The translations under genes and the position numbers were made by a program. This document shows, in pieces, positions 1-64,000 of a stretch of 64,000 nucleotides of DNA. The notes beneath the pieces were generated by a model. It was not told the origin of the DNA, did no database searches, and worked only from the letters and a program-made list of their open reading frames with translations. Positions within the stretch are counted from its first letter, which is position 1. The number at the start of each line of letters is the position of its first letter. Origin of the DNA: Alloprevotella tannerae (lineage in GTDB: Bacteria; Bacteroidota; Bacteroidia; Bacteroidales; Bacteroidaceae); the NCBI RefSeq assembly GCF_015259125.1, contig NZ_JABZGR010000005.1; one strand, written 5' to 3'.

Positions 1-380
1 TATAAAGGCATCTAAAACACGAGGTCCTTTATAGGTGCCGGGCTTTCCTTGCAATTCGATTTGAAGTTTGTAAGCAAAATCTTTGAAGATGCTACCGCTG
101 GCATAGAGGCGGACGAAGCGGAGGCTGAAAGCGCTGTTGGAGTTTAAGTATCGCTGATCCGTAAGGTCGTATTTGGCCATAATATATCCGCCGAACTTCA
201 CCTTAAAATCAACTTTTTCCGCCAAATCTTTGACTTCGGCGAGGGTGTTGTGAGACGTTTTGGAAGCAATTTCTTCCTTGCTCGTGGAGTCTGTGGGCTG
301 ATGATCAGAAAGGTTAGTAGCTAAAGCGGCGTTACCCATAAAAAGTAGCCCTACTATTAAAGCGTAAAATTTCTTCATAG
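1..380 (-). CDS. Putative outer-membrane porin (OprO/P-like), N-terminal fragment. The gene starts at 378 and runs off the left edge of the window.
   Basis: The minus-strand frame is open from the ATG at 376-378 through position 1. Manual translation gives MKKFYALIVGLLFMGNAALATN... (signal peptide) then ...KFGGYIMAKYDLTDQRYLNS..., which looks like a beta-barrel. It is absent from the ORF track because it is truncated. Confidence 0.35.
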
Positions 381-574
381 ATGATTTGGTTTATTATTAA
401 GAGATTTCTCGACAAAAGTACGGAAAGTTGTGCGAAACACTCCTCATCTGCGTCTCTTTTCTTACATATTTATCCATCAATCTAAAGTATTTTTCGTGTA
501 TAAAAACGTATTTAAGTTTTGAGTTTTGGGCTGTTTCGGCTAATTTTGCAGAGATAAATTTAAAGCTTTAAGAG

Positions 575-1591
575 ATGCAATTGATCAGACTTTTACTCTT
601 GCTCGTATTTAGTTGTGGCTGGTTGACAACAGATGCACTTCCGTTGCGTCCGGATTTAATGTCACCAATTTCTGATGGCTTGCAGCAGTCTGGTAATCGG
701 GTAGAATATATCAATTTTGGAAAGTTGGATCAGTGGGTCACGCGCAACATAAAAGAAAGCGGTATTATTGGTGGTAAAACTAAAGTTATCTACGCTATAG
801 GTCCGACGCAGACGATAAATGGCAATGTTGCATACCTCGGATTAGGAGGTTCGCCGTGGGCTACTTCAAATGTATACGCTCACGTAGTAGGTATTCATAA
901 AGCAAATCTTTCGGTTTGGAAACAACAACGCCCCGGACAAGGCTATTGCGCCAAACTTTATACGCACATAGAGGAATGTAAGGTATTGGGGATTGTAAAT
1001 ATTAAAGTTTTGGCCGCAGGTTCTATCTTCTTAGGCCAAATGATGGAGCCTATTTCCGGAGTATCCAACCCGATGTCTAAGCTTAATTGTGGCGTACGCT
1101 TTACTAAAAAGCCCTCAGCTATTCGTTTCGATTACGCTGTTAAACTTTCAGGACAGCCCAATCGTATTAAGCAAACCGGATTTGGGGGTGCAAAAACTAT
1201 AGCTGGTAAAGACGTAGCCGATTGTATCGTTTATTTGCAAAAAAGATGGGAAGATGCACAGGGGAATGTCTATGCAAAGAGAATCGGAACAATGGTAACG
1301 CGTTTTTCACACAATACAGGATGGGTTAATAATGCGGATTTTACGATCCATTATGGCGACATCACGCATCAACCTTTTTACCAAAGTTATATGGGTTTGA
1401 CTTCGGGCGATGGCCGTCGGTATGCAAAGAACAGCAAAGGAAAGATGGTTCCCATACAAGAAGTCGGATGGGGCAGCGCAACGGATGTGCCGACACATTT
1501 GATTGTACAATTTGATTCCAGTAGCGGCGGCGCATTTATCGGATCAGTCGGTAATACGCTTTGGGTTGACAATATTCGCTTAGTTTACTAA
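575..1591 (+). CDS. Lipoprotein, likely a PCMD (putative carbohydrate metabolism domain) family protein
   Basis: 338-aa ORF. The N-terminus has a lipobox-like LVFSCGW. The family assignment is from memory of Bacteroidota PCMD proteins and is not verified. Confidence 0.35.
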   Translation: MQLIRLLLLLVFSCGWLTTDALPLRPDLMSPISDGLQQSGNRVEYINFGKLDQWVTRNIKESGIIGGKTKVIYAIGPTQTINGNVAYLGLGGSPWATSNVYAHVVGIHKANLSVWKQQRPGQGYCAKLYTHIEECKVLGIVNIKVLAAGSIFLGQMMEPISGVSNPMSKLNCGVRFTKKPSAIRFDYAVKLSGQPNRIKQTGFGGAKTIAGKDVADCIVYLQKRWEDAQGNVYAKRIGTMVTRFSHNTGWVNNADFTIHYGDITHQPFYQSYMGLTSGDGRRYAKNSKGKMVPIQEVGWGSATDVPTHLIVQFDSSSGGAFIGSVGNTLWVDNIRLVY

Positions 1592-1606
1592 TTAGGGCGA
1601 TATAAA

Positions 1607-2506
1607 ATGGAGTCAGCTGCGAAGAAGCCAACAATAGCTTTAGTGCTTTCCTCCGGTGGTGCAAGAGGATACGCCCATATTGGCGCAATAGAAGAACTAC
1701 AGTCTCGTGGATACCATATTTCTTCTATTGCAGGCTGTTCAATGGGCGCATTAGTTGGAGGAATCTATGCTTTAGGTAAGTTAGACGTCTTTCATCGCTG
1801 GTTGTTGGGGCTCAATATGAAGAAAATCTTTGGCCTAACCGACTTCTCCGTCTCTTTAAGTCACTGGATTAAGGGAGAAAAGATTATCAATGCTTTAGCA
1901 GAGTTTGCTCCGGATTGTAAAATCGAAGATTTGGCGCTTCCATATTGCGCAATTGCGACAGACTTAAAGGCTCAGCGCGAAGTCGTATTTGATAAGGGTA
2001 GTTTATATGCCGCTATTCGCGCTTCTATTGCAATGCCTACCTATTTTAGTCCGCTCCGGACGAAATCAATGCTCTTGGTTGATGGCGGTATTTCAAACCC
2101 GCTTCCTTTAAATCGCGTAAAAAGAACGCCCGGAGACTTATTGGTCGCGATCAATGCCAGTGCGCCTTTCGATGAGTCTTATGAACGGCGGAGAATGCAG
2201 GCACTCAATCAAAAGAGTGCGCAGAACGGATTTATGAACCTTCGAGAGTCGTTAGGTTTTGGTGCATCTAATGATGCAGAACATTCAGATCGCTCTAATT
2301 ACGTCTCTTTGATTGCTGATTCAATTCATACTTTGATACAGCAACATTCGAGTTTGCAGATGAAATTAACCCCTCCCGACGTCCTTGTTTCCATTCCGAT
2401 AAATCGATTTGTCGGGTTTTCTTATGATAAGCCACAAAAGATTATTCATTACGGTCGGAGATTGATGAAGCATGCTTTGGACGATTATGAGGCTAAAGCG
2501 AAATAA
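1607..2506 (+). CDS. Patatin-like phospholipase
   Basis: GGARGYAHIG oxyanion/Gly-rich motif, GCSMG (GxSxG nucleophile elbow) and VDGG (catalytic Asp). Confidence 0.8.
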   Translation: MESAAKKPTIALVLSSGGARGYAHIGAIEELQSRGYHISSIAGCSMGALVGGIYALGKLDVFHRWLLGLNMKKIFGLTDFSVSLSHWIKGEKIINALAEFAPDCKIEDLALPYCAIATDLKAQREVVFDKGSLYAAIRASIAMPTYFSPLRTKSMLLVDGGISNPLPLNRVKRTPGDLLVAINASAPFDESYERRRMQALNQKSAQNGFMNLRESLGFGASNDAEHSDRSNYVSLIADSIHTLIQQHSSLQMKLTPPDVLVSIPINRFVGFSYDKPQKIIHYGRRLMKHALDDYEAKAK

Positions 2507-2511
2507 AATAT

Positions 2512-2548
2512 AAACGGCTCGAATCAGTTCGAGCCGTTTATATTTTTT
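2512..2548. terminator. Bidirectional rho-independent terminator between the patatin gene (+) and dnaG (-)
   Basis: aaacggctcgaa-tcag-ttcgagccgttt is a 12-bp perfect stem, followed by a T-run (atattttttg). Confidence 0.65.
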
Positions 2549-2578
2549 GTGTATGAAGGCCAAGAAGCGCGACACCAA

Positions 2579-4513
2579 TTAAAAAGGTTGAATCACGATA
2601 CCTCCAACGGCGTTTCCTAACGATTTTAAAATCTCGGCGTATATCTTGTGCTGCTCCATCAAATTTCTGCAATTCTCATAATCTTTTGCTTGCATAAGTT
2701 TTGTCATTTCCTCTTCTATTTTCTTCAATTCGTTTTTGAAGAATCTGTATTTGTATTCCAATAAGATGTGCACTACAGTTTCCTGCAAGCCTTTCTCATG
2801 CTCGATTTCTGCTTTCGTAAGTTTTTCTGAGGCAGTGGTGAGTTGCATAGCCAAAGCATTGATGTCAGCATCCGGATGATTGATAAAATAGTCGCGTGCT
2901 ACAAAGTCTTTCTGCGCAACCTCCTTTTGTGCCTCGTCAATAATCTTTTGGTGCAAAGGATTTTGGAGTTTGATATTATCAGCTACCAGATCTTCGGCAA
3001 TAAACGTTATAATGCTTTTTTCTTCAGTCTCTCCGTGCTTGTTAGCGAAGCGCAATTTTTGTTCGCCAACGCAAATAATTTCGCGAATCAAGGCACGTTC
3101 CTGTTCTTCGCCCGCTTTTAGCGTCAGCGTATTAATACTTTCCGCAATGCTTGTTGTCTTTTGAGGGCTTCCTGCATTGTTTTGCTGTCGATCAGTCCCT
3201 TTTATGCGCTCCTCTTTTCTAATTTTAGCGGCCTCACTCAAGATCAACTGCTCATCAATGTCCATCAATTTAGCACACTCCCGCGCATAAGTTTGCCGAG
3301 TTATCCCATTGGGTACGATTGCTATCGAGCGAATAATGTCGCTGACCGATTCTGATCTCTTTATCGGGTCATCGGCCGTTTCTTTGATAAGCATAGCGGC
3401 CTTAAAGCGTATAAAATCAACCGCCTCAGCTTGCAGATAAGCTCTAAAACTTTCGGCAGAATGCTTCCGCGCAAAGCTATCGGGGTCTTCGCCATTTGGA
3501 AGTGTAAGCACTTTGATGTTTAATCCCTCTTTTAGCAATAGATCAATGCCTCGCAAACTTGCATGAATGCCTGCTGCATCGCCATCATATAATACGACAA
3601 TGTTAGATGTGAAGCGATGAAGCAAACGAATCTGCCCCTCAGTGAGCGATGTGCCGCTCGAAGCTACGACATTTTCTATACCACTTTGGTGCATAGCGAT
3701 CACGTCCATATAGCCTTCGACCAAGTAGCACGCATCTTCCTTGACGATAGCCTTCTTTGCAAAATACAAACCATAGAGTTCGCGGCTTTTGTCGTAGATA
3801 ACAGACTCGGGCGAATTGATATATTTCCCGACATTCTTGTTCTGCTGCATGATGCGCCCACCAAAGCCGATAACCCTTCCTGATACGGAATGGATAGGGA
3901 AGATGATTCTATCGTGGTATCTGTCGCGTAGTTGATGATTGTCGGTCTCAAAGCACAAACCGGTTTGTACAAGCAGATCTTTGCTGTAACCTTTACTGAG
4001 GGCCGTTTGCGCTAAAGCATCTCTGCTCGGAGAACTATAGCCTAAATGAAACTTTTGAATGATATCATCTCGCAATCCACGTTGGCGAAGATAGGATAGA
4101 CCGATGGCTTGTCCGTCTTTACTCTCATGTAAGAGGTTAGAAAAATAGCTGCAAGCCCACTCGTTGAGGACCAGCATGCTTTCTCGCATCGAAATGCTCT
4201 TTTGCTCCTCTGCGCTAAGCTCTTTTTCTTTAACCTCTATGCCATATTTTTTAGCTAAAGTCTTGATTGCTTCAGGATAAGTTAGCTGTTCGATCTCCAT
4301 AAGGAAGTGAACCGCGTTTCCTCCTTTTCCGCAACCGAAACATTTGCATAGCTGTTTGGTCGGGGAAACTACAAAACTCGGCGTCTTCTCATTATGAAAA
4401 GGACATAAACCTTTTAAATTGACGCCGGCTTTACGCAGTGTAACGTAATCTTTGACTACATCTACGATGTCGGCAGCGTCCATCACGCGCTGAATGGTTT
4501 GTCTATCAATCAT
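2579..4513 (-). CDS. dnaG: DNA primase DnaG
   Basis: CPFHNEKTPSF zinc-binding motif, TOPRIM EGYMDVIA...DGDAAG, 644 aa. Confidence 0.9.
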   Translation of the reverse strand: MIDRQTIQRVMDAADIVDVVKDYVTLRKAGVNLKGLCPFHNEKTPSFVVSPTKQLCKCFGCGKGGNAVHFLMEIEQLTYPEAIKTLAKKYGIEVKEKELSAEEQKSISMRESMLVLNEWACSYFSNLLHESKDGQAIGLSYLRQRGLRDDIIQKFHLGYSSPSRDALAQTALSKGYSKDLLVQTGLCFETDNHQLRDRYHDRIIFPIHSVSGRVIGFGGRIMQQNKNVGKYINSPESVIYDKSRELYGLYFAKKAIVKEDACYLVEGYMDVIAMHQSGIENVVASSGTSLTEGQIRLLHRFTSNIVVLYDGDAAGIHASLRGIDLLLKEGLNIKVLTLPNGEDPDSFARKHSAESFRAYLQAEAVDFIRFKAAMLIKETADDPIKRSESVSDIIRSIAIVPNGITRQTYARECAKLMDIDEQLILSEAAKIRKEERIKGTDRQQNNAGSPQKTTSIAESINTLTLKAGEEQERALIREIICVGEQKLRFANKHGETEEKSIITFIAEDLVADNIKLQNPLHQKIIDEAQKEVAQKDFVARDYFINHPDADINALAMQLTTASEKLTKAEIEHEKGLQETVVHILLEYKYRFFKNELKKIEEEMTKLMQAKDYENCRNLMEQHKIYAEILKSLGNAVGGIVIQPF

Positions 4514-4707
4514 AGCCTTGCAAAGATACGTAATTTATTGCGGTTTAATCCGGAACTTGCCGGTGAATAGGAGAGGGCGGTTGTTGATTTTGAGTTGTTA
4601 TGGCCTCATTGCGAACAATTTTATCTGGAAAAGTTTGTGAGGAAAATAGATTTTGAGCGGTGATAAATCTCGCTTTTTCTTTAGCAATGCCGGATGTGTT
4701 TTCGTTT

Positions 4708-4790
4708 GCTGGCGCCAAACTATCGTTTGCCGGCGGCAAACTATGGCTTGCCGGGACCAAACTATGGTTTGGTGGGAGCAAACCAAAATT
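4708..4790. repeat. Tandem 21-bp repeat, about 3.5 units (caaactatNgNttgccggNgg)
   Basis: ccaaactatcgtttgccggcgg / caaactatggcttgccgggac / caaactatggtttggtgggag / caaacc, seen directly. It lies in the dnaG-to-glucosaminidase intergenic region. Confidence 0.7.
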
Positions 4791-5029
4791 AGTGCAGATT
4801 GCCTGTTTCAAATCAGATACAGCTGTGTTTATGAAGCGCCTTTTTAGCTTATAATATCCCCATTTCTGCTTTGTATGATAAGAAAAACGCGCATAATTAT
4901 CAAAGGAAATTGCTGAAATCGTGGGGATTGTGTATCTTTGCCACGAAGGCAGTTGCCATATTTTTATATATAATGTGATGCTTTTGCCTACTTTATTTGG
5001 AAAAGAATCAGTAGAAGAAAAAGAAAAGA

Positions 5030-5950
5030 ATGAAACGTTTGGTGTTAAGTTTGATTGTCGCGACTTTGTTTGGTATTACGTCTGCACAACGTACGATTTA
5101 CGAACAGTATATTGATAAATACAAGCACGCAGCCGTAGAGCAGATGCATAAATATGGGATACCTGCCAGTATCACATTGGCGCAAGGACTGCTAGAAAGC
5201 GGGGCCGGCACAAGCATGTTGGCCGTTAGCGGCAATAATCATTTTGGTATTAAGGCTGGAAATACGTGGACGGGACCTTATTTATTGAAGGACGATGATC
5301 TGCCTCAAGAGCGCTTCCGTAAATATAACTCCGCAAGTGAGTCGTATGAGGACCATTCGCTCTTCTTAACCACACGCCCGAGATATGCTTCTTTGTTTAA
5401 GTTGCCGCCTACTGATTACCGTTCATGGGCTTATGGACTTAAAAAAGCCGGCTACGCGACAAATCCAAGATATGCAGAGAGTTTGATAGGCTTGATCGAA
5501 ACCTACAACTTGCAGCAGTATGACAATAAGCATGAGAAAAAAGGCCTGTTGCAAGATTTTAAAGACTTCCTGCATAAGATTGTACCCGTAGACGTGACCC
5601 AAACGGGTCTGCCGATAAAGCGATGCAATGAAAACTATTATTTAGTGGCGCGCTCGGGCGACTCATACGCGTCGATTGCACAGGCAATCGGGATTAAAGA
5701 AAAAAAGTTGCGGAAGTATAATGAAGTTGATTCAGATATGCCGCTGTCAGTTGGCGATATTGTTTTCTTGGAAAAGAAGAAAACTCACGTTTATTCTCAA
5801 TTAAGAGGCAAATATCATACAATTGCTGCCGGCGAATCGATGCACAGCATAGCGCAATCGTATGGCGTAAAATTAAGTGCACTATATAAGGCGAATAATC
5901 TGCCTTCCGGCTATCTCCCACGCGTAGGTGAGCGCTTGCTGCTGGATTAA
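5030..5950 (+). CDS. Secreted glucosaminidase (mannosyl-glycoprotein endo-beta-N-acetylglucosaminidase domain) with two C-terminal LysM domains
   Basis: Signal peptide. LAQGLLESGAGTS...NNHFGIK is the glucosaminidase/FlgJ-like motif. Two LysM-like segments (YYLVARSGDSYASIAQAIGI... and YHTIAAGESMHSIAQSYGV...). Confidence 0.75.
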   Translation: MKRLVLSLIVATLFGITSAQRTIYEQYIDKYKHAAVEQMHKYGIPASITLAQGLLESGAGTSMLAVSGNNHFGIKAGNTWTGPYLLKDDDLPQERFRKYNSASESYEDHSLFLTTRPRYASLFKLPPTDYRSWAYGLKKAGYATNPRYAESLIGLIETYNLQQYDNKHEKKGLLQDFKDFLHKIVPVDVTQTGLPIKRCNENYYLVARSGDSYASIAQAIGIKEKKLRKYNEVDSDMPLSVGDIVFLEKKKTHVYSQLRGKYHTIAAGESMHSIAQSYGVKLSALYKANNLPSGYLPRVGERLLLD

Positions 5951-6169
5951 CGTAGGCAGAAAATATGTGTGGCGTAGCGTTCTTTTGAGAAAAAATGCCT
6001 TAGGAAACATAATTTTTTGATAAGATTTCCGTTATATGGCTAACGAAGTTCGTAACTTCTGCGCGTTGGAATCGTCAGTTAATAAAGCGATGAGCAATTA
6101 AAAGCAATCAAGACTCATCCTGTGGAAGAAATAATAAAATAGATTGGTAAATATATAAGATAAAGCATT

Positions 6170-7255
6170 ATGAAAAAGTCTCTTTTCCTGATAAGCATGT
6201 TTGCTATTGGCCTCTTAAGTGGCTATGCGCAAGATGATGTTTACTTTGTTCCTAAAAAAGGGAGCAAGGTCGTAGAAGATCAAGAGGAGCTTAGCTCTTC
6301 TTATCGCCAACTTCCTGCACAATCTTCTGAACAAGATGGATGGTATTCGAACCGTCGCGTAAATCGCGATGTGGATGCTTATAACCGTCGCAAAGCAAAT
6401 GCAAATGACTCTTCGACTTTGAAACAGCAACGTTGTTACGAGGACGAAGAAGATAATGGGTATTATACCGAACGCTTGATTCGCTTCCACGCTCCCGGCG
6501 GCGTAATCGTTACGAGTCCTTATTATTGGGATTATTGCGACTATTATGTAGATCCGTTCTATTATTATGATCCATGGTATTGGAGAACGAATTGGTATAT
6601 TGGGGGACGTCCTTGGGGATGGAGTAGCTGGTATTCTTGGAGTCCTTGGCCTAGTTGGTACGGATATTATGGTCCTTGGTATGGATATTACAATTCTTGG
6701 TATGGTTACTATAATCCTTGGTATGATTGGGGATGGAATCGAGGCTGGAACAACTGGGGCTACCGCGAGAGTTATCGAGGCTCTTGGGGAGGTAGAGGCT
6801 CTAATGTGAATAACTCAGCTGCGAATACGAATGGTAGATCTTATGCCGGTAACTTTGGACGCTCTGACTCGAATGGACGCCAAACCGGTTGGTCTAATCG
6901 CACATTCCAAGGTGCAGATACATATAATAATGGTGGCCGAAGCTTCTCTGGTTCTATACGTTGGAACAATACGAACAATAGGACTTTACCAAATCGCTCT
7001 TTCAATGGCGATAATGGCTCGAGATCCAATCAAGGACAATCTGTAGATGGACGCCGTTTCGGTAATGGCTCTTCTACACGCGTTACGCCAACAAGTCCGG
7101 CGCGCACATTTGAAAGTCAGCCTTCCAACACAAGAACTTTCCAAGGCGGAGGCAATCGTAGTTTTGGCGGAGGCGGAACAGTTTCAAGCGGAAGTAATCG
7201 CAGCTTTGGTGGAGGTGGTACCGGCGGAGGCCGTAGCTTTGGCGGCCGTCGTTAA
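6170..7255 (+). CDS. Secreted low-complexity protein: Trp/Tyr-rich core followed by a Gly/Asn/Ser/Arg-rich tail with repeated xR(S/T)FxG motifs
   Basis: Sec signal MKKSLFLISMFAIGLLSGYAQ. The core runs YYWDYCDYYVDPFYYYDPWYWRTNWY...SWYGYYGPWYGYYNSWYGYYNPWYDWGWNRGWNNWGY. About 10 repeats follow, such as NRSFGGGGT and GRSFGGRR. No homology is recognised. Confidence 0.6.
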   Translation: MKKSLFLISMFAIGLLSGYAQDDVYFVPKKGSKVVEDQEELSSSYRQLPAQSSEQDGWYSNRRVNRDVDAYNRRKANANDSSTLKQQRCYEDEEDNGYYTERLIRFHAPGGVIVTSPYYWDYCDYYVDPFYYYDPWYWRTNWYIGGRPWGWSSWYSWSPWPSWYGYYGPWYGYYNSWYGYYNPWYDWGWNRGWNNWGYRESYRGSWGGRGSNVNNSAANTNGRSYAGNFGRSDSNGRQTGWSNRTFQGADTYNNGGRSFSGSIRWNNTNNRTLPNRSFNGDNGSRSNQGQSVDGRRFGNGSSTRVTPTSPARTFESQPSNTRTFQGGGNRSFGGGGTVSSGSNRSFGGGGTGGGRSFGGRR

Positions 7256-7341
7256 ATATAATGAGTTCAAACATTTGATTGCGTTCGGCTCAGTGTGAAA
7301 AGACGGAGCCGAGTGCTAATTTTGAAATTTACATATTCAGT

Positions 7342-8931
7342 ATGAAACGCAAGTATTTTCTATACGCATTTGCTCTCACAGTCTTGCCTCTTCAAGCGCA
7401 GGATATCTATAAGGTGGAGCAGTTTTCCGGAGAAGATCTTAACGGAACAGCTCGCTTTGTCGGTATGGGTGGAGCTATGAATGCACTTGGTGCAGACTTA
7501 TCAGCTATAGGCACAAACCCGGCATCTATCGGTTTGTTTCGACGTAACGATGTGTCTTTGTCAGGTAGCGTGACTACGCAACCTAATGCGCTTAGCCTAT
7601 ACAATATTGATAAATCTCGCGCGAGTTTTGACCAACTGGGCTTTGTTTATTCTACACGCATTGGTGGTTCTTCTATAAAGTATCTTAACTTTGGATTCAA
7701 TTATCAAAAGCGCCGTAACTTCAAGAGCTTTATTGGTCTTGATGGCGTAGATTTAGGTGGCCTCTCTCAATCTATGGAGATGGCTAATTTAGGTTCAATT
7801 TATGGTAAAGCAAAAGGCGATTTAGCTAAACGGCAAACTTATGTCTCCCCAATAGCAGAAGTTGGCTATTTAGGCTATCTTATAGATCCGGATGCCAGTG
7901 GTAATCTTAAGCCGGTAAATGCTACGAAGGCCTATTATCAAAGAGCGCAGCACGGAGGCATTCAACAGTACGATTTTAATGTATCAATGAATTATAAGGA
8001 TCGAATTTTCGCGGGCTTGACCTTTGGCTTCTACAATGTAAATATGAACTCATATACCTTGTATTCCGAAGATATTTTAGATCCTGGAGGTTCTGGTCAG
8101 ACGCAACCTTATAAAATGTCTAATGAGCAAGCACTTACTGGAAATGGATTTGATGTAAAGGCCGGCGTAATCTTCCGTCCGGTGGAGAATGACCCATTTA
8201 GAATAGGATTTTCTGTTTCTACGCCTATATGGTTCAGTCTTACCGGCAACAATCTCTTGCTGACTCATTCTCCATTTACTAAGCCAACGGAAAAAGATCC
8301 AGGTTATGCGACGGATGATTTTGATTATAACATTCGCACCCCTTGGAAATTCAATATCAGTTTAGGTACAACTGTTGGCAATTTCTTGGCTTTGGATGCA
8401 GAATACGAGTATAAAGACTATAGTGGCTCAAGCATTAGTTATCCTGATTACAATTCTCTCGATCCTTGGACTGGTATTTCAAACAATTATCAAGATAAGG
8501 CGTTAAAAGGAGAGATTAATCGTTACCTTAAAGGCGTGAGTACGTTCCGTCTTGGTGCGGAGGCGCGTTTTGCACCTGGCTGGTTTGCACGCTTAGGTTA
8601 TAACTATGTGTCCTCTCCGTTCAGCAAAGATGCCTTTTTGAACCTTTTCCCGAATGCGGGAACTTCTTATGGCGACAGCGAATCTATTTTGTATCAAACG
8701 GGAACTGATTATGTGAATCTTGGGGATATCAATCGCTTTACTTGTGGCTTAGGATGGCATGACAAGTCCTTCTATGTAGATCTTGCCTACCAATATCAAG
8801 CACAAAAGGGTGACCTTTATTTCTTCCAAGTGCCTGTAAATAGTACAGAGTATAGAACAAATGCATTAAAACCTCAAAAGATTGACCTGAATCGTCACAA
8901 TGTTTTGCTGACATTTGGCTTCAAATTCTGA
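7342..8931 (+). CDS. Outer-membrane beta-barrel protein, FadL/OmpP1-like (long-chain hydrophobic compound transport family)
   Basis: Signal peptide MKRKYFLYAFALTVLPLQAQ. The N-terminal motif FSGEDLNGTARFVGMGGAMNALGADLSAIGTNPASIGLF resembles the FadL NPA-hatch region. It ends with an aromatic-rich beta-strand (LLTFGFKF). The ORF-track start at 7279 is probably upstream of the true start. Confidence 0.5.
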   Translation: MKRKYFLYAFALTVLPLQAQDIYKVEQFSGEDLNGTARFVGMGGAMNALGADLSAIGTNPASIGLFRRNDVSLSGSVTTQPNALSLYNIDKSRASFDQLGFVYSTRIGGSSIKYLNFGFNYQKRRNFKSFIGLDGVDLGGLSQSMEMANLGSIYGKAKGDLAKRQTYVSPIAEVGYLGYLIDPDASGNLKPVNATKAYYQRAQHGGIQQYDFNVSMNYKDRIFAGLTFGFYNVNMNSYTLYSEDILDPGGSGQTQPYKMSNEQALTGNGFDVKAGVIFRPVENDPFRIGFSVSTPIWFSLTGNNLLLTHSPFTKPTEKDPGYATDDFDYNIRTPWKFNISLGTTVGNFLALDAEYEYKDYSGSSISYPDYNSLDPWTGISNNYQDKALKGEINRYLKGVSTFRLGAEARFAPGWFARLGYNYVSSPFSKDAFLNLFPNAGTSYGDSESILYQTGTDYVNLGDINRFTCGLGWHDKSFYVDLAYQYQAQKGDLYFFQVPVNSTEYRTNALKPQKIDLNRHNVLLTFGFKF

Positions 8932-8940
8932 TCATATTAT

Positions 8941-8984
8941 AAATAAAGCGCGCTACTTCTTCAGCAAGTAGCGCGCTTTATTTA
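8941..8984. terminator. Bidirectional terminator between the OMP gene (+) and prmA (-)
   Basis: aaataaagcgcgctact-tcttcagca-agtagcgcgctttattt has a perfect stem of about 17 bp flanked by A/T runs. Confidence 0.7.
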
Positions 8985-9004
8985 TGGCACAAATCAGGGT
9001 TTTG

Positions 9005-9862
9005 CTATTCGATGCGTTGAAATACAGCGCAACACCAAAGCCTTTCATCCGTGGCCGTTATAAGTTTAAGACCAAGACTTTCCGCTTTTTCTTTTATTCG
9101 TGGCAAATCATCTAAGTAAAAGCCGCTTGTCAGGAAATATCCGTTAGGATTCAGTCGCTCAATATAGTCCGGCATATCATTTAGAATCACATTCAAGTGA
9201 ATATTTGCCAAGATAACGTCAAATGGACCTTTATCTTTCAATCCCGCAGCATCACCGAGTAAAACCTCGATATTGTTAATATGATTCAGGGCCAAGTTTT
9301 CCATAGCGTTATTCACGCACCATTCATCAATATCTATCGCCATGCAATTATCAGCTCCCTTCATGGCTGCAAGAATAGCCAACAGACCGGTGCCGCATCC
9401 CATATCTAAAACCTTTTTACCCTTTAGATCCAACGACAAGATTGCTTTAAGCATCTGCGAAGTCGTCTCATGATGTCCCGTTCCAAAGGACATTTTCGGG
9501 TTAATGATGATGTTGAACTTCGCTTGTGGGATATTCTGATGAAAAGGAGCCGCCACGACACACTGATCACCAATGACCAATGGTTCAAAGTAATTCTTTT
9601 CCCACACCTCGTTCCAATCTTTATCCTCGGCTTCTTGATATGTATAGCTTATATCAACGTCTGGTAGTGGAAAGTCTGCTATACAGTTCTTTAAGTCCGT
9701 TTCCCTAAAGTCTTTAACGGGAATATATCCCTTCATTTGTTCATCCGGTGCAGTCGACTTTACGAAAGAATCAAAGCCAATCTCACCCAGTAAATCGATC
9801 AATACATCCTCAAAGTCCGAACTCTGAGGCGTCAGCTTAAAAGTAAACTCTAAATATCTCAT
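9005..9862 (-). CDS. prmA: Ribosomal protein L11 methyltransferase
   Basis: SAM-binding motif VLDMGCGTGLLAI. Size and N-terminal domain are typical of PrmA. Confidence 0.8.
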   Translation of the reverse strand: MRYLEFTFKLTPQSSDFEDVLIDLLGEIGFDSFVKSTAPDEQMKGYIPVKDFRETDLKNCIADFPLPDVDISYTYQEAEDKDWNEVWEKNYFEPLVIGDQCVVAAPFHQNIPQAKFNIIINPKMSFGTGHHETTSQMLKAILSLDLKGKKVLDMGCGTGLLAILAAMKGADNCMAIDIDEWCVNNAMENLALNHINNIEVLLGDAAGLKDKGPFDVILANIHLNVILNDMPDYIERLNPNGYFLTSGFYLDDLPRIKEKAESLGLKLITATDERLWCCAVFQRIE

Positions 9863-9913
9863 AATGTCGTTGTTTAGAAGGGTAGTGTACGGAAAACCAG
9901 TGACGAATCCTTA

Positions 9914-11263
9914 TTAGCATTGCTTACGTATGCGCCATTCCGATGGATAGAGGTTGTTCGCTCTGCTTCCGAGATTATTGAGGAATCCTAAGTTTTTATC
10001 TTCATAGGTAGCAAGCAAATATCCTCGCTCTGTTGTCTCCAAATTCAATGCTTCGTGTCGCAGATAGGCAATGGCTTGCTCATAGTTTAATACCACTTTC
10101 GGGAAGGTTTCGGGTGATACTATTGTTGACAGTGCCAAGTCAGTTAGCGGTATGAGCTTTTTGCCCTTTATTTCTGCTATGTTGATACCGGTTCTGACCG
10201 TTTTAATCTGCTTTTTGATTTGCCAAGCTATAGAAAGAAAATTCTCTTTCACACCTTGCACCATATTGTTGTCTGAAAGCAAGAAGGCTAAAGGTTCTTT
10301 AGCATCCACCCAAGTTGACAATTGGCGCGCAAGCTGCTGACTGACAAGTTCCGGACGCCATTTTGGTTTCTTTTCCGGCGCGGTTGCCGATGTCTTTCTC
10401 AATAATGCGAAGAAGATTCCCTCTCCTCGTGTGTAATGAGGGAAGAAATGATAGACGTGAAGACTATCTTGCGTGAGCGAACCTCTGATCTTCCACTCCT
10501 CTTTTATGGGAATTGGCAAGGTTTCTGCCCCCAATTCGCGGCATATGCGCTCAATATTGTCTTCGTTTTCCGCACGATTAAACGTGCAAGTACTATATAC
10601 GAGGAAACCACCTTCGCGCAAGGCGGGCCAAACGTCAGAAATAATTTCAAATTGCCTTTGTGCGCAGAAATCTACATTCTCTTTGCTCCACTCATCAATG
10701 GCTCCCGGATCTTTTCTGAACATACCTTCGCCGGAGCAGGGCACATCTGCCGCAATGACGTCGAAGCATCCGGGCAAGTGTGAAAAGGATTTGGGATAAT
10801 CCTCTGTGACAATTACGTCCGGATGTCCCCATTTCGCTAGGTTTTCTGCCAAGATCATTGCACGACGATGTATCGGCTCGTTCGCCACTAAGAGCGTCTG
10901 TTCCGGAAGTTCGGCTCTCCATAGCGTACTTTTTCCTCCCGGGGCAGCGCATAAGTCTAAGACGCGACGAGGCTCCTCCGGAAGCGCCTTAATAACTTGA
11001 GACAGAAACATTGACGACGCTTCCTGCACATAATAAGCGCCGGCGTGGAAGAGTGGGTCTAAGGTAAAAGACGGCCGCTCACTCAAATAATAGCCGGTCT
11101 CGCACCAAGGCACGCTTTCTCCGCTAATAGCCGTGGCTTTGTTCGGATTTACACGAATACTTGTGGGCGCTTCCTCACTTAAAGCTTTAATCAATGCCTC
11201 AGTTTCTTCAAGCCCTAACAAGGATTTTGTTTGAGATATAAAGGCTTCCGGTAAATGAATCAT
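9914..11263 (-). CDS. 16S rRNA m5C methyltransferase, RsmB/RsmF (Sun) family
   Basis: VLDLCAAPGGKST (motif I), DVPCSGEG (motif IV PC) and TCTF (motif VI). The C-terminal extension is typical of RsmF. Confidence 0.8.
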   Translation of the reverse strand: MIHLPEAFISQTKSLLGLEETEALIKALSEEAPTSIRVNPNKATAISGESVPWCETGYYLSERPSFTLDPLFHAGAYYVQEASSMFLSQVIKALPEEPRRVLDLCAAPGGKSTLWRAELPEQTLLVANEPIHRRAMILAENLAKWGHPDVIVTEDYPKSFSHLPGCFDVIAADVPCSGEGMFRKDPGAIDEWSKENVDFCAQRQFEIISDVWPALREGGFLVYSTCTFNRAENEDNIERICRELGAETLPIPIKEEWKIRGSLTQDSLHVYHFFPHYTRGEGIFFALLRKTSATAPEKKPKWRPELVSQQLARQLSTWVDAKEPLAFLLSDNNMVQGVKENFLSIAWQIKKQIKTVRTGINIAEIKGKKLIPLTDLALSTIVSPETFPKVVLNYEQAIAYLRHEALNLETTERGYLLATYEDKNLGFLNNLGSRANNLYPSEWRIRKQC

Positions 11264-11321
11264 ATTCGGAGAAAGAGAAGGGCGTAATGAACGTGTGTTT
11301 ACGAGTTATGATTGACTGTAA

Positions 11322-12137
11322 TCAGCGAGCCGTAATGTGGAAACACGATTGATGGGATTCATATTTGACATAGCAAGTGCCCATTTTTCGCTGGTCATCT
11401 AAGACTTCTGCTAAAATCGATTTCAACGTGACGCCCCATTCTGTCGGGATAGGCCGACCTTGTGGGTCGTAGACGCGCTCATATTTGTTGTAGCCAATAT
11501 CAAATGTGGTGCCGTATTGATGACAACTGTTGTCGCTGGCGTTATGGTTAAAGCGGCGCAACCTTTCGACGTCTTCACGAGTGCGCAACACTGATGTTAC
11601 AACCAGCCGGTGAAAGCCTACGCCTTTAGCAGCACAAGAATCTACAAAAGCACGTGCTATTTCGTTAAGCAAAACTGCCGCTCTCGGCACGAGATAAGGA
11701 ATACTTTGCTGCAGTCTGTTCACATGATAAAACGGGTTGTCCCCAATATAAACCAATTCCTTCTTACGTTTCATCGCCTCCTCTCGATTTAGTGCAATCG
11801 AAGAAAGCCCATTACGCTGCGCTGTGGCCAGTTGCACATCATTTAAGTCGGGAAAAGAAGTTTGAAAGTTGGGTACACTAACCACCTTGTGCTTAATCGC
11901 TTGGCCTGATGCATCCACTAAGTTGAGAGGCGGGCGCGCTTTGAGCAGCAGAGAGTCTACATGCTTACTTTGCAGGGCTATAGAATCATTGGCGCTGATC
12001 TTATTGTCTGTACCGCCCAGCTGATTGAGGATACTCTTGAGCGTAATATCCGGAAATACACATTTGATTACAAACAAGATTCCGACGATTGTAGCAAAGG
12101 TCAATAGGAAATGTTTGCGTCTATATTTGTGTTTCAT
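11322..12137 (-). CDS. M15-family (VanY-like) D-alanyl-D-alanine carboxypeptidase, membrane-anchored
   Basis: N-terminal TM helix. SCHQYGTTFDIG matches the VanY SxHxxGxAxD zinc-ligand motif. ESHQSCFHI matches the C-terminal E-x-x-H motif. Confidence 0.5.
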   Translation of the reverse strand: MKHKYRRKHFLLTFATIVGILFVIKCVFPDITLKSILNQLGGTDNKISANDSIALQSKHVDSLLLKARPPLNLVDASGQAIKHKVVSVPNFQTSFPDLNDVQLATAQRNGLSSIALNREEAMKRKKELVYIGDNPFYHVNRLQQSIPYLVPRAAVLLNEIARAFVDSCAAKGVGFHRLVVTSVLRTREDVERLRRFNHNASDNSCHQYGTTFDIGYNKYERVYDPQGRPIPTEWGVTLKSILAEVLDDQRKMGTCYVKYESHQSCFHITAR

Positions 12138-12440
12138 TCGACTTTGTTGAAGAAAGCTTATTGTTTATGAGCCAACAAAGATACTGAAAAAGCAGAAATG
12201 CGGCTTTCTTGTATCGGATAGATTTTCGTCCATTTTTGTTTTGTTCGCTTTGAAGTAGAAAGGCACAAATGAAGTATAATCTTCAACGCGCTCTGTCGGC
12301 ATAGACGGGCAGTAGATAGCAGCGCTTCTTTCTTCCGGTTATATCAGGCTTTATTGTCGTTGATTTTTAGTTGCTTAAAATCTTTTATTCGCGTAATGAT
12401 ATTCCCGCTTTTTGCTTTCCCAATCGCAATATGATGAGTT

Positions 12441-12522
12441 CTTCTCGTGAAAGGAAGCTTGTACGCTCACGATGGTACAAATGTACGCTCGTGAAGGGAC
12501 GTTTATACGCTCACGATGGTAC
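12441..12522. repeat. Dispersed near-palindromic intergenic repeat, copy A (two core units)
   Basis: tacgctcacgatggtac ... tacgctcgtgaaggga ... tacgctcacgatggtacg. Core CACGATGGTAC / GTACCATCGTG. Confidence 0.7.
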
Positions 12523-12841
12523 GAGGAAAAGTTTGTGCTTGATCAATCAGAATGTAGATCTTAGAGCGTAGATATTAGCTTTGAAATGTTTTTGCTGAAT
12601 GGTAGTCAAATAGTCCTACCAGTGTCTTATAATAAGTTCGTCTAAAAATAGCTCAAATCGAGAGCTGCCGGATTCTCTTTGTAATGTTTTGAGGAAACTT
12701 GCGATGGGAGTTCAACGAATACTAAGACGCCTGATAGTAAACGTCCATTCGCATCAAGATTGATCAGCTGCGAATGGACGTTTGTGATGTAGTTATGTTT
12801 GCAACAATACGACGCCGTATTTTTGATATTGGCTTTCAGGG

Positions 12842-13747
12842 TCAATTTTTTACGGCCTCTACCGTATAGCCCTTGTCTTGTAATAGCTTTAGTAAGCCAT
12901 TATCGCCCACTAAGTGGCCGGCACCGACAGCAAACAGCGTGGACTTTGCTTGCATGATCGACGGTATTTTTTCTATCCAAGCTCTATTCCTATTGTCAAA
13001 CAAATCTGCTCTCTCCTCAGGTGTCATATCGCAAGCGTTATGTAGCTTTTTGTCGATGACAGCCTTTATCGCGTTCAAGTCTTGTGCGAAATAGGCTTTT
13101 GCCATCTCGTCAGACATCTCTTCATAAAAGTCGGTATTGTCCACGAGGCACATCAATTGCGTGATTTGTCGTGGTAGTGGTGTTTTCTTAAAGAGTAAGT
13201 CCATCTGAAACTCTACTGTTTCTAATCCGTCAACTGACTTTCCCTGCTCTTTGGCTACTTTTTGGAAATATTCATCAAAGCTTTCTTGAGGATTAAATCC
13301 AGGATGCTTTGTAGTATATAAGACAACGGTAAACTGTGTGGTAAGCATAGCGGGCGTAAGCCTGCCCAACTGTTGCTTTACCATAGGATTGCTTAAATCA
13401 ACGCCAATGTAAGTCGTTAAAAAAGCATTGAGGCGTTTGGTCTGATCAGCTGTTAGGACTTGATCAATTGTTTTCCCATCGGGCAAGAAAGCTGCAGCTT
13501 GCATCTTGCTCATACCTTCCGGGTTTCTCATCAAACTTGCATCTACTTCACCACAGACCTGATCGACTGCTTTTATTGCCTGATGGATACCTGCTATGCT
13601 GTCAACGAACGTAACCGGTGCTAAGTGGAACGTACCAACGAGATAAGAAGACTGCTTCAAACCGTTGCCCGAAATTTTGTATAAGAGCTGCGCATAAGAG
13701 CAGATGGAAAAGCTAATAAAGATAGCTATTGAAATAAATTTTCTCAT
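12842..13747 (-). CDS. TraB/GumN family protein
   Basis: Signal peptide. AVGAGHLVG matches the conserved GxxHL motif of the TraB/GumN family. Confidence 0.7.
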   Translation of the reverse strand: MRKFISIAIFISFSICSYAQLLYKISGNGLKQSSYLVGTFHLAPVTFVDSIAGIHQAIKAVDQVCGEVDASLMRNPEGMSKMQAAAFLPDGKTIDQVLTADQTKRLNAFLTTYIGVDLSNPMVKQQLGRLTPAMLTTQFTVVLYTTKHPGFNPQESFDEYFQKVAKEQGKSVDGLETVEFQMDLLFKKTPLPRQITQLMCLVDNTDFYEEMSDEMAKAYFAQDLNAIKAVIDKKLHNACDMTPEERADLFDNRNRAWIEKIPSIMQAKSTLFAVGAGHLVGDNGLLKLLQDKGYTVEAVKN

Positions 13748-13778
13748 AATAGGTCGATGAAAATGTTTATGTAAAAAG

Positions 13779-15866
13779 TTAATATAATACTCCGGCAGGT
13801 TCAGAATCAGATGTTTGCTCTTCTTCTCGCTTCTCTTGTGGCTTTAACAGCGAAGGGTTGAAATTGCCTTTCTCATCAAACAAGCCGTAAGTGGTTCTTA
13901 ATACGCGAAATTCTGTGCGGCGGTTGAGTGCATTGCATATTTCCTGCTCCTTAGGCGGGAACTTCATAATATATGCCGTGGTTAGCGTGTCGCCTTCTTT
14001 GAGGAAAGTATACGTTTCGGCCAACTTCTTAGAAACGATTTTAGGATTTTTCTTCCCATAACCTTTAGGCGTTAGGCGCGCAGCAGGAATGCCTTGTGAA
14101 ATTAAATAATGTACGACATTTTCAGCTCGTTGTTGGGAGAGTCGATCATTGTAGGCGTCGGTTCCACGATAGTCGCAGTTGGAGGAAAGTTCGATCGTGA
14201 TGTGCGGATTATCTTTCAACAAGGCCGCCAATCGGTCAAGCGCAACCTTACTGCTGTCTGTAATCGCGGCTTTATCAAACTGATAGAAGACGTTTCTAAC
14301 AAGTACGGGGATATTCATATTGGGCAAAGGAAACTGAAGCACGTATTGATGCTCCGTAGTAGAGGAGTCGGGCACTAAAGTGTTGGCTATGTTCAGATAC
14401 CCATTGCACGTAGCTAAGAAAAGATACTTCGTATTTGCCTTTACCGGCGCTTCAAAGGATCCATTGGATAGGACACTGAGTTTTTTGTTTGTACCATCGT
14501 CGCCGATCATATAGACTACAGCCGCGGGAAGTTCGTAGCCATCTTGCTCATATACCCATCCCTTGACGCTCAATAGATAGTCGGGATAAGAAAACTCGTA
14601 AATCTTATCCCAACCTCGGCCTCCGGTGGCACGCGAAGAAGAGAAAAATCCCCGATTGCGCGCTCCCTCAAACGTAATGCCAAAATCATTGCCAGGAGAA
14701 TTCATAGGTGCGGGTAAGTGAATGATATTCCAGGAATGGTGAATGCTGTCTTCTGTAGCGCGATAAAGATCTAAACCTCCAAAATTGGGTGATTGCCCAT
14801 CTGAAGCAAAATATAATTCGCCATTAGGTCGGAAGGCAGGAAAGCATTCGTTGCCGGCGGTGTTGATAGATGGGCCCAAATTTTCGACCGGACCGGTTCC
14901 GTGCGAATTAAAGCTTGCTCTCCAAATATCCAAACCGCCATATCCTCCGGGCATATCTGATGCAAAGTAAATGAAATCTTCGTTGGGAGAAATTGCAGGA
15001 TGGGCGTAGGAGGATAGCGTGTCAGACGTAAGTTTTAGTTGTGTAGGCTTTGACCACGCAGCATCAGAACGCGTTGACTCCCAAATTTCTGCTAAACGCG
15101 GATATTGCGGGTCTTCGCGACAGACGGTAAGATACATCTTCGTGCCGGATGGATTAAATGCACAAGCGCCTTCATCAAAATTCGTATTAACGCCACCTTC
15201 GAGCGGTTCAGGCAGCTTCCATTTTCCTTTTTCATCTTTTTTGGAAAAGTAAATGTCGCCGGGCTTCAACGCCGTTACGCCTGAGAGGTCTGCACCTTTA
15301 ACTTGGCGTCGCGTCGTGGTGAAATAAAGTATTGAAGCATCCTTGCCAAAGAGCGCCGGACAATAGTCTGTGCGGCCAGAATTAAAGATGTTGGAAATTT
15401 TTACCGTGTAAGCAGAAGCTGTATTGTAGTTGTTTGCTGCATCCTCCGTAGTTGTGAGTTTTTTTGCGGCAATGGAGTCGTTAGGGAAAAGTTGCTGATA
15501 GGTATTATAATAGGATTGGGCCGCTTTATAATCGCCATTGGTCTTGGCAATATCTCCCAAAAGCAGCCAAAGTGTGGAGTCGCTCGTTCCATATCTTTCT
15601 GCGTTTTTCAATGCGCCTAATGCTCTTGCCGTATTACCATAGCGTAAATAACACTTACCCATTTGTAGGGATAGTTGTGCCCGTCGTTCTTTGTCTTTAG
15701 GCAACAATCGTTGATAGGCATTCTTGTAAAGTCCGGCCGCTTCTGCGTATTCGCCGATGGCGAGTGCGTTGTCGCCCCGCTTAATGATATGTTCGACAGG
15801 CGTACAACCTACTAACAGAAGGCTTGAAAGCAATAGGTAAAGATAAAATCGCATATCTATAGACAC
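13779..15866 (-). CDS. OmpA-family protein with N-terminal TPR repeats and a TolB-like beta-propeller
   Basis: C-terminal OmpA motif NCDYRGTDAYNDRLSQQRAENVVHYL. TPR-like YAEAAGLY...YKAAQSYY. 695 aa. Confidence 0.8.
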   Translation of the reverse strand: MSIDMRFYLYLLLSSLLLVGCTPVEHIIKRGDNALAIGEYAEAAGLYKNAYQRLLPKDKERRAQLSLQMGKCYLRYGNTARALGALKNAERYGTSDSTLWLLLGDIAKTNGDYKAAQSYYNTYQQLFPNDSIAAKKLTTTEDAANNYNTASAYTVKISNIFNSGRTDYCPALFGKDASILYFTTTRRQVKGADLSGVTALKPGDIYFSKKDEKGKWKLPEPLEGGVNTNFDEGACAFNPSGTKMYLTVCREDPQYPRLAEIWESTRSDAAWSKPTQLKLTSDTLSSYAHPAISPNEDFIYFASDMPGGYGGLDIWRASFNSHGTGPVENLGPSINTAGNECFPAFRPNGELYFASDGQSPNFGGLDLYRATEDSIHHSWNIIHLPAPMNSPGNDFGITFEGARNRGFFSSSRATGGRGWDKIYEFSYPDYLLSVKGWVYEQDGYELPAAVVYMIGDDGTNKKLSVLSNGSFEAPVKANTKYLFLATCNGYLNIANTLVPDSSTTEHQYVLQFPLPNMNIPVLVRNVFYQFDKAAITDSSKVALDRLAALLKDNPHITIELSSNCDYRGTDAYNDRLSQQRAENVVHYLISQGIPAARLTPKGYGKKNPKIVSKKLAETYTFLKEGDTLTTAYIMKFPPKEQEICNALNRRTEFRVLRTTYGLFDEKGNFNPSLLKPQEKREEEQTSDSEPAGVLY

Positions 15867-15980
15867 GTATTCTTGGCCTTTTTATTGTATAGACAATAAG
15901 AAAATAAGTAACTTTGCATATCGAAAGAATAAAACGGATCGAAGATAGAGCCGTATTTAGAATAAACGAAGCTCAAGCCA

Positions 15981-16532
15981 ATGACAGTACAAAATAATAT
16001 AGAAGAAAACGACCCCCGGCTCACTCAATCTGTGTTAGAATTGCTAACTGTCGCAACGGAATTTTGCCGTCAGGTAGAACGTGAAGATCAAACAACTGCG
16101 CAAGATTTAATTGACGTAATGCTGATCTTGCTGCCTATGGTTTATTTGAAGACCTCCTTGGTGAATGATGCAGAACCAGTTGATGGTTTTAATGAGAATA
16201 AAGTTACAGAAGGAGATTACAACCTCGTAAGAAATAGAATAGCAGCAATTTTGGGAGATCAAGACTCGTATTTAGACGTCTTTGTGCAGGAGTTTAAATA
16301 TTCTGATCGCCCCATACTTTGTACTATTAGCGAAGATTTGGCAGATATGTATCAAGCGCTGCGTGAATTTGTAGAATGTTACAGATGGGGTAACGAAGAA
16401 GTTAGGCAGGTGGCTCTCGCAGATTTGAAAGAAAATTATAAACTCTATTGGGGGCAGAAGCTTCTTAATGCTTTGCGAGCCATACATGATATAAAGTATG
16501 GCGATAAAGCGTTTGATGAGGAAAGTGAATGA
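15981..16532 (+). CDS. DUF5063-like hypothetical protein
   Basis: 183-aa acidic protein. The family call is from memory. Its stop overlaps the next gene's start (ATGA), suggesting translational coupling. Confidence 0.35.
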   Translation: MTVQNNIEENDPRLTQSVLELLTVATEFCRQVEREDQTTAQDLIDVMLILLPMVYLKTSLVNDAEPVDGFNENKVTEGDYNLVRNRIAAILGDQDSYLDVFVQEFKYSDRPILCTISEDLADMYQALREFVECYRWGNEEVRQVALADLKENYKLYWGQKLLNALRAIHDIKYGDKAFDEESE

Positions 16533-17131
16533 GAAGATTATTTGTACAGACAGAGAAAGACTTCGTTACGAATCTACCACGTTTCGTCTTTAATGGAGAA
16601 ATTAAAGTAATACAAAGGATAGAGGAGGTAGCGCAGGCAGTAGAGCGACTTTCTTCTTCAGAAATCTTAGGGATAGATACGGAAACACGTCCTTCTTTTC
16701 GCAAAGGGATAATACATAAGGTCGCATTATTACAAGTGGCTAATGAGGACTTGTGTTGTTTATTTCAGTTGAGCTGTTTTGGATTTGCGCCGGATTTAAT
16801 TCATTTATTGTCAAACAAAGCAATAAAAAAGGTCGGGTTATCTCTCAAAGACGACTTCTTTATGCTTAGTAAAAGGCATAAATTTGATCCACTAAATTGT
16901 GTTGATCTGCAAGACTATGTAAAAGAGATGGGCATAAAAGATATGAGTCTGCAAAAGCTCTTTGCGAATGTATTCCATCAGAGAATCTCAAAGTCTGCGC
17001 AGCTTTCAAATTGGGAAGCTTCTGTTTACACGCAGTCACAAAAACTTTACGCAGCTACTGATGCTTACGCCTGTCTGAAACTATATAAAGAATTGAAACG
17101 CTTGAAAGAGACAAACGACTATTTATTATAA
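16529..17131 (+). CDS. 3'-5' exonuclease (DEDDy / RNase D-like)
   Basis: Exo I motif ILGIDTETRP. Exo III motif YAATDAYACLKLY. Confidence 0.8.
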   Translation: MRRLFVQTEKDFVTNLPRFVFNGEIKVIQRIEEVAQAVERLSSSEILGIDTETRPSFRKGIIHKVALLQVANEDLCCLFQLSCFGFAPDLIHLLSNKAIKKVGLSLKDDFFMLSKRHKFDPLNCVDLQDYVKEMGIKDMSLQKLFANVFHQRISKSAQLSNWEASVYTQSQKLYAATDAYACLKLYKELKRLKETNDYLL

Positions 17132-17148
17132 TAAACCCGAGATAAGAA

Positions 17149-18333
17149 ATGCCTTACAAAACAATAGTTCTAAAAAGAGGAAAAGCTGACAGCTTAAGAA
17201 GATTCCATCCGTGGGTTTTTTCTGGAGCTATTCAGTCTCTTCCCAATAATTTAAAAGAAGGAGAGATTGTTAGGGTAGAAGATGCCTCCTCTCAATTTTT
17301 AGCTGTAGGACATTACCAAATAGGTAGCATTGCCATTCGCATATTGAGCTTTGAGGATGTTGTTGTTGATGATGCGTTTTGGGATGAGCGTCTTTCCGAA
17401 GCTTTAATGCTTCGACGTGCTTTGAACTTGTTAAGAGCAGACAATAATATCTTTCGTTTAGTTCACGGAGAAGGAGACCGTTTGCCCGGATTAATTGTCG
17501 ACATATATGGAGAAACGGCTGTTATGCAGGCACATTCTGTTGGCATGCATTATGCTCGTCATCAAATTGCCCAATCCCTGCAACGTATATTAGGCAAAAG
17601 CGTGACGCAAGTTTATTATAAAAGTGAGACAACGCTGCCTTACAAGGCAAATTTAGAAGAACTTGATGGTCCTTTGTTGGGAAATGCGTCAAATAATAAT
17701 GTCGCTGTTGAAAACGATTTGCGTTTTCATATTGACTGGCTGCGCGGGCAGAAGACGGGATTCTTTATAGATCAAAGAGAGAACCGACTTTTGCTGCAAC
17801 ACTACTCAAATAAGCGCTACGTATTAAATATGTTTTGTTATACGGGCGGCTTTTCCGTTTACGCCCTTCGAGGTGGGGCTCAGGAAGTCGTAAGTGTAGA
17901 CAGCAGTGCTAAGGCTATTGATTTGACCAATGCAAATGTCGCGCTCAATTATCCAAATTGCGATCACCACAAGGCCTATGCAGAAGACGCATTCAAGTTT
18001 TTAGATAAAGCTGATGATGCTTATGACCTCATCGTGTTGGATCCACCTGCCTTTGCGAAGCATAAAGAAGCCGTAAGAAATGCTTTGAAGGGTTATACTC
18101 GCTTGAATCTGCAAGCTATGCGCAAGATTAAACGCGGTGGAATTCTTTTTACGTTCAGTTGTTCCCAAGCTATCAGTAAGGATCAGTTCCGTTTAGCTGT
18201 TTTTACAGCAGCTGCGCAGAGCGGACGTTATGTTCGTATTCTGCACCAACTGCATCAGCCTGCCGATCATCCGGTTAATATTTACCATCCTGAAGGAGAA
18301 TACCTAAAAGGGTTGGTTTTAGAGATCATTTAA
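17149..18333 (+). CDS. rlmI: 23S rRNA m5C1962 methyltransferase RlmI (PUA plus class I SAM MTase)
   Basis: Size about 394 aa. N-terminal PUA-like region. SAM motif LNMFCYTGGFSVYA, then DPPAF. Confidence 0.75.
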   Translation: MPYKTIVLKRGKADSLRRFHPWVFSGAIQSLPNNLKEGEIVRVEDASSQFLAVGHYQIGSIAIRILSFEDVVVDDAFWDERLSEALMLRRALNLLRADNNIFRLVHGEGDRLPGLIVDIYGETAVMQAHSVGMHYARHQIAQSLQRILGKSVTQVYYKSETTLPYKANLEELDGPLLGNASNNNVAVENDLRFHIDWLRGQKTGFFIDQRENRLLLQHYSNKRYVLNMFCYTGGFSVYALRGGAQEVVSVDSSAKAIDLTNANVALNYPNCDHHKAYAEDAFKFLDKADDAYDLIVLDPPAFAKHKEAVRNALKGYTRLNLQAMRKIKRGGILFTFSCSQAISKDQFRLAVFTAAAQSGRYVRILHQLHQPADHPVNIYHPEGEYLKGLVLEII

Positions 18334-18471
18334 ACACACATTATTAAGCTCATTTCTCCTTTATTGAAGATTATCGTAGAATAAGAATTGCTGCACTTGC
18401 ATTTTTTCAGAGTGGAAATGGCTTGAAATACGTCAATTGGTATAACTTTGTCGCATAGAATTCAAATAACG

Positions 18472-19287
18472 ATGAAACAAACACTTGTCTCTTTGATCTT
18501 CATCTTGCTTTTAGCAGCTTGCAAGGGTAATAAAGTGGAAAATACAACGGCAGCTGTCTCGCAACAAGCGCAGGTAGCTGATTCCGATTCCTCACAGACG
18601 GAAAACGAACCGCCGGTTGCTGCAGATGGCTTCTTTGATGATTTCTTTTTCAACTTTCAAACTAATCAGGCTTTCCAGTCAAAGCGCACGACCTTCCCAT
18701 TGCCTGTGCAAGAAGGAGCAACGACTCAACAACTTGAAAAGAAAGATTGGAAATTCAATTCTTTCTATTCTAAGCGAGAGATATATACTATCTTGTTTGA
18801 TAAAAAGTCTGAGATCAAGACGGCTAAAGATACAGCATTGAAGGCCGTTGTAGTTGAGATGATCAATTTGAAAACGGAAAAAGTAGCTCAATATTTTTTT
18901 GAAAAGATAGGCAAACAATGGATGCTGACGTCTTTAAGGCATCAAAGTTTACAAGAGAATATGAACAAAGACTTCTATCTATTCTATCGAGATTTTGCGC
19001 AAAAGCCAAACTTCCGCCTGACCCACGTGGCCAACCCTTTTAGTTTGGTTGTTATAGATCCGGATACTTACAAACCTCTGCGCGGTGTTGCTGATGCCGG
19101 GCAATGGCCTGATTATTGTCCCGACTTACCTAAATACGAGATGACCAACATTATTTATGGTCAACGTTATAAAGATCCTCGCCATCGAGTTTTAGTCGTG
19201 AGCAGTATAAACGGTGCAATGAACAGCGTGATTTCATTTGAGAAGACAAAGACTTCTTGGCAGGCTGTGAAGTTAGAGAATAATTGA
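18472..19287 (+). CDS. Hypothetical lipoprotein
   Basis: MKQTLVSLIFILLLAACKG lipobox. No recognised domain. The ORF-track start at 18448 is probably too far upstream. Confidence 0.4.
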   Translation: MKQTLVSLIFILLLAACKGNKVENTTAAVSQQAQVADSDSSQTENEPPVAADGFFDDFFFNFQTNQAFQSKRTTFPLPVQEGATTQQLEKKDWKFNSFYSKREIYTILFDKKSEIKTAKDTALKAVVVEMINLKTEKVAQYFFEKIGKQWMLTSLRHQSLQENMNKDFYLFYRDFAQKPNFRLTHVANPFSLVVIDPDTYKPLRGVADAGQWPDYCPDLPKYEMTNIIYGQRYKDPRHRVLVVSSINGAMNSVISFEKTKTSWQAVKLENN

Positions 19288-20321
19288 TCATTTCGCCAAT
19301 GAAAGTTTTTCAAGACTATGATTTGAGGGCAAACAATACCTTTGGTGTGCCTGCGCGGTGTGCTTGCTTTCGAGAATATGCTTCCGAAGCAGAACTATGT
19401 GAAATAATAGCCTCACTTTCACAGCTTACGCCTCGTCCGTTGTTGCATATAGGAGGAGGAAGTAATTTGCTTTTCACCGGCGATTTCTCCGGCGACATAT
19501 TGCATTCAGCTATCAAAGGGCGAACGTTGGTTGCTGAAGATGAAATGTCTGTATTTATACGTGTAGGAGCAGCAGAATGCTGGGACGACATCGTAGCTTG
19601 GAGTTTGCAGGCAGGCTATTATGGTTTGGAGAACCTATCCTTGATTCCAGGAGAAGTCGGTGCGTCTGCCGTACAAAACATTGGCGCTTATGGAAGTGAG
19701 GTCTATGATTTCATAAGTGAAGTCCGGGCCGTAGACTTACAGACCGGCCAGTCGCGAACGTTTAAAGCGCAAGAGTGTAAGCCCTCTTATCGGTCTACAA
19801 TGTTTAAGTCCGAGTGGAAAGATAAGTACGCTATAACTTATGTTACTTATCATTTGCACAAGACGTTTAAACCTAATCTTTCTTATGCCGTAGTTAAAAA
19901 CGAGTTAGCTGCGCGCAATGTTGATACGGACCAATTGACGGCAGCTTTACTGCGGGAAATCATTATCGAAATTCGTAGTGCAAAGTTGCCTGATCCGCAA
20001 AAAATAGGCAATGCTGGCTCGTTTTTTATGAATCCTGTCGTAACGCAGGCCTACTTTGAGTGTTTGCGAGCTGTCTATCCCTCTATACCACATTATTTAT
20101 TGCCTAATGGCGTAAAAATCCCTGCAGCTTGGTTGATCGAAACTGCGGGATGGAAGGGGAAAGCTTTAGGGCAGGCGGGCGTTTATGCCCAACAAGCCCT
20201 GATTTTGGTCAACTTAGGCCATGCAAAGGGGCAAGACATTAAACATTTAGCTGAAGCTATACAGCAATCGGTCAAGGAAAAGTTTGACATTTCACTTAAG
20301 CCTGAAGTTCTTTTTATCTAA
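19284..20321 (+). CDS. murB: UDP-N-acetylenolpyruvoylglucosamine reductase
   Basis: FAD-binding GGGSNLLF. MurB C-terminal region. 345 aa. Confidence 0.85.
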   Translation: MIISPMKVFQDYDLRANNTFGVPARCACFREYASEAELCEIIASLSQLTPRPLLHIGGGSNLLFTGDFSGDILHSAIKGRTLVAEDEMSVFIRVGAAECWDDIVAWSLQAGYYGLENLSLIPGEVGASAVQNIGAYGSEVYDFISEVRAVDLQTGQSRTFKAQECKPSYRSTMFKSEWKDKYAITYVTYHLHKTFKPNLSYAVVKNELAARNVDTDQLTAALLREIIIEIRSAKLPDPQKIGNAGSFFMNPVVTQAYFECLRAVYPSIPHYLLPNGVKIPAAWLIETAGWKGKALGQAGVYAQQALILVNLGHAKGQDIKHLAEAIQQSVKEKFDISLKPEVLFI

Positions 20322-20373
20322 ACAGAGCAGGTGTATTTCGTTTATAGTGGGTGTAATAAAGAAGCCGTAAGAA

Positions 20374-21138
20374 ATGAATTTGACTTTTTTAGGAACCGGA
20401 ACAAGTTGCGGTGTGCCGGCTTTAGGTTGCACCTGCAAGGTTTGCCAATCGACAGACTCGAGAGATAAGCGCTTACGCACTTCCGCATTATTAGAGAGCG
20501 AGGGTGGGACGCGGATTTTAATTGACTGCGGCCCCGATTTTCGCGCTCAAATGTTAAATCGTCCATTTAAGCCTTTGGATGCCGTACTGCTGACGCACCT
20601 GCACTATGATCACGTTGGCGGCCTTGATGATCTGCGCCCATTCAGCTTTCGGTCTTCATTACCGATTTATGCGAACCAAGTTACGGCGCGATCGATTTAT
20701 GATCATATGCCTTACTGCTTCCAATCGCATGCGCAGTCAATAGTTCCACGTTTCAAACTTAAGGAAGTGTCCGCTTACCAACCGTTTGCCGTCAGAGAAT
20801 TAGTGATTTTGCCTCTCCTTGTAATGCACGGAAAAATGCCAATATTAGGTTTCCGCATTGGCAGCTTTGCTTATATCACGGACATGAGCCATCTTCCGGA
20901 TGAGAGTCTCCAACTTTTGCAAGGCGTAGAAACGTTTGTTGTTAATGCTTTACAATTAAAAAATACGCATCCCACACATCAGAACATTCCGCAAGCACTT
21001 CAGCTGATTGCAAAGTTCAATCCGCAACAAACTTACTTAATCCATATGAGTCATAATGCCGGATTTCACGCAGATAGTAGTAAGTTTCTGCCACCTAATG
21101 TCGCGTTTGCCTACGATGGCTTAGAAATAAAATGTTAG
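20374..21138 (+). CDS. MBL-fold metallo-hydrolase
   Basis: THLHYDHVGG (HxHxDH). Confidence 0.8.
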   Translation: MNLTFLGTGTSCGVPALGCTCKVCQSTDSRDKRLRTSALLESEGGTRILIDCGPDFRAQMLNRPFKPLDAVLLTHLHYDHVGGLDDLRPFSFRSSLPIYANQVTARSIYDHMPYCFQSHAQSIVPRFKLKEVSAYQPFAVRELVILPLLVMHGKMPILGFRIGSFAYITDMSHLPDESLQLLQGVETFVVNALQLKNTHPTHQNIPQALQLIAKFNPQQTYLIHMSHNAGFHADSSKFLPPNVAFAYDGLEIKC

Positions 21139-21304
21139 CGAAGCATCGATTTTGTTTGTCTATTCCATATTTGCTTCCACTCTCTCGTAGATATAATCCT
21201 TTTATCTTGTTTACTGACGCTTATGTCTTTTTGAAACAAGACTATAGGTCGTAATTTTGCGCACAAGCATTTGTCTGCTGGAAATACCAACGTGAAAGTA
21301 TGGT

Positions 21305-21386
21305 TGTACCTTCACGAGCGAACGAGTGTTTTATCACGTGCGCACATTCGTACCCTCACGATGGTACGTTCATCCTCTCGTGATAA
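21305..21386. repeat. Dispersed near-palindromic intergenic repeat, copy B
   Basis: gtaccttcacgagcgaacg ... cgtaccctcacgatggtacg ... ctctcgtgataat. Confidence 0.65.
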
Positions 21387-21691
21387 TAGAAGAAGCGATC
21401 AAGAGAAACGTTTCCAATCCATACCTTTTCATAGATGCAACTCCAAAGTTAAATCGAGCATAATAGGTGTATCGCATAAAAATGCAGATTTTCAGAAAGC
21501 ACCTACAAAACAATTTATTAAAAGCGTTTATCTTATTGAATCACAAATAGTATTTAGATTCTTAAGATAAAGAAACAGAGATCTTTTTCAACATACAAAA
21601 ATATGGCATTCGCAAACAGTGAAAGATGACAGAAAAAATATGTGCCTTACTTTTGTATATTTCTCTGCGGTAAAGTAACTTTGCAGATAAT

Positions 21692-23713
21692 ATGATACAA
21701 AGAGAGAATCCATTCTTTGGTGCTTATCAGACACCACACGAAACTATACCTTTTGACCGCATCACTTTGCAAGACATTGAAGAGGCGATCGACAAAGGAA
21801 TTAAGGAAGAAGATGAAGAAATAGCAGCAATTGTAAGCAACAAAGAGCAACCTGATTTTGCAAATACAATTGCTGCTCTCGATACTACAGGCACGCTGTT
21901 GGGAAAAGCAACAAGCGTACTTTTCAACTTGTCATCAGCAGAAACGAATGACGAGCTTGATGCTTTAGTGCAAAAATACGCACCCATCTTAACCCAACAT
22001 GAAACGGCCATTACGCTGAATGAGGGGTTATATAAGCGTATTAAAGCAGTATATGATGCAAAGCCCACTTTAAATGAAGAGGAGCAGATGCTACTGGAGA
22101 AGACTTTTGAGGGCTTTGAACGCTCGGGTGCGACATTGAATGAAGTCGGAAAGGAGCAACTGCGTAAGCTTTCGACCGAGCTATCGCAGTTGACGGTGCA
22201 ATTCTCCCAAAATCATCTGAAAGAGACAAATGCTTTTACCTTGCATTTAACTAAAGAGGAGCAATTAAAGGGATTGCCTGAATCGCAAATTGAACAAGCG
22301 GCTCAAACGGCTAAAGAGCAGCAGACCGATGGTTGGATCATCACCCTGAAAGCTCCGAGTTACATACCGTTTATGACTTACGCGGATGACCGCGAATTGA
22401 GAAAGCAGCTGTATATGGCCTACAATACGCAGTGTACACACGACAATGCACATAACAACTTCGAGATCGTAAAACGCATTGTCAACCTGCGTCGAGAAGT
22501 AGCCCAATTATTAGGCTACGCAAGTTATGCTGATTTCGCGCTAAAGAACAGAATGGCAGAAAAACCGGAGCATGTGTATCAATTATTAAACGACTTGATT
22601 AAGCACTATAAAGCACCGGCAGAAAAAGAAATGAAAGCCATCAGCGCCTTATCAGATGAAGAGTTAAAACCTTGGGATTTTGCTTATTATAGTCAGAAAC
22701 TAAAGAAAAAAGAATTTGATTTGGACGCAGAAATGCTCCGCCCTTATTTTGAACTTTCGCAAGTAAAGAAAGGTATCTTTGGGTTGGCTGAGCGGCTTTA
22801 TGGCATCACTTTCAAGCAAAACTCGGACATTCCGGTTTATCATCCGGACGTAGAAGCCTTCGAAGTGATAGATGAGAACGGCGACTTCTTAGCTGTGCTG
22901 TATTGCGACTTCCATCCGAGAAAAGGGAAGCAAAGCGGAGCGTGGATGACCAACTATAAGGAAGAATCAGAGCGCGAAGGGCGACCATTTGTGGCGATCG
23001 TAATGAATCTGACTAAGCCGACGGCAGAAAAACCGGCCTTATTGACCTTGGGAGAAGTGGAGACTTTCTTGCACGAATTCGGACATGCGTTGCACGGTAT
23101 CTTTGCAAAGACGCGCTATGCGGCACTTAGCGGAACGAGCGTCTATTGGGATTTCGTAGAGCTCCCATCGCAGTTTATGGAAAATTATGCCGTCGAGAAA
23201 GAGTTCTTGTCTACGTTTGCAAAACATTACAAAACGGGCGAACCTATCCCAGACGAGCTATTAGCAAAGATTCGCAAAAGCAGGAATTTTAACGTTGCTT
23301 ATGCTTGTATGCGACAGGTTAGTTTCGGACTTTTGGACATGGCCTATTATACACAAACCGAACCTTTCACAGAAGACGTTCGCGCTTTTGAACAGAAAGC
23401 TTGGGCGCCGGCACAATTGATGCAGCAAGAACCGGAAACTTGTATGAGTGTACAGTTTGGCCATATCATGTCAGGCGGTTATGCGGCAGGCTATTATAGC
23501 TATAAGTGGGCAGAAGTGTTGGATGCGGACGCTTTCTCGCTTTTCCAAGAGACCGGAATTTTTAATAGAGAAACGGCCCGACGCTTCCGCACCAATATTT
23601 TGGAAAAAGGAGGAACTGTACATCCATTAAAACTTTATACAGCTTTCCGAGGAAAGGCTCCAAGCATCAATGCTTTGTTGATTCGCAACGGTTTGCCTAC
23701 GCCTAACGCTTAA
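21692..23713 (+). CDS. dcp: M3-family peptidyl-dipeptidase (Dcp) / oligopeptidase
   Basis: HEFGHALH zinc motif. 673 aa. Confidence 0.85.
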   Translation: MIQRENPFFGAYQTPHETIPFDRITLQDIEEAIDKGIKEEDEEIAAIVSNKEQPDFANTIAALDTTGTLLGKATSVLFNLSSAETNDELDALVQKYAPILTQHETAITLNEGLYKRIKAVYDAKPTLNEEEQMLLEKTFEGFERSGATLNEVGKEQLRKLSTELSQLTVQFSQNHLKETNAFTLHLTKEEQLKGLPESQIEQAAQTAKEQQTDGWIITLKAPSYIPFMTYADDRELRKQLYMAYNTQCTHDNAHNNFEIVKRIVNLRREVAQLLGYASYADFALKNRMAEKPEHVYQLLNDLIKHYKAPAEKEMKAISALSDEELKPWDFAYYSQKLKKKEFDLDAEMLRPYFELSQVKKGIFGLAERLYGITFKQNSDIPVYHPDVEAFEVIDENGDFLAVLYCDFHPRKGKQSGAWMTNYKEESEREGRPFVAIVMNLTKPTAEKPALLTLGEVETFLHEFGHALHGIFAKTRYAALSGTSVYWDFVELPSQFMENYAVEKEFLSTFAKHYKTGEPIPDELLAKIRKSRNFNVAYACMRQVSFGLLDMAYYTQTEPFTEDVRAFEQKAWAPAQLMQQEPETCMSVQFGHIMSGGYAAGYYSYKWAEVLDADAFSLFQETGIFNRETARRFRTNILEKGGTVHPLKLYTAFRGKAPSINALLIRNGLPTPNA

Positions 23714-23719
23714 AACACG

Positions 23720-24157
23720 ATGACGACAGCAGAGAAACAACAATTACTCGACAATCGCTACCTCCGTATGGCGCGTATATGGTCGGAAAATTCCTATTGT
23801 AAACGTCGACAAGTCGGCGCATTGATCGTTAAGGATAAAATGATTATCAGTGATGGCTACAATGGCACACCTTCCGGCTTTGAAAATCAGTGTGAAGATG
23901 AGCTAAACATAACAAAGCCTTACGTGCTTCACGCTGAAGCGAATGCTATTACAAAGATAGCTCGTTCGGGTAATAACTCTGACGGCGCAACGCTTTACGT
24001 GACGGACGCACCTTGCATAGAATGTAGCAAACTTATAATACAAGCCGGAATAAAACGCGTTATATACGGCAAGAAATATAGATTGACTGACGGAGTAGAA
24101 CTCTTAAAAAGAGCGCATATTGACGTTCAATATTTACCATTAAATGAGCAAGAATAA
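23720..24157 (+). CDS. dCMP deaminase (cytidine/deoxycytidylate deaminase family)
   Basis: HAEANAI and PCIECSKLI zinc-binding motifs. Confidence 0.85.
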   Translation: MTTAEKQQLLDNRYLRMARIWSENSYCKRRQVGALIVKDKMIISDGYNGTPSGFENQCEDELNITKPYVLHAEANAITKIARSGNNSDGATLYVTDAPCIECSKLIIQAGIKRVIYGKKYRLTDGVELLKRAHIDVQYLPLNEQE

Positions 24158-25949
24158 ACGTCGCTTCATCCCGCTACTCGTATCCATAGGTGTTGTAGTA
24201 GGTATTTTGCTTGGAAGTTTTTTTGCTTCCCATTTTGCTGGCAACCGCTTGAACATTATCAATACTTCCAGCAATAAGATCAACGATTTGCTTCATCTCG
24301 TAGACGACCAATACGTTGATTCCGTTAATATTCCGGACTTAGTAGAAAAATCTATGCCCGGAATCTTAGCACAGCTTGACCCTCACTCTACTTATGTCAG
24401 TGCAAAAGATGTAGAAGCTAGTATGCAGGGGCTTAATGGTAGTTTCTCCGGCATTGGGGTTCAATTTACAATCTACAAGGATACAGTTAGAATTATTCAA
24501 ATTGTAAAAGGCGGACCTTCAGAAAGCAAGGGCCTTCAAGCCGGAGACTGCATTACGGCGGTAGATGGCAAACCTTTCGTCGGCGAAGTCGTCACAAACG
24601 ATGAGGTATTAAAACGCTTGAAAGGACCAAAAGGCTCCAAAGTAACTTTAAGTATCAAGCGCGTGGGAGAAAAACGGATTTTCAATACAACAATCACGCG
24701 TGGAGATGTCCCGGTTAAAAGTATAGATGCCGTTTATATGGCTACGCCTTCAATAGGATACATTCGTATTACCTCTTTCAGCAGCACGACTTATCCGGAA
24801 TTCTTAGCTGCTCTTGCTAGATTAAATCAATCAGACTTTAAAGGCTTGGTTATCGATCTTCGTGGAAACCTCGGAGGTTATTTGGATGCAGCTGTAAAAA
24901 TTGCCAATGAGTTCTTACCAAAAGGTAGGCTGATTGTCTACACCGAAGGACGAAAATCTCCTCGACACGACTATGTAAGTGATGGTCGAGGAACATATCA
25001 AAACATCCCACTTGTCCTCTTGGTTGATGAAAATACAGCTTCAGCCAGCGAAATATTAAGTGGGGCGATACAAGATAACGACCGGGGAATGGTTGTAGGA
25101 AGGCGCACCTTCGGCAAAGGATTGGTACAAGAAGCCATTGAATTCAGAGATAATAGTATGCTTCGTCTAACTATTGCACGTTATTATACGCCCTCCGGTC
25201 GCTGCGTACAAAAACCATATAAGCCTGGGGATGAACTAGATTATCAAGAAGACTTGCTTTTGCGTGCAAAACATGGGGAATATTACAACGCAGACAGCAT
25301 AAGAGCAAATGGAGAAAAGTACAAAACGCGCTTAGGCCGTATTGTATATGGAGGTGGCGGCATCATACCAGACAAATTCATTCCGCTTGACACAATCGGA
25401 ATGACATCTTATTTTAAGGAAGCTTATTTGAATGGATTGATGTTTCAATATGCCTATGTGTTTACAACGACTCATCACGAGGCGCTAAGCAAGTATAAGA
25501 CTGAAGGTGAGGTCGTGAACTATTTACACAAACAAGATTTAGTCAACAACTTTGCGACTTTCTCAGCTCAAAATGGACTTCGCCGACGCAATAATCTGAT
25601 TAAGGAGTCTGCCTCATTGATTAAACGCTATATCATCACAAGAATTTTGGACAACCAACTAGGTGTTCAAGCCTCAATAGAATACGCAAATAGCTTTGAT
25701 ATGGGAGTTAAAACCGCAATTGCAATAATTGAGTCTGGTAATGCTTTCCCAAAAGTATCGACATCGCAAACGAATAATACGACAGCTGCTATTTCCCCGT
25801 CATATTCATTGCAATATGGAGCCAATGCTCAATTGGCAAAAGCATACTTCTTTTCGCCCTTTGTATGCTTTCAAAACGATGGATTGTATGGCGTTGCGGG
25901 CGAAGACTTCGATAAACAACAGAAAAAGATATTTCTCTATTTCGTTTAA
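24144..25949 (+). CDS. ctpA: S41 carboxyl-terminal processing protease
   Basis: PDZ (GLQAGDCITAVDG). S41 core (LLVDENTASASE...GKG). It overlaps the deaminase gene by 14 bp. Confidence 0.8.
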   Translation: MSKNKRRFIPLLVSIGVVVGILLGSFFASHFAGNRLNIINTSSNKINDLLHLVDDQYVDSVNIPDLVEKSMPGILAQLDPHSTYVSAKDVEASMQGLNGSFSGIGVQFTIYKDTVRIIQIVKGGPSESKGLQAGDCITAVDGKPFVGEVVTNDEVLKRLKGPKGSKVTLSIKRVGEKRIFNTTITRGDVPVKSIDAVYMATPSIGYIRITSFSSTTYPEFLAALARLNQSDFKGLVIDLRGNLGGYLDAAVKIANEFLPKGRLIVYTEGRKSPRHDYVSDGRGTYQNIPLVLLVDENTASASEILSGAIQDNDRGMVVGRRTFGKGLVQEAIEFRDNSMLRLTIARYYTPSGRCVQKPYKPGDELDYQEDLLLRAKHGEYYNADSIRANGEKYKTRLGRIVYGGGGIIPDKFIPLDTIGMTSYFKEAYLNGLMFQYAYVFTTTHHEALSKYKTEGEVVNYLHKQDLVNNFATFSAQNGLRRRNNLIKESASLIKRYIITRILDNQLGVQASIEYANSFDMGVKTAIAIIESGNAFPKVSTSQTNNTTAAISPSYSLQYGANAQLAKAYFFSPFVCFQNDGLYGVAGEDFDKQQKKIFLYFV

Positions 25950-26003
25950 TAGCTCCTTACACACATGAATGCAACTTAACAAGTTGCTCTACTCATTTAT
26001 ATA

Positions 26004-27110
26004 ATGGCAGGTCTATATGTGCACGTTCCGTTTTGTGCTTCACGTTGCATTTATTGTGACTTCTATTCTACGACCCAAACAACAGAGCAAAGGGAGCGAT
26101 ATACTAAGGCACTCATTGACGAAATAAAGGCACGTGCTGGACGATGGGATGACACTTTTCAAACAATTTATTTTGGAGGGGGTACACCATCACAATTGTC
26201 TATAGCGGAAGTCTCACACATAATAACAGCTATACAGACCTTACTACATATCTCGCCATCAGCAGAGATTACTTTTGAGGCAAATCCAGACGATATTAAC
26301 GAAAACTATGTCAAGCAACTCAAGTCGCTTGGGATAAATCGCATTAGTTTGGGCGTACAAACTTTCGATGATGCCCGCCTTCACTTTCTACGTCGGCGAC
26401 ATACCGCAAAAGAAGCAGTCAAAGCTGTAGAGACAACCTCTACAATTATCGAGAATGTTAGTTTGGATCTTATCTATGGATTACCCAACCAAACACTATC
26501 TGATTGGGAAACAGATATTCGTCAAGCTCTCCAACTTCCAATTAAGCATCTTTCTTCTTATGGGTTAACAATTGAAGAAGGAACCCCACTGTTTCAACTT
26601 CGACAAAAGCAAATAATCAAAGAGGTCAAAGAAGATATAATTAGGGCTATGTACGAAATGCTCATGCTTCAAACGGAACAAGCTGGAATGCAACACTACG
26701 AGATCTCTAATTTTGCATATCCCACATACCACTCTCAACATAATCACAACTACTGGTTAGGACTCCCTTATTTAGGGATTGGACCAGGCGCCCACTCTTA
26801 TAAAAGATACACGCGTAGGTGGAATAAAGGTGACCTAAACTACTACCTACAACATCCAGGACAACCACTTTTCGATTTTGAACAGTTAAATGAAGATGAG
26901 CACTTCGATGAGATGTTGCTTTTACGCCTCAGAACTAAAGAAGGACTTTCCTTGAACGAATTAAAGCCACAAGATAGAAACTATTTACTTTCTGTAGCCT
27001 CCCCTTTCATCAAACAAGGATACTTACGTCTTCTAAGAGAAAACTTACACCTTTCTAAACACGGCATTTTTATCTCTGATTACATAATATCCTCTCTGAT
27101 GAAAGGATGA
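26004..27110 (+). CDS. hemW: Radical-SAM heme chaperone HemW (HemN-like)
   Basis: CASRCIYCDF matches CxxxCxxC. HemN C-terminal domain. Confidence 0.85.
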   Translation: MAGLYVHVPFCASRCIYCDFYSTTQTTEQRERYTKALIDEIKARAGRWDDTFQTIYFGGGTPSQLSIAEVSHIITAIQTLLHISPSAEITFEANPDDINENYVKQLKSLGINRISLGVQTFDDARLHFLRRRHTAKEAVKAVETTSTIIENVSLDLIYGLPNQTLSDWETDIRQALQLPIKHLSSYGLTIEEGTPLFQLRQKQIIKEVKEDIIRAMYEMLMLQTEQAGMQHYEISNFAYPTYHSQHNHNYWLGLPYLGIGPGAHSYKRYTRRWNKGDLNYYLQHPGQPLFDFEQLNEDEHFDEMLLLRLRTKEGLSLNELKPQDRNYLLSVASPFIKQGYLRLLRENLHLSKHGIFISDYIISSLMKG

Positions 27111-27224
27111 AGCGATGAATTTATCATTAAGATTATCGTCATTCATTATATAAATTTTGTATTTTTGCCAATGAAATCAAGAATACTACTTAATTCATAA
27201 GTCCATAAAACAAATAAACACCCG

Positions 27225-28349
27225 ATGGGCCTGCAGTTTACAAAAAAGATTTTTCTCCTTTTATTCCTTTCGATACTCTGTTATCTACATCTATCTGCAC
27301 AACAAGTTATCTTCTATGAAGACTTCAGCACGTGTAATGGCTCTGGAGGTAACGGCGAATCTTGGGGAAAAGGAGGAACAAAGAAAACAGCAGAATTAGA
27401 TTCCACAAAATGGGAGTCTCATGAAAATCTATATCAAGGTAACAAATGCCTAAGGCTTGGGAGCATAACATATCCTTCAGCATCCATAATCACAAAAGGC
27501 TTGAATTATAAAGGCCCCTGCATCTTATCTCTCAGAGCTGGCAGATGGAGCAACAAGACATTGAAAAAACTACAGATTGAAATAATGAGAACCTGTAAGG
27601 ATAGCTTGATAGAAATAGAATTCAAACAAGCCGGACATTTCTATTATTACCAACTGTACATACCAGATATGACAGAAGATACTCGCTTTGCATTCACAAA
27701 TAAAGGATCTGGTAAGAATATTTTTTTGTTAGACGATATAAAAATCATTGCTGGCACACCCACATCGTTTACACAAACTATCAGCGACGTAGGCTACTCT
27801 ACTTTATATTTTAATAAGCCTTTAGTGCTGCCAACAGGACTAATCGCACATACAATCCAAGAAAAAGAGGACCATTTGTATTACAATCAGACATATAATG
27901 AAGGTGATATACTTCCCCCTGAGACCGGACTTGTTTTGGAAGGAAATAAAGGTAGTTACGTCCTAGAGGAACCTATGCAGGCCTGCGAAATCTACCCTGA
28001 GAATCTTTTAAAGGGAGATACCACAACTGCTATGATTAAAGAAGAAAGCGAGCACAGGTATTATATGCTTTCATTAGATGAGCATCAAACACCAGGTTCA
28101 GCTGGTTTCTACTATGGCAGTCCCAACGGAAAGCCTTTCGAATCTCAAGCCTATAAAGCATATTTATCACTTCATGAAGAACTCGCAAAAAGAATTAAAG
28201 GTTTTCCACTCTCTCAGATTACAACCGGATGCCTACAACAACTCAAACGTGAGAAGAATAATTCGATTTACGACCTGCAAGGGAGGAAGAGGAATAATGT
28301 ACAGCCCGGACTTCAAATCATCAATGGAAAAAAATACATTCTCCGATAA
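27225..28349 (+). CDS. Hypothetical secreted protein
   Basis: Signal peptide. No recognised domain. The gene and the 650 bp downstream look AT-rich. Confidence 0.4.
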   Translation: MGLQFTKKIFLLLFLSILCYLHLSAQQVIFYEDFSTCNGSGGNGESWGKGGTKKTAELDSTKWESHENLYQGNKCLRLGSITYPSASIITKGLNYKGPCILSLRAGRWSNKTLKKLQIEIMRTCKDSLIEIEFKQAGHFYYYQLYIPDMTEDTRFAFTNKGSGKNIFLLDDIKIIAGTPTSFTQTISDVGYSTLYFNKPLVLPTGLIAHTIQEKEDHLYYNQTYNEGDILPPETGLVLEGNKGSYVLEEPMQACEIYPENLLKGDTTTAMIKEESEHRYYMLSLDEHQTPGSAGFYYGSPNGKPFESQAYKAYLSLHEELAKRIKGFPLSQITTGCLQQLKREKNNSIYDLQGRKRNNVQPGLQIINGKKYILR

Positions 28350-29001
28350 CCTAGGAATACCCAACCCATATGTCATCCCAAAAGCAAAAGCAAAAGCAAT
28401 ACCAACCCCTTCGCATCGAAAGTATAAATCTTGAATTGTCAACCCAATTCATCGCCTCATCCCCACTAAAGATCCACGAGAATGAAGGTAGTCATCATCA
28501 ATTATCCATAGAATTAAACGATTTTGATACTGATAAAGACACCATAGAATAACAATTCTTTATCATCTAAAATCTCAGCAAGAGTTTATATGCCTCAGCT
28601 CGATTTAAGAATGCCATTATATTCTAGGATCTATAGCACTTGATTCTCGTTTTTGCATTTGTTTAGATTAAAAGAAAATTCATTCACAACTCTAATGCCT
28701 TTGAACAAAGCCACTTAAAAAGAATCATATGCTTATGAGTCGATGAGTTTCAACAATTAATTCACGAAAGACAATCACATTTAGAGGTATTGTTTTAGCT
28801 TACCAATAAACATCAATGAATTCAAGTAAACGCTTCTAAATGCTCATAAACTGCATAACAGATCTCACTTAAGTAAAGGATTGAGATGAATTACAGTAAG
28901 ATTTCCGGCTTAAATATTTGTTTGTGCGGGAAATACTTAGTATTTTTGCAACCGCTTAAGTTTAGACAATTAGTAAAAGAAATAATAAAAGAATCGCAGC
29001 A

Positions 29002-29256
29002 ATGAAAAAAGGTATCCATCCTGATAACTATCGTCCCGTTGTATTCAAGGATATGAGCAACGGCGATGTTTTTCTCTCTCGCTCTACTTGCAAAACCAAC
29101 GAAACGATCGAATTTGAAGGCGAAACTTATCCTTTGATTAAATTGGAAATTTCTAGTTCTTCTCATCCGTTCTACACAGGAAAGACGAAGCTCGTTGATA
29201 CTGCAGGTCGTGTAGATAAGTTTATGAATCGTTACGGTAATTCTCGTAAGAAGTAA
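29002..29256 (+). CDS. rpmE2: 50S ribosomal protein L31 type B
   Basis: [29 protein letters not shown]... The type B paralog lacks the CxxC Zn-ribbon. Confidence 0.9.
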
Positions 29257-29285
29257 TTATAATAGATTCTTTTAAGCATACAACA

Positions 29286-29325
29286 AAGCCGAGGTTCTTA
29301 ATAAAAAGAGTCTCGGCTTTATCGT
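29286..29325 (+). terminator. rpmE2 terminator hairpin
   Basis: aaagccgag ... ctcggcttt stem followed by a T-containing tail. Confidence 0.5.
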
Positions 29326-29465
29326 TTCTATTAGGTATGAAGAAATTCGTGCTTATCATCTTTAATCACTTGTATCTACACGAACTAACCCATACTTTAA
29401 ACACTTCGACTAGAATCTTTGCAAATCAATCTCTCTTAAAGTGGATACTTTGCTCTGAAAGAAAA

Positions 29466-29850
29466 AAGAAAGCAGTCGAACTATAAGCCGGGTTCTGTAC
29501 ACAAAAGAGTGTGTCCGTCATTTATCCGCATTTATTGTCACCAATAAACTGTATCGTTCCACCCTCTGGCGCGCTACGCTCGGACGGGCCGCCCTCTAAC
29601 GCCAGTTTACATGAACTTTCAGCAATCGATGTGTACGGCTTGTGAGTCACCCCACAACCGGTAAGCTCTTACCTCACCTTCTCACCCTTACCTTATATTA
29701 AATATAAGGCGGTTATTTTCTTCTACACGAATTTGCCTTCACAGACAACTTCCCATTAAGAAGCGATTTGCCCTATGCTGCCCGGACTTTCCTCCTACAT
29801 TATATAAATGTACGCGACGGACCATCCGACTGCTTTCTAGCTGCAAAGGT
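29466..29850 (-). ncRNA. rnpB: RNase P RNA (bacterial type A)
   Basis: The minus strand contains GGAGGAAAGTCCGGGC (universal P4 GGAAAGUCCGGGC) and, near the 3' end, ACAGAACCCGGCTTA (conserved P4 partner). A P1 helix pairs GAAAGCAGTCGG (5') with CGACTGCTTTC (3'). Confidence 0.85.
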
Positions 29851-30008
29851 ACGACAGAAGTAACAGAAGCCCAAAAGATGAATAGGCTTTTCTTCATTCC
29901 TAACCACTTGCATTAGCTTAGAAAGAAATTCAAAAGAAAAGTATTCCGATAAATTTGGTCTTTCTTTTGCCAAGCACTAATTTTGCCTCATAAATCAATA
30001 TCTACTAT

Positions 30009-33000
30009 ATGATTCTCTTCTTTTCCAATACAACCTATAATTATATCGTTGTAGAAACTACCGAAACATTGAGTCCGAAGAACCTTGAAGCGCTTTGTTG
30101 GCTCTTTGGTGATGCTAAGCTTAAACATGAACAAACAATCGAAGGTTGGTTTATTGGGCCACGTCCGGAAATGATTACTCCCTGGAGTACCAATGCCGTT
30201 GAAATCACGCAAAACATGAATATACAGGGGATCACTCGTATAGAAGAGTTCTTCCATGTTGAGGATGAGACGGCTGAATATGACCCAATGCTCCAGCACC
30301 TCTATCATAACCTTGGCCAAAACGTATTTATAACAAAAAGAGAACCAACTCCTATCCAATTTATAGAAGATATTGAACGCTACAATGAAGAAGAAGGGCT
30401 GGCTTTATCTGCTGCGGAAATTACCTATCTTCACAATGTTGAAGAGCAACAAGGCAGACGCCTGACAGATTCCGAAATATTCGGTTTTGCACAAATCAAT
30501 TCAGAGCATTGTCGTCACAAAATCTTTGGAGGAACCTTTATTATTGATGGAAAAGAGATGCCCTCCAGCTTATTTGCTATGATAAAAAAGACGACCAAAG
30601 AGTATCCCCACAAAATTGTTTCTGCCTACAAAGACAATGTAGCCTTCTCTGAGGGGCCCACGATAGAGCAATTCGCTCCGCAAGACCATTCAACCAGCGA
30701 CTACTTCATCATTAAGGATATAAAGAGTGTAACTTCTCTTAAAGCTGAGACACATAATTTCCCGACGACTGTAGAGCCTTTTAATGGCGCAGCAACAGGA
30801 ACGGGCGGCGAAATCAGAGATCGTATGGCCGGAGGTACAGGCTCGTGGCCCATTGCTGGAACTGCGGTCTACATGACAGCTTATCCGCGTTTAGATGGTG
30901 GACATCCTTGGGAAGATATTTTGCCTGTGCGCAAGTGGCTCTATCAAACACCTGAGCAAATTCTGATTAAAGCCTCCAATGGGGCAAGCGACTTTGGCAA
31001 CAAGTTCGGTCAACCACTGATCTGCGGCTCTGTTCTCACTTTTGAGCATCAAGAAAACGGAGAGAAATACGGCTATGATAAAGTTATTATGCTTGCCGGC
31101 GGTGTCGGATACGGCACAAAGCGCGACTGCTTAAAGGGTGAGCCTGCAAAAGGGAACAAAATCGTCGTCGTAGGTGGCGACAATTACCGCATAGGTTTGG
31201 GCGGCGGCTCTGTATCTTCCGTTGATACGGGCAGATATAGCAGCGGTATCGAGTTGAATGCTGTTCAGCGCGCCAATCCGGAAATGCAAAAGCGTGCCAA
31301 CAACTTGGTTCGCGCATTGTGCGAAGAGGAAGTTAACCCCGTAGTCTCAATTCACGATCATGGATCTGCAGGGCACGTCAACTGTTTATCAGAACTCGTC
31401 GAGGAATGTGGAGGATTGATCGAGATGGACAAGCTCCCCATCGGCGACCCTACGCTCAGCGCTAAGGAAATCATAGCAAATGAGAGCCAAGAACGCATGG
31501 GACTACTTATCCAAGAAGAGCATCTCGCACACGTTCAAAAGATTGCCGATCGCGAACGCGCTCCGATGTACGTCGTAGGCGAAACAACCGGAGATGCTCA
31601 CTTTGCTTTCCAACAAGCAGACGGTGTTCGGCCGTTTGATTTGGATGTTGCTCAAATGTTTGGCCATTCGCCCAAGACAATTATGCAAGATGAAACGGTT
31701 GAGCGCAAATACGAGAATGTCGTTTATCAAAATAGCCAATTAGAAGAGTACTTAACGCAAGTTCTACGATTAGAAGCTGTGGCTTGTAAGGATTGGTTGA
31801 CCAATAAAGTAGACCGCTCTGTAACCGGAAAGATTGCACGGCAGCAATGCGTGGGAGAATTACAACTGCCTTTAGCTGACTGCGGCGTCGTAGCCTTAGA
31901 TTATCGCGGCAAATATGGTATAGCCACAGCCATCGGCCACGCACCTCAGGCCGGTTTAGCTTCGCCTCAAGCCGGTAGTGTTCTTTCTGTTGCAGAAGCT
32001 TTGACCAATATCGTGTGGGCTCCCTTAAGCGAAGGACTGGATAGTGTTTCATTATCAGCCAACTGGATGTGGCCTTGCCGCTCACAAAAGGGCGAAGACG
32101 CGCGCCTTTATCAAGCTGTTGAAGCACTAAGCGACTTCTGTTGCGACTTGAATATCAATGTCCCGACCGGAAAAGATAGTCTTTCACTCTCTCAGCAATA
32201 TCCTGATGGCGAAAAGATCATCTCTCCGGGAACGGTCATTGTTTCTGCCGGTGGAGAGGTTGATAACATAAGACAGGTAGTGACACCCAATCTCAAAGAT
32301 GTCAATGCTTCAAAACTTTATCATATAGATTTCTCCTTTGACGACTTACGTTTAGGCGGCTCCGCCTTTGCTCAGACGCAGAAGAAGGTAGGTTCTGATG
32401 TGCCGGTGGTAAAAAATCCTGACTATTTCCGCGATGCCTTCAATGCCGTACAGCGTCTTGTGAAGCAAAACTTATTACTTGCCGGCCACGATATATCTGC
32501 GGGTGGTCTGATCACGACTTTACTCGAAATGTGCTTTGCTAACGTCAACGGAGGTTTGGAAATCAACCTCGACGCATTTGTCGGAGGAGATTTAATCAAA
32601 ATTCTCTTTGCAGAAAATCCCGGCATCGTCGTTCAAGTGGCCAATGAAAATGAGGAAGCCTTCCAAGAGCTGCTTGATGAAGAAGGAATCGGCTATGCGC
32701 TTATCGGCGTACCGACTGAGGAGCGCCATATCCTGCTCAAACAAGGCAATGCCACTTATCAATTGGGCATAGATTATTTGCGTGATGTTTGGTATGAGAC
32801 GTCTTACCTCTTAGATTGCAAACAAAGTAAGAACGGTTGCGCAAAATTACGTTTTGAAAACTATCGCCAACAGCCCTTGCAGTTTGATCTGTCTACACTT
32901 AAATTTAACGGAACGTTTAAATCTTTAGATATAAATCCTGATCGCCGAGAGCCCAGCGGCTTGCGGGCAGCCATCATTCGCGAAAAAGGCACTAACGGAG

Positions 33001-33713
33001 AACGAGAAATGGCATATGCGCTCTACTTAGCGGGCTTTGATGTCAAGGATGTGATGATGACCGATCTGATTAGCGGTCGCGAAACGCTTGACGACATTAA
33101 CTTTATAGTCTTCTGCGGTGGCTTCTCCAACTCGGACGTGCTGGGCAGTGCTAAGGGTTGGGCCGGCGCATTCTTATATAACCCGCAGGCCAAAGCGGCT
33201 TTGGATCGCTTTTATGCGAGAAAGGATACCTTAAGTTTGGGTGTATGTAATGGTTGTCAATTAATGATGGAACTCAATCTTATCAACCCCGAACACACGG
33301 CAAATGGAAAGATGCTGCACAACGATTCTCATAAGTTTGAAAGTGCATTTTTAGGCGTTTCTATTCCAGAAAACAACAGTGTTTTATTGGGTAATATGAG
33401 CGGAACTCAATTGGGCATTTGGGTAGCTCACGGAGAGGGAAAATTCTCCCTGCCGCTGGCTGAAGAAGAATATAATATTGTATTGAAATATACTTACGAC
33501 GCCTACCCGGGTACACCCAACGGCTCTGACTATTCTGTTGCCGGACTTTGTAGTGCCGACGGCCGCCACTTAGCTATGATGCCCCACTTGGAGCGCTCTA
33601 TCTTCACGTGGCAAAATGCTTATTATCCGGCCGACAAACTCAATGACGATGCCACGCCTTGGCTGCAAGCTTTTGTCAATGCACGCAATTGGGTGGCAGC
33701 ACATCAAAAATAA
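30009..33713 (+). CDS. purL: Phosphoribosylformylglycinamidine synthase (large single-chain PurL)
   Basis: 1234 aa. C-terminal class-I GATase has the catalytic Cys in GVCNGCQ. Confidence 0.9.
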   Translation: MILFFSNTTYNYIVVETTETLSPKNLEALCWLFGDAKLKHEQTIEGWFIGPRPEMITPWSTNAVEITQNMNIQGITRIEEFFHVEDETAEYDPMLQHLYHNLGQNVFITKREPTPIQFIEDIERYNEEEGLALSAAEITYLHNVEEQQGRRLTDSEIFGFAQINSEHCRHKIFGGTFIIDGKEMPSSLFAMIKKTTKEYPHKIVSAYKDNVAFSEGPTIEQFAPQDHSTSDYFIIKDIKSVTSLKAETHNFPTTVEPFNGAATGTGGEIRDRMAGGTGSWPIAGTAVYMTAYPRLDGGHPWEDILPVRKWLYQTPEQILIKASNGASDFGNKFGQPLICGSVLTFEHQENGEKYGYDKVIMLAGGVGYGTKRDCLKGEPAKGNKIVVVGGDNYRIGLGGGSVSSVDTGRYSSGIELNAVQRANPEMQKRANNLVRALCEEEVNPVVSIHDHGSAGHVNCLSELVEECGGLIEMDKLPIGDPTLSAKEIIANESQERMGLLIQEEHLAHVQKIADRERAPMYVVGETTGDAHFAFQQADGVRPFDLDVAQMFGHSPKTIMQDETVERKYENVVYQNSQLEEYLTQVLRLEAVACKDWLTNKVDRSVTGKIARQQCVGELQLPLADCGVVALDYRGKYGIATAIGHAPQAGLASPQAGSVLSVAEALTNIVWAPLSEGLDSVSLSANWMWPCRSQKGEDARLYQAVEALSDFCCDLNINVPTGKDSLSLSQQYPDGEKIISPGTVIVSAGGEVDNIRQVVTPNLKDVNASKLYHIDFSFDDLRLGGSAFAQTQKKVGSDVPVVKNPDYFRDAFNAVQRLVKQNLLLAGHDISAGGLITTLLEMCFANVNGGLEINLDAFVGGDLIKILFAENPGIVVQVANENEEAFQELLDEEGIGYALIGVPTEERHILLKQGNATYQLGIDYLRDVWYETSYLLDCKQSKNGCAKLRFENYRQQPLQFDLSTLKFNGTFKSLDINPDRREPSGLRAAIIREKGTNGEREMAYALYLAGFDVKDVMMTDLISGRETLDDINFIVFCGGFSNSDVLGSAKGWAGAFLYNPQAKAALDRFYARKDTLSLGVCNGCQLMMELNLINPEHTANGKMLHNDSHKFESAFLGVSIPENNSVLLGNMSGTQLGIWVAHGEGKFSLPLAEEEYNIVLKYTYDAYPGTPNGSDYSVAGLCSADGRHLAMMPHLERSIFTWQNAYYPADKLNDDATPWLQAFVNARNWVAAHQK

Positions 33714-33741
33714 AAGGCAAGAAGACTCACAAACACGTATT

Positions 33742-33788
33742 CAAATCATTCTCTACAAGGATATTATTCCGGTAGAGAATGATTTTTG
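33742..33788 (+). terminator. purL rho-independent terminator
   Basis: aatcattctctac-[loop]-gtagagaatgatt is a 13-bp stem followed by ttttgt. Confidence 0.6.
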
Positions 33789-34118
33789 TATACAAACGAT
33801 CATACAGCGCCTGGTTTTTTTAGCACAGTATCATATACGATTCCAATTAGTCTTAGTTGTTCACTCCTATACACGATAGCTTTTCAGTTATACTCCGAAT
33901 AGACTATTTTCTTATCGCTAATTATACTGCTTTCAGGAAGATTATATTTCATCACAACGTACTTGCTCGTTCACATAACGCATTTGTCATCCAACAACTT
34001 ATTAGTTTACGCTACAACAGCCTCACAAAGATTTCGTAGGACAAATTTGTGGGCAAATAGAATCATATAAATGACACTCAAAGTCAGCCTTAAAGGTACG
34101 TTGAACAAGTAATGATAA

Positions 34119-34157
34119 TGTACCATAGTGACAGTACGAGTTTACGCTCACGAAAGA
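34119..34157. repeat. Dispersed near-palindromic intergenic repeat, copy C. Degenerate, at the left edge of the mobile element.
   Basis: gtaccatagtgacagtacgagtttacgctcacgaaag. Confidence 0.5.
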
Positions 34158-34398
34158 AGATAATCCCTAAACTGTATCTAATTGAAAATAAAGAAGTTAC
34201 CTTATTGTATAAACTAAACAGGTAACGATTTGGAAACGAGCTAACTGCTTTTGGTCGCAAGTTTCTGCATTAACAAAGAACGCTTGTTATTCTATTTGCA
34301 AAGATAATCATTTGCTTTGAATAACAAGCGTTTTTGATGAGTTTTTCTTTCTTTTGCATCATCTGTTGTTTGGGAAGATTGAAAAATGAGGATAATGA

Positions 34399-35335
34399 TT
34401 ACAATCCTCTTCCTCTTTTCTTCTTTTTCTTGGCTTGGTTTCTGATCCTTTGCTGCCATGCTATCTCGGCATAGTCTTCGCCGTGTGTCTGCGGATTGAT
34501 TAACCCACCTGCTCCGAAAATGATTTCTTCGGCTGCATTTATGGTAGTACTTGCCACATTGCCTACGGCTTGTGCAATAGATGAACTTTCATTTGTGTTG
34601 GCAGATGGTATATAGGAGCGGCTGGGAGGGACAAGTTGATAGCCTCTATTGGATTGAGCGTTGTTCTTTGCCGGCTCGTCTGCCATTGTCGTTGCTTTCT
34701 TTGGTTCTGTCTTGTTGCTTATCTCAAAGTTCTTCTGCAAGGAACGGTAACCGAACTCCCTGCCGATTTCCGATGCCTTAAAAGTCTGTCCACTGTATGC
34801 GAACTTCAAGCCATATACCTTGCCCTGTTTGTTCTCTCGTTGAGTTGGCTTTTGGCTTCTGATGCAGCCTTTTCACCTTGACTTCCTTTGCGATGGTCAA
34901 GCCATACTTGCGGCTGAGTTCCTCTGTCACCCTTGCAGTCCTGTTGCTCACAAAAGTGGTATCATAGACCTCTCCATATAGGCTGATGCGGTTGGCAATG
35001 ATATGAATGTGTCTGTTGTCGGTGTCCTTGTGCGTTACTGCCACCCATTAGTGGTTGTCAAGTCCCATTCGCTTGGCAAACAAATGGTCTATTCCCATAA
35101 GCTTGGATACAGGCAGACTTTTCTCGTCCTGCGGTGCGATGCCTATTTCGATACGGAGAAACTTGTTCCTGCAACGGCTGTTATACTCGTTGACCACTTT
35201 CATTTCCTCATAGATTGTCTTTGGCTCCCTGCTGCAAAGATTGTGAAAGGCAAGCCGATAGCCGAGCTTGCCCTCTCTGAAAATATAGTCCAGAGCCGTA
35301 CTGCCGTGCGCTATCGCCTTACATTTTCCTATCAT
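34399..35335 (-). pseudogene. MobB-type relaxase, disrupted by an in-frame TAA at 35048-35050 and a frameshift near 34778-34809
   Basis: Three consecutive minus-strand ORFs. The first has a MobB-like N-terminus (MIGKCKAIAHGSTALDYIFRE). The second has relaxase motif III (HKDTDNRHIHIIANR). The third is a C-terminal tail. ORF1 and ORF2 are in the same frame, separated by a stop. ORF2 and ORF3 overlap in different frames. Confidence 0.75.
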
Positions 35336-35750
35336 CTCTTCTCATATTTAAGACCTTATATACCTCATCGTCCACACGAAAATGCGGGTCGTAAAATCGC
35401 TTAAATGCTTCTTTGGCACATAGCGAGAGGTTCTTTGTGATATGTAGCCAATCTTCGTCCTTGACCTTGATGAGGTTGGAAACCTGCCCATAGAATCTTC
35501 CTGTATGTTGGAGGATGGCAATGGCTTCCCTCTCGTTGTCGGTCATCTTGGGGACGGCTATTATCTCGCCGTTAAGGAGTATCTCACGGCAGTAGTCGGA
35601 GAACCTCCGCCCTGTATTTTCCGCTTTTGACTTGATACGCTGCTTCTCTTCTAAGGTGCATCTTACCTTGATGAACTCCGTTTTGTTCATCCGCTGTTCT
35701 TCCTTATCCTGTTGCTGCCATCGGGCAGCTTTTCCTTTGTATCTTTTCAT
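35319..35750 (-). CDS. Mobilization accessory protein (MobA/MobC-like relaxosome protein)
   Basis: 143 aa, basic. It overlaps the relaxase start, as in Bacteroides mobA-mobB pairs. The call rests on position and composition. Confidence 0.45.
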   Translation of the reverse strand: MKRYKGKAARWQQQDKEEQRMNKTEFIKVRCTLEEKQRIKSKAENTGRRFSDYCREILLNGEIIAVPKMTDNEREAIAILQHTGRFYGQVSNLIKVKDEDWLHITKNLSLCAKEAFKRFYDPHFRVDDEVYKVLNMRRDDRKM

Positions 35751-36021
35751 ATAAGTTTCTTAGAAAGTTAATCATTGTAGATGATTCATTGTTTCTTAAT
35801 TCCTGAATACTGACCGATGAGAACGGAGTGATTACGGTCTTATCTCCCCGACAATCGAACGAGGGGAGCAAGAGCAGTTTGTGGGTACAAACTGACGTCT
35901 TGCAATGTCAGTGACTAGACCATTTACGCACGAGGCGTTTTGCAGCCGAAAAGTGAATGCCGTGCATTCTGTGTTTAACTGTGTTCGTGGTGTTCTCATC
36001 ATTCAGATGTCTGCTTACTAA

Positions 36022-36084
36022 AAATATGATGTCATATTTACCCAAATATGACGTCTCATTTACGAGAATATGACATCATATTTT
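36022..36084. promoter_or_regulatory. Candidate oriT or regulatory iterons: three 18-bp palindromic units AAATATGA-NN-TCATATTT
   Basis: aaatatgatgtcatattt (36022-36039), aaatatgacgtctcattt (36044-36061), aatatgacatcatatttt (36067-36084). They lie upstream of mobA and downstream of the DUF3408 gene. Confidence 0.4.
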
Positions 36085-36151
36085 AATGCGATAGTAGGAT
36101 TAGAGCGGGAAATAAATCTTTTGAAATTCATCCCTCGCCCCCTCCTGCGGT

Positions 36152-36595
36152 TTATAACCTCCTCCATTTCTCTATGTCCTCACCGTATTCCTCCAGATGG
36201 AGGCGCACGATGTTCTCCACAAAACTTGAGAGGTTGCTGCGCCTGTCACCCAACCTGCGGACGACGAAGTCAGCACGCTCCTGTGTCTCCCTGCTCAGAT
36301 AAACCGCCTTTCGGTCGTTCAATTTGGACGGAACAAGGAACGCCTGTTTGTAGGCTTCGAGCGTTCCCCATCCCATCTTGGCACTGATGCGCCGTTGAAT
36401 GGTTGCATTCTCTGTGTGCTGTGCAGGTTCGGATGGCGTGGCATGTTCCACCTCTTGTTGCTTTTGAATAAAATTAATTCTCTTTGCCTGAAATTCGGCG
36501 ATGGTTTCTTCACTTGAACTTTGAGCTTGGCTTATAACCAAAAGATTCTTCGATGAAACGATCCCTTTCTTCTGTGTTTTTTCCTTTTTCATCAC
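36152..36595 (-). CDS. DUF3408-family protein, common in Bacteroides conjugative and mobilizable elements
   Basis: 147-aa protein next to the mob genes. The family call is from memory and moderately confident. Confidence 0.45.
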   Translation of the reverse strand: MMKKEKTQKKGIVSSKNLLVISQAQSSSEETIAEFQAKRINFIQKQQEVEHATPSEPAQHTENATIQRRISAKMGWGTLEAYKQAFLVPSKLNDRKAVYLSRETQERADFVVRRLGDRRSNLSSFVENIVRLHLEEYGEDIEKWRRL

Positions 36596-37256
36596 TCTAT
36601 CTTATTTTAAGTTTGACTTGTTTGGATCCAGCCATTTTCGTTTCGGGTGCTTAAAAAGGTAGGGGTTAGGGAATGCAAGGTTTTTCGGGAAAATACTACC
36701 CACAGGGCTGGAGATTTTTCCCGAAGACAGGAGGCTTGGCCTTGCTTTCCCGTCAAATCCCGGAGTTACCTTTACGCCCAGAACGAAAATGACTGTCTGA
36801 TGTGGCTCACTGAAAGGCGCGAAAATGGAGGTAAACGGAAGTAGAGGCTGATTAGATAGAAAACTTCAAAAGGGAAATCCGTGAAAAAAGTACCCCCCAA
36901 CAAAAAGAGCATAGCCAGTTGTGTGAAACTGGGCAAACCACCTGCAAGGGAGTATGGCTTTATCTGTCTGGCCAGACGTGTCGGATCGGGCGGTCATACA
37001 CGGCTTTCCGCTTTCGGCTCAAAGGAACAGCAAAAAAGAAAAATCATCTGAAAATCCCTTTTCTCCACTTATGCAGTAGTCGGCACACGTTCGTTCAAAA
37101 TCCTTTTGGGCGATGGTGTGCCGACAGACAAAAACCGATTTTACGGAATGTTGTTATGTTTATATTGGTAATATTTATTATTATAATTATAAAAACACGC
37201 TAATCATTTTGTCATTCGGACTATCTTTATTAAATTTGCAGATTATAGAAATAGTT

Positions 37257-37493
37257 ATGCAAATGAAGCGGATAAATCGACTGAAAATAGTGCTTGCGGA
37301 ACAAGATAAAACCGGGAAATGGTTGGCACATGCATTAGGTAAAAATGAATCGACAGTTTCTCGTTGGTGTACAAACGAAGTTCAGCCTTCAGTAGAAACA
37401 CTACTGACGATTGCCGAAACTTTAAAAGTTGATATTAAAGAATTACTTTGTTCTACGCAAATGTGTAATCAAGATGATAGTATCCAAATATAA
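37257..37493 (+). CDS. XRE-family HTH controller (C) protein of the modification module
   Basis: MQMKRINRLKIVLAEQDKTGKWLAHALGKNESTVSRWCTNEVQPSVETLLTIAETLKV matches a Cro/C1 HTH. A Bacteroides -7-like TAAATTTG sits at 37231-37238. The gene overlaps the methyltransferase start. Confidence 0.65.
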   Translation: MQMKRINRLKIVLAEQDKTGKWLAHALGKNESTVSRWCTNEVQPSVETLLTIAETLKVDIKELLCSTQMCNQDDSIQI

Positions 37494-38541
37494 AGCAATC
37501 GATTTTTTCTGCGGAGGAGGCGGAATGACTTGCGGTTTAAGACAGGCAGGGATTAACGTTATAGCAGGTGTGGACTTTGATCAAGATGCCAAAGAAACGT
37601 ATGAATACAATAATCTCGGAAGTGTTTTCATTCAAAAAAATATAAAGAATTTACGGAGTAATTATTTTGAGCGAAAATTCGAGATACGGAAAAATGACGA
37701 CTTTTTGATTTTGGTAGGATGCAGTCCCTGCCAATTTTACAGTATAATTAATACGGATAAGAATAAAGCCTTAAAATCGAAGGATTTATTAAAAAATTTT
37801 GCTCGCTTTATCGAATATTATAGACCGGGATATGTATTAGTGGAAAATGTTCCGGGTATAATCACAAATAAAGATAGCATCTTACCTTATTTTCTACGAA
37901 AACTGGAAGACCTCGGATATAAAAATCCCGTTTATAAAGTTGTAAATATGAGCTATTACGGTGTACCTCAAAGTCGTCGAAGATTTTCTCTTATCGCAAC
38001 ACGATTGGAAAACGTCAATATACATTTACCTAAGGCGGACGATAAAGAGACCGTATTAGCCGATTATTTAGGTGAAGGAAACGGCTTTCCCAAAGTTAGC
38101 GCAGGACATAAAGACGGTAGTGTGTTTAACCATACGGTTGCCGGATTAAGTGATATATGTCTTAAACGATTGGCAAAGACCAAACATGACGGTGGGAACA
38201 GACTTGATTGGGCAAACGATCCGGATTTGCAATTACCTTGCTTTATAGGAAAAGACGATTGCTTTAAAGATACATTTGGGCGTATGTGGTGGCATCGACC
38301 AGCTTCGACCATTACGACTAAATTTTATAGTATCTCAAACGGACGTTTTGGACATCCGGAAGAAGATCGTGCCCTTTCTTTACGGGAAGGTGCTACATTG
38401 CAAACGTTCCCCAAAAACTATGTATTTAAAACAAATAGTATTACTGCAACGGCAAAATTAATTGGCAATGCAGTTCCGTGTGAATATGCTCGGCGATTAG
38501 GTGAAACGATAAAAGCACTGGAAAACAATGGCACAATTTAA
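37474..38541 (+). CDS. dcm: DNA (cytosine-5)-methyltransferase (Dcm-type)
   Basis: Motif I DFFCGGGGMTCG, motif IV GCSPCQFYS and motif VI VLVENVPGI. The start at 37474 (MIVSKYKAIDFF) was chosen over the ORF-track start at 37429. Confidence 0.9.
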   Translation: MIVSKYKAIDFFCGGGGMTCGLRQAGINVIAGVDFDQDAKETYEYNNLGSVFIQKNIKNLRSNYFERKFEIRKNDDFLILVGCSPCQFYSIINTDKNKALKSKDLLKNFARFIEYYRPGYVLVENVPGIITNKDSILPYFLRKLEDLGYKNPVYKVVNMSYYGVPQSRRRFSLIATRLENVNIHLPKADDKETVLADYLGEGNGFPKVSAGHKDGSVFNHTVAGLSDICLKRLAKTKHDGGNRLDWANDPDLQLPCFIGKDDCFKDTFGRMWWHRPASTITTKFYSISNGRFGHPEEDRALSLREGATLQTFPKNYVFKTNSITATAKLIGNAVPCEYARRLGETIKALENNGTI

Positions 38542-41500
38542 AACTCGAGCAAGAGCTCTCGACTTATTGGGGCGACAACAAATTGCCGGTATCCCTACAG
38601 CCATTAACGAGCTTATAAAAAATGCGCATGATGCGTATGCGGATAAGTTCGATATCGATTTTCTCCGATGTAATAATCTGCTGGTATTACGCGATGACGG
38701 GCTCGGTATGACGAAAGAGGAATTTGAAACTCGTTGGCTTACGCTCGGGACCGAAAGTAAATTGGCAAATAAAAAAAGCAGTTTACCGCCCATTGACATA
38801 TCAAAGCCAAGACGTCCTATCATGGGAGAAAAAGGTATCGGAAGATTGGCTATTGCATCAATAGGAAGTCAGGTTTTGATTGTATCGAAAGCAAAATTAA
38901 GATCTAAAGAATATGATATTGTTGTGGCTTTCATTAATTGGGAGATATTCGAGTTGCCGGGGATTAACTTGGAGGATATTGTTATTCCGGTAAGAGAATA
39001 CTCTCGTATGCCGAATGCTGTCGATATTGACAATATTAAAAATGAAGTAATACAGTCCCTTGATAAATTAAACCAAAAAGGACTTATTGATGACAAGGAT
39101 TTTGAAAAAATAAAAAGTTCTATCACGTCTTTTCAAGTTGACCCACGCCAACTTTCCTTACAACTACAACAAGGATTTGAATTAACCAATGGTTGCGGCG
39201 GAACTCAATTTTTCATCTCCCCGGTTTACGATACGATTATTTCCGATATAGAGGGAGACGGCAATTCGGACGAAGCTACAAAAATCGAGAAAATGTTGAT
39301 GGGATTTCACAATACAATGACCCCCGATCATCCTTTTCCCGTCGTTGACATTTCATTTAGGGACTATAAGACGAACGACGGAAGTTTTGTCAGCATCATA
39401 GATAAAGAACATTTTTTTACAACAGAAGAATTTGAATTGGCAGATCATCATTTTCAAGGGCGATTTGATGAATTCGGACAATTCAAAGGATTAGTAAAAA
39501 TATATGGAGAAAAAACATACGATCACATTGTAAATTGGCGGGATAACTCTTATAGAGAAACCGAATGCGGTCCGTTTAAAATCAACTTGGCGTATTTACA
39601 AGGAGAATTGAAAAGTTCTCGTGTAGATGTCCAAAATTATGCCAGAATTAAAGCCAAAGGAGATAAATTCGGAGGTTTATACATATATAGAGATAATATT
39701 CGAGTTCTACCGTATGGGGACTCCGATTATGATTTTCTGGATATTGAAAAAAATCGTTCGAAACGAGCATCAACATATTTCTTTTCTTATCGACGAATGT
39801 TCGGCGCTATTGAAATAGCAGACCGAGAACACAGCAGTTTGGTAGAGAAAGCCGGACGCGAAGGTTTTATTGAAAATAAAGCATATCGTCAACTTCAAGC
39901 GATTTTAAAGAACTTCTTTGTACAACTTGCCGCTGATTTTTTCAGCGGAAAAAACAAAACTGCACAATCAGAATTTTTCAATCAGAAGAAAGACGAGTTT
40001 AATGCGTACCATAACGCGCTTGAACGTCGGGACAAATTAGCAAAATCGAAAAAGGAAAGATTTGCTCGTGAGCTCGATATCTTTTTTACCAGTTTAACGG
40101 AACATAAATTCGAAAACGAGCTGGAAGGGCTACTTACGCATTTTAGGAATGATTTACATTCTGTTTTATACATTAACGATGCGGATGAAGCAAGCCAGAA
40201 GATAATTGATCTGGAATTCGCCATGAGACAAAAAGTTGCCGATTATAAAAAAAGAATATCGGTAACAAGTCCCAAAGGATTTGCTATGTCAAAATCAATG
40301 AGAACAGATTTTGATACATACCTTAATGAGTTTAAAATTTTGGAACAAACGATATTTAAAAATATCAATGAAAATATCGATCGACTAATTGATGATTATA
40401 CGGCACAGCTGAATCTGGAAATAAGTAAGCGAAAGCGGTTGGAGCAAGCGGTGGAATTGATTTCAGCCGAGGCTTTGTCTCTTAATAAAAAGAAGAAAAG
40501 CGAAACTAATGATGTTGTTTCCGATGTTTCTCGTAAAATTAAGGATCTTACGAATGAGCTGATAATCGATTTAGATAATCAAATACGAAGCGTAAAGGAT
40601 CAATTCAAATTATTAGCAACCAATAAAGCCGATAACTTTGATTTGGTAACGGAACGCAAGAGAATGGAAACAGAAATAGAATCCATAAGCAGTCGAAATA
40701 CGGATGTTATGGAACGTATAATTCGACAATTTGAAAGTTTTTATGTTGAAAAAAACGAAGACGGTCAAATAATTACAAATGACCAAATAGCGGAAGCCGC
40801 TTCGGAAGAATTGGAGGAATTACGGGAACGATTACAATCGGACGTTGAATTAAGCCAATTAGGACTGGCTGTCGGGATATTGCACCATGAGTTCAACGGT
40901 ACGGTTAATTCGATTCGACATAGTCTGAAAGATTTAAAAGCATGGTCGGATGTAGACATCAAATTGGAAGGAATATACAAAAATATCAAGGTAAATTTCG
41001 AACATTTGGATGGCTATTTAAATTTGTTTACCCCGTTAAACCGACGATTGAATCGACGTAGAGAAGACATTTCTTTACTGGATATTAAAACATTTTTAAT
41101 AGATTTGTTCAAATCCCGTCTTGAACGACACAATATAGCTTTTAAACATACTAACGGGTTTGCAGGTCGAAAAATACACGGATTTCGTTCTACATTCTAT
41201 CCCGTATTTGTTAATATCATTGATAATGCCATTTATTGGTTGAAACAAAGTGATGTTCCTGAAAAAATTATTCGGCTGCATGCGGATGATACGGGAATAT
41301 ACATTTCCAATAACGGTATTGAAATAAAGCCCCAAGATAAGGAACGAATCTTTGAATTGAGATTTTCCAGAAAGCCCAATGGAAGAGGATTGGGGTTGAG
41401 TATAAGTAAAGAGGTTTTGAATGCAGAGAACTATGATATATTTGTGGCACAACCTAAGGAAGGTTCTACAGTTACTTTTAAAATTCAAAAAATGCAATAA
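38528..41500 (+). CDS. 990-aa protein with two Bergerat-fold ATPase modules. N-terminal MORC/MutL-like GHKL ATPase, central coiled-coil, C-terminal histidine-kinase core (DHp H-box plus HATPase_c).
   Basis: N-terminus: ELIKNAHDAYA (N-box), RDDGLGM (G1), GEKGIGRLA (G2). C-terminus: ILHHEFNGTVNSIRHSL (H-box-like), NIIDNAIYW (N-box), DDTGIYISNNGIEI (G1), GRGLGLSISKEV (G2). It overlaps the dcm stop by 14 bp. Confidence 0.7.
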   Translation: MAQFKTRARALDLLGRQQIAGIPTAINELIKNAHDAYADKFDIDFLRCNNLLVLRDDGLGMTKEEFETRWLTLGTESKLANKKSSLPPIDISKPRRPIMGEKGIGRLAIASIGSQVLIVSKAKLRSKEYDIVVAFINWEIFELPGINLEDIVIPVREYSRMPNAVDIDNIKNEVIQSLDKLNQKGLIDDKDFEKIKSSITSFQVDPRQLSLQLQQGFELTNGCGGTQFFISPVYDTIISDIEGDGNSDEATKIEKMLMGFHNTMTPDHPFPVVDISFRDYKTNDGSFVSIIDKEHFFTTEEFELADHHFQGRFDEFGQFKGLVKIYGEKTYDHIVNWRDNSYRETECGPFKINLAYLQGELKSSRVDVQNYARIKAKGDKFGGLYIYRDNIRVLPYGDSDYDFLDIEKNRSKRASTYFFSYRRMFGAIEIADREHSSLVEKAGREGFIENKAYRQLQAILKNFFVQLAADFFSGKNKTAQSEFFNQKKDEFNAYHNALERRDKLAKSKKERFARELDIFFTSLTEHKFENELEGLLTHFRNDLHSVLYINDADEASQKIIDLEFAMRQKVADYKKRISVTSPKGFAMSKSMRTDFDTYLNEFKILEQTIFKNINENIDRLIDDYTAQLNLEISKRKRLEQAVELISAEALSLNKKKKSETNDVVSDVSRKIKDLTNELIIDLDNQIRSVKDQFKLLATNKADNFDLVTERKRMETEIESISSRNTDVMERIIRQFESFYVEKNEDGQIITNDQIAEAASEELEELRERLQSDVELSQLGLAVGILHHEFNGTVNSIRHSLKDLKAWSDVDIKLEGIYKNIKVNFEHLDGYLNLFTPLNRRLNRRREDISLLDIKTFLIDLFKSRLERHNIAFKHTNGFAGRKIHGFRSTFYPVFVNIIDNAIYWLKQSDVPEKIIRLHADDTGIYISNNGIEIKPQDKERIFELRFSRKPNGRGLGLSISKEVLNAENYDIFVAQPKEGSTVTFKIQKMQ

Positions 41501-41504
41501 AAAT

Positions 41505-43037
41505 ATGGATGACAGATTTATCGAACAATCGAAAGAGATTGCAAACAACTTTATACAAAATATAGTATTTATTGACGACAAGGCATATAAAGAAGACTCC
41601 ACCAATAATGCCTTTAGTACGTTGGATGTATCAAATGCATTTGCAAAAACAGGTAAAATTTGTGCCATATACGCGCCCCAATCCGTTTCGGATATAGATA
41701 GCTACAATGTTATTTTGAGAAAAGCTGATGTGGTTATTTTAGATTGGTATTTAAATATTGAAAGAGACGCGGAACAACAGTTAGATCCTGATGCGGATGC
41801 AGAGAATGATGAACCTCGAGGAGAATTTACTTTAAAATTACTAAAACAACTTACAAGTGATGCCGGGACTGATAAGTTAAAATTGATCATAGTATATACG
41901 GGAGAAACAAGAATTTCAGACATTAAGGATGAAATTATAAACAATATTGATTCGGACTCATTTAAAGTTAACGATTATACGATAAAGTCTTCAAATGTTT
42001 GTATTATAATCCGTGCAAAAGCCGGAAAAAATTTCGAACACATACCGGAATACAAGCCATTGATCGTAGAATATGATAAACTTCCAGAGCTAATATTAAC
42101 GGAGTTTACTAATCTAACCAACGGACTTTTATCCAACTTTGCTTTATCGGCAATAACCACAATTAGAAATAATACATCAAAAATATTAGGCAGTTTTTCT
42201 CCTAAGTTAGATCCGGCTTATTTAGGACATCGAGTAAATCTTCCTAATCCGAATGACGCTAAAGAACTTTTAGTGCAACTGTTTGGTGATGCGATAGCCG
42301 AATTAATTGGAAGCGAAAATATCGATACAAATACATGGGTTGAGAATTGGATACACAATCGAATAGAGGAAAAGACTATAAACCTTGCCGGGAAAAATTT
42401 AACCGTCAATCAAAAAATTTTGTGTCAAATTATTAGTGCCGTTTCGCCTGATTTAAATACCAAAATTGACTCTGCGACCAAAATAAGTTTAGGGAAAAAG
42501 GCTCCTAAACTTGCGTCACAACTTTTCCAGTATGGAGATATTCAAATAGAAGATTCCGATATTTCTTTTGCAAAACTAACTCATCATAAGAATATATTTC
42601 TTCCACAACAAAAAAGGCCGATGCTTACGCTTGGTACAATTATCAAGAATATTAGCTCTAATCTTTATTACATTTGTATGCAACAAAGATGTGATTCCGT
42701 TCGAATACAAGGAGAAAGACGATTCTTATTCTTGCCGTTAGAACAAAATGAAGAACATTACTCAATTATAGTCAGCAAAGAATCTAAATTTAGAATAAAC
42801 GAATCTTCGTATGCTCTAAAAACCATCAAATTCAGAGCAAATAATGATGAACAGGCGATATATGCAGTAAAGAATGATAATGGTAAATATTTATTTACTT
42901 CCATCCATCAAGAACAATATGAATGGGTTGTAGACTTAAAAGAAATGCATGCCCAACGTATTGTGAATAATTATTGTGCGCAGTTGTCCCGTGTAGGATT
43001 AAATGAATCCGAATGGTTGAGATTACAAGCCAAATAA
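41505..43037 (+). CDS. 511-aa protein with a receiver (REC)-like N-terminal domain and an uncharacterised C-terminal region
   Basis: NIVFIDDKAY (beta1, DD), ADVVILDWYL (candidate phospho-acceptor Asp), LKLIIVYTGE (beta4, Thr). Unusually long acidic insert after the Asp. It starts 4 bp after the upstream stop. The start at 41505 (MDDRF) was chosen over 41421. Confidence 0.45.
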   Translation: MDDRFIEQSKEIANNFIQNIVFIDDKAYKEDSTNNAFSTLDVSNAFAKTGKICAIYAPQSVSDIDSYNVILRKADVVILDWYLNIERDAEQQLDPDADAENDEPRGEFTLKLLKQLTSDAGTDKLKLIIVYTGETRISDIKDEIINNIDSDSFKVNDYTIKSSNVCIIIRAKAGKNFEHIPEYKPLIVEYDKLPELILTEFTNLTNGLLSNFALSAITTIRNNTSKILGSFSPKLDPAYLGHRVNLPNPNDAKELLVQLFGDAIAELIGSENIDTNTWVENWIHNRIEEKTINLAGKNLTVNQKILCQIISAVSPDLNTKIDSATKISLGKKAPKLASQLFQYGDIQIEDSDISFAKLTHHKNIFLPQQKRPMLTLGTIIKNISSNLYYICMQQRCDSVRIQGERRFLFLPLEQNEEHYSIIVSKESKFRINESSYALKTIKFRANNDEQAIYAVKNDNGKYLFTSIHQEQYEWVVDLKEMHAQRIVNNYCAQLSRVGLNESEWLRLQAK

Positions 43038-43041
43038 CACA

Positions 43042-43461
43042 ATGTCTGATATTTTTTCTTCTCAAAAGCGATCGGATATTATGTCTAAAATCAGTGGAAA
43101 AAACACAAACCCGGAGATTTTAGTTCGTAAGTTTTTATTTTCAAAAGGATTCAGATATCGTATTAATGTCAAAATATTGCCGGGTAAACCTGATATAGTT
43201 TTACCTAAATATAAAACAGTAATATTTATAAACGGATGTTTTTGGCATGGACATAATTGTAAAAAGGGGAAATTACCATCCTCAAATATAGATTTTTGGA
43301 AGGAAAAAATATCAAACAACAAATCACGTGATGATAAAAATTCCGATTTACTTGTAAAACTCGGCTGGAAAGTTATAATTATATGGCAATGTGAAGTTAG
43401 TAAGATTGATAATAGGATAAAAATACTTAATAAGTTACTGGAAGATATCAAACAACAATAA
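43042..43461 (+). CDS. vsr: Very-short-patch repair endonuclease Vsr
   Basis: KRSDIMSKI matches E. coli Vsr RSKNMRAI. FINGCFWHGHNC matches Vsr FTHGCFWHHHHC. 139 aa. Confidence 0.9.
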   Translation: MSDIFSSQKRSDIMSKISGKNTNPEILVRKFLFSKGFRYRINVKILPGKPDIVLPKYKTVIFINGCFWHGHNCKKGKLPSSNIDFWKEKISNNKSRDDKNSDLLVKLGWKVIIIWQCEVSKIDNRIKILNKLLEDIKQQ

Positions 43462-44001
43462 TCACGAGATATTAAATCTAAAATACAAATGCATTAATCG
43501 AGAAAATATATGAAAAACTTATTCTATAATTCGGGTTTTAGTCTTATCTTTGCAGTAAAGAGTTCTTTGAAGGTTACGCAAAGCACAGAAGGATAATGCA
43601 GTAGATAACTAACTAAATCGTAACCTATTACTATCAAGAGCGATTAACCTACACTCATTTCCTATAAATTACACTCTTTTCGTAACTTCATGCTACAAAG
43701 ATATAAAATAATGGGCTTACACACTTTTATTGGACGGATAGAGCGGTGCTCCCCGAAACTGTCCATTGCCAAGAACTTCCTCTTCGCCTGCATTCCTCTC
43801 TTCGGGGTGTAGATTAGGGGCATCTACGTATGCAGTCTGCGGTTGAGCTTCATCCACATTACACCGAAGAACCTTACGAGTTCGCCCTCCGTCATGGTAA
43901 TGCCTCCGTTTCCTTTTCGGACAACATGCATATCGTCTCCCCAATCAAGGTAACTGCGCTGATTGGTTACGCGTGCTTTTTTTTGTGAGTATTGATTGCT
44001 T

Positions 44002-45321
44002 TCATACCGTCTCCTCCTTTCTTTCATTTGAACTGACAACCAATGGTATTGTCTTAGTGTTTGTTGCTGCTTCCACATCTGCATTTGCCATATTTTTGTC
44101 CTTAGCCTTGTACTTGGCGATGAGCCTGTCCATGTCCTCCGAAATCTTATTATCGGTTATCTGTGCATAGATTTGTGTGCTGGCGATAGAGGTGTGCCCC
44201 ATCATCTTGGCAATGCTCTCTATGGGAATACCAGCACTCAGACTCATCATACCGAAAGTGTGACGTGCCATGTGGTATGACAACCGCTGTCTGACACCGC
44301 AAGCCTTGCCCACGATGTTCAGCTTGCTATTTAAAACACTGCGGCTGCAATCACAGTTGAAAACATGGCTGACGCCTTTTTCTTTCACCGTCTGCTGTTC
44401 TTCGTTTCCTGCCTGCGCATTCCTGCAATGGCTGATGATAGTTTCAGCTATGGGATGTAACGGCACGACAAACTCAACCTTTGTCTTCTGACGCTCCTTG
44501 CGTATATATCTCTGTCCGTCTGCTGCCGTTTGGATATGGCTGTATTCCAAATTTTCCATATCAGCGATAGCCATACCTGTGAAGCAGGAGAAGACGAACA
44601 TCAGCCGAGCCAATTCCGATTCTCTGTCGTTCATCGTCATTGCCATGAGTTTCATTACATCGCCCTTTTGCAAGAAGCGTATCTTCTTTTCCTCCTTCTC
44701 ATACTTGGCGTTCTCAAAGGAATTGCAGCGGATAATCCTCCTGCTCACCGCACGAAACATCAGTCGGCTCAGCCAACAGAGATTGGTATAGACAGTCGAT
44801 GCTTTCAGCCCACGCTTCTTAAGAAAGAAGCGGTATTCCTCAAAGAAACTCTCCGTAATGGTGGAGATAGATATGTCTTGTACTCCTTTGTTATCGATAA
44901 ATTCTCGGAGATTTCTATCAGAATAGTAAAGGTTCAGATAAGTCCCCTCTGCCCTTGACTTTCCAACGCTTTCCTTGACAGCTTGCAGTTCCGCCTTGCT
45001 CATTGCAAGGAGCGTGGTGGGGTTGGTGGCAATGCCTTGCAAACTGTTCTTGATAAGTTCCACACTTACCACTCCTTCCATCGTCAGTATGTCCCGATAG
45101 GTTCTTTCTATCAATTCCCTGAACTCATTGATTCTTTGGTTGGTCTTCCTATTGGTTGTCAAACCCTGTTTGGTGTTCCACTCGGAGGGATTGCACTCTT
45201 CACCTGTGCTAATGGCTGTGCTCTTTCCGTCGATGGTGATACGGCAGAGAATGGCGGTATTGCCGTCTGCCTTTGTTTTCTGTCTGTTGATATAGAATAG
45301 AGTCTTGAATGTACTTCTCAT
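44002..45321 (-). CDS. Tyrosine site-specific integrase (Bacteroides IntDOT/IntN1-like)
   Basis: HMARHTFGMM...GHTSIASTQIYAQI (R/H-x-x-R/Y catalytic box). The N-terminus MRSTFKTLFYINRQKTKADGN is typical of Bacteroides integrases. Confidence 0.85.
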   Translation of the reverse strand: MRSTFKTLFYINRQKTKADGNTAILCRITIDGKSTAISTGEECNPSEWNTKQGLTTNRKTNQRINEFRELIERTYRDILTMEGVVSVELIKNSLQGIATNPTTLLAMSKAELQAVKESVGKSRAEGTYLNLYYSDRNLREFIDNKGVQDISISTITESFFEEYRFFLKKRGLKASTVYTNLCWLSRLMFRAVSRRIIRCNSFENAKYEKEEKKIRFLQKGDVMKLMAMTMNDRESELARLMFVFSCFTGMAIADMENLEYSHIQTAADGQRYIRKERQKTKVEFVVPLHPIAETIISHCRNAQAGNEEQQTVKEKGVSHVFNCDCSRSVLNSKLNIVGKACGVRQRLSYHMARHTFGMMSLSAGIPIESIAKMMGHTSIASTQIYAQITDNKISEDMDRLIAKYKAKDKNMANADVEAATNTKTIPLVVSSNERKEETV

Positions 45322-45349
45322 AATGATTTTAGTTTTTATATGTCTATTG

Positions 45350-46579
45350 CTAAATACTCATCTGCATATCCTCCGTGAAAGAAAGGAAACGATTAAACTC
45401 CTCAAAGAGTTTTTGGGGTGTAACCTTTGCATAACGCTCGGTCATACTTACGTTGCTATGTCCGAGCATCTTGCTCACCGTTTCTATTGGAACTCCTTGC
45501 TCAAGCGTGATAAGCGTGGCAAAGGTGTGTCTTGCAGTATGCGTGGTAAAGGGAAAGGCTATACCCTCTCTAAGGCGCAATGCTTTAAGATACGATTGAT
45601 AGGTGGCATACTTCATCTGTGGCAGCAGCGTTTCCCTTTCTTCGCTTCGATACTTCTCTATTATCCTAATCGCTTCGGGCAACAACTTAATACGGCAAAG
45701 TACACCTGTCTTCTTCCTATTGAACTTCATCCAAAGATTTTCCTCATCATCACGGACAAGATGTATCTTACTTAATCCCATTAAATCACAATAGGCTGCA
45801 CCTGTATGACAGGCAAAAACAAACAAATCCCTTGCTGTTTCCATTTCTTCCTCCAACTCTCCGAAGTGGGTATTCATTAGTTTGTCAAGTGAACGTCTGT
45901 CAAGTGCCTTTGGGAGTTTCTTATCACCTCTTGCTATCTTTACATTAGCAAATAATAAGGTGTCAGCCAATCCTTCACGGTATGCCAACCTGCATACGGT
46001 CTTTATTTGGGATGCAACTGCATAGAAACTACTTTCCTGTAACCCTAATTTGTTCAAGTTGTAGTCCCTGAAATCATAAATGAAATTTTCTGTAAGTTGC
46101 GAGAAAGACAAATCTTCCACCTTGTACTTGTCTTCGATAAATGTCCGAAGATTATTACGGGTAGTATAGTAATTGGAAATTGTTTCTCTCTTAATGTCAA
46201 TTCCAATATGTTCTTTCTTCTCCCTGATGAGGATGTCCAATCGTTCGATAAGCATACATCGTGTCTGTACGCTGCCTTGAAACAGTTCCTTTACATCGGT
46301 TGCGTCAAATGGGCAACCTTTGGAAAGTAAGGCTTGATAAGCCGACTGAACAGACAACAGCAAACTCTCCAACCTGCCGTTTATCTCTACTGCCTCACGA
46401 CTCTTGCCGTCCACTCTACTCTCACGGGGATTCCACAACTCTGGATTGCAGGAGAGTTTACAACTGAACTGGGCAACATTCCTTCCAAGTGTGATACGTC
46501 CCATAATCGGAGCCTTGCCCGACTTGTCAAGACCGCTCTTTTTGAGGTAGAGCAACACCTTCATTTTCTCTTGTTTCAT
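45350..46579 (-). CDS. Tyrosine site-specific integrase, second tandem copy
   Basis: HTARHTFATL...GHSNVSMTERYAKV. N-terminus MKVLLYLKKSGLDKSGKAPIMGRI. Confidence 0.85.
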   Translation of the reverse strand: MKQEKMKVLLYLKKSGLDKSGKAPIMGRITLGRNVAQFSCKLSCNPELWNPRESRVDGKSREAVEINGRLESLLLSVQSAYQALLSKGCPFDATDVKELFQGSVQTRCMLIERLDILIREKKEHIGIDIKRETISNYYTTRNNLRTFIEDKYKVEDLSFSQLTENFIYDFRDYNLNKLGLQESSFYAVASQIKTVCRLAYREGLADTLLFANVKIARGDKKLPKALDRRSLDKLMNTHFGELEEEMETARDLFVFACHTGAAYCDLMGLSKIHLVRDDEENLWMKFNRKKTGVLCRIKLLPEAIRIIEKYRSEERETLLPQMKYATYQSYLKALRLREGIAFPFTTHTARHTFATLITLEQGVPIETVSKMLGHSNVSMTERYAKVTPQKLFEEFNRFLSFTEDMQMSI

Positions 46580-46883
46580 ACGCTTTAATTTTTATGGGCA
46601 AAGTTACCCGAATTAAAGCGTTCCTCACTTATGCAGAAAACTGCCGACCACAGCAACAGCCACACGAGCGAAAATAATTTGGTCACCTATTTCTTCTCCA
46701 TCGTTACCAACATCAAAACAAGGTAACACTCTGGTAACTGAACTTCTGCCTAAATCTGCATATTCCTGCCCTTTACAAATAGAGCAGTCTTATGCAAATC
46801 ATTTCGTTTCCATCTCATTATCAGTTAGTTTATGTCAACTTCGACATTTTTTCATTTTCATTGATTAGTTACAGAAAAATTGT

Positions 46884-46943
46884 CGTACCATCACGATGGT
46901 ACATTCGTCCTCTCACAATGGTACAAGTAATTTATCACGATGC
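46884..46943. repeat. Dispersed near-palindromic intergenic repeat, copy D, at the right edge of the mobile element
   Basis: cgtaccatcacgatggtacattcgtcctctcacaatggtac...ttatcacgatg. Confidence 0.65.
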
Positions 46944-47100
46944 AAATCTTGAAGTAAAAGATCTCGGTTTTCAGTTCCTAAGCAACTGCAAAGCAAAAGT
47001 AAACTTAAGTGTTATGAAAAGGGAGATATTAAGAAAAGTATAAGGCAGAGTAGCATTGAAAAGACGGATAGTTTTGACTTATTATAGTGTAAATCTCACT

Positions 47101-48075
47101 CTAATGAATCATTTTACCTCTTTCTTTCTCATATAGTTGCCACGAATTATATATATTGTGCCAAATAGCATAGGTGGCGCCGGCCAAAGATGTGACCGGG
47201 TTGAGAAACGTAAAGCTGATCCACATTTCAAAAGCCGTGTTTTTTTGTCCCAAAGATTGACCTGCGCCTATCCTACATTTATATTTGCGCCCGATTTTAT
47301 GACCTAATGAAAATTGAATCAGGCAGCAGAGTGCGGAAATGGTGGCTATACAGAAAAAGTCGAAGAGCGTGATGTCGCTGTGTACGATATATTTGGTGGC
47401 AAGTGTGATAGAAATAGCTAAAGAAACGGCCCAAATATAAAAAGCCAAATCTTTCGTGCGTGTAACCTTTTGATGTAGTCTATGGAAGAACTTCTGCGTG
47501 ATGACAGCACTGAAGAAAGGTAGAATCAACATTGGAAATATTTGAGCCAGAATACGGCAGGAGGCGGAGAAAAAGGTTATACCTTCTTGGGGATAGATAA
47601 GGGGCAGGCCAAGGGGTAGACATAGTGCAACAGATAGGTTGATGAGTATACAGTAAGTCGTAAGTCCTGCCACGTCGCCGCCTAATTTTTGTGTGATAAC
47701 AGGTGCCGCTGTCGCCGTAGGCGTAATAAAACAGAGCAAGACCGACTCCCATAATAACTTTTCCGGAATCTGCGGGAAGAGATAGAGTAGCAGGATAATA
47801 GAACCATAAATAAGCATTTGAATAAGAAAGAGCCACAAATGCCAGACCTTGAATCTGATCTCTCGCAGATTGATCTTGCAGAATGCAATGAAGAGCATCG
47901 CAAAGATTAGACAGGGCTGGATGATCGGGAGTGCGATGTTGGCAAATTTATGCGTGCTGTCTAAGAAGGGAATGTTGATATAAATAAAATAACTGAGGAC
48001 GCCTGCAATCATTGCAATTAAGAGAGTCCATGATTTCAGCGTTTGTTTAATGTCCATTTTTATGTTCCTTTTCAA
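47101..48075 (-). CDS. Polytopic membrane protein, possibly a BASS/AEC-type transporter
   Basis: 324 aa, many hydrophobic segments. The family is not verified. Confidence 0.3.
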   Translation of the reverse strand: MKRNIKMDIKQTLKSWTLLIAMIAGVLSYFIYINIPFLDSTHKFANIALPIIQPCLIFAMLFIAFCKINLREIRFKVWHLWLFLIQMLIYGSIILLLYLFPQIPEKLLWESVLLCFITPTATAAPVITQKLGGDVAGLTTYCILINLSVALCLPLGLPLIYPQEGITFFSASCRILAQIFPMLILPFFSAVITQKFFHRLHQKVTRTKDLAFYIWAVSLAISITLATKYIVHSDITLFDFFCIATISALCCLIQFSLGHKIGRKYKCRIGAGQSLGQKNTAFEMWISFTFLNPVTSLAGATYAIWHNIYNSWQLYEKERGKMIH

Positions 48076-50080
48076 TTGCTAATAATTCGTCGCGCAATTG
48101 TGCTGCCAAGACAAAATCTAAATGCTCTGCAGCAGTTTTCATTTGCTTCTCCAGACGCGCGTGGCGCTCCTCGTATGTTTCTTTTTTTCCATACACGGCT
48201 TGATCTTCTGCAGCTTTGAGCGTGGATGTTTGTCGTAGATCGTAAGTTGTCGTGCTCTTCTCGCTTTGCCGTGCTTCGGATAGCTCTGTCAGTTGGTTGG
48301 TCTTGATTTTCTTTTTGATTTGCCGGGGTTTCAAGTGGTGCTGCTCGTTGTAAGCTATCTGCTTCGCACGTCGCCGATTGGTCTCATCGATCGTCTGTTG
48401 CATAGACGTGGTAATACGGTTGGCATACATAATCACCCGCCCATTGACGTTTCGTGCAGCTCGACCGGCAGTTTGCGTCATGCTTCGCGTACTTCTCAAA
48501 AAACCTTCTTTATCGGCATCTAAAATAGCAACTAAGGCTACTTCCGGTAAGTCCAAACCTTCGCGTAAGAGGTTCACGCCGACTAAAACATCATACGTTC
48601 CTTTACGGAGATCCTCCATAATGCGCACGCGCTCTAAGGTATCTATGTCGCTATGGATATAAGCTGTCTTAATCCCGTTCTTTAGTAGATAGTCGGTGAG
48701 TTCTTCTGCCATCTTTTTCGTTAGCGTAGTCACCAAAATGCGCTCTTCTCGCTCAATGCATTGCCGTATTTCCTCCATTAAATCATCAATGGGGTAGTCG
48801 TTTGGGCGTACCTCGATCGGAGGGTCGAGTAAGCCGGTGGGACGAATAATTTGCTCGACGATGACTCCTTCGCTCTCTTGTAATTCATAGTCGTCAGGCG
48901 TTGCGCTTATGTAGATAACCTGCTTGGCCATTTGATGAAATTCATCGAAAGTAAGCGGTCGGTTATCTAATGCAGCCGGTAGGCGGAAACCATAATTGAC
49001 TAAGTTGACCTTACGATGACGATCACCTCCCCACATTGCACGAATCTGAGGCACAGTAACGTGACTCTCGTCGATTACTATTAAGAAATCTTCCGGGAAA
49101 AAGTCTAAAAGGCAGTAAGGTCTTGTGCCGGGCGATCGCCCATCAAAGTAGCGGCTGTAATTTTCGATGCCGCTGCAATGCCCCAGCTCTCTAATCATTT
49201 CTATATCGTATGAAACGCGCTCATTCAGTCGCTTGGCTTCAAGCATCTTGCCCTCTTCTTCAAATTTTTGCACTTGTTCTACTAAATCATCTTGAATAGA
49301 GCGGATGGCAAGCTCTTGTGTTTCTTTAGAAGTTAAGAATAAATTGGCCGGATAGACCTTATATTCCTCAAACGTAGCGCTTCGATAACCCGAAAGTGCA
49401 TCAATCTCTTCTATTGTATCGACATCGTCACCCCAAAACGTAACACGGATGATCTCTTCCGTATAGGCCAGGTATATATCTACGGTGTCGCCGTTCACAC
49501 GAAAGTTACCGGATTTCGGTGCTACGTCATTGCGGGTATAAAGACTGGCTATAAGCTTTTGCAAAAGTTGAGTTACTCCTATATAAGAGCCAACTTTGAG
49601 GTCTATAACATTCTCATAGAACGCCGCCGGATTGCCCATACCGTAAATACAACTGACCGAACTGACCACAATCACGTCCTTTCTGCCTGATAAGAGCGCC
49701 GAAGTTGCCGCTAATCGCAAGCGGTCAATCTCTTCATTGATGGCCATATCCTTTTCTATATAAAGGTCCGACGAGGGAATGTAAGCTTCCGGTTGATAAT
49801 AGTCGTAGTAAGAAACGTAATACTCTACGGCGTTTTCCGGAAAGAAATCTTTGAACTCTGTATACAATTGAGCGGCCAAAGTTTTATTGTGGCTCAGGAC
49901 AAGTGTTGGCTTGTTCAAGTTCTTAATCACATTGGCTATTGTAAAAGTCTTGCCGGAACCGGTTACTCCTAAAAGCACCTGTGCCGGAGTTCCGGCTTGT
50001 GCTCCTGCGGTTAAGGCTTCGATAGCCTCAGGTTGATCGCCGGTGGGTTGATATTCTGAGTGTAGTTTAAAAGCAGACAT
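48047..50080 (-). CDS. uvrB: Excinuclease ABC subunit B
   Basis: N-terminus ...PTGDQPEAIEAL. Walker A GVTGSGKT. UvrB C-terminal hairpin and UVR domain. 677 aa. Confidence 0.92.
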   Translation of the reverse strand: MSAFKLHSEYQPTGDQPEAIEALTAGAQAGTPAQVLLGVTGSGKTFTIANVIKNLNKPTLVLSHNKTLAAQLYTEFKDFFPENAVEYYVSYYDYYQPEAYIPSSDLYIEKDMAINEEIDRLRLAATSALLSGRKDVIVVSSVSCIYGMGNPAAFYENVIDLKVGSYIGVTQLLQKLIASLYTRNDVAPKSGNFRVNGDTVDIYLAYTEEIIRVTFWGDDVDTIEEIDALSGYRSATFEEYKVYPANLFLTSKETQELAIRSIQDDLVEQVQKFEEEGKMLEAKRLNERVSYDIEMIRELGHCSGIENYSRYFDGRSPGTRPYCLLDFFPEDFLIVIDESHVTVPQIRAMWGGDRHRKVNLVNYGFRLPAALDNRPLTFDEFHQMAKQVIYISATPDDYELQESEGVIVEQIIRPTGLLDPPIEVRPNDYPIDDLMEEIRQCIEREERILVTTLTKKMAEELTDYLLKNGIKTAYIHSDIDTLERVRIMEDLRKGTYDVLVGVNLLREGLDLPEVALVAILDADKEGFLRSTRSMTQTAGRAARNVNGRVIMYANRITTSMQQTIDETNRRRAKQIAYNEQHHLKPRQIKKKIKTNQLTELSEARQSEKSTTTYDLRQTSTLKAAEDQAVYGKKETYEERHARLEKQMKTAAEHLDFVLAAQLRDELLAIEKEHKNGH

Positions 50081-50143
50081 TCTTTTTAATAGAAATGCAA
50101 AGATAGAGAATTTTATCCCTACCTTTGCCTAACGCTTAAACAA

Positions 50144-51328
50144 ATGCTTATGAATAATTTTGAGTTTTACAGTCCTACGGACTTCGTTTTTGGGAAAAAT
50201 ACAGAAGAGCAAACGGGCCTGCTTGTGAAACGCTTTGGCGGAAAGCGCTTGCTTGTCGTCTATGGGCAAGGTCACGCAGTTAAGAGTGGCTTGATGGATC
50301 GCGTAGAAAAAGCTTTGAAAGAGGCCGAACTTTACTATGTCTTATTGGGAGGCATTCAACCTAATCCTACTGACGAGGAAGTTTATAAAGGTATTGATTT
50401 AGGCCGGCAGCATAATGTGGATATGATCTTAGCCGTTGGCGGTGGTTCTGCCATAGATGCAGCCAAGGCAATGGCGGCCGGGATTCCGGACGATGGAGAT
50501 TTCTGGGATTTCTATGAAGGTACGCGCACTGTGGAGTCGGCTTTGCCGGTCGGTGTCGTGCTTACGATTCCCGCGGCAGGAAGTGAAGGCTCGGGAAACT
50601 CTGTTATTACGCAAGTTGCTTCCAATAAAAAGATCAGTCTACGCACTCCGCGAGCATTGCGTCCGAAGTTTTCAATCTTAAATCCGGAGTTGACCTATTC
50701 TTTACCGCCTTACCAAACGTCAGCGGGCGCTGTAGATATGATGGCACACATTATGGAGCGCTATTTTACCAATACGGAGCACACGGAGTTGACAGATAGA
50801 TTGTCGGAGTCAATATTGAAGACGGTTATAGAAGTTACACCGCAAGTTTTGGACAGACCTGAAGATTACGATGCCCGTGCCACACTCATGTGGTGCGGAA
50901 CTCTGGCTCACACGGGTCTTTGTGGGACGGGCAATGTGGAAGATTGGTCATCGCACGCTTTAGAACACGAGTTGTCTGCATTTTATGGTGTCACTCACGG
51001 TGCCGGTTTGGCTGTGATTTTCCCTGCTTGGCTTACATTTATGGTGGAGCACAATCCAAAGAAGGTTATAAAATGGGCGCATTGTGTGTGGGATGTAAAT
51101 CCTTCAGGCAATGATAAGGAAGATGCACTCGAAGGTATAAGCCGCTTTAAGAAGTTCTTACATCGGATTGGTATGCCTACGACCATTAAGGAACTGGGTA
51201 TAGACAATTATGATATAGATATGCTTAACGAACATCTACATGTGATTAAAGGAGAAAAGGTTGGCAACTATGTTCCTTTAGATCATAAGATGTCTAAAGA
51301 AATTTATGAAATAGCTCAGCACGAATAG
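50144..51328 (+). CDS. Iron-containing alcohol dehydrogenase (butanol dehydrogenase-like)
   Basis: GGGSAIDAAKA motif. Conserved metal-binding His pairs. Confidence 0.8.
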   Translation: MLMNNFEFYSPTDFVFGKNTEEQTGLLVKRFGGKRLLVVYGQGHAVKSGLMDRVEKALKEAELYYVLLGGIQPNPTDEEVYKGIDLGRQHNVDMILAVGGGSAIDAAKAMAAGIPDDGDFWDFYEGTRTVESALPVGVVLTIPAAGSEGSGNSVITQVASNKKISLRTPRALRPKFSILNPELTYSLPPYQTSAGAVDMMAHIMERYFTNTEHTELTDRLSESILKTVIEVTPQVLDRPEDYDARATLMWCGTLAHTGLCGTGNVEDWSSHALEHELSAFYGVTHGAGLAVIFPAWLTFMVEHNPKKVIKWAHCVWDVNPSGNDKEDALEGISRFKKFLHRIGMPTTIKELGIDNYDIDMLNEHLHVIKGEKVGNYVPLDHKMSKEIYEIAQHE

Positions 51329-51469
51329 AGGATAGAATAGGCCGATAACAAACGGATGAAAGTTAGCTTTTACTCTCTTCGTATTTGTCTTTGTAAGGCT
51401 ATTGTAAGTAACTACTCAAAAGGTCTGCGTTTCTCTTGGAATGCGGGCCTACTATTCTAAAAGAACAAT

Positions 51470-52165
51470 ATGAAAATTATGAAACGAATTCTATTTTGTT
51501 TGGTGTTTCTTTTGAGCGGATTGACGCTTTGCGCACAGGAAATATACGAATTTACAGTGACCAATGCCGATGGTAAGTCAGTGGCGCTGTCCAACTATCG
51601 CGGCAAAGTTTTGCTCATAGTTAATACGGCTACGCGTTGTGGTTTCACTCCACAATACAAAGAGTTAGAAGCGCTCTATGAGCAATATGCGGCGCAAGGA
51701 CTGGAAATTCTGGATTTTCCTTGCAATCAATTCGGGCAACAGGCGCCTGGTACAGCCGCAGAGATTCGACAATTTTGTTCGACCAACTTTGATGTGCGTT
51801 TCCCTCAGTTTGATAAAATCGATGTAAATGGGCCTACAGCTGCTCCGCTCTTTACTTATTTGAAGGAGCAAAAGGGGTTTGCCGGATTCGACTTGAAAGA
51901 AAAAGCCGGCCAAGTGCTTGATAGGGTGTTGCGCAAACAAGACGCTGACTATGACAAGAAATCGGACATCAAATGGAACTTTACAAAGTTTCTTATATCG
52001 CGTGACGGAGACGTATTACGTCGCTATGAGCCAACAGAACCCATTAGCAACATAGAAAAGGACGTAAAGCAACAACTGGCATCTGTTTCCAAAGAGCAGA
52101 AAACCGACTGTGGGCAGAGTTGTAAAGAAAAAACGACTCGTTCTATTGCTCGTACTAAGAAATGA
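51470..52165 (+). CDS. Glutathione peroxidase (Cys-type), secreted
   Basis: NTATRCGFTPQY active-site region, FPCNQFG and WNFTKFL motifs. Signal peptide. Cys-containing C-terminal extension. Confidence 0.8.
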   Translation: MKIMKRILFCLVFLLSGLTLCAQEIYEFTVTNADGKSVALSNYRGKVLLIVNTATRCGFTPQYKELEALYEQYAAQGLEILDFPCNQFGQQAPGTAAEIRQFCSTNFDVRFPQFDKIDVNGPTAAPLFTYLKEQKGFAGFDLKEKAGQVLDRVLRKQDADYDKKSDIKWNFTKFLISRDGDVLRRYEPTEPISNIEKDVKQQLASVSKEQKTDCGQSCKEKTTRSIARTKK

Positions 52166-52588
52166 TATGACATTTCAGTTTGCCAGGTAAAGGCTGGTAG
52201 CCAAGATTGCCAATTATGTATTAAATAGTAATAGCTTTTTAAGGCTGACGATCTTAGTCAAACGCCACTGCATTAAGCATGTTGTGGCGTTCTTTCTTTG
52301 GGGGAAGATACCGGTCTTAATATGTTGGTATATAAAGATATTAAATGAGAGCTAATTGTCTTTTTATTTGATTAGAATCGTGGGAAATAGTATTGCTGTT
52401 TTCCATGTAGAGGAGGTGTTTCGCAAGTTTGAGGGTTGCTAAGTTTTGGAATAGAAAGCGACAGTTTTGAAGAGATTTGAAAGGGTGCTTAACGGGGGCG
52501 GATTATTTCTATAAATGAAATATTCCTTGCGCATAAAACAGAAAATCCTCTGCTGGGATTATGATTGTAGCATCAACTGTTATCACTT

Positions 52589-52650
52589 CCTTTCGTGAAG
52601 AAAAGCACGTACCATCGTGATGGTACGACAATTCTTTCGTGATGATACGA
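52589..52650. repeat. Dispersed near-palindromic intergenic repeat, copy E
   Basis: cctttcgtgaag...cacgtaccatcgtgatggtacg...ctttcgtgatgatacg. Confidence 0.7.
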
Positions 52651-52932
52651 CTCAAAATTAAGTCGCGGTTGGGCATTTATGAGGTTATATTGTGAAAAAA
52701 TAAGCGATGCGATGAAGAAAATAAGCCGTAAGCCGAAGACGTTTTGCGGGTAGCTTTCATTGTGCAGTCGTTGTGTTTACGATTTGAAAATTAAATGTGA
52801 AATACGGCCGGGTGAGATGTCAAGTATGGCTATATTAAGAAGGATAAGGGGAGATAAGAATATGGCTTCTCGAGATCAGCAAGCCTCAGATGGATAAGCG
52901 CCGATGATTGCTAAGAAAGACTTAGCGCAGAA

Positions 52933-54078
52933 CTATTTGCCGAAATAAAAACCCGCGTAGGTATTGATGAAATTCACAGAGTTGATGGCCGTAAAACCTT
53001 TACGCCGATAGTCGTACAGCTGGCTAATATAGGAGATTCCGACGAATCCTCGTCCTGTATTCCAAACAAGGCCTACGCGACCTACGAATCCGAGATTCAG
53101 ATTTGCGGCCTGCGCATCCGGTTTTGTACCTGCGACCTTTCTTCCTCTTTCAAGACTCAGGCCGATAGTGGGCGTAAAGGAGCCGGCCAACAGACAATTG
53201 CGTGCAAAAGCCCAATTGTAGGCATAGCCGGCACTTATACTGTAATTGCTATATGTGCGGTTGGCTATTTTTAACTGTTCGAAGAGGGGCGTTTGCTGCG
53301 TAAGCGTTGGGGGGAGCTTAGTATAATCGAATTCCAACTTTTGATGATCATAGCGAAAGCCAAAGAGTAGTGTGCCTGCACTTTTGCGCTGGATTGTACT
53401 TTGATTATAGGCGGCTGGATAAGAGAACTTCTTGTGATTGAAAATGCAATATAGGTTGACGCTGATCAAATACATTTGCAATCCATCGAAGTTTTTGTTG
53501 TGAAAAGTTCCGGGAGAGACGCCTTGAAAGCCTACCGTGCGTTGCAATTGGAAGTCGCCCTTATTTTTTAAATAAACGAAATCCCCTCCGACTAGATTAC
53601 TATATAAACTAAGGCTGAACTCTGTATTTTTTCCTGCCTTTTGTATGCGGCCAATATCAATAGTGTAGCCTAAAAAAAGCCAACGCCAACCTAGAAAAGG
53701 ACCAATCTTGAAAGACGGACGAGGGAAGAAAGTGAGTGATTGTCGCTCTTTGTTCTTCTCCTTCGCACTGAATGATACAAAATGTAAAAAGTTGGTGTTC
53801 TGTATCATTGCCGTCCAAGTGTAGTTGTTAGGTTGTATATAAGTAGTGTCAATCGTATTCAGTTGGGTGATGATTTGCTTGAGTCGTTGACCAAAGTTTT
53901 TTTTCTCTACGTGTATGGTCGTATCTGCGACAACAGTCGTTTGCTGCTCTTGAGTCGTTTGAGCCACGCATAAAAAGGGAAGGCTCAAACCGAAAAGTAG
54001 ATAGATTGTTTTTTTGCAGGGATTGGGGATACTGAAGCGCAGCCGTCCAAGCATAGAGAAAAGAGAGGCAATTGACAT
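52933..54078 (-). CDS. Hypothetical outer-membrane protein
   Basis: 381 aa. Hydrophobic N-terminus. Alternating beta-strand-like composition. No specific family recognised. Confidence 0.35.
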   Translation of the reverse strand: MSIASLFSMLGRLRFSIPNPCKKTIYLLFGLSLPFLCVAQTTQEQQTTVVADTTIHVEKKNFGQRLKQIITQLNTIDTTYIQPNNYTWTAMIQNTNFLHFVSFSAKEKNKERQSLTFFPRPSFKIGPFLGWRWLFLGYTIDIGRIQKAGKNTEFSLSLYSNLVGGDFVYLKNKGDFQLQRTVGFQGVSPGTFHNKNFDGLQMYLISVNLYCIFNHKKFSYPAAYNQSTIQRKSAGTLLFGFRYDHQKLEFDYTKLPPTLTQQTPLFEQLKIANRTYSNYSISAGYAYNWAFARNCLLAGSFTPTIGLSLERGRKVAGTKPDAQAANLNLGFVGRVGLVWNTGRGFVGISYISQLYDYRRKGFTAINSVNFINTYAGFYFGK

Positions 54079-54084
54079 ATACTG

Positions 54085-55068
54085 TTAAATTTTACCTAAA
54101 ATCCGATCCATTACCCAATTGACCGGAGTGGCCGAGATACTATCGCAATTGCATACATTTTCTCCGCGTAGGTGGTCTACGATTGATTGAATCAGCGGTA
54201 ACTGAACGTGGCGTGGATTTGCTTCATTAAATTCTTGTCGGCCTTGGCTGTTTTGTAAGATGATAGGTTCGTATGTAAAGACAGAAAACTTAAGTTTTCC
54301 TTTGTCGCCGGTAATTTCAATGCTGTCTTCTCTTGCGGATTCGTGGGCGACAAAACACCAACTGCCGGAACCCGGAAGCCCTCCATTAAATTGGAAACAA
54401 GCACTAAGCGTATCTTCGGGCTGGTAATAGCCACCACGATTGGACGTGTAACCTGTGGCCTCAATAATGGGGCCAAACATTTCTTGAATTAAATCAATCT
54501 GGTGTGGCGCTAAATCATAAAAATAGCCGCCTCCTGCAATATTGGCTTGTACTCGCCAAGGCTGATCTTTTCGTGAATGATCTAAATCGCTGGAGGGAAC
54601 AGCAAATCTGATTTGTACGTTCATCACGCGGCCTATTGAGCCGGAGTTGATCAGTTGTTTGACGCGCTGAAAATAGGGTAAGTAGCGCCGATAATAGGCT
54701 ACAAAGCAGGGAATACCGGTTTTCTCAACTATCCTGTTGACACGACAACAATCTTCATAATTGGAGGCTAAAGGTTTCTCGACATAGACGGGTTTTCCAG
54801 CCTTTAAAGCCATAATAGCGTAGGTGGCGTGGGTGGAAGGTGGGGTAGCAATGTAGACAGCATTGACATCCGGATCGTCTATCAGGATTTGCGGATCATT
54901 ATACCATTTCTTTATGCCATGATTTTGGGCATAAGCGCTTGCTTTAGCAAGATTGCGGCTCATAATGGCCACAACTTCTGAATGGGAAGCTTCTGTAAAT
55001 GCCGGGCCACTCTTCTTTTCTGTGGCTTCTCCACAACCAATAAAGCCCCATTTTACCTCATCTATCAT
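54085..55068 (-). CDS. Gfo/Idh/MocA-family oxidoreductase
   Basis: N-terminal Rossmann WGFIGCGEATEKK. 327 aa. Confidence 0.75.
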   Translation of the reverse strand: MIDEVKWGFIGCGEATEKKSGPAFTEASHSEVVAIMSRNLAKASAYAQNHGIKKWYNDPQILIDDPDVNAVYIATPPSTHATYAIMALKAGKPVYVEKPLASNYEDCCRVNRIVEKTGIPCFVAYYRRYLPYFQRVKQLINSGSIGRVMNVQIRFAVPSSDLDHSRKDQPWRVQANIAGGGYFYDLAPHQIDLIQEMFGPIIEATGYTSNRGGYYQPEDTLSACFQFNGGLPGSGSWCFVAHESAREDSIEITGDKGKLKFSVFTYEPIILQNSQGRQEFNEANPRHVQLPLIQSIVDHLRGENVCNCDSISATPVNWVMDRILGKI

Positions 55069-55239
55069 GTGTCGCCTTATTTAGATGAGCAAAGTTAGTA
55101 TTGTTAGTTTTTGTATCCAAAATAAAGGTGAAGAAATCAATACTTGCCGGCGCTTTTATCGTATTAAAATCTGCTGATAATCTCTTGTGTTGATGCGAAA
55201 TAAAGGCCTGGATTTAGAAAAATGAAAATGTTTCAGGAG

Positions 55240-55848
55240 TTATAATAGGTCTAAGTCTTCAAACATGACCTTGTATTTTTCTGCTTTCTTTTCTAATTTG
55301 AGGGGATAAGCACGACTACTACTGGGCATACGGTATAAGCGAAGCTCTTTGCCTGCGTATTGAAACGTTTCATAAGTGCCGACTACAGGTTCTTTGATGT
55401 TAAATGCTTGTAGTAGCGTATCTGTAGCTTTTTGTCCGGTAGTGACGACGGCCTTTAGTTGTGGAAGTTGATCAAATAATGCAGGCAGGTCTGTTGGAGT
55501 AATGACTTCTAAGAATTTGTCTGAAGCATTATCTTTTAATCGTCTGACTTCAATAGCTGTGTCAAATATAGCAATGCCTTTTGCTTTTAAGAAGGGGATC
55601 AACAAATCTAACTTAAATGTCTTATGTTCTTTATCAACAAAGGCGTCTTTGTCGCCTTTAAAAAGTAACCCATATATACGCCACATATCATTGATGTAAT
55701 TGGGGTAGAAGAAGTGCATAGACCATCTCTTAGTTTGAGGTGGGAAACTACCTAACATCAATAGTTTGGCATTTGCAGGAAGAAAAGGTGTAAGAGGGTG
55801 TTGTTCTATCATTTTATTGTGCCTCCGGCAATCCAATGTTTTCGCCAA
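55240..55848 (-). CDS. UDG-superfamily DNA glycosylase (DNA-deoxyinosine/hypoxanthine glycosylase-like). The true start is probably the internal Met at 55809.
   Basis: LLMLGSFPP...FYPNYINDMWRIYG resembles UDG family motif A. Size about 190 aa. Confidence 0.45.
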   Translation of the reverse strand: MAKTLDCRRHNKMIEQHPLTPFLPANAKLLMLGSFPPQTKRWSMHFFYPNYINDMWRIYGLLFKGDKDAFVDKEHKTFKLDLLIPFLKAKGIAIFDTAIEVRRLKDNASDKFLEVITPTDLPALFDQLPQLKAVVTTGQKATDTLLQAFNIKEPVVGTYETFQYAGKELRLYRMPSSSRAYPLKLEKKAEKYKVMFEDLDLL

Positions 55849-56339
55849 TAATCCTTGTTGAGATCATCTATTACTACGCCTTTGCTGCTACTTGCGTGAA
55901 TGAACTTTGATCCTTTCAAAAAAATTCCGACGTGATCAATACGAGAAGGATCATAGGAAGAGGAGAAAAAAACGAGATCTCCTTGTTTGAGCGCTTCTGG
56001 GCTACGGGGATGTCCTAAATCTTTTTCGAATTGTTCTTTGCTGATTCTATGTAGTTGCACACCATATACATTATTATATATAGCACACGTAAGGCCGGAG
56101 CAATCTACACCAAGTTTGGAGGAACCGCCAAAAGTGTAGGGCGTACCAAGCCAAGAGGCGGCTTCTATAAATAATCGGTGATCGTCTGTGCGCTCAATTT
56201 CAAAACCTATACGATCTGCAGTACGTACTAAGGTTTTAAAATCGTAATTTAATGATTTATGAGAAGAGCAAGAGAAAAGTAGGAATAGGATAGAAAATCC
56301 TAAACCTAAGTGTACTTTTCTCTTGCTATAGAGACTCAT
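55809..56339 (-). CDS. C40 (NlpC/P60) family peptidase, secreted
   Basis: Catalytic Cys in DCSGLTCAIY. Downstream IDHVGIF (His). Signal peptide. Confidence 0.8.
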   Translation of the reverse strand: MSLYSKRKVHLGLGFSILFLLFSCSSHKSLNYDFKTLVRTADRIGFEIERTDDHRLFIEAASWLGTPYTFGGSSKLGVDCSGLTCAIYNNVYGVQLHRISKEQFEKDLGHPRSPEALKQGDLVFFSSSYDPSRIDHVGIFLKGSKFIHASSSKGVVIDDLNKDYWRKHWIAGGTIK

Positions 56340-57277
56340 TACAAGTTGTTCTCTGCTAAATATCGATTAGCTTCAAGGGCTGCTTTGCAACCACTACCTG
56401 CTGCAGTGATGGCTTGTCGGTAATGAGGGTCTGCAATATCTCCGGCTGCATAGACGCCTGGTACGCCTGTTCTAGGTGTTTGACCCTCTGTGATAATATA
56501 GCCATTTTCGTCTGTTTTTACCCAAGGCTTGAAGAGTTCGCTATTCGGCTTGTGTCCGATAGCTGAGAAAAATCCATCAATTGGAAGGTCGTATTGCTTT
56601 TCATCAGCTTCTCCACGGCGATATACTAAATGTGCTCCGGAAACTCCGTCTTCTCCAAATAGGCCAATCGCGTTTGTCTCAAAAAGTATCTCAATCTTGG
56701 GATTTTCCATTACACGATCTTGCATAGCTTTGCTGGCACGTAAGAATGGTTTGCGGACAATTAAATATACTTTCTCTGCAAGGCTGGATAGGTAGGTTGC
56801 CTCTTCACAAGCAGTGTCGCCTCCGCCAACAACAGCAACAATTTTCTTACGATAGAAGAAACCATCGCAGATAGCACAAGCACTAACTCCTTTTCCTATG
56901 TATTTTTCCTCATCGGCAAGACCTAAATATTTAGCTGTAGCACCAGTAGCGATGATCAATGTATGACAAAGAACTTGGCTTCCATCGTCAAACGTTACTT
57001 CATAGGGCCTTTTTTCTAAATTGACTTTAGTTGCCGCATGTGCGCGAATTTCCGTGCCAAAACGCTCTGCTTGGCGACGCAAATCATCTAAGAGTTGATT
57101 GGCATCTACTCCTTCCGGATAGCCGGGGAAGTTTTCAATTTCTGTTGTGGTGGTTAATTGCCCTCCAGGTTGCATTCCTTCATAAAGAATTGGGGAGAGA
57201 CCGGCTCTTCCTGCATAGAGGCCGGCAGTGTAACCTGCTGGGCCTGAGCCTAAGATTAAACAACGTACTGTTTCCAT
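56339..57277 (-). CDS. trxB: Thioredoxin-disulfide reductase
   Basis: GSGPAGYTAG FAD motif. Redox-active CAICDG. NADPH site GGGDTACEEA. Confidence 0.9.
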   Translation of the reverse strand: METVRCLILGSGPAGYTAGLYAGRAGLSPILYEGMQPGGQLTTTTEIENFPGYPEGVDANQLLDDLRRQAERFGTEIRAHAATKVNLEKRPYEVTFDDGSQVLCHTLIIATGATAKYLGLADEEKYIGKGVSACAICDGFFYRKKIVAVVGGGDTACEEATYLSSLAEKVYLIVRKPFLRASKAMQDRVMENPKIEILFETNAIGLFGEDGVSGAHLVYRRGEADEKQYDLPIDGFFSAIGHKPNSELFKPWVKTDENGYIITEGQTPRTGVPGVYAAGDIADPHYRQAITAAGSGCKAALEANRYLAENNL

Positions 57278-57282
57278 AATTT

Positions 57283-57909
57283 TTATCTTAAATCAATAAT
57301 TTCGATGTTAGGGAAGTCTTTTGGGTTAAAACGAAATGCAGAATTGCTCACTTGCTGATTAGGCTTGAACTCAGTTATTGCAAATCGAATCCAATTTCCT
57401 TGTTTATTTTTAATGCGAATGTTGAGCGGGGTATAGTTGGCATCAACTATCACTAGTAACCTCTGAATCTGATTACCTTTGTTTTGTGCTTGTAGGGCAA
57501 CTTCCTTGCAAGGCTTTCCAGCATATTTCGTATCTTTAATACTTGTATTGTAATCCTTTTTATAAAGGTTGATGAAGGTATAGGGATTCATCACTGCTGC
57601 TTCTGAAACAGACGGAGTAGATACATTGACTTCATTATTTCCGGCAACTAAACTCCATTCTGTTTTACCGTCATACCATACGGAAACTTCCCGAGAGGTC
57701 AGTTTGTACTTATTTCCTTTAAGCAGTATTGTACCATTTGTGTTGCCACTGGGTTTTAATCCGTTGTAGAATGTCGTAGTAAAGCTAACTTTGAGGCTTC
57801 CACTATTTGCAATCTTAGCCGCCGTTTTATCTAATACCTCTTTTGCACTTTGTGAAAAAAGTGAGGAAAAACATATAACGGCAATAAAGAGAGTGATTAT
57901 TCTTTTCAT
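57283..57909 (-). CDS. LolA-like outer-membrane lipoprotein carrier protein
   Basis: 208 aa. Signal peptide. Size and composition are typical of Bacteroidota LolA-like proteins. Confidence 0.45.
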   Translation of the reverse strand: MKRIITLFIAVICFSSLFSQSAKEVLDKTAAKIANSGSLKVSFTTTFYNGLKPSGNTNGTILLKGNKYKLTSREVSVWYDGKTEWSLVAGNNEVNVSTPSVSEAAVMNPYTFINLYKKDYNTSIKDTKYAGKPCKEVALQAQNKGNQIQRLLVIVDANYTPLNIRIKNKQGNWIRFAITEFKPNQQVSNSAFRFNPKDFPNIEIIDLR

Positions 57910-57942
57910 ATTATGCTTGTTTTTATCTGTTATCAGGGCTTT

Positions 57943-60411
57943 TTAATGTCGGATATCATTTAATAGGGCTTCTAAATTCGTGTCGTCTGTCACTAGCACC
58001 TCGCGAGGCTTTGCCCCTCTTGAAGGGCCAACGATACCAAAGTGTTCAAGTTGATCCATCAAACGTCCTGCTCGATTAAAGCCAATGGAGAACTTGCGTT
58101 GGATCAAGGACGTTGAGCCTTGCTGGTGAATCACTATAAGGCGAGCCGCATCTTCAAACATCGGATCAAGACTGTTTTTATCTATTTGTCCGATGGCATT
58201 ACCGACTTCTTCCTCGGATTCAACTTCTGGCAGTTCAAAAGCCGTAAGATATGCTTGCTGTTTGCAAATAAAATCGTTGATGCGTTCAACCTCAGGCGTA
58301 TCAACAAATGCACATTGAACGCGGACTGGTTCATTTCCATGTAAGAAAAGCATATCTCCTCGCCCGATTAGTTGATTGGCGCCAGTTCGGTCAAGAATTG
58401 TTCTACTATCAATGACAGACATAACTTTAAAGGCCATACGTGCAGGGAAGTTGGCTTTGATTGTACCTGTAATGATGTTTGTTGTTGGACGTTGGGTCGC
58501 TATAACCATATGCATTCCTACGGCACGGGCTAATTGGGCAATACGGGCAATAGGCAATTCTACCTCTTTTCCTGCAGTCATGATTAAGTCTCCAAACTCA
58601 TCTATTATCACAACGATATAAGGCATAAATTCATGCCCTTCCTTTGGATTCAGTTTTCTTGCTTTGAACTTGGCGTTATACTCCTTTATGTTCCTTACGT
58701 GGGCTAATCTCAGAAGATCATAACGATGGTCCATGACTTGGCAAAGACTTTTGAGCGTTTGGACAACTTTTGTTACATCTGTTATAATTGGCTCTACTGT
58801 TGTTGGTATCTTTGCTAAGAAATGACGTTCAATAGGGGTATAAACGCTAAACTCCACTTTTTTTGGATCAACCATCACTAACTTCAACTCTGCTGGATGC
58901 TTTTTATAGAGTAAAGATGTGATGATAGCATTTAAACCTACTGACTTTCCTTGTCCGGTCGCACCTGCAACTAACAAGTGAGGCATTTTGGCTAAATCTA
59001 CCATAAATACTTCGTTCGTGATCGTCTTTCCTAAGGCTATAGGTAAATCAGCTTTTGTTTCTTGGAAACGCTTTGAGTTAAGTATACTCTCCATCGAAAC
59101 AATTTTAGCTGTTTTGTTTGGTACTTCTATACCAATCGTCCCTTTTCCAGGTATGGGTGCAATGATACGTATGCCGAGGGCTGATAAGCTCAAGGCAATA
59201 TCATCTTCTAAATTTCGAATCTTATTGATACGTACTCCGGGAGCTGGCGTTACTTCATACAAGGTGATTGTTGGCCCTATGGTTGCGGTTATCGCAGAAA
59301 TGTCTACGCCAAAACTCTTGAGGACATTGATAATTCTATTTTTGTTCCCCTGTTGTTCATCCATATCTATCTTGGGCCCATTATCTGAGTAGACTTTTAG
59401 TAGATCCAATGTGGGGAATTTATAATTTTCAAGATCTTTTCGTGGGTCAAATGGCTCTTGTTGTAAAACTTCTTCTACCGTTTTTTGTGTAGCTTTTTCT
59501 TCTTCTTGTTTATCTACAATGACGAGGTCTGTTTCTCTGGATGAGGCTTTTGATAGATTTACTTCATCTTTAGTTTGATTTGCAGTTATGATAGGTATTT
59601 CTTCTGTAAGATTAATGACAGTGCCTGTTTCTGAGTCTTGAGGTACTACCTCCTCTTCTTCATCTTCAAATTCCTCTATTTCTGTTTTATATGCAGTGTA
59701 CGGTTTGGCTCCGTCATTTAATTCATTTTTTACATTGTCTGAGTCTGTATTTTCCGGAACAGCTTCTGATGCTACTTTATTTAATAGATGTTTAGGGTGC
59801 ATTAGGTTACGAAATACAACAATAGTTTCATCAGTTAGATAAACTAAATAAAGAAGTCCTAATGCAATCATCAGGATAATGGCTCCAGTGAGTCCAATAA
59901 CATCACAAAGGTAATTGTTTATGTAAATCCCATGTCCTCCTCCCCAATCAAAAGGAAACATCTGTATCCATTTTTGAGGAAAGAAATTTGCTTGTGATAT
60001 GCTTAAGACGATAGACCCCCAAACCAAGAGTATAACACAATTGAGGAACCATTTCCAAAGTCTTATTTTGTATGTGCGCATGAGTTTCATGCTCAGCCCC
60101 AATAAGAATATTGGTATGAAGAAAGAGCACAAGCCGAAACAATTCTGAAGGAAATAATAAGCCGTGTATCCACCGAGACGCCCACCATAATTGGCCGCCT
60201 TAAAGGTCTCTTGTGCTTCTATGTGGGCTTGATCTCTATAGCCGTTTACTAAATAAGACGAGAAAGAGAGCAATAGAAACAAAGCGACAATGAGAATAAC
60301 AACGCCAAAGATGAAGCGAAGCGTATCTCCACGCAACATATCGCTCCATCCGCCTTCTGGCCTTATAACTTGCCGAAATGATTTCTTTTTAGCTCGCTTA
60401 GTTTTTACCAT
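57943..60411 (-). CDS. ftsK: DNA translocase FtsK/SpoIIIE
   Basis: N-terminal TM segments. Walker A GATGQGKS. C-terminal gamma (winged-helix) domain. The start is probably at MVKTKRAKKK (60411) rather than 60456. Confidence 0.9.
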   Translation of the reverse strand: MVKTKRAKKKSFRQVIRPEGGWSDMLRGDTLRFIFGVVILIVALFLLLSFSSYLVNGYRDQAHIEAQETFKAANYGGRLGGYTAYYFLQNCFGLCSFFIPIFLLGLSMKLMRTYKIRLWKWFLNCVILLVWGSIVLSISQANFFPQKWIQMFPFDWGGGHGIYINNYLCDVIGLTGAIILMIALGLLYLVYLTDETIVVFRNLMHPKHLLNKVASEAVPENTDSDNVKNELNDGAKPYTAYKTEIEEFEDEEEEVVPQDSETGTVINLTEEIPIITANQTKDEVNLSKASSRETDLVIVDKQEEEKATQKTVEEVLQQEPFDPRKDLENYKFPTLDLLKVYSDNGPKIDMDEQQGNKNRIINVLKSFGVDISAITATIGPTITLYEVTPAPGVRINKIRNLEDDIALSLSALGIRIIAPIPGKGTIGIEVPNKTAKIVSMESILNSKRFQETKADLPIALGKTITNEVFMVDLAKMPHLLVAGATGQGKSVGLNAIITSLLYKKHPAELKLVMVDPKKVEFSVYTPIERHFLAKIPTTVEPIITDVTKVVQTLKSLCQVMDHRYDLLRLAHVRNIKEYNAKFKARKLNPKEGHEFMPYIVVIIDEFGDLIMTAGKEVELPIARIAQLARAVGMHMVIATQRPTTNIITGTIKANFPARMAFKVMSVIDSRTILDRTGANQLIGRGDMLFLHGNEPVRVQCAFVDTPEVERINDFICKQQAYLTAFELPEVESEEEVGNAIGQIDKNSLDPMFEDAARLIVIHQQGSTSLIQRKFSIGFNRAGRLMDQLEHFGIVGPSRGAKPREVLVTDDTNLEALLNDIRH

Positions 60412-61687
60412 TACGTTGTTCTTGTGTATAATAATCAATGAGTCTGCGAAGTGCACGTTGACAGACTGGACAGAAGGCTTTACATTCGTTCGTCTTCATT
60501 CTGCAATCTTGAAAAGCGCGATAAACGCCTTTAGATTGATATCCGCCGCCTTCGTATACGCCGATTTGATCCAACTTTTTAAGGTTGGGTGGGGTAGGGA
60601 TCTTCGTCTTTGCAGGAAGCATATCTTCCCACTTAGCCGCAAAGTTGTTTAACGTCGTGAGGTTTTGCTCCCAAGGTTCAGCATCTGGATAATAATAGTT
60701 TGTATATTGATCATCATAATAGTATTCGTCAGATAAACCGCCAAAACTATGTCCAAACTCGTGAACGATGACCGATTTAAACAACTTGTGTTTGGCTGTT
60801 GTTAAGGTATAAGAATTATATATACCACCTCCTCCGTAATTGTCAGTGTTGGCTAAGATAATAAAATGCTCATATGGTATGCCAATAAGACTATTGTGGA
60901 GGTTCTTAAGGTCGAGCGTAGTTAAATATCTATCTGAATAGAAGGTGTCAAAATGGCTCTTGAGCGCTGTATTCTTCCATTCTCCTTTTCCCGGAATACT
61001 TACACCTGACTCGAGCGAAGGAAGTGCTACGGCAACAACGTTAAATCTATCCTTCATAGATTTAAATGGCTCGTGCAAGAACAATTGCTCTGTAGCAATC
61101 TCTGCGTGATGGTAAAAGCTGTCGGCCTCTTCTGCGCGATAACCTTCTGCCAGAATTGCTATGTCGATGCATTTTTCTGGAGCGCCGCTCTTCAAAATAT
61201 ATTTGTGAGGTGGAATCTGAGCCGGATTAATCTTGCGAATCAGAATATCTTTTGGATTAATTTTGTGAGTGTACTGTGCTAAAAGTTTGTTGTGGTTGCC
61301 ATAAAGCTCGATCGACACAAGTGCAGAATCCGTAGGCATTGGGAGAAGGAATACGTTTTCAAAAGCTTTACGTGTACGCGTAGCCTCTTCTGTATTCAAC
61401 CATTCTTGAAAGAGCGTTGAGAACGAATTGCAGTAAAGTAAGCGTTTTGTGTGCGCATCTCTCAAATAAATTTTTCCATTTCCTTGTAAGGCAAGCGTGT
61501 CAAGATTTACATGTCGGCCGTACCAACCATCAAACGTATTTAGTTCGCTTACAGCTATTTCACGCTGCTGTACATCACCCGAGAATATATAATCAATGCG
61601 TAACGTTTGGTTCAGGTTCAGTTGTTGTGCGTGAATGCTTGCCATAATCAGCAAAAGCAATCCGGCTAAGGCGAAGATCCTTTTCAT
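60398..61687 (-). CDS. M64-family (IgA peptidase-like) zinc metallopeptidase, secreted
   Basis: Signal peptide. HEFGHSFGGLSDEY zinc motif. Confidence 0.55.
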   Translation of the reverse strand: MKRIFALAGLLLLIMASIHAQQLNLNQTLRIDYIFSGDVQQREIAVSELNTFDGWYGRHVNLDTLALQGNGKIYLRDAHTKRLLYCNSFSTLFQEWLNTEEATRTRKAFENVFLLPMPTDSALVSIELYGNHNKLLAQYTHKINPKDILIRKINPAQIPPHKYILKSGAPEKCIDIAILAEGYRAEEADSFYHHAEIATEQLFLHEPFKSMKDRFNVVAVALPSLESGVSIPGKGEWKNTALKSHFDTFYSDRYLTTLDLKNLHNSLIGIPYEHFIILANTDNYGGGGIYNSYTLTTAKHKLFKSVIVHEFGHSFGGLSDEYYYDDQYTNYYYPDAEPWEQNLTTLNNFAAKWEDMLPAKTKIPTPPNLKKLDQIGVYEGGGYQSKGVYRAFQDCRMKTNECKAFCPVCQRALRRLIDYYTQEQRNGKN

Positions 61688-61805
61688 ATGTACATCTTAT
61701 ATTTTATCGTACAAAAATAGGAAAAACTCTGTGAAGGGCCAAGATAGAGCCTAAAAGCAAATAAAAAATTGTACCTTCGCCGCGCAATGACACAAATCAT
61801 ATCTG

Positions 61806-63047
61806 ATGAACCGTAACGTCTTTTTTGCGTGGTGGCGTCGCTTTATTCGATATCGCGTTGTCCGATTATATTTAAATGCAGGTATAACTTTTTATCGCGA
61901 AGGTCAGTTGGCTGCTGCGCGGGCTTTGACTTTTTCGTTGCTTTTTGCTGTTGTTCCTATCTTAGCCATTGCTTTTGCTATTGCTAAGGGTTTTGGACTT
62001 GACAATATGTTGGAGCAACAGATACGGACAGCCTTTGCTACGCAACCCGAAGTGACTACCTTTTTGCTGAATTTTGTTCATAATTACCTGATGCGAACGC
62101 AAGGTGGCATCTTCTTGGGCTTAGGTATCTTCCTTTTACTTTGGACGCTGTTTTCCTTGGCCGGAGAAATTGAGGGAACTTTCAATAAAATATGGAAGAT
62201 AAAGCAAGATCGAACGATTTATAGGAAGGTTACAGAATATACATCGCTATTCTTCCTCTTACCTGTTTTGCTGATTTCGAGTTCAGGCTTCTCTATTTTT
62301 CTTACATCTTTCGTAGAAAAACTGCCCGACGTCTTTTTCTTACACAATTCTCTCTTGAAATGCCTGCAACTTGTTCCATATCTTATTATGGTGTGCTTTT
62401 GTACCGGACTTTATTTCTTTATTCCCAACACGAAAGTTAAGTGGAAAAGCGCATTTTTTGCCGGCTTGCCGGTCGGGTTGGCGCTTCAGGCTTTGCAGTA
62501 TGTCTATATTCATTCGCAGTTGTACTTGTCTGGTTATAACGCTATTTATGGCTCGTTTGCCGCCCTTCCGATGTTGATGATCTGGCTTCAATTTAGCTGG
62601 TATATCGTCTTGTTTGGAGCTACGCTAAGCTATTTACATCAAAACCGTGAGGCGCTTGGTGTTCCGCTGATGCAAAGTGCCTGTAGGAAAGATCGAGATG
62701 AACTTTGTTTGCAGCTGTTATGTGTTGTTTATAAAGCTTTTGAGCGCGGTGAAGCACCAATCAGCGTTGATCGGATAGCTGAAGATTTAAAGTTGAATCC
62801 TTCACTGCTCAAAGAAGCTTTGGAGCTGATGCAGTCGTTGCCTTTTTTGCTGTATTTAGATCAAGAAAGGTATGCACCGGCACGTGATCCACGCCAGCTC
62901 ACAATAGGTGAGGTGATTAAAGCGCTTGACCGAGAGGGGCAGGCATTGCATTTTAAGCAACTCAATCAAGCCTTCAGTGCTTATCGTATAAAGATTTTTG
63001 AGCAAGAAGCGGCTAAATGTTTGGTAGTAGACTATTTATCTTTATAG
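61806..63047 (+). CDS. YihY/BrkB family inner-membrane protein
   Basis: 413 aa, multi-TM core. Conserved LSYLHQNREALG-like tail. Confidence 0.6.
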   Translation: MNRNVFFAWWRRFIRYRVVRLYLNAGITFYREGQLAAARALTFSLLFAVVPILAIAFAIAKGFGLDNMLEQQIRTAFATQPEVTTFLLNFVHNYLMRTQGGIFLGLGIFLLLWTLFSLAGEIEGTFNKIWKIKQDRTIYRKVTEYTSLFFLLPVLLISSSGFSIFLTSFVEKLPDVFFLHNSLLKCLQLVPYLIMVCFCTGLYFFIPNTKVKWKSAFFAGLPVGLALQALQYVYIHSQLYLSGYNAIYGSFAALPMLMIWLQFSWYIVLFGATLSYLHQNREALGVPLMQSACRKDRDELCLQLLCVVYKAFERGEAPISVDRIAEDLKLNPSLLKEALELMQSLPFLLYLDQERYAPARDPRQLTIGEVIKALDREGQALHFKQLNQAFSAYRIKIFEQEAAKCLVVDYLSL

Positions 63048-63056
63048 CCTCTGATT

Positions 63057-63911
63057 ATGAATTTACTGATAGCTGATAGCGGGAGTACGAAAACTGATTG
63101 GAGTTTGCTGCAAGACGGTGATGTGACTAAGCGTGTTGTCAGCCAGGGGATCAACCCTTTTATGGTTCCGGCTGATGAAATATCTCGCATCGTGATGCAG
63201 GAGTTAATACCTCACTTAAGTCAACCTATTGATGCGATTCGTTTTTATGGTGCTGGTTGTCGTGGGAAACAACGGCTTGTTGTAAAACGTGTGCTTCAGC
63301 AAGTGCTTAATACGGAAGATGTAAATGTGGAATCCGATTTGCAAGGCGCTGCTATTGCACTCTGTCGTGAAGAAAAAGGTATAGCCTGCATCTTAGGTAC
63401 CGGTTCTAATAGTTGCCTTTTTGATGGACAAACTATTGTAGAAAATGTAGCACCTCTAGGGTTTATTTTGGGAGATGAAGGAAGTGGGGCTGTATTGGGG
63501 CGTCGTTTTCTGAGCGACTTGCTTAAAAATCAATTATCAGCGCAGGTTCGTTCTTGCTTTGAGGCACAATATAGTTTGTCTGTCGAAGATATTGTGCAGC
63601 GCGTCTACAAACAACCTTTTCCCAATCGGTTTATGGCAGGTTTCGCCATATTCTTAGGGAAATATAAACATCTCGAGGAGATACAAGCATTGGTAAAATC
63701 TGAATTTGAACGCTTTTTTCGTCGAAACGTTGCACAATATAATCATCCGGATTTGGCTGTACACTTTGTAGGTAGTATTGCTTTTTATTTTAGAGTAGAA
63801 CTACAGACTGTAGCTGTTGACTTAGGTTATAGAATTGGCCGAATTTTGAAAAGCCCTATTGCCGGATTAGAGCAGTTTTATGCGGAAAGTAAAGAGATAA
63901 ATTTGACTTAA
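63057..63911 (+). CDS. BadF/BadG/BcrA/BcrD-type ATPase (N-acetylglucosamine kinase-like)
   Basis: N-terminal MNLLIADSGSTKTDW (ASKHA phosphate-1 motif). 284 aa. Confidence 0.7.
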   Translation: MNLLIADSGSTKTDWSLLQDGDVTKRVVSQGINPFMVPADEISRIVMQELIPHLSQPIDAIRFYGAGCRGKQRLVVKRVLQQVLNTEDVNVESDLQGAAIALCREEKGIACILGTGSNSCLFDGQTIVENVAPLGFILGDEGSGAVLGRRFLSDLLKNQLSAQVRSCFEAQYSLSVEDIVQRVYKQPFPNRFMAGFAIFLGKYKHLEEIQALVKSEFERFFRRNVAQYNHPDLAVHFVGSIAFYFRVELQTVAVDLGYRIGRILKSPIAGLEQFYAESKEINLT

Positions 63912-64000
63912 TAGCGAATAATGCTTCTTTTGGGTAAGCCTACGACAAGATGAAATATAAGCGAGGTTGAATTTCATCTTATAAGTTTCTAATATACTTT

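Follow-up and report, generated by a model that had tools for sequence, protein, structure and literature searches.

The window analyzed here, a stretch of 64,000 nucleotides from Alloprevotella tannerae, carries a mobile five-gene cassette in which a C5-cytosine methyltransferase is followed by a histidine-kinase-like (HK-like) protein and a receiver-like (RR-like) protein. This methylase, kinase, and receiver order was invariant across many bacterial phyla, in all 65 of the related genome loci with complete genes (76 loci in total; residue conservation was scored over 66 sequences). The cassette, with these three proteins as its core, is read here, at roughly even confidence, as a methylation-keyed, phosphorelay-gated module of immunity or addiction. 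The architecture itself is not a discovery, as it has already been described. With the family and its genomic associations on record since earlier work, the window is of value as a clean, intact, and mobile example, and for the new comparative data, which comprise the order invariance, residue conservation, nuclease nulls, a tentative toxin fold, block movement, the swap of a receiver segment, and the frequency of the trio in Escherichia coli.

The Cassette and Its Mobile Element

The cassette contains five intact genes on the plus strand, separated only by short gaps or overlaps, within a larger element:

34157-46872: integrative mobilizable element of 12.7 kb (mob remnants, cassette, and two tyrosine integrases)
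37049-43699, + strand: low-GC five-gene cassette, delimited by homology breakpoints and GC content
37257-37493, + strand: XRE-family HTH protein, 78 aa (HTH_3, 4.9e-9; HTH_26, 5e-9)
37474-38541, + strand: C5-cytosine DNA methyltransferase (Dcm), 355 aa, ATG start (PF00145, 2.2e-52; TIGR00675, 132 bits)
38528-41500, + strand: HK-like protein, 990 aa (HATPase_c_3, HEF_HK, and HATPase_c)
41505-43037, + strand: RR-like protein, 510 aa (Response_reg_2)
43042-43461, + strand: Vsr very-short-patch repair endonuclease, 139 aa (PF03852, 5.2e-34; TIGR00632, 143 bits)

The XRE and Dcm genes overlap by 20 nt and the Dcm and HK genes by 14 nt, and gaps of 4 nt separate the HK gene from the RR gene and the RR gene from Vsr. 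A preliminary description of this DNA had proposed five packed plus-strand reading frames, all of which are present, and its domain calls agree with the Pfam matches of all five proteins. The motifs that it quoted were also recovered, that is, FCGGGG, PCQ, and ENV in Dcm (where QSRRR and GNAVP are found as well), HHEFNG with H787 in the kinase, and ILDWYL with D80 in the receiver; the protein described there as receiver-like, with 511 aa, is indeed receiver-like, and has 510 aa. The five-gene arrangement is well beyond chance, because adjacent Dcm, HK, and RR genes on the same strand recur in every complete locus.

The borders of the cassette are marked by homology with related loci, which begins at 37049 (L007, L008, and L011) and stops at 43699 (L004) and 43689 (L008), and the operon has a GC content of 0.33-0.41, lower than that of the flanks (0.42-0.46). 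The five-gene cassette is a mobile unit, found on different backbones. The element that carries it here is inserted between purL (30009-33713) and uvrB (48047-50080), and is ~91% identical at the nucleotide level to a contig of Hallella seregens ATCC 51272 (L005), with similarity being nil beyond the span. The NikA-like, DUF3408, and relaxase remnants are located at 34399-36595 (Pfam; the Relaxase match is faint), and the two integrases, with two Phage_integrase matches in Pfam, at 44002-46579. The mobile setting proposed in the preliminary description is borne out by these integrases and mob remnants, together with the drop in GC and the Hallella block. No convincing att-type direct repeat or tRNA gene was found at the ends of the island, Rfam recovered no matches within 33000-48000, and the scan for sigma-70 promoters and terminators remained at the shuffle level, the sigma-70 model not being applicable to the Bacteroidota.

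The C5-methyltransferase is presumably the self-marking component of the cassette. The XRE protein, which lies upstream of the trio at only about 10 of the 76 loci, is an accessory part, and a possible controller or repressor. Its XRE-type HTH is as previously claimed; the label of controller protein is unproven, and no C-box was established, given that the search upstream of the gene returned only AT-rich imperfect palindromes (37159-37195) and a hairpin (37079-37125). An alternative start, the ATG at 37113 (126 aa), is used by gene callers elsewhere. Vsr is a frequent yet dispensable companion, with its gene no more than 3 kb from the trio at 31 of the 76 loci and no copy within 8 kb at roughly 40% of them, E. 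coli NU14 included.

The Kinase and Receiver Proteins

The 990-aa protein begins with a paraMORC-type GHKL ATPase, followed by a conserved middle region, a helical linker of ~300 aa, the DHp domain (HEF_HK), and the CA core. The Pfam matches span aa 24-136 (HATPase_c_3), aa 777-843 (HEF_HK), and aa 891-987 (HATPase_c), with HEF_HK (PF19191) scoring 91.3 bits, against a gathering cutoff of 24.1, and covering the whole profile (positions 1-67 of 67). In the PDB profile search, aa ~764-994 match kinases of the HK853/ThkA type (5e-17), and aa 28-131 weakly match Hsp90/MutL. The residues E28/N32, D56xGxG, and G100xxGxG, which represent GHKL motifs I-III, are invariant in all 66 sequences, as are H787-E-F, N896, N900, and G952xGxG; the motif-IV candidate, G225-T226, is invariant as well. 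The neighboring H786 is conserved in only 82% of the 66 sequences.

40886-40888, + strand: codon of His787, the predicted phospho-acceptor (HHEFNG), invariant in 66/66 sequences and inside the HEF_HK DHp match

The 510-aa partner is composed of a receiver domain, a variable helical middle, a conserved beta-domain, and a C-terminal helix. Response_reg_2 (PF19192) matches aa 16-172, scoring 87 bits where the cutoff is 27, and the match includes the acidic pair, the phospho-Asp, the Thr, and the Lys of a receiver.

41742-41744, + strand: codon of Asp80, the predicted phospho-acceptor (ILDWYL), D in 65/66 sequences

The other receiver residues are also kept, with D24 in 65 of the 66 sequences, D or E at position 25, T or S at position 132, and K172 in all of them, and all five positions are conserved in at least 90% of 135 representatives. 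Phosphotransfer from His787 to Asp80 is predicted from these intact, invariant catalytic residues.

The receiver protein also combines a hypervariable segment with a conserved C-terminal one:

41839-42666, + strand: hypervariable, recombining segment (aa ~112-388), that is, the second half of the receiver and the helical middle
42627-43034, + strand: conserved C-terminal beta-domain (aa ~375-480) and terminal helix (aa 481-510), candidate effector

In the comparison with L007, L008, and L011, nucleotide identity is 94% up to 41839, is then undetectable, and returns at 42666 with 82%, and the protein identity per window drops to 23-47% in the hypervariable segment. Across the family, conservation is lowest at aa 271-330. 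The middle segment of the receiver is thus swapped among operons that are otherwise near-identical.

The C-terminal beta-domain may tentatively be assigned a CcdB/MazF toxin-like fold, for which the Foldseek match is not significant. In 51 receiver homologues, no match to the PemK/CcdB families of Pfam reached E<=10, the alignment of the beta-domain profile with manually entered sequences of MazF, CcdB, and Kid by hhalign gave a probability below 1%, and the catalytic Arg/Thr residues of MazF/CcdB are not identifiable in the domain. The C-terminal domain was also searched against 1.84 billion representatives; of the 150 best matches, those of full length all have a single architecture, and those that are shorter appear to be fragments. 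A C2H2 zinc site (H360/H361 with C391/C396) was rejected, as the histidines are not kept in the 135 representatives, and a “RES family NAD+ phosphorylase” in the 90% cluster of the receiver is an unrelated sequence, treated as a clustering artefact. The preliminary description recognized no restriction endonuclease in the operon, which holds for the receiver protein, where no nuclease was recovered by sequence, Pfam at E<=10 (51 homologues), NCBIfam, PADLOC, PDB, or fold searches.

Conservation and Modular Exchange across Genomes

The methylase gene lies directly 5' of the kinase gene at all 65 complete loci, and is exclusively of the C5 type. The preliminary description named a pair unlinked to methyltransferases elsewhere as an outcome that would count against it; the kinase and receiver pair proved to be tightly linked to C5-methyltransferases across phyla, so this outcome did not occur. 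The family comprises 1403 clusters at 50% identity, and includes the Bacteroidota of the gut and the mouth. Phage genomes contain no matches, plasmids 2 in 72,556, and viral contigs seven loci, so the system is essentially chromosomal or located on integrative elements. Defence-island neighbours were also seen.

One comparison is that of Neptunicella (L050) and Marinomonas (L055), in which the kinases are 97% and the receivers 95% identical, and the methylases only about 31-32%, with target recognition domains (TRDs) of different length. The kinase and receiver travel together, separately from the methylase. The co-evolution of the R and M components, which is expected of classical Type II systems, is not apparent at the level of protein sequence in these two loci.

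A Possible Mechanism and Its Alternatives

The reading of the cassette as a methylation-keyed module of immunity or addiction can be set out in four steps. In the first, the C5-methyltransferase would mark the host DNA, and Vsr would mend the T:G mismatches left by the deamination of 5-methylcytosine (5mC); marking and repair are established roles of the two families, whose domain identities were computed here. In the second, the GHKL ATPase, middle region, and helical linker of the 990-aa protein may act as an ATP-driven, dimerizing sensor, responding to unmodified DNA or to the methylase engaging unmodified DNA. The C-terminal DHp/CA core would then be switched on, leading to the autophosphorylation of His787 and the transfer of the phosphate to Asp80. 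In the fourth step, phosphorylation may free the conserved C-terminal domain of the receiver, which would halt either the invader or the cell, through growth arrest or abortive infection, or through a non-classical nuclease activity. The kinase and receiver would thus constitute an “R” module that is free of specificity, with self-marking provided by the exchangeable methylase, and the XRE protein may be an optional regulator.

A bolder version, which is possible but doubtful, would place the cassette in a new mechanistic class, in which a MORC-type clamp senses DNA lacking 5mC and signals through a His-to-Asp relay to an effector of CcdB/MazF fold, with the methylase as an exchangeable cartridge and the middle domain of the receiver diversifying in an arms race, resulting in signal-amplified restriction or abortive infection.

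An improbable alternative is that of an unusual cytoplasmic two-component regulator. The kinase would respond to a signal inside the cell, for instance nucleotide pools or the state of the DNA, and the receiver would act as a transcription factor for the methylase or for neighboring restriction genes. This alternative is consistent with the bona fide DHp/CA core and the receiver domain, and with a helix-helix-beta-hairpin at aa ~251-301 that could be winged-helix-like, which is a reading of this analysis made without database support. A signaling cascade that controls restriction-modification (R-M) systems is also the interpretation favored by the authors of the 2021 study of this pair (PMC8011034).

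It is similarly unlikely that the 990-aa protein is an ATP-dependent restriction enzyme in disguise, with a nuclease in its middle region (aa ~290-450) and a receiver that is only regulatory or accessory. The protein R.EcoUTORF4938P has been placed among the putative Type II enzymes by REBASE and by Orlowski and Bujnicki, and R.HgiDII, which also has an N-terminal GHKL domain, is a precedent with real restriction activity (PMC2441816). The NCBIfam BbrUII/HgiDII model (NF050001) does match aa 9-134 (6.9e-19), but this match covers only positions 8-129 of the 659 in the profile, that is, the GHKL domain alone, and scores 67.8 bits against a cutoff of 550. Many acidic, basic, and histidine residues of the middle region are invariant (D306, H307, D314, D400, D402, E407, R410, E440, K441, R444, and E445), although they would fit the second half of a GHKL module and an S5-type transducer domain equally well. 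Sequence and profile searches recovered no recognizable restriction endonuclease in the kinase protein, as the preliminary description had it, with 20 diverse homologues yielding no Pfam nuclease family at thresholds as loose as E<=1, and aa 140-760 having no counterpart in the PDB sequence search. A sequence-specific R protein would not be expected, in addition, to tolerate the swap to a 31%-identical methylase.

The least probable alternative is a role in the maintenance or repair of 5-methylcytosine, in which the paraMORC ATPase, as a MutL-like matchmaker, loads Vsr onto T:G mismatches or stimulates it there and is tuned by the phosphorelay, for while the methylase partnership is exclusive, Vsr is co-transcribed here, and the GHKL ATPase MutL of E. 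coli functionally interacts with Vsr (PMC2292703), the absence of Vsr from so many loci argues against it, and it leaves the toxin-like domain and hypervariability of the receiver, and the defence-island neighbours, unexplained.

Relation to Known Systems

The novelty that the preliminary description implied for this architecture does not hold, as the pair and its linkage to an upstream C5-methyltransferase and a downstream Vsr, in Bacteroides among others, were published in 2021, in a purely computational study by Bellieny-Rabelo, Pretorius and Moleleki, who defined PF19191 (HEF_HK) and PF19192 (Response_reg_2) (PMC8011034). Judging by their profile matches, the two central proteins of the window represent the founding families of these models, with which they share both Pfam families, the “group 1” architecture of HATPase_c_3, HEF_HK, and HATPase_c, and the gene order. 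Nothing essential sets the window apart, its XRE gene being a minority add-on. The 2021 study left the C-terminal 340 aa of the receiver without assignment (PMC8011034).

Nor is the fusion of GHKL and histidine-kinase domains new, given that a REBASE survey of 2008 had already entered it among the putative restriction enzymes, as the Type II subfamily of R.EcoUTORF4938P, with an N-terminal GHKL, a C-terminal histidine-kinase ATPase, and a middle region without assignment; the receiver partner was overlooked there (PMC2441816). This protein is probably the kinase of E. coli NU14; the trio of E. coli NU14/UTI89 corresponds to WP_000635307.1, WP_001063091.1, and WP_000204612.1. In the same survey, R.HgiDII has a C-terminus without assignment (PMC2441816), and R.HgiDII and BbrUII share a related N-terminal GHKL and a C5-methylase partner with the window, but their C-terminal parts are unrelated to the 990-aa protein, and no full-length match was obtained. 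The prokaryotic MORC/paraMORC R-M systems of Iyer, Abhiman and Aravind also place a MutL/MORC-type GHKL ATPase beside cytosine methylases and Vsr (PMC2292703), and experiments on the GHKL-Shedu protein VcSduA show that an ATPase of this type is able to control a defence effector (PMC12137116). The partners of the ATPase in these systems are helicases or a PD-(D/E)xK nuclease fused to it, whereas the ATPase of the window is fused to a histidine-kinase core, with its output passing through a separate receiver that has no recognizable nuclease. A literature search found no experimental characterization of the trio.

None of the nuclease folds known from classical Type II R-M systems (PD-(D/E)xK, HNH, GIY-YIG, PLD, and half-pipe) was recovered by sequence and profile searches of the kinase protein, or by sequence, profile, and fold searches of the receiver protein. 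Detocs is reportedly a two-component-like anti-phage system, described by Rousset et al. in 2023. It consists of the kinase DtcA, the buffer receiver DtcB, and DtcC, a receiver with a nucleoside-phosphorylase effector, and has no methylase. The concept is the same, with a cytoplasmic, kinase-like sensor acting on a receiver fused to a non-transcriptional, cell-harming effector, but the operon of the window has neither a second receiver gene nor a PNP domain, and the DtcA/DtcB/DtcC set was not found. PADLOC 2.0.0 returned no matches for the kinase or receiver proteins, in a model set that may or may not include Detocs. The abortive-infection RNases ToxN/AbiQ are structurally related to the CcdB/MazF/Kid toxins. 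The domain of the window shares no sequence similarity with these toxins, and where they are partnered by an antitoxin, it is joined to a receiver in the same protein.

Implications

Should the cassette function in defence or addiction, a phosphorelay would serve for the first time as the “R” arm of an R-M-like system. The MORC-type ATPases of prokaryotes, a functional puzzle since 2008, would then be connected to two-component signaling, and a new effector domain would be added. In the Bacteroidales, the trio may also hinder both genetic engineering and horizontal gene transfer. Approximately 3.6% of complete E. coli genomes contain the trio, including those of uropathogenic strains, such as NU14, in which the orthologous kinase and receiver are 41% and 29% identical, respectively, to the proteins of the window, and the system is therefore directly testable in a model organism.

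The cassette and the family to which it belongs

The cassette at 37257-43461 (+) consists of five genes, described in the preliminary description as tightly packed and with the domains confirmed here by the six-frame ORF list and Pfam:

37257-37493, +, XRE gene (six-frame ORF list; Pfam HTH_3)
37474-38541, +, C5-methyltransferase (Dcm) gene (six-frame ORF list; Pfam DNA_methylase, 2.2e-52)
38528-41500, +, 990-aa kinase-like gene (Pfam HATPase_c_3, aa 24-136; HEF_HK, aa 777-843; HATPase_c, aa 891-987)
41505-43037, +, 510-aa receiver-like gene (six-frame ORF list; Pfam Response_reg_2, aa 16-172)
43042-43461, +, Vsr gene (six-frame ORF list; Pfam Vsr)

The junctions in the ORF list are, in order, a 20-nt overlap, a 14-nt overlap, and two 4-nt gaps. 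All the motifs cited previously were located in the translations, that is, FCGGGG, PCQ, and ENV in the methylase, HHEFNG in the kinase-like protein, and ILDWYL in the receiver-like protein, whose gene stands as described, with a length of 510 aa rather than 511. The methylase, kinase-like, and receiver-like proteins (the trio) are 100% matches of WP_303763166/167/169 (NCBI, Alloprevotella tannerae). The Bacteroides -7 promoter consensus is TAnnTTTG, which is matched by TAAATTTG at 37231-37238, 19 nt 5' of the XRE ATG; a sigma-70 promoter scan is inapplicable to the Bacteroidota.

The combined architecture, of which the preliminary description knew no characterization, was in fact published in 2021 as a computationally defined family, of which the cassette, real and well read from its sequence, is a further member. 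The kinase (PF19191) and receiver (PF19192) domains were defined by Bellieny-Rabelo, Pretorius, and Moleleki (Genome Biol Evol 2021, PMC8011034) in a purely computational study, which put the linkage of the two genes at 91.6% across 644 regions, typically with a C5-methylase gene upstream of the pair, and Vsr most often directly 3' of the receiver-like gene, with Bacteroides, Prevotella, Porphyromonas, and Hallella among the examples. These authors proposed the paraMORC ATPases as the ancestors of the kinase-like protein, and found no known domain in the remainder of the receiver-like protein (PMC8011034). Earlier still, Orlowski and Bujnicki (2008, PMC2441816) had listed R.EcoUTORF4938P, a subfamily of putative Type II enzymes in REBASE, with an N-terminal GHKL domain, an unassigned middle, and a C-terminal histidine-kinase ATPase, and Iyer et al. 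(2008, PMC2292703) had reported paraMORC GHKL ATPases from restriction-modification operons that also contain cytosine methylases and Vsr. The literature search recovered no published phenotype or biochemistry for the pair, and its lookup in PADLOC-DB 2.0.0 returned no model matching either protein. The trio would be well worth experimental work, in particular on its E. coli orthologues.

An invariant trio with variable neighbors

A genome collection (one genome per species) was scanned with an alignment of receiver-like proteins, and the six-frame ORFs of the 76 loci returned were searched with the five window proteins. The linkage of the pair to C5-methyltransferases, which had been proposed as a check, extends to 65 complete trios, adjacent and co-directional in the order Dcm, kinase, receiver at every locus with enough sequence, except for one Leptospira locus with a rearranged gene order. 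XRE was present at only some 10 of the 76 loci, and Vsr lies within 3 kb of the trio at 31 of them. The recurrent variable neighbors are defense-like, and include McrB-like (14 loci), McrC-like (7), HNH_2 (12), and second C5-methylase genes (11), as well as AbiL/OLD-type ABC ATPases. As the neighbors of these loci include no nuclease gene that is always present, the trio is the invariant unit.

The receiver-like gene is immediately followed by the McrB-like gene (MrcB_N domain) in approximately 14 species (loci L009, L010, L012, L013, L017, L020, L023, L043, L045, L057, L061, L065, and L077), several of these trios also have an McrC-like gene (DUF2357+PDDEXK_7) downstream, and some of the trios have a second C5-methylase upstream. 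A 5mC-dependent Type IV system therefore adjoins a 5mC-writing system.

The trio matched 197 of 5426 complete E. coli genomes, 2 of 72,556 plasmids, 7 loci in viral contigs, and no phage genomes. In the uropathogen E. coli NU14 (NZ_CP019777.1, 4844100-4857515), for example, the trio occurs without Vsr or XRE, annotated as 'DNA cytosine methyltransferase', 'ATP-binding protein' (986 aa), and 'response regulator receiver domain' (555 aa), adjoining the cdiA/cdiI contact-dependent inhibition locus amid IS66/IS3 remnants. Its kinase and receiver are 41% and 29% identical to the window proteins.

Catalytic residues and the search for an effector

The trio enzymes look functional, given their intact catalytic residues. 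An alignment of 66 kinase-like proteins shows no variation in the N-terminal Bergerat motifs (E28, N32, D56xGxG, G100xxGxG), the H-box (H787-E-F), or the N, G1, and G2 boxes (N896, N900, G930, G952xGxG). When 20 diverse homologues were made into a profile and compared with solved structures, aa ~764-994 matched the HisKA-type kinases ThkA, HK853, and ZraS (up to 5e-17), aa 28-131 matched Hsp90/HtpG and MutL only weakly, and aa 140-760 had no match. Residues ~480-775 have almost no Gly or Pro, and only coiled-coil-type noise in Pfam, consistent with a long helical linker. The receiver-like homologues retain D24, D25 (D or E), D80, T132 (T or S), and K172. An acidic insert right after the phospho-acceptor Asp is unusual for receiver domains; here, a strongly acidic, low-confidence loop, NIERDAEQQLDPDADAENDEPRGEF (aa 81-106, 41745-41823), directly follows the predicted acceptor, Asp80.

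The operon has no recognizable restriction endonuclease, as claimed previously, a result that for the 990-aa protein is based solely on its sequence, and no PD-(D/E)xK, HNH, GIY-YIG, or PLD fold was found in the receiver-like protein. Residues 186-510 of the latter, modeled separately (pLDDT 86), form an all-helical middle domain, which contains a single beta-hairpin, and a seven-stranded beta-domain (aa ~375-480), with a long helix at the end. A CcdB/MazF-like fold of the beta-domain is kept as a lead, and not a result, because it has no sequence-level support. Conservation in the output region, assessed over 135 cluster representatives, is highest at G207, R221, D236, and H242, at C391, Q393, C396, D397, and R400, and in the terminal motif R496-G498-E503-W504-R506. 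At 50% identity, the C-terminal region falls into 1403 clusters; in the full-length proteins among the 150 best matches listed, it always follows a receiver-sized N-terminus (~180-250 aa), and some 16 shorter matches look like fragments.

Clustered at 90% identity with the receiver-like protein (41505-43034; P0402, P0403, P0409) are ~297-aa 'RES family NAD+ phosphorylase' proteins (407 contigs), which were rejected as relatives, having no visible similarity to it. Their co-clustering is probably an artefact, for which a bridging fusion may be responsible.

A methylation-keyed, phosphorelay-gated restriction or abortive-infection module has, in our judgment, an even chance of being correct. The methylase would mark self, the MORC-like ATPase module would sense DNA that lacks modification, or the engagement of the methylase with it, His787 would phosphorylate Asp80, and the receiver-like protein's C-terminal domain would act as the effector. 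At three loci (L016, L064, L068), a frameshift or stop divides the receiver-like gene into two ORFs, with the kinase and methylase intact; these copies may be inactivated, which would fit a toxic effector.

It is unlikely that the pair is a transcriptional two-component regulator of restriction-modification genes. A conventional restriction enzyme, in which the middle of the 990-aa protein would contain an unrecognized nuclease, is equally improbable, and slightly less probable still is a MutL-like helper for Vsr repair. Only C5-methylases ever partner the pair, and this exclusive partnering is not accounted for by a generic restriction model.

Modular exchange and nested mobility

The modular exchange of the methylase and of a receiver segment is new to this analysis. 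Of the trio, the receiver-like protein consistently evolves fastest, being typically ~40% identical to that of the window, versus ~70% for the kinase and 55-70% for the methylase. The XRE, methylase, and kinase of Bacteroides finegoldii, Odoribacter, and Phocaeicola coprocola match those of the window at 96-97% identity, against only 56-58% for the receiver-like protein; nucleotide homology ends at 41839 and restarts at 42666, an internal segment (aa ~112-388) having been replaced between otherwise near-identical operons. Over exactly the kinase and receiver genes, a Marinomonas locus is 92-94% identical in nucleotide sequence to loci of Neptunicella and Pseudoalteromonas, whereas the methylases of the latter two, of another lineage, are 31-32% identical to that of Marinomonas, with a target-recognition region ~28 aa longer. 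Pairwise identities correlate strongly between kinase and receiver (r = 0.87), and weakly between the methylase and either (r = 0.53-0.58). This fits, but does not prove, a kinase/receiver module without its own DNA-sequence specificity, in which the receiver-like protein would bear an arms-race surface.

The operon was correctly placed within a mobile element, an island between purL and uvrB with relaxase fragments, a NikA-like gene, DUF3408, and two tyrosine integrases; over its whole 12.7 kb (34157-46872), the island is ~91% identical in nucleotide sequence to a contig of Hallella seregens (Prevotellaceae). The cassette alone (37049 to ~43699, 6.6 kb), with a GC content of 0.33-0.41 versus 0.42-0.46 in the flanks, also occurs in other backbones in Phocaeicola, B. 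finegoldii, Odoribacter, and P. coprocola (loci L004, L007, L008, and L011), and mobility is thus nested, with the cassette inside the element.

Three consecutive ORFs at 34399-35335 (-), of 95 aa (starting MIGKCKAIAHG), 88 aa (histidine motif HIHIIANR), and 136 aa, appear to be one relaxase pseudogene, broken by a stop and a frameshift; their Pfam Relaxase match is faint. A 16-nt direct repeat occurs as TTCTCCACTTATGCAG at 37061-37076, at the cassette start, and as TTCCTCACTTATGCAG at 46621-46636, just 5' of the outer integrase gene, and a 22-nt hairpin, GTCGGCACAC...GTGTGCCGAC (37079-37125), lies just upstream of the beginning of the AT-rich stretch.
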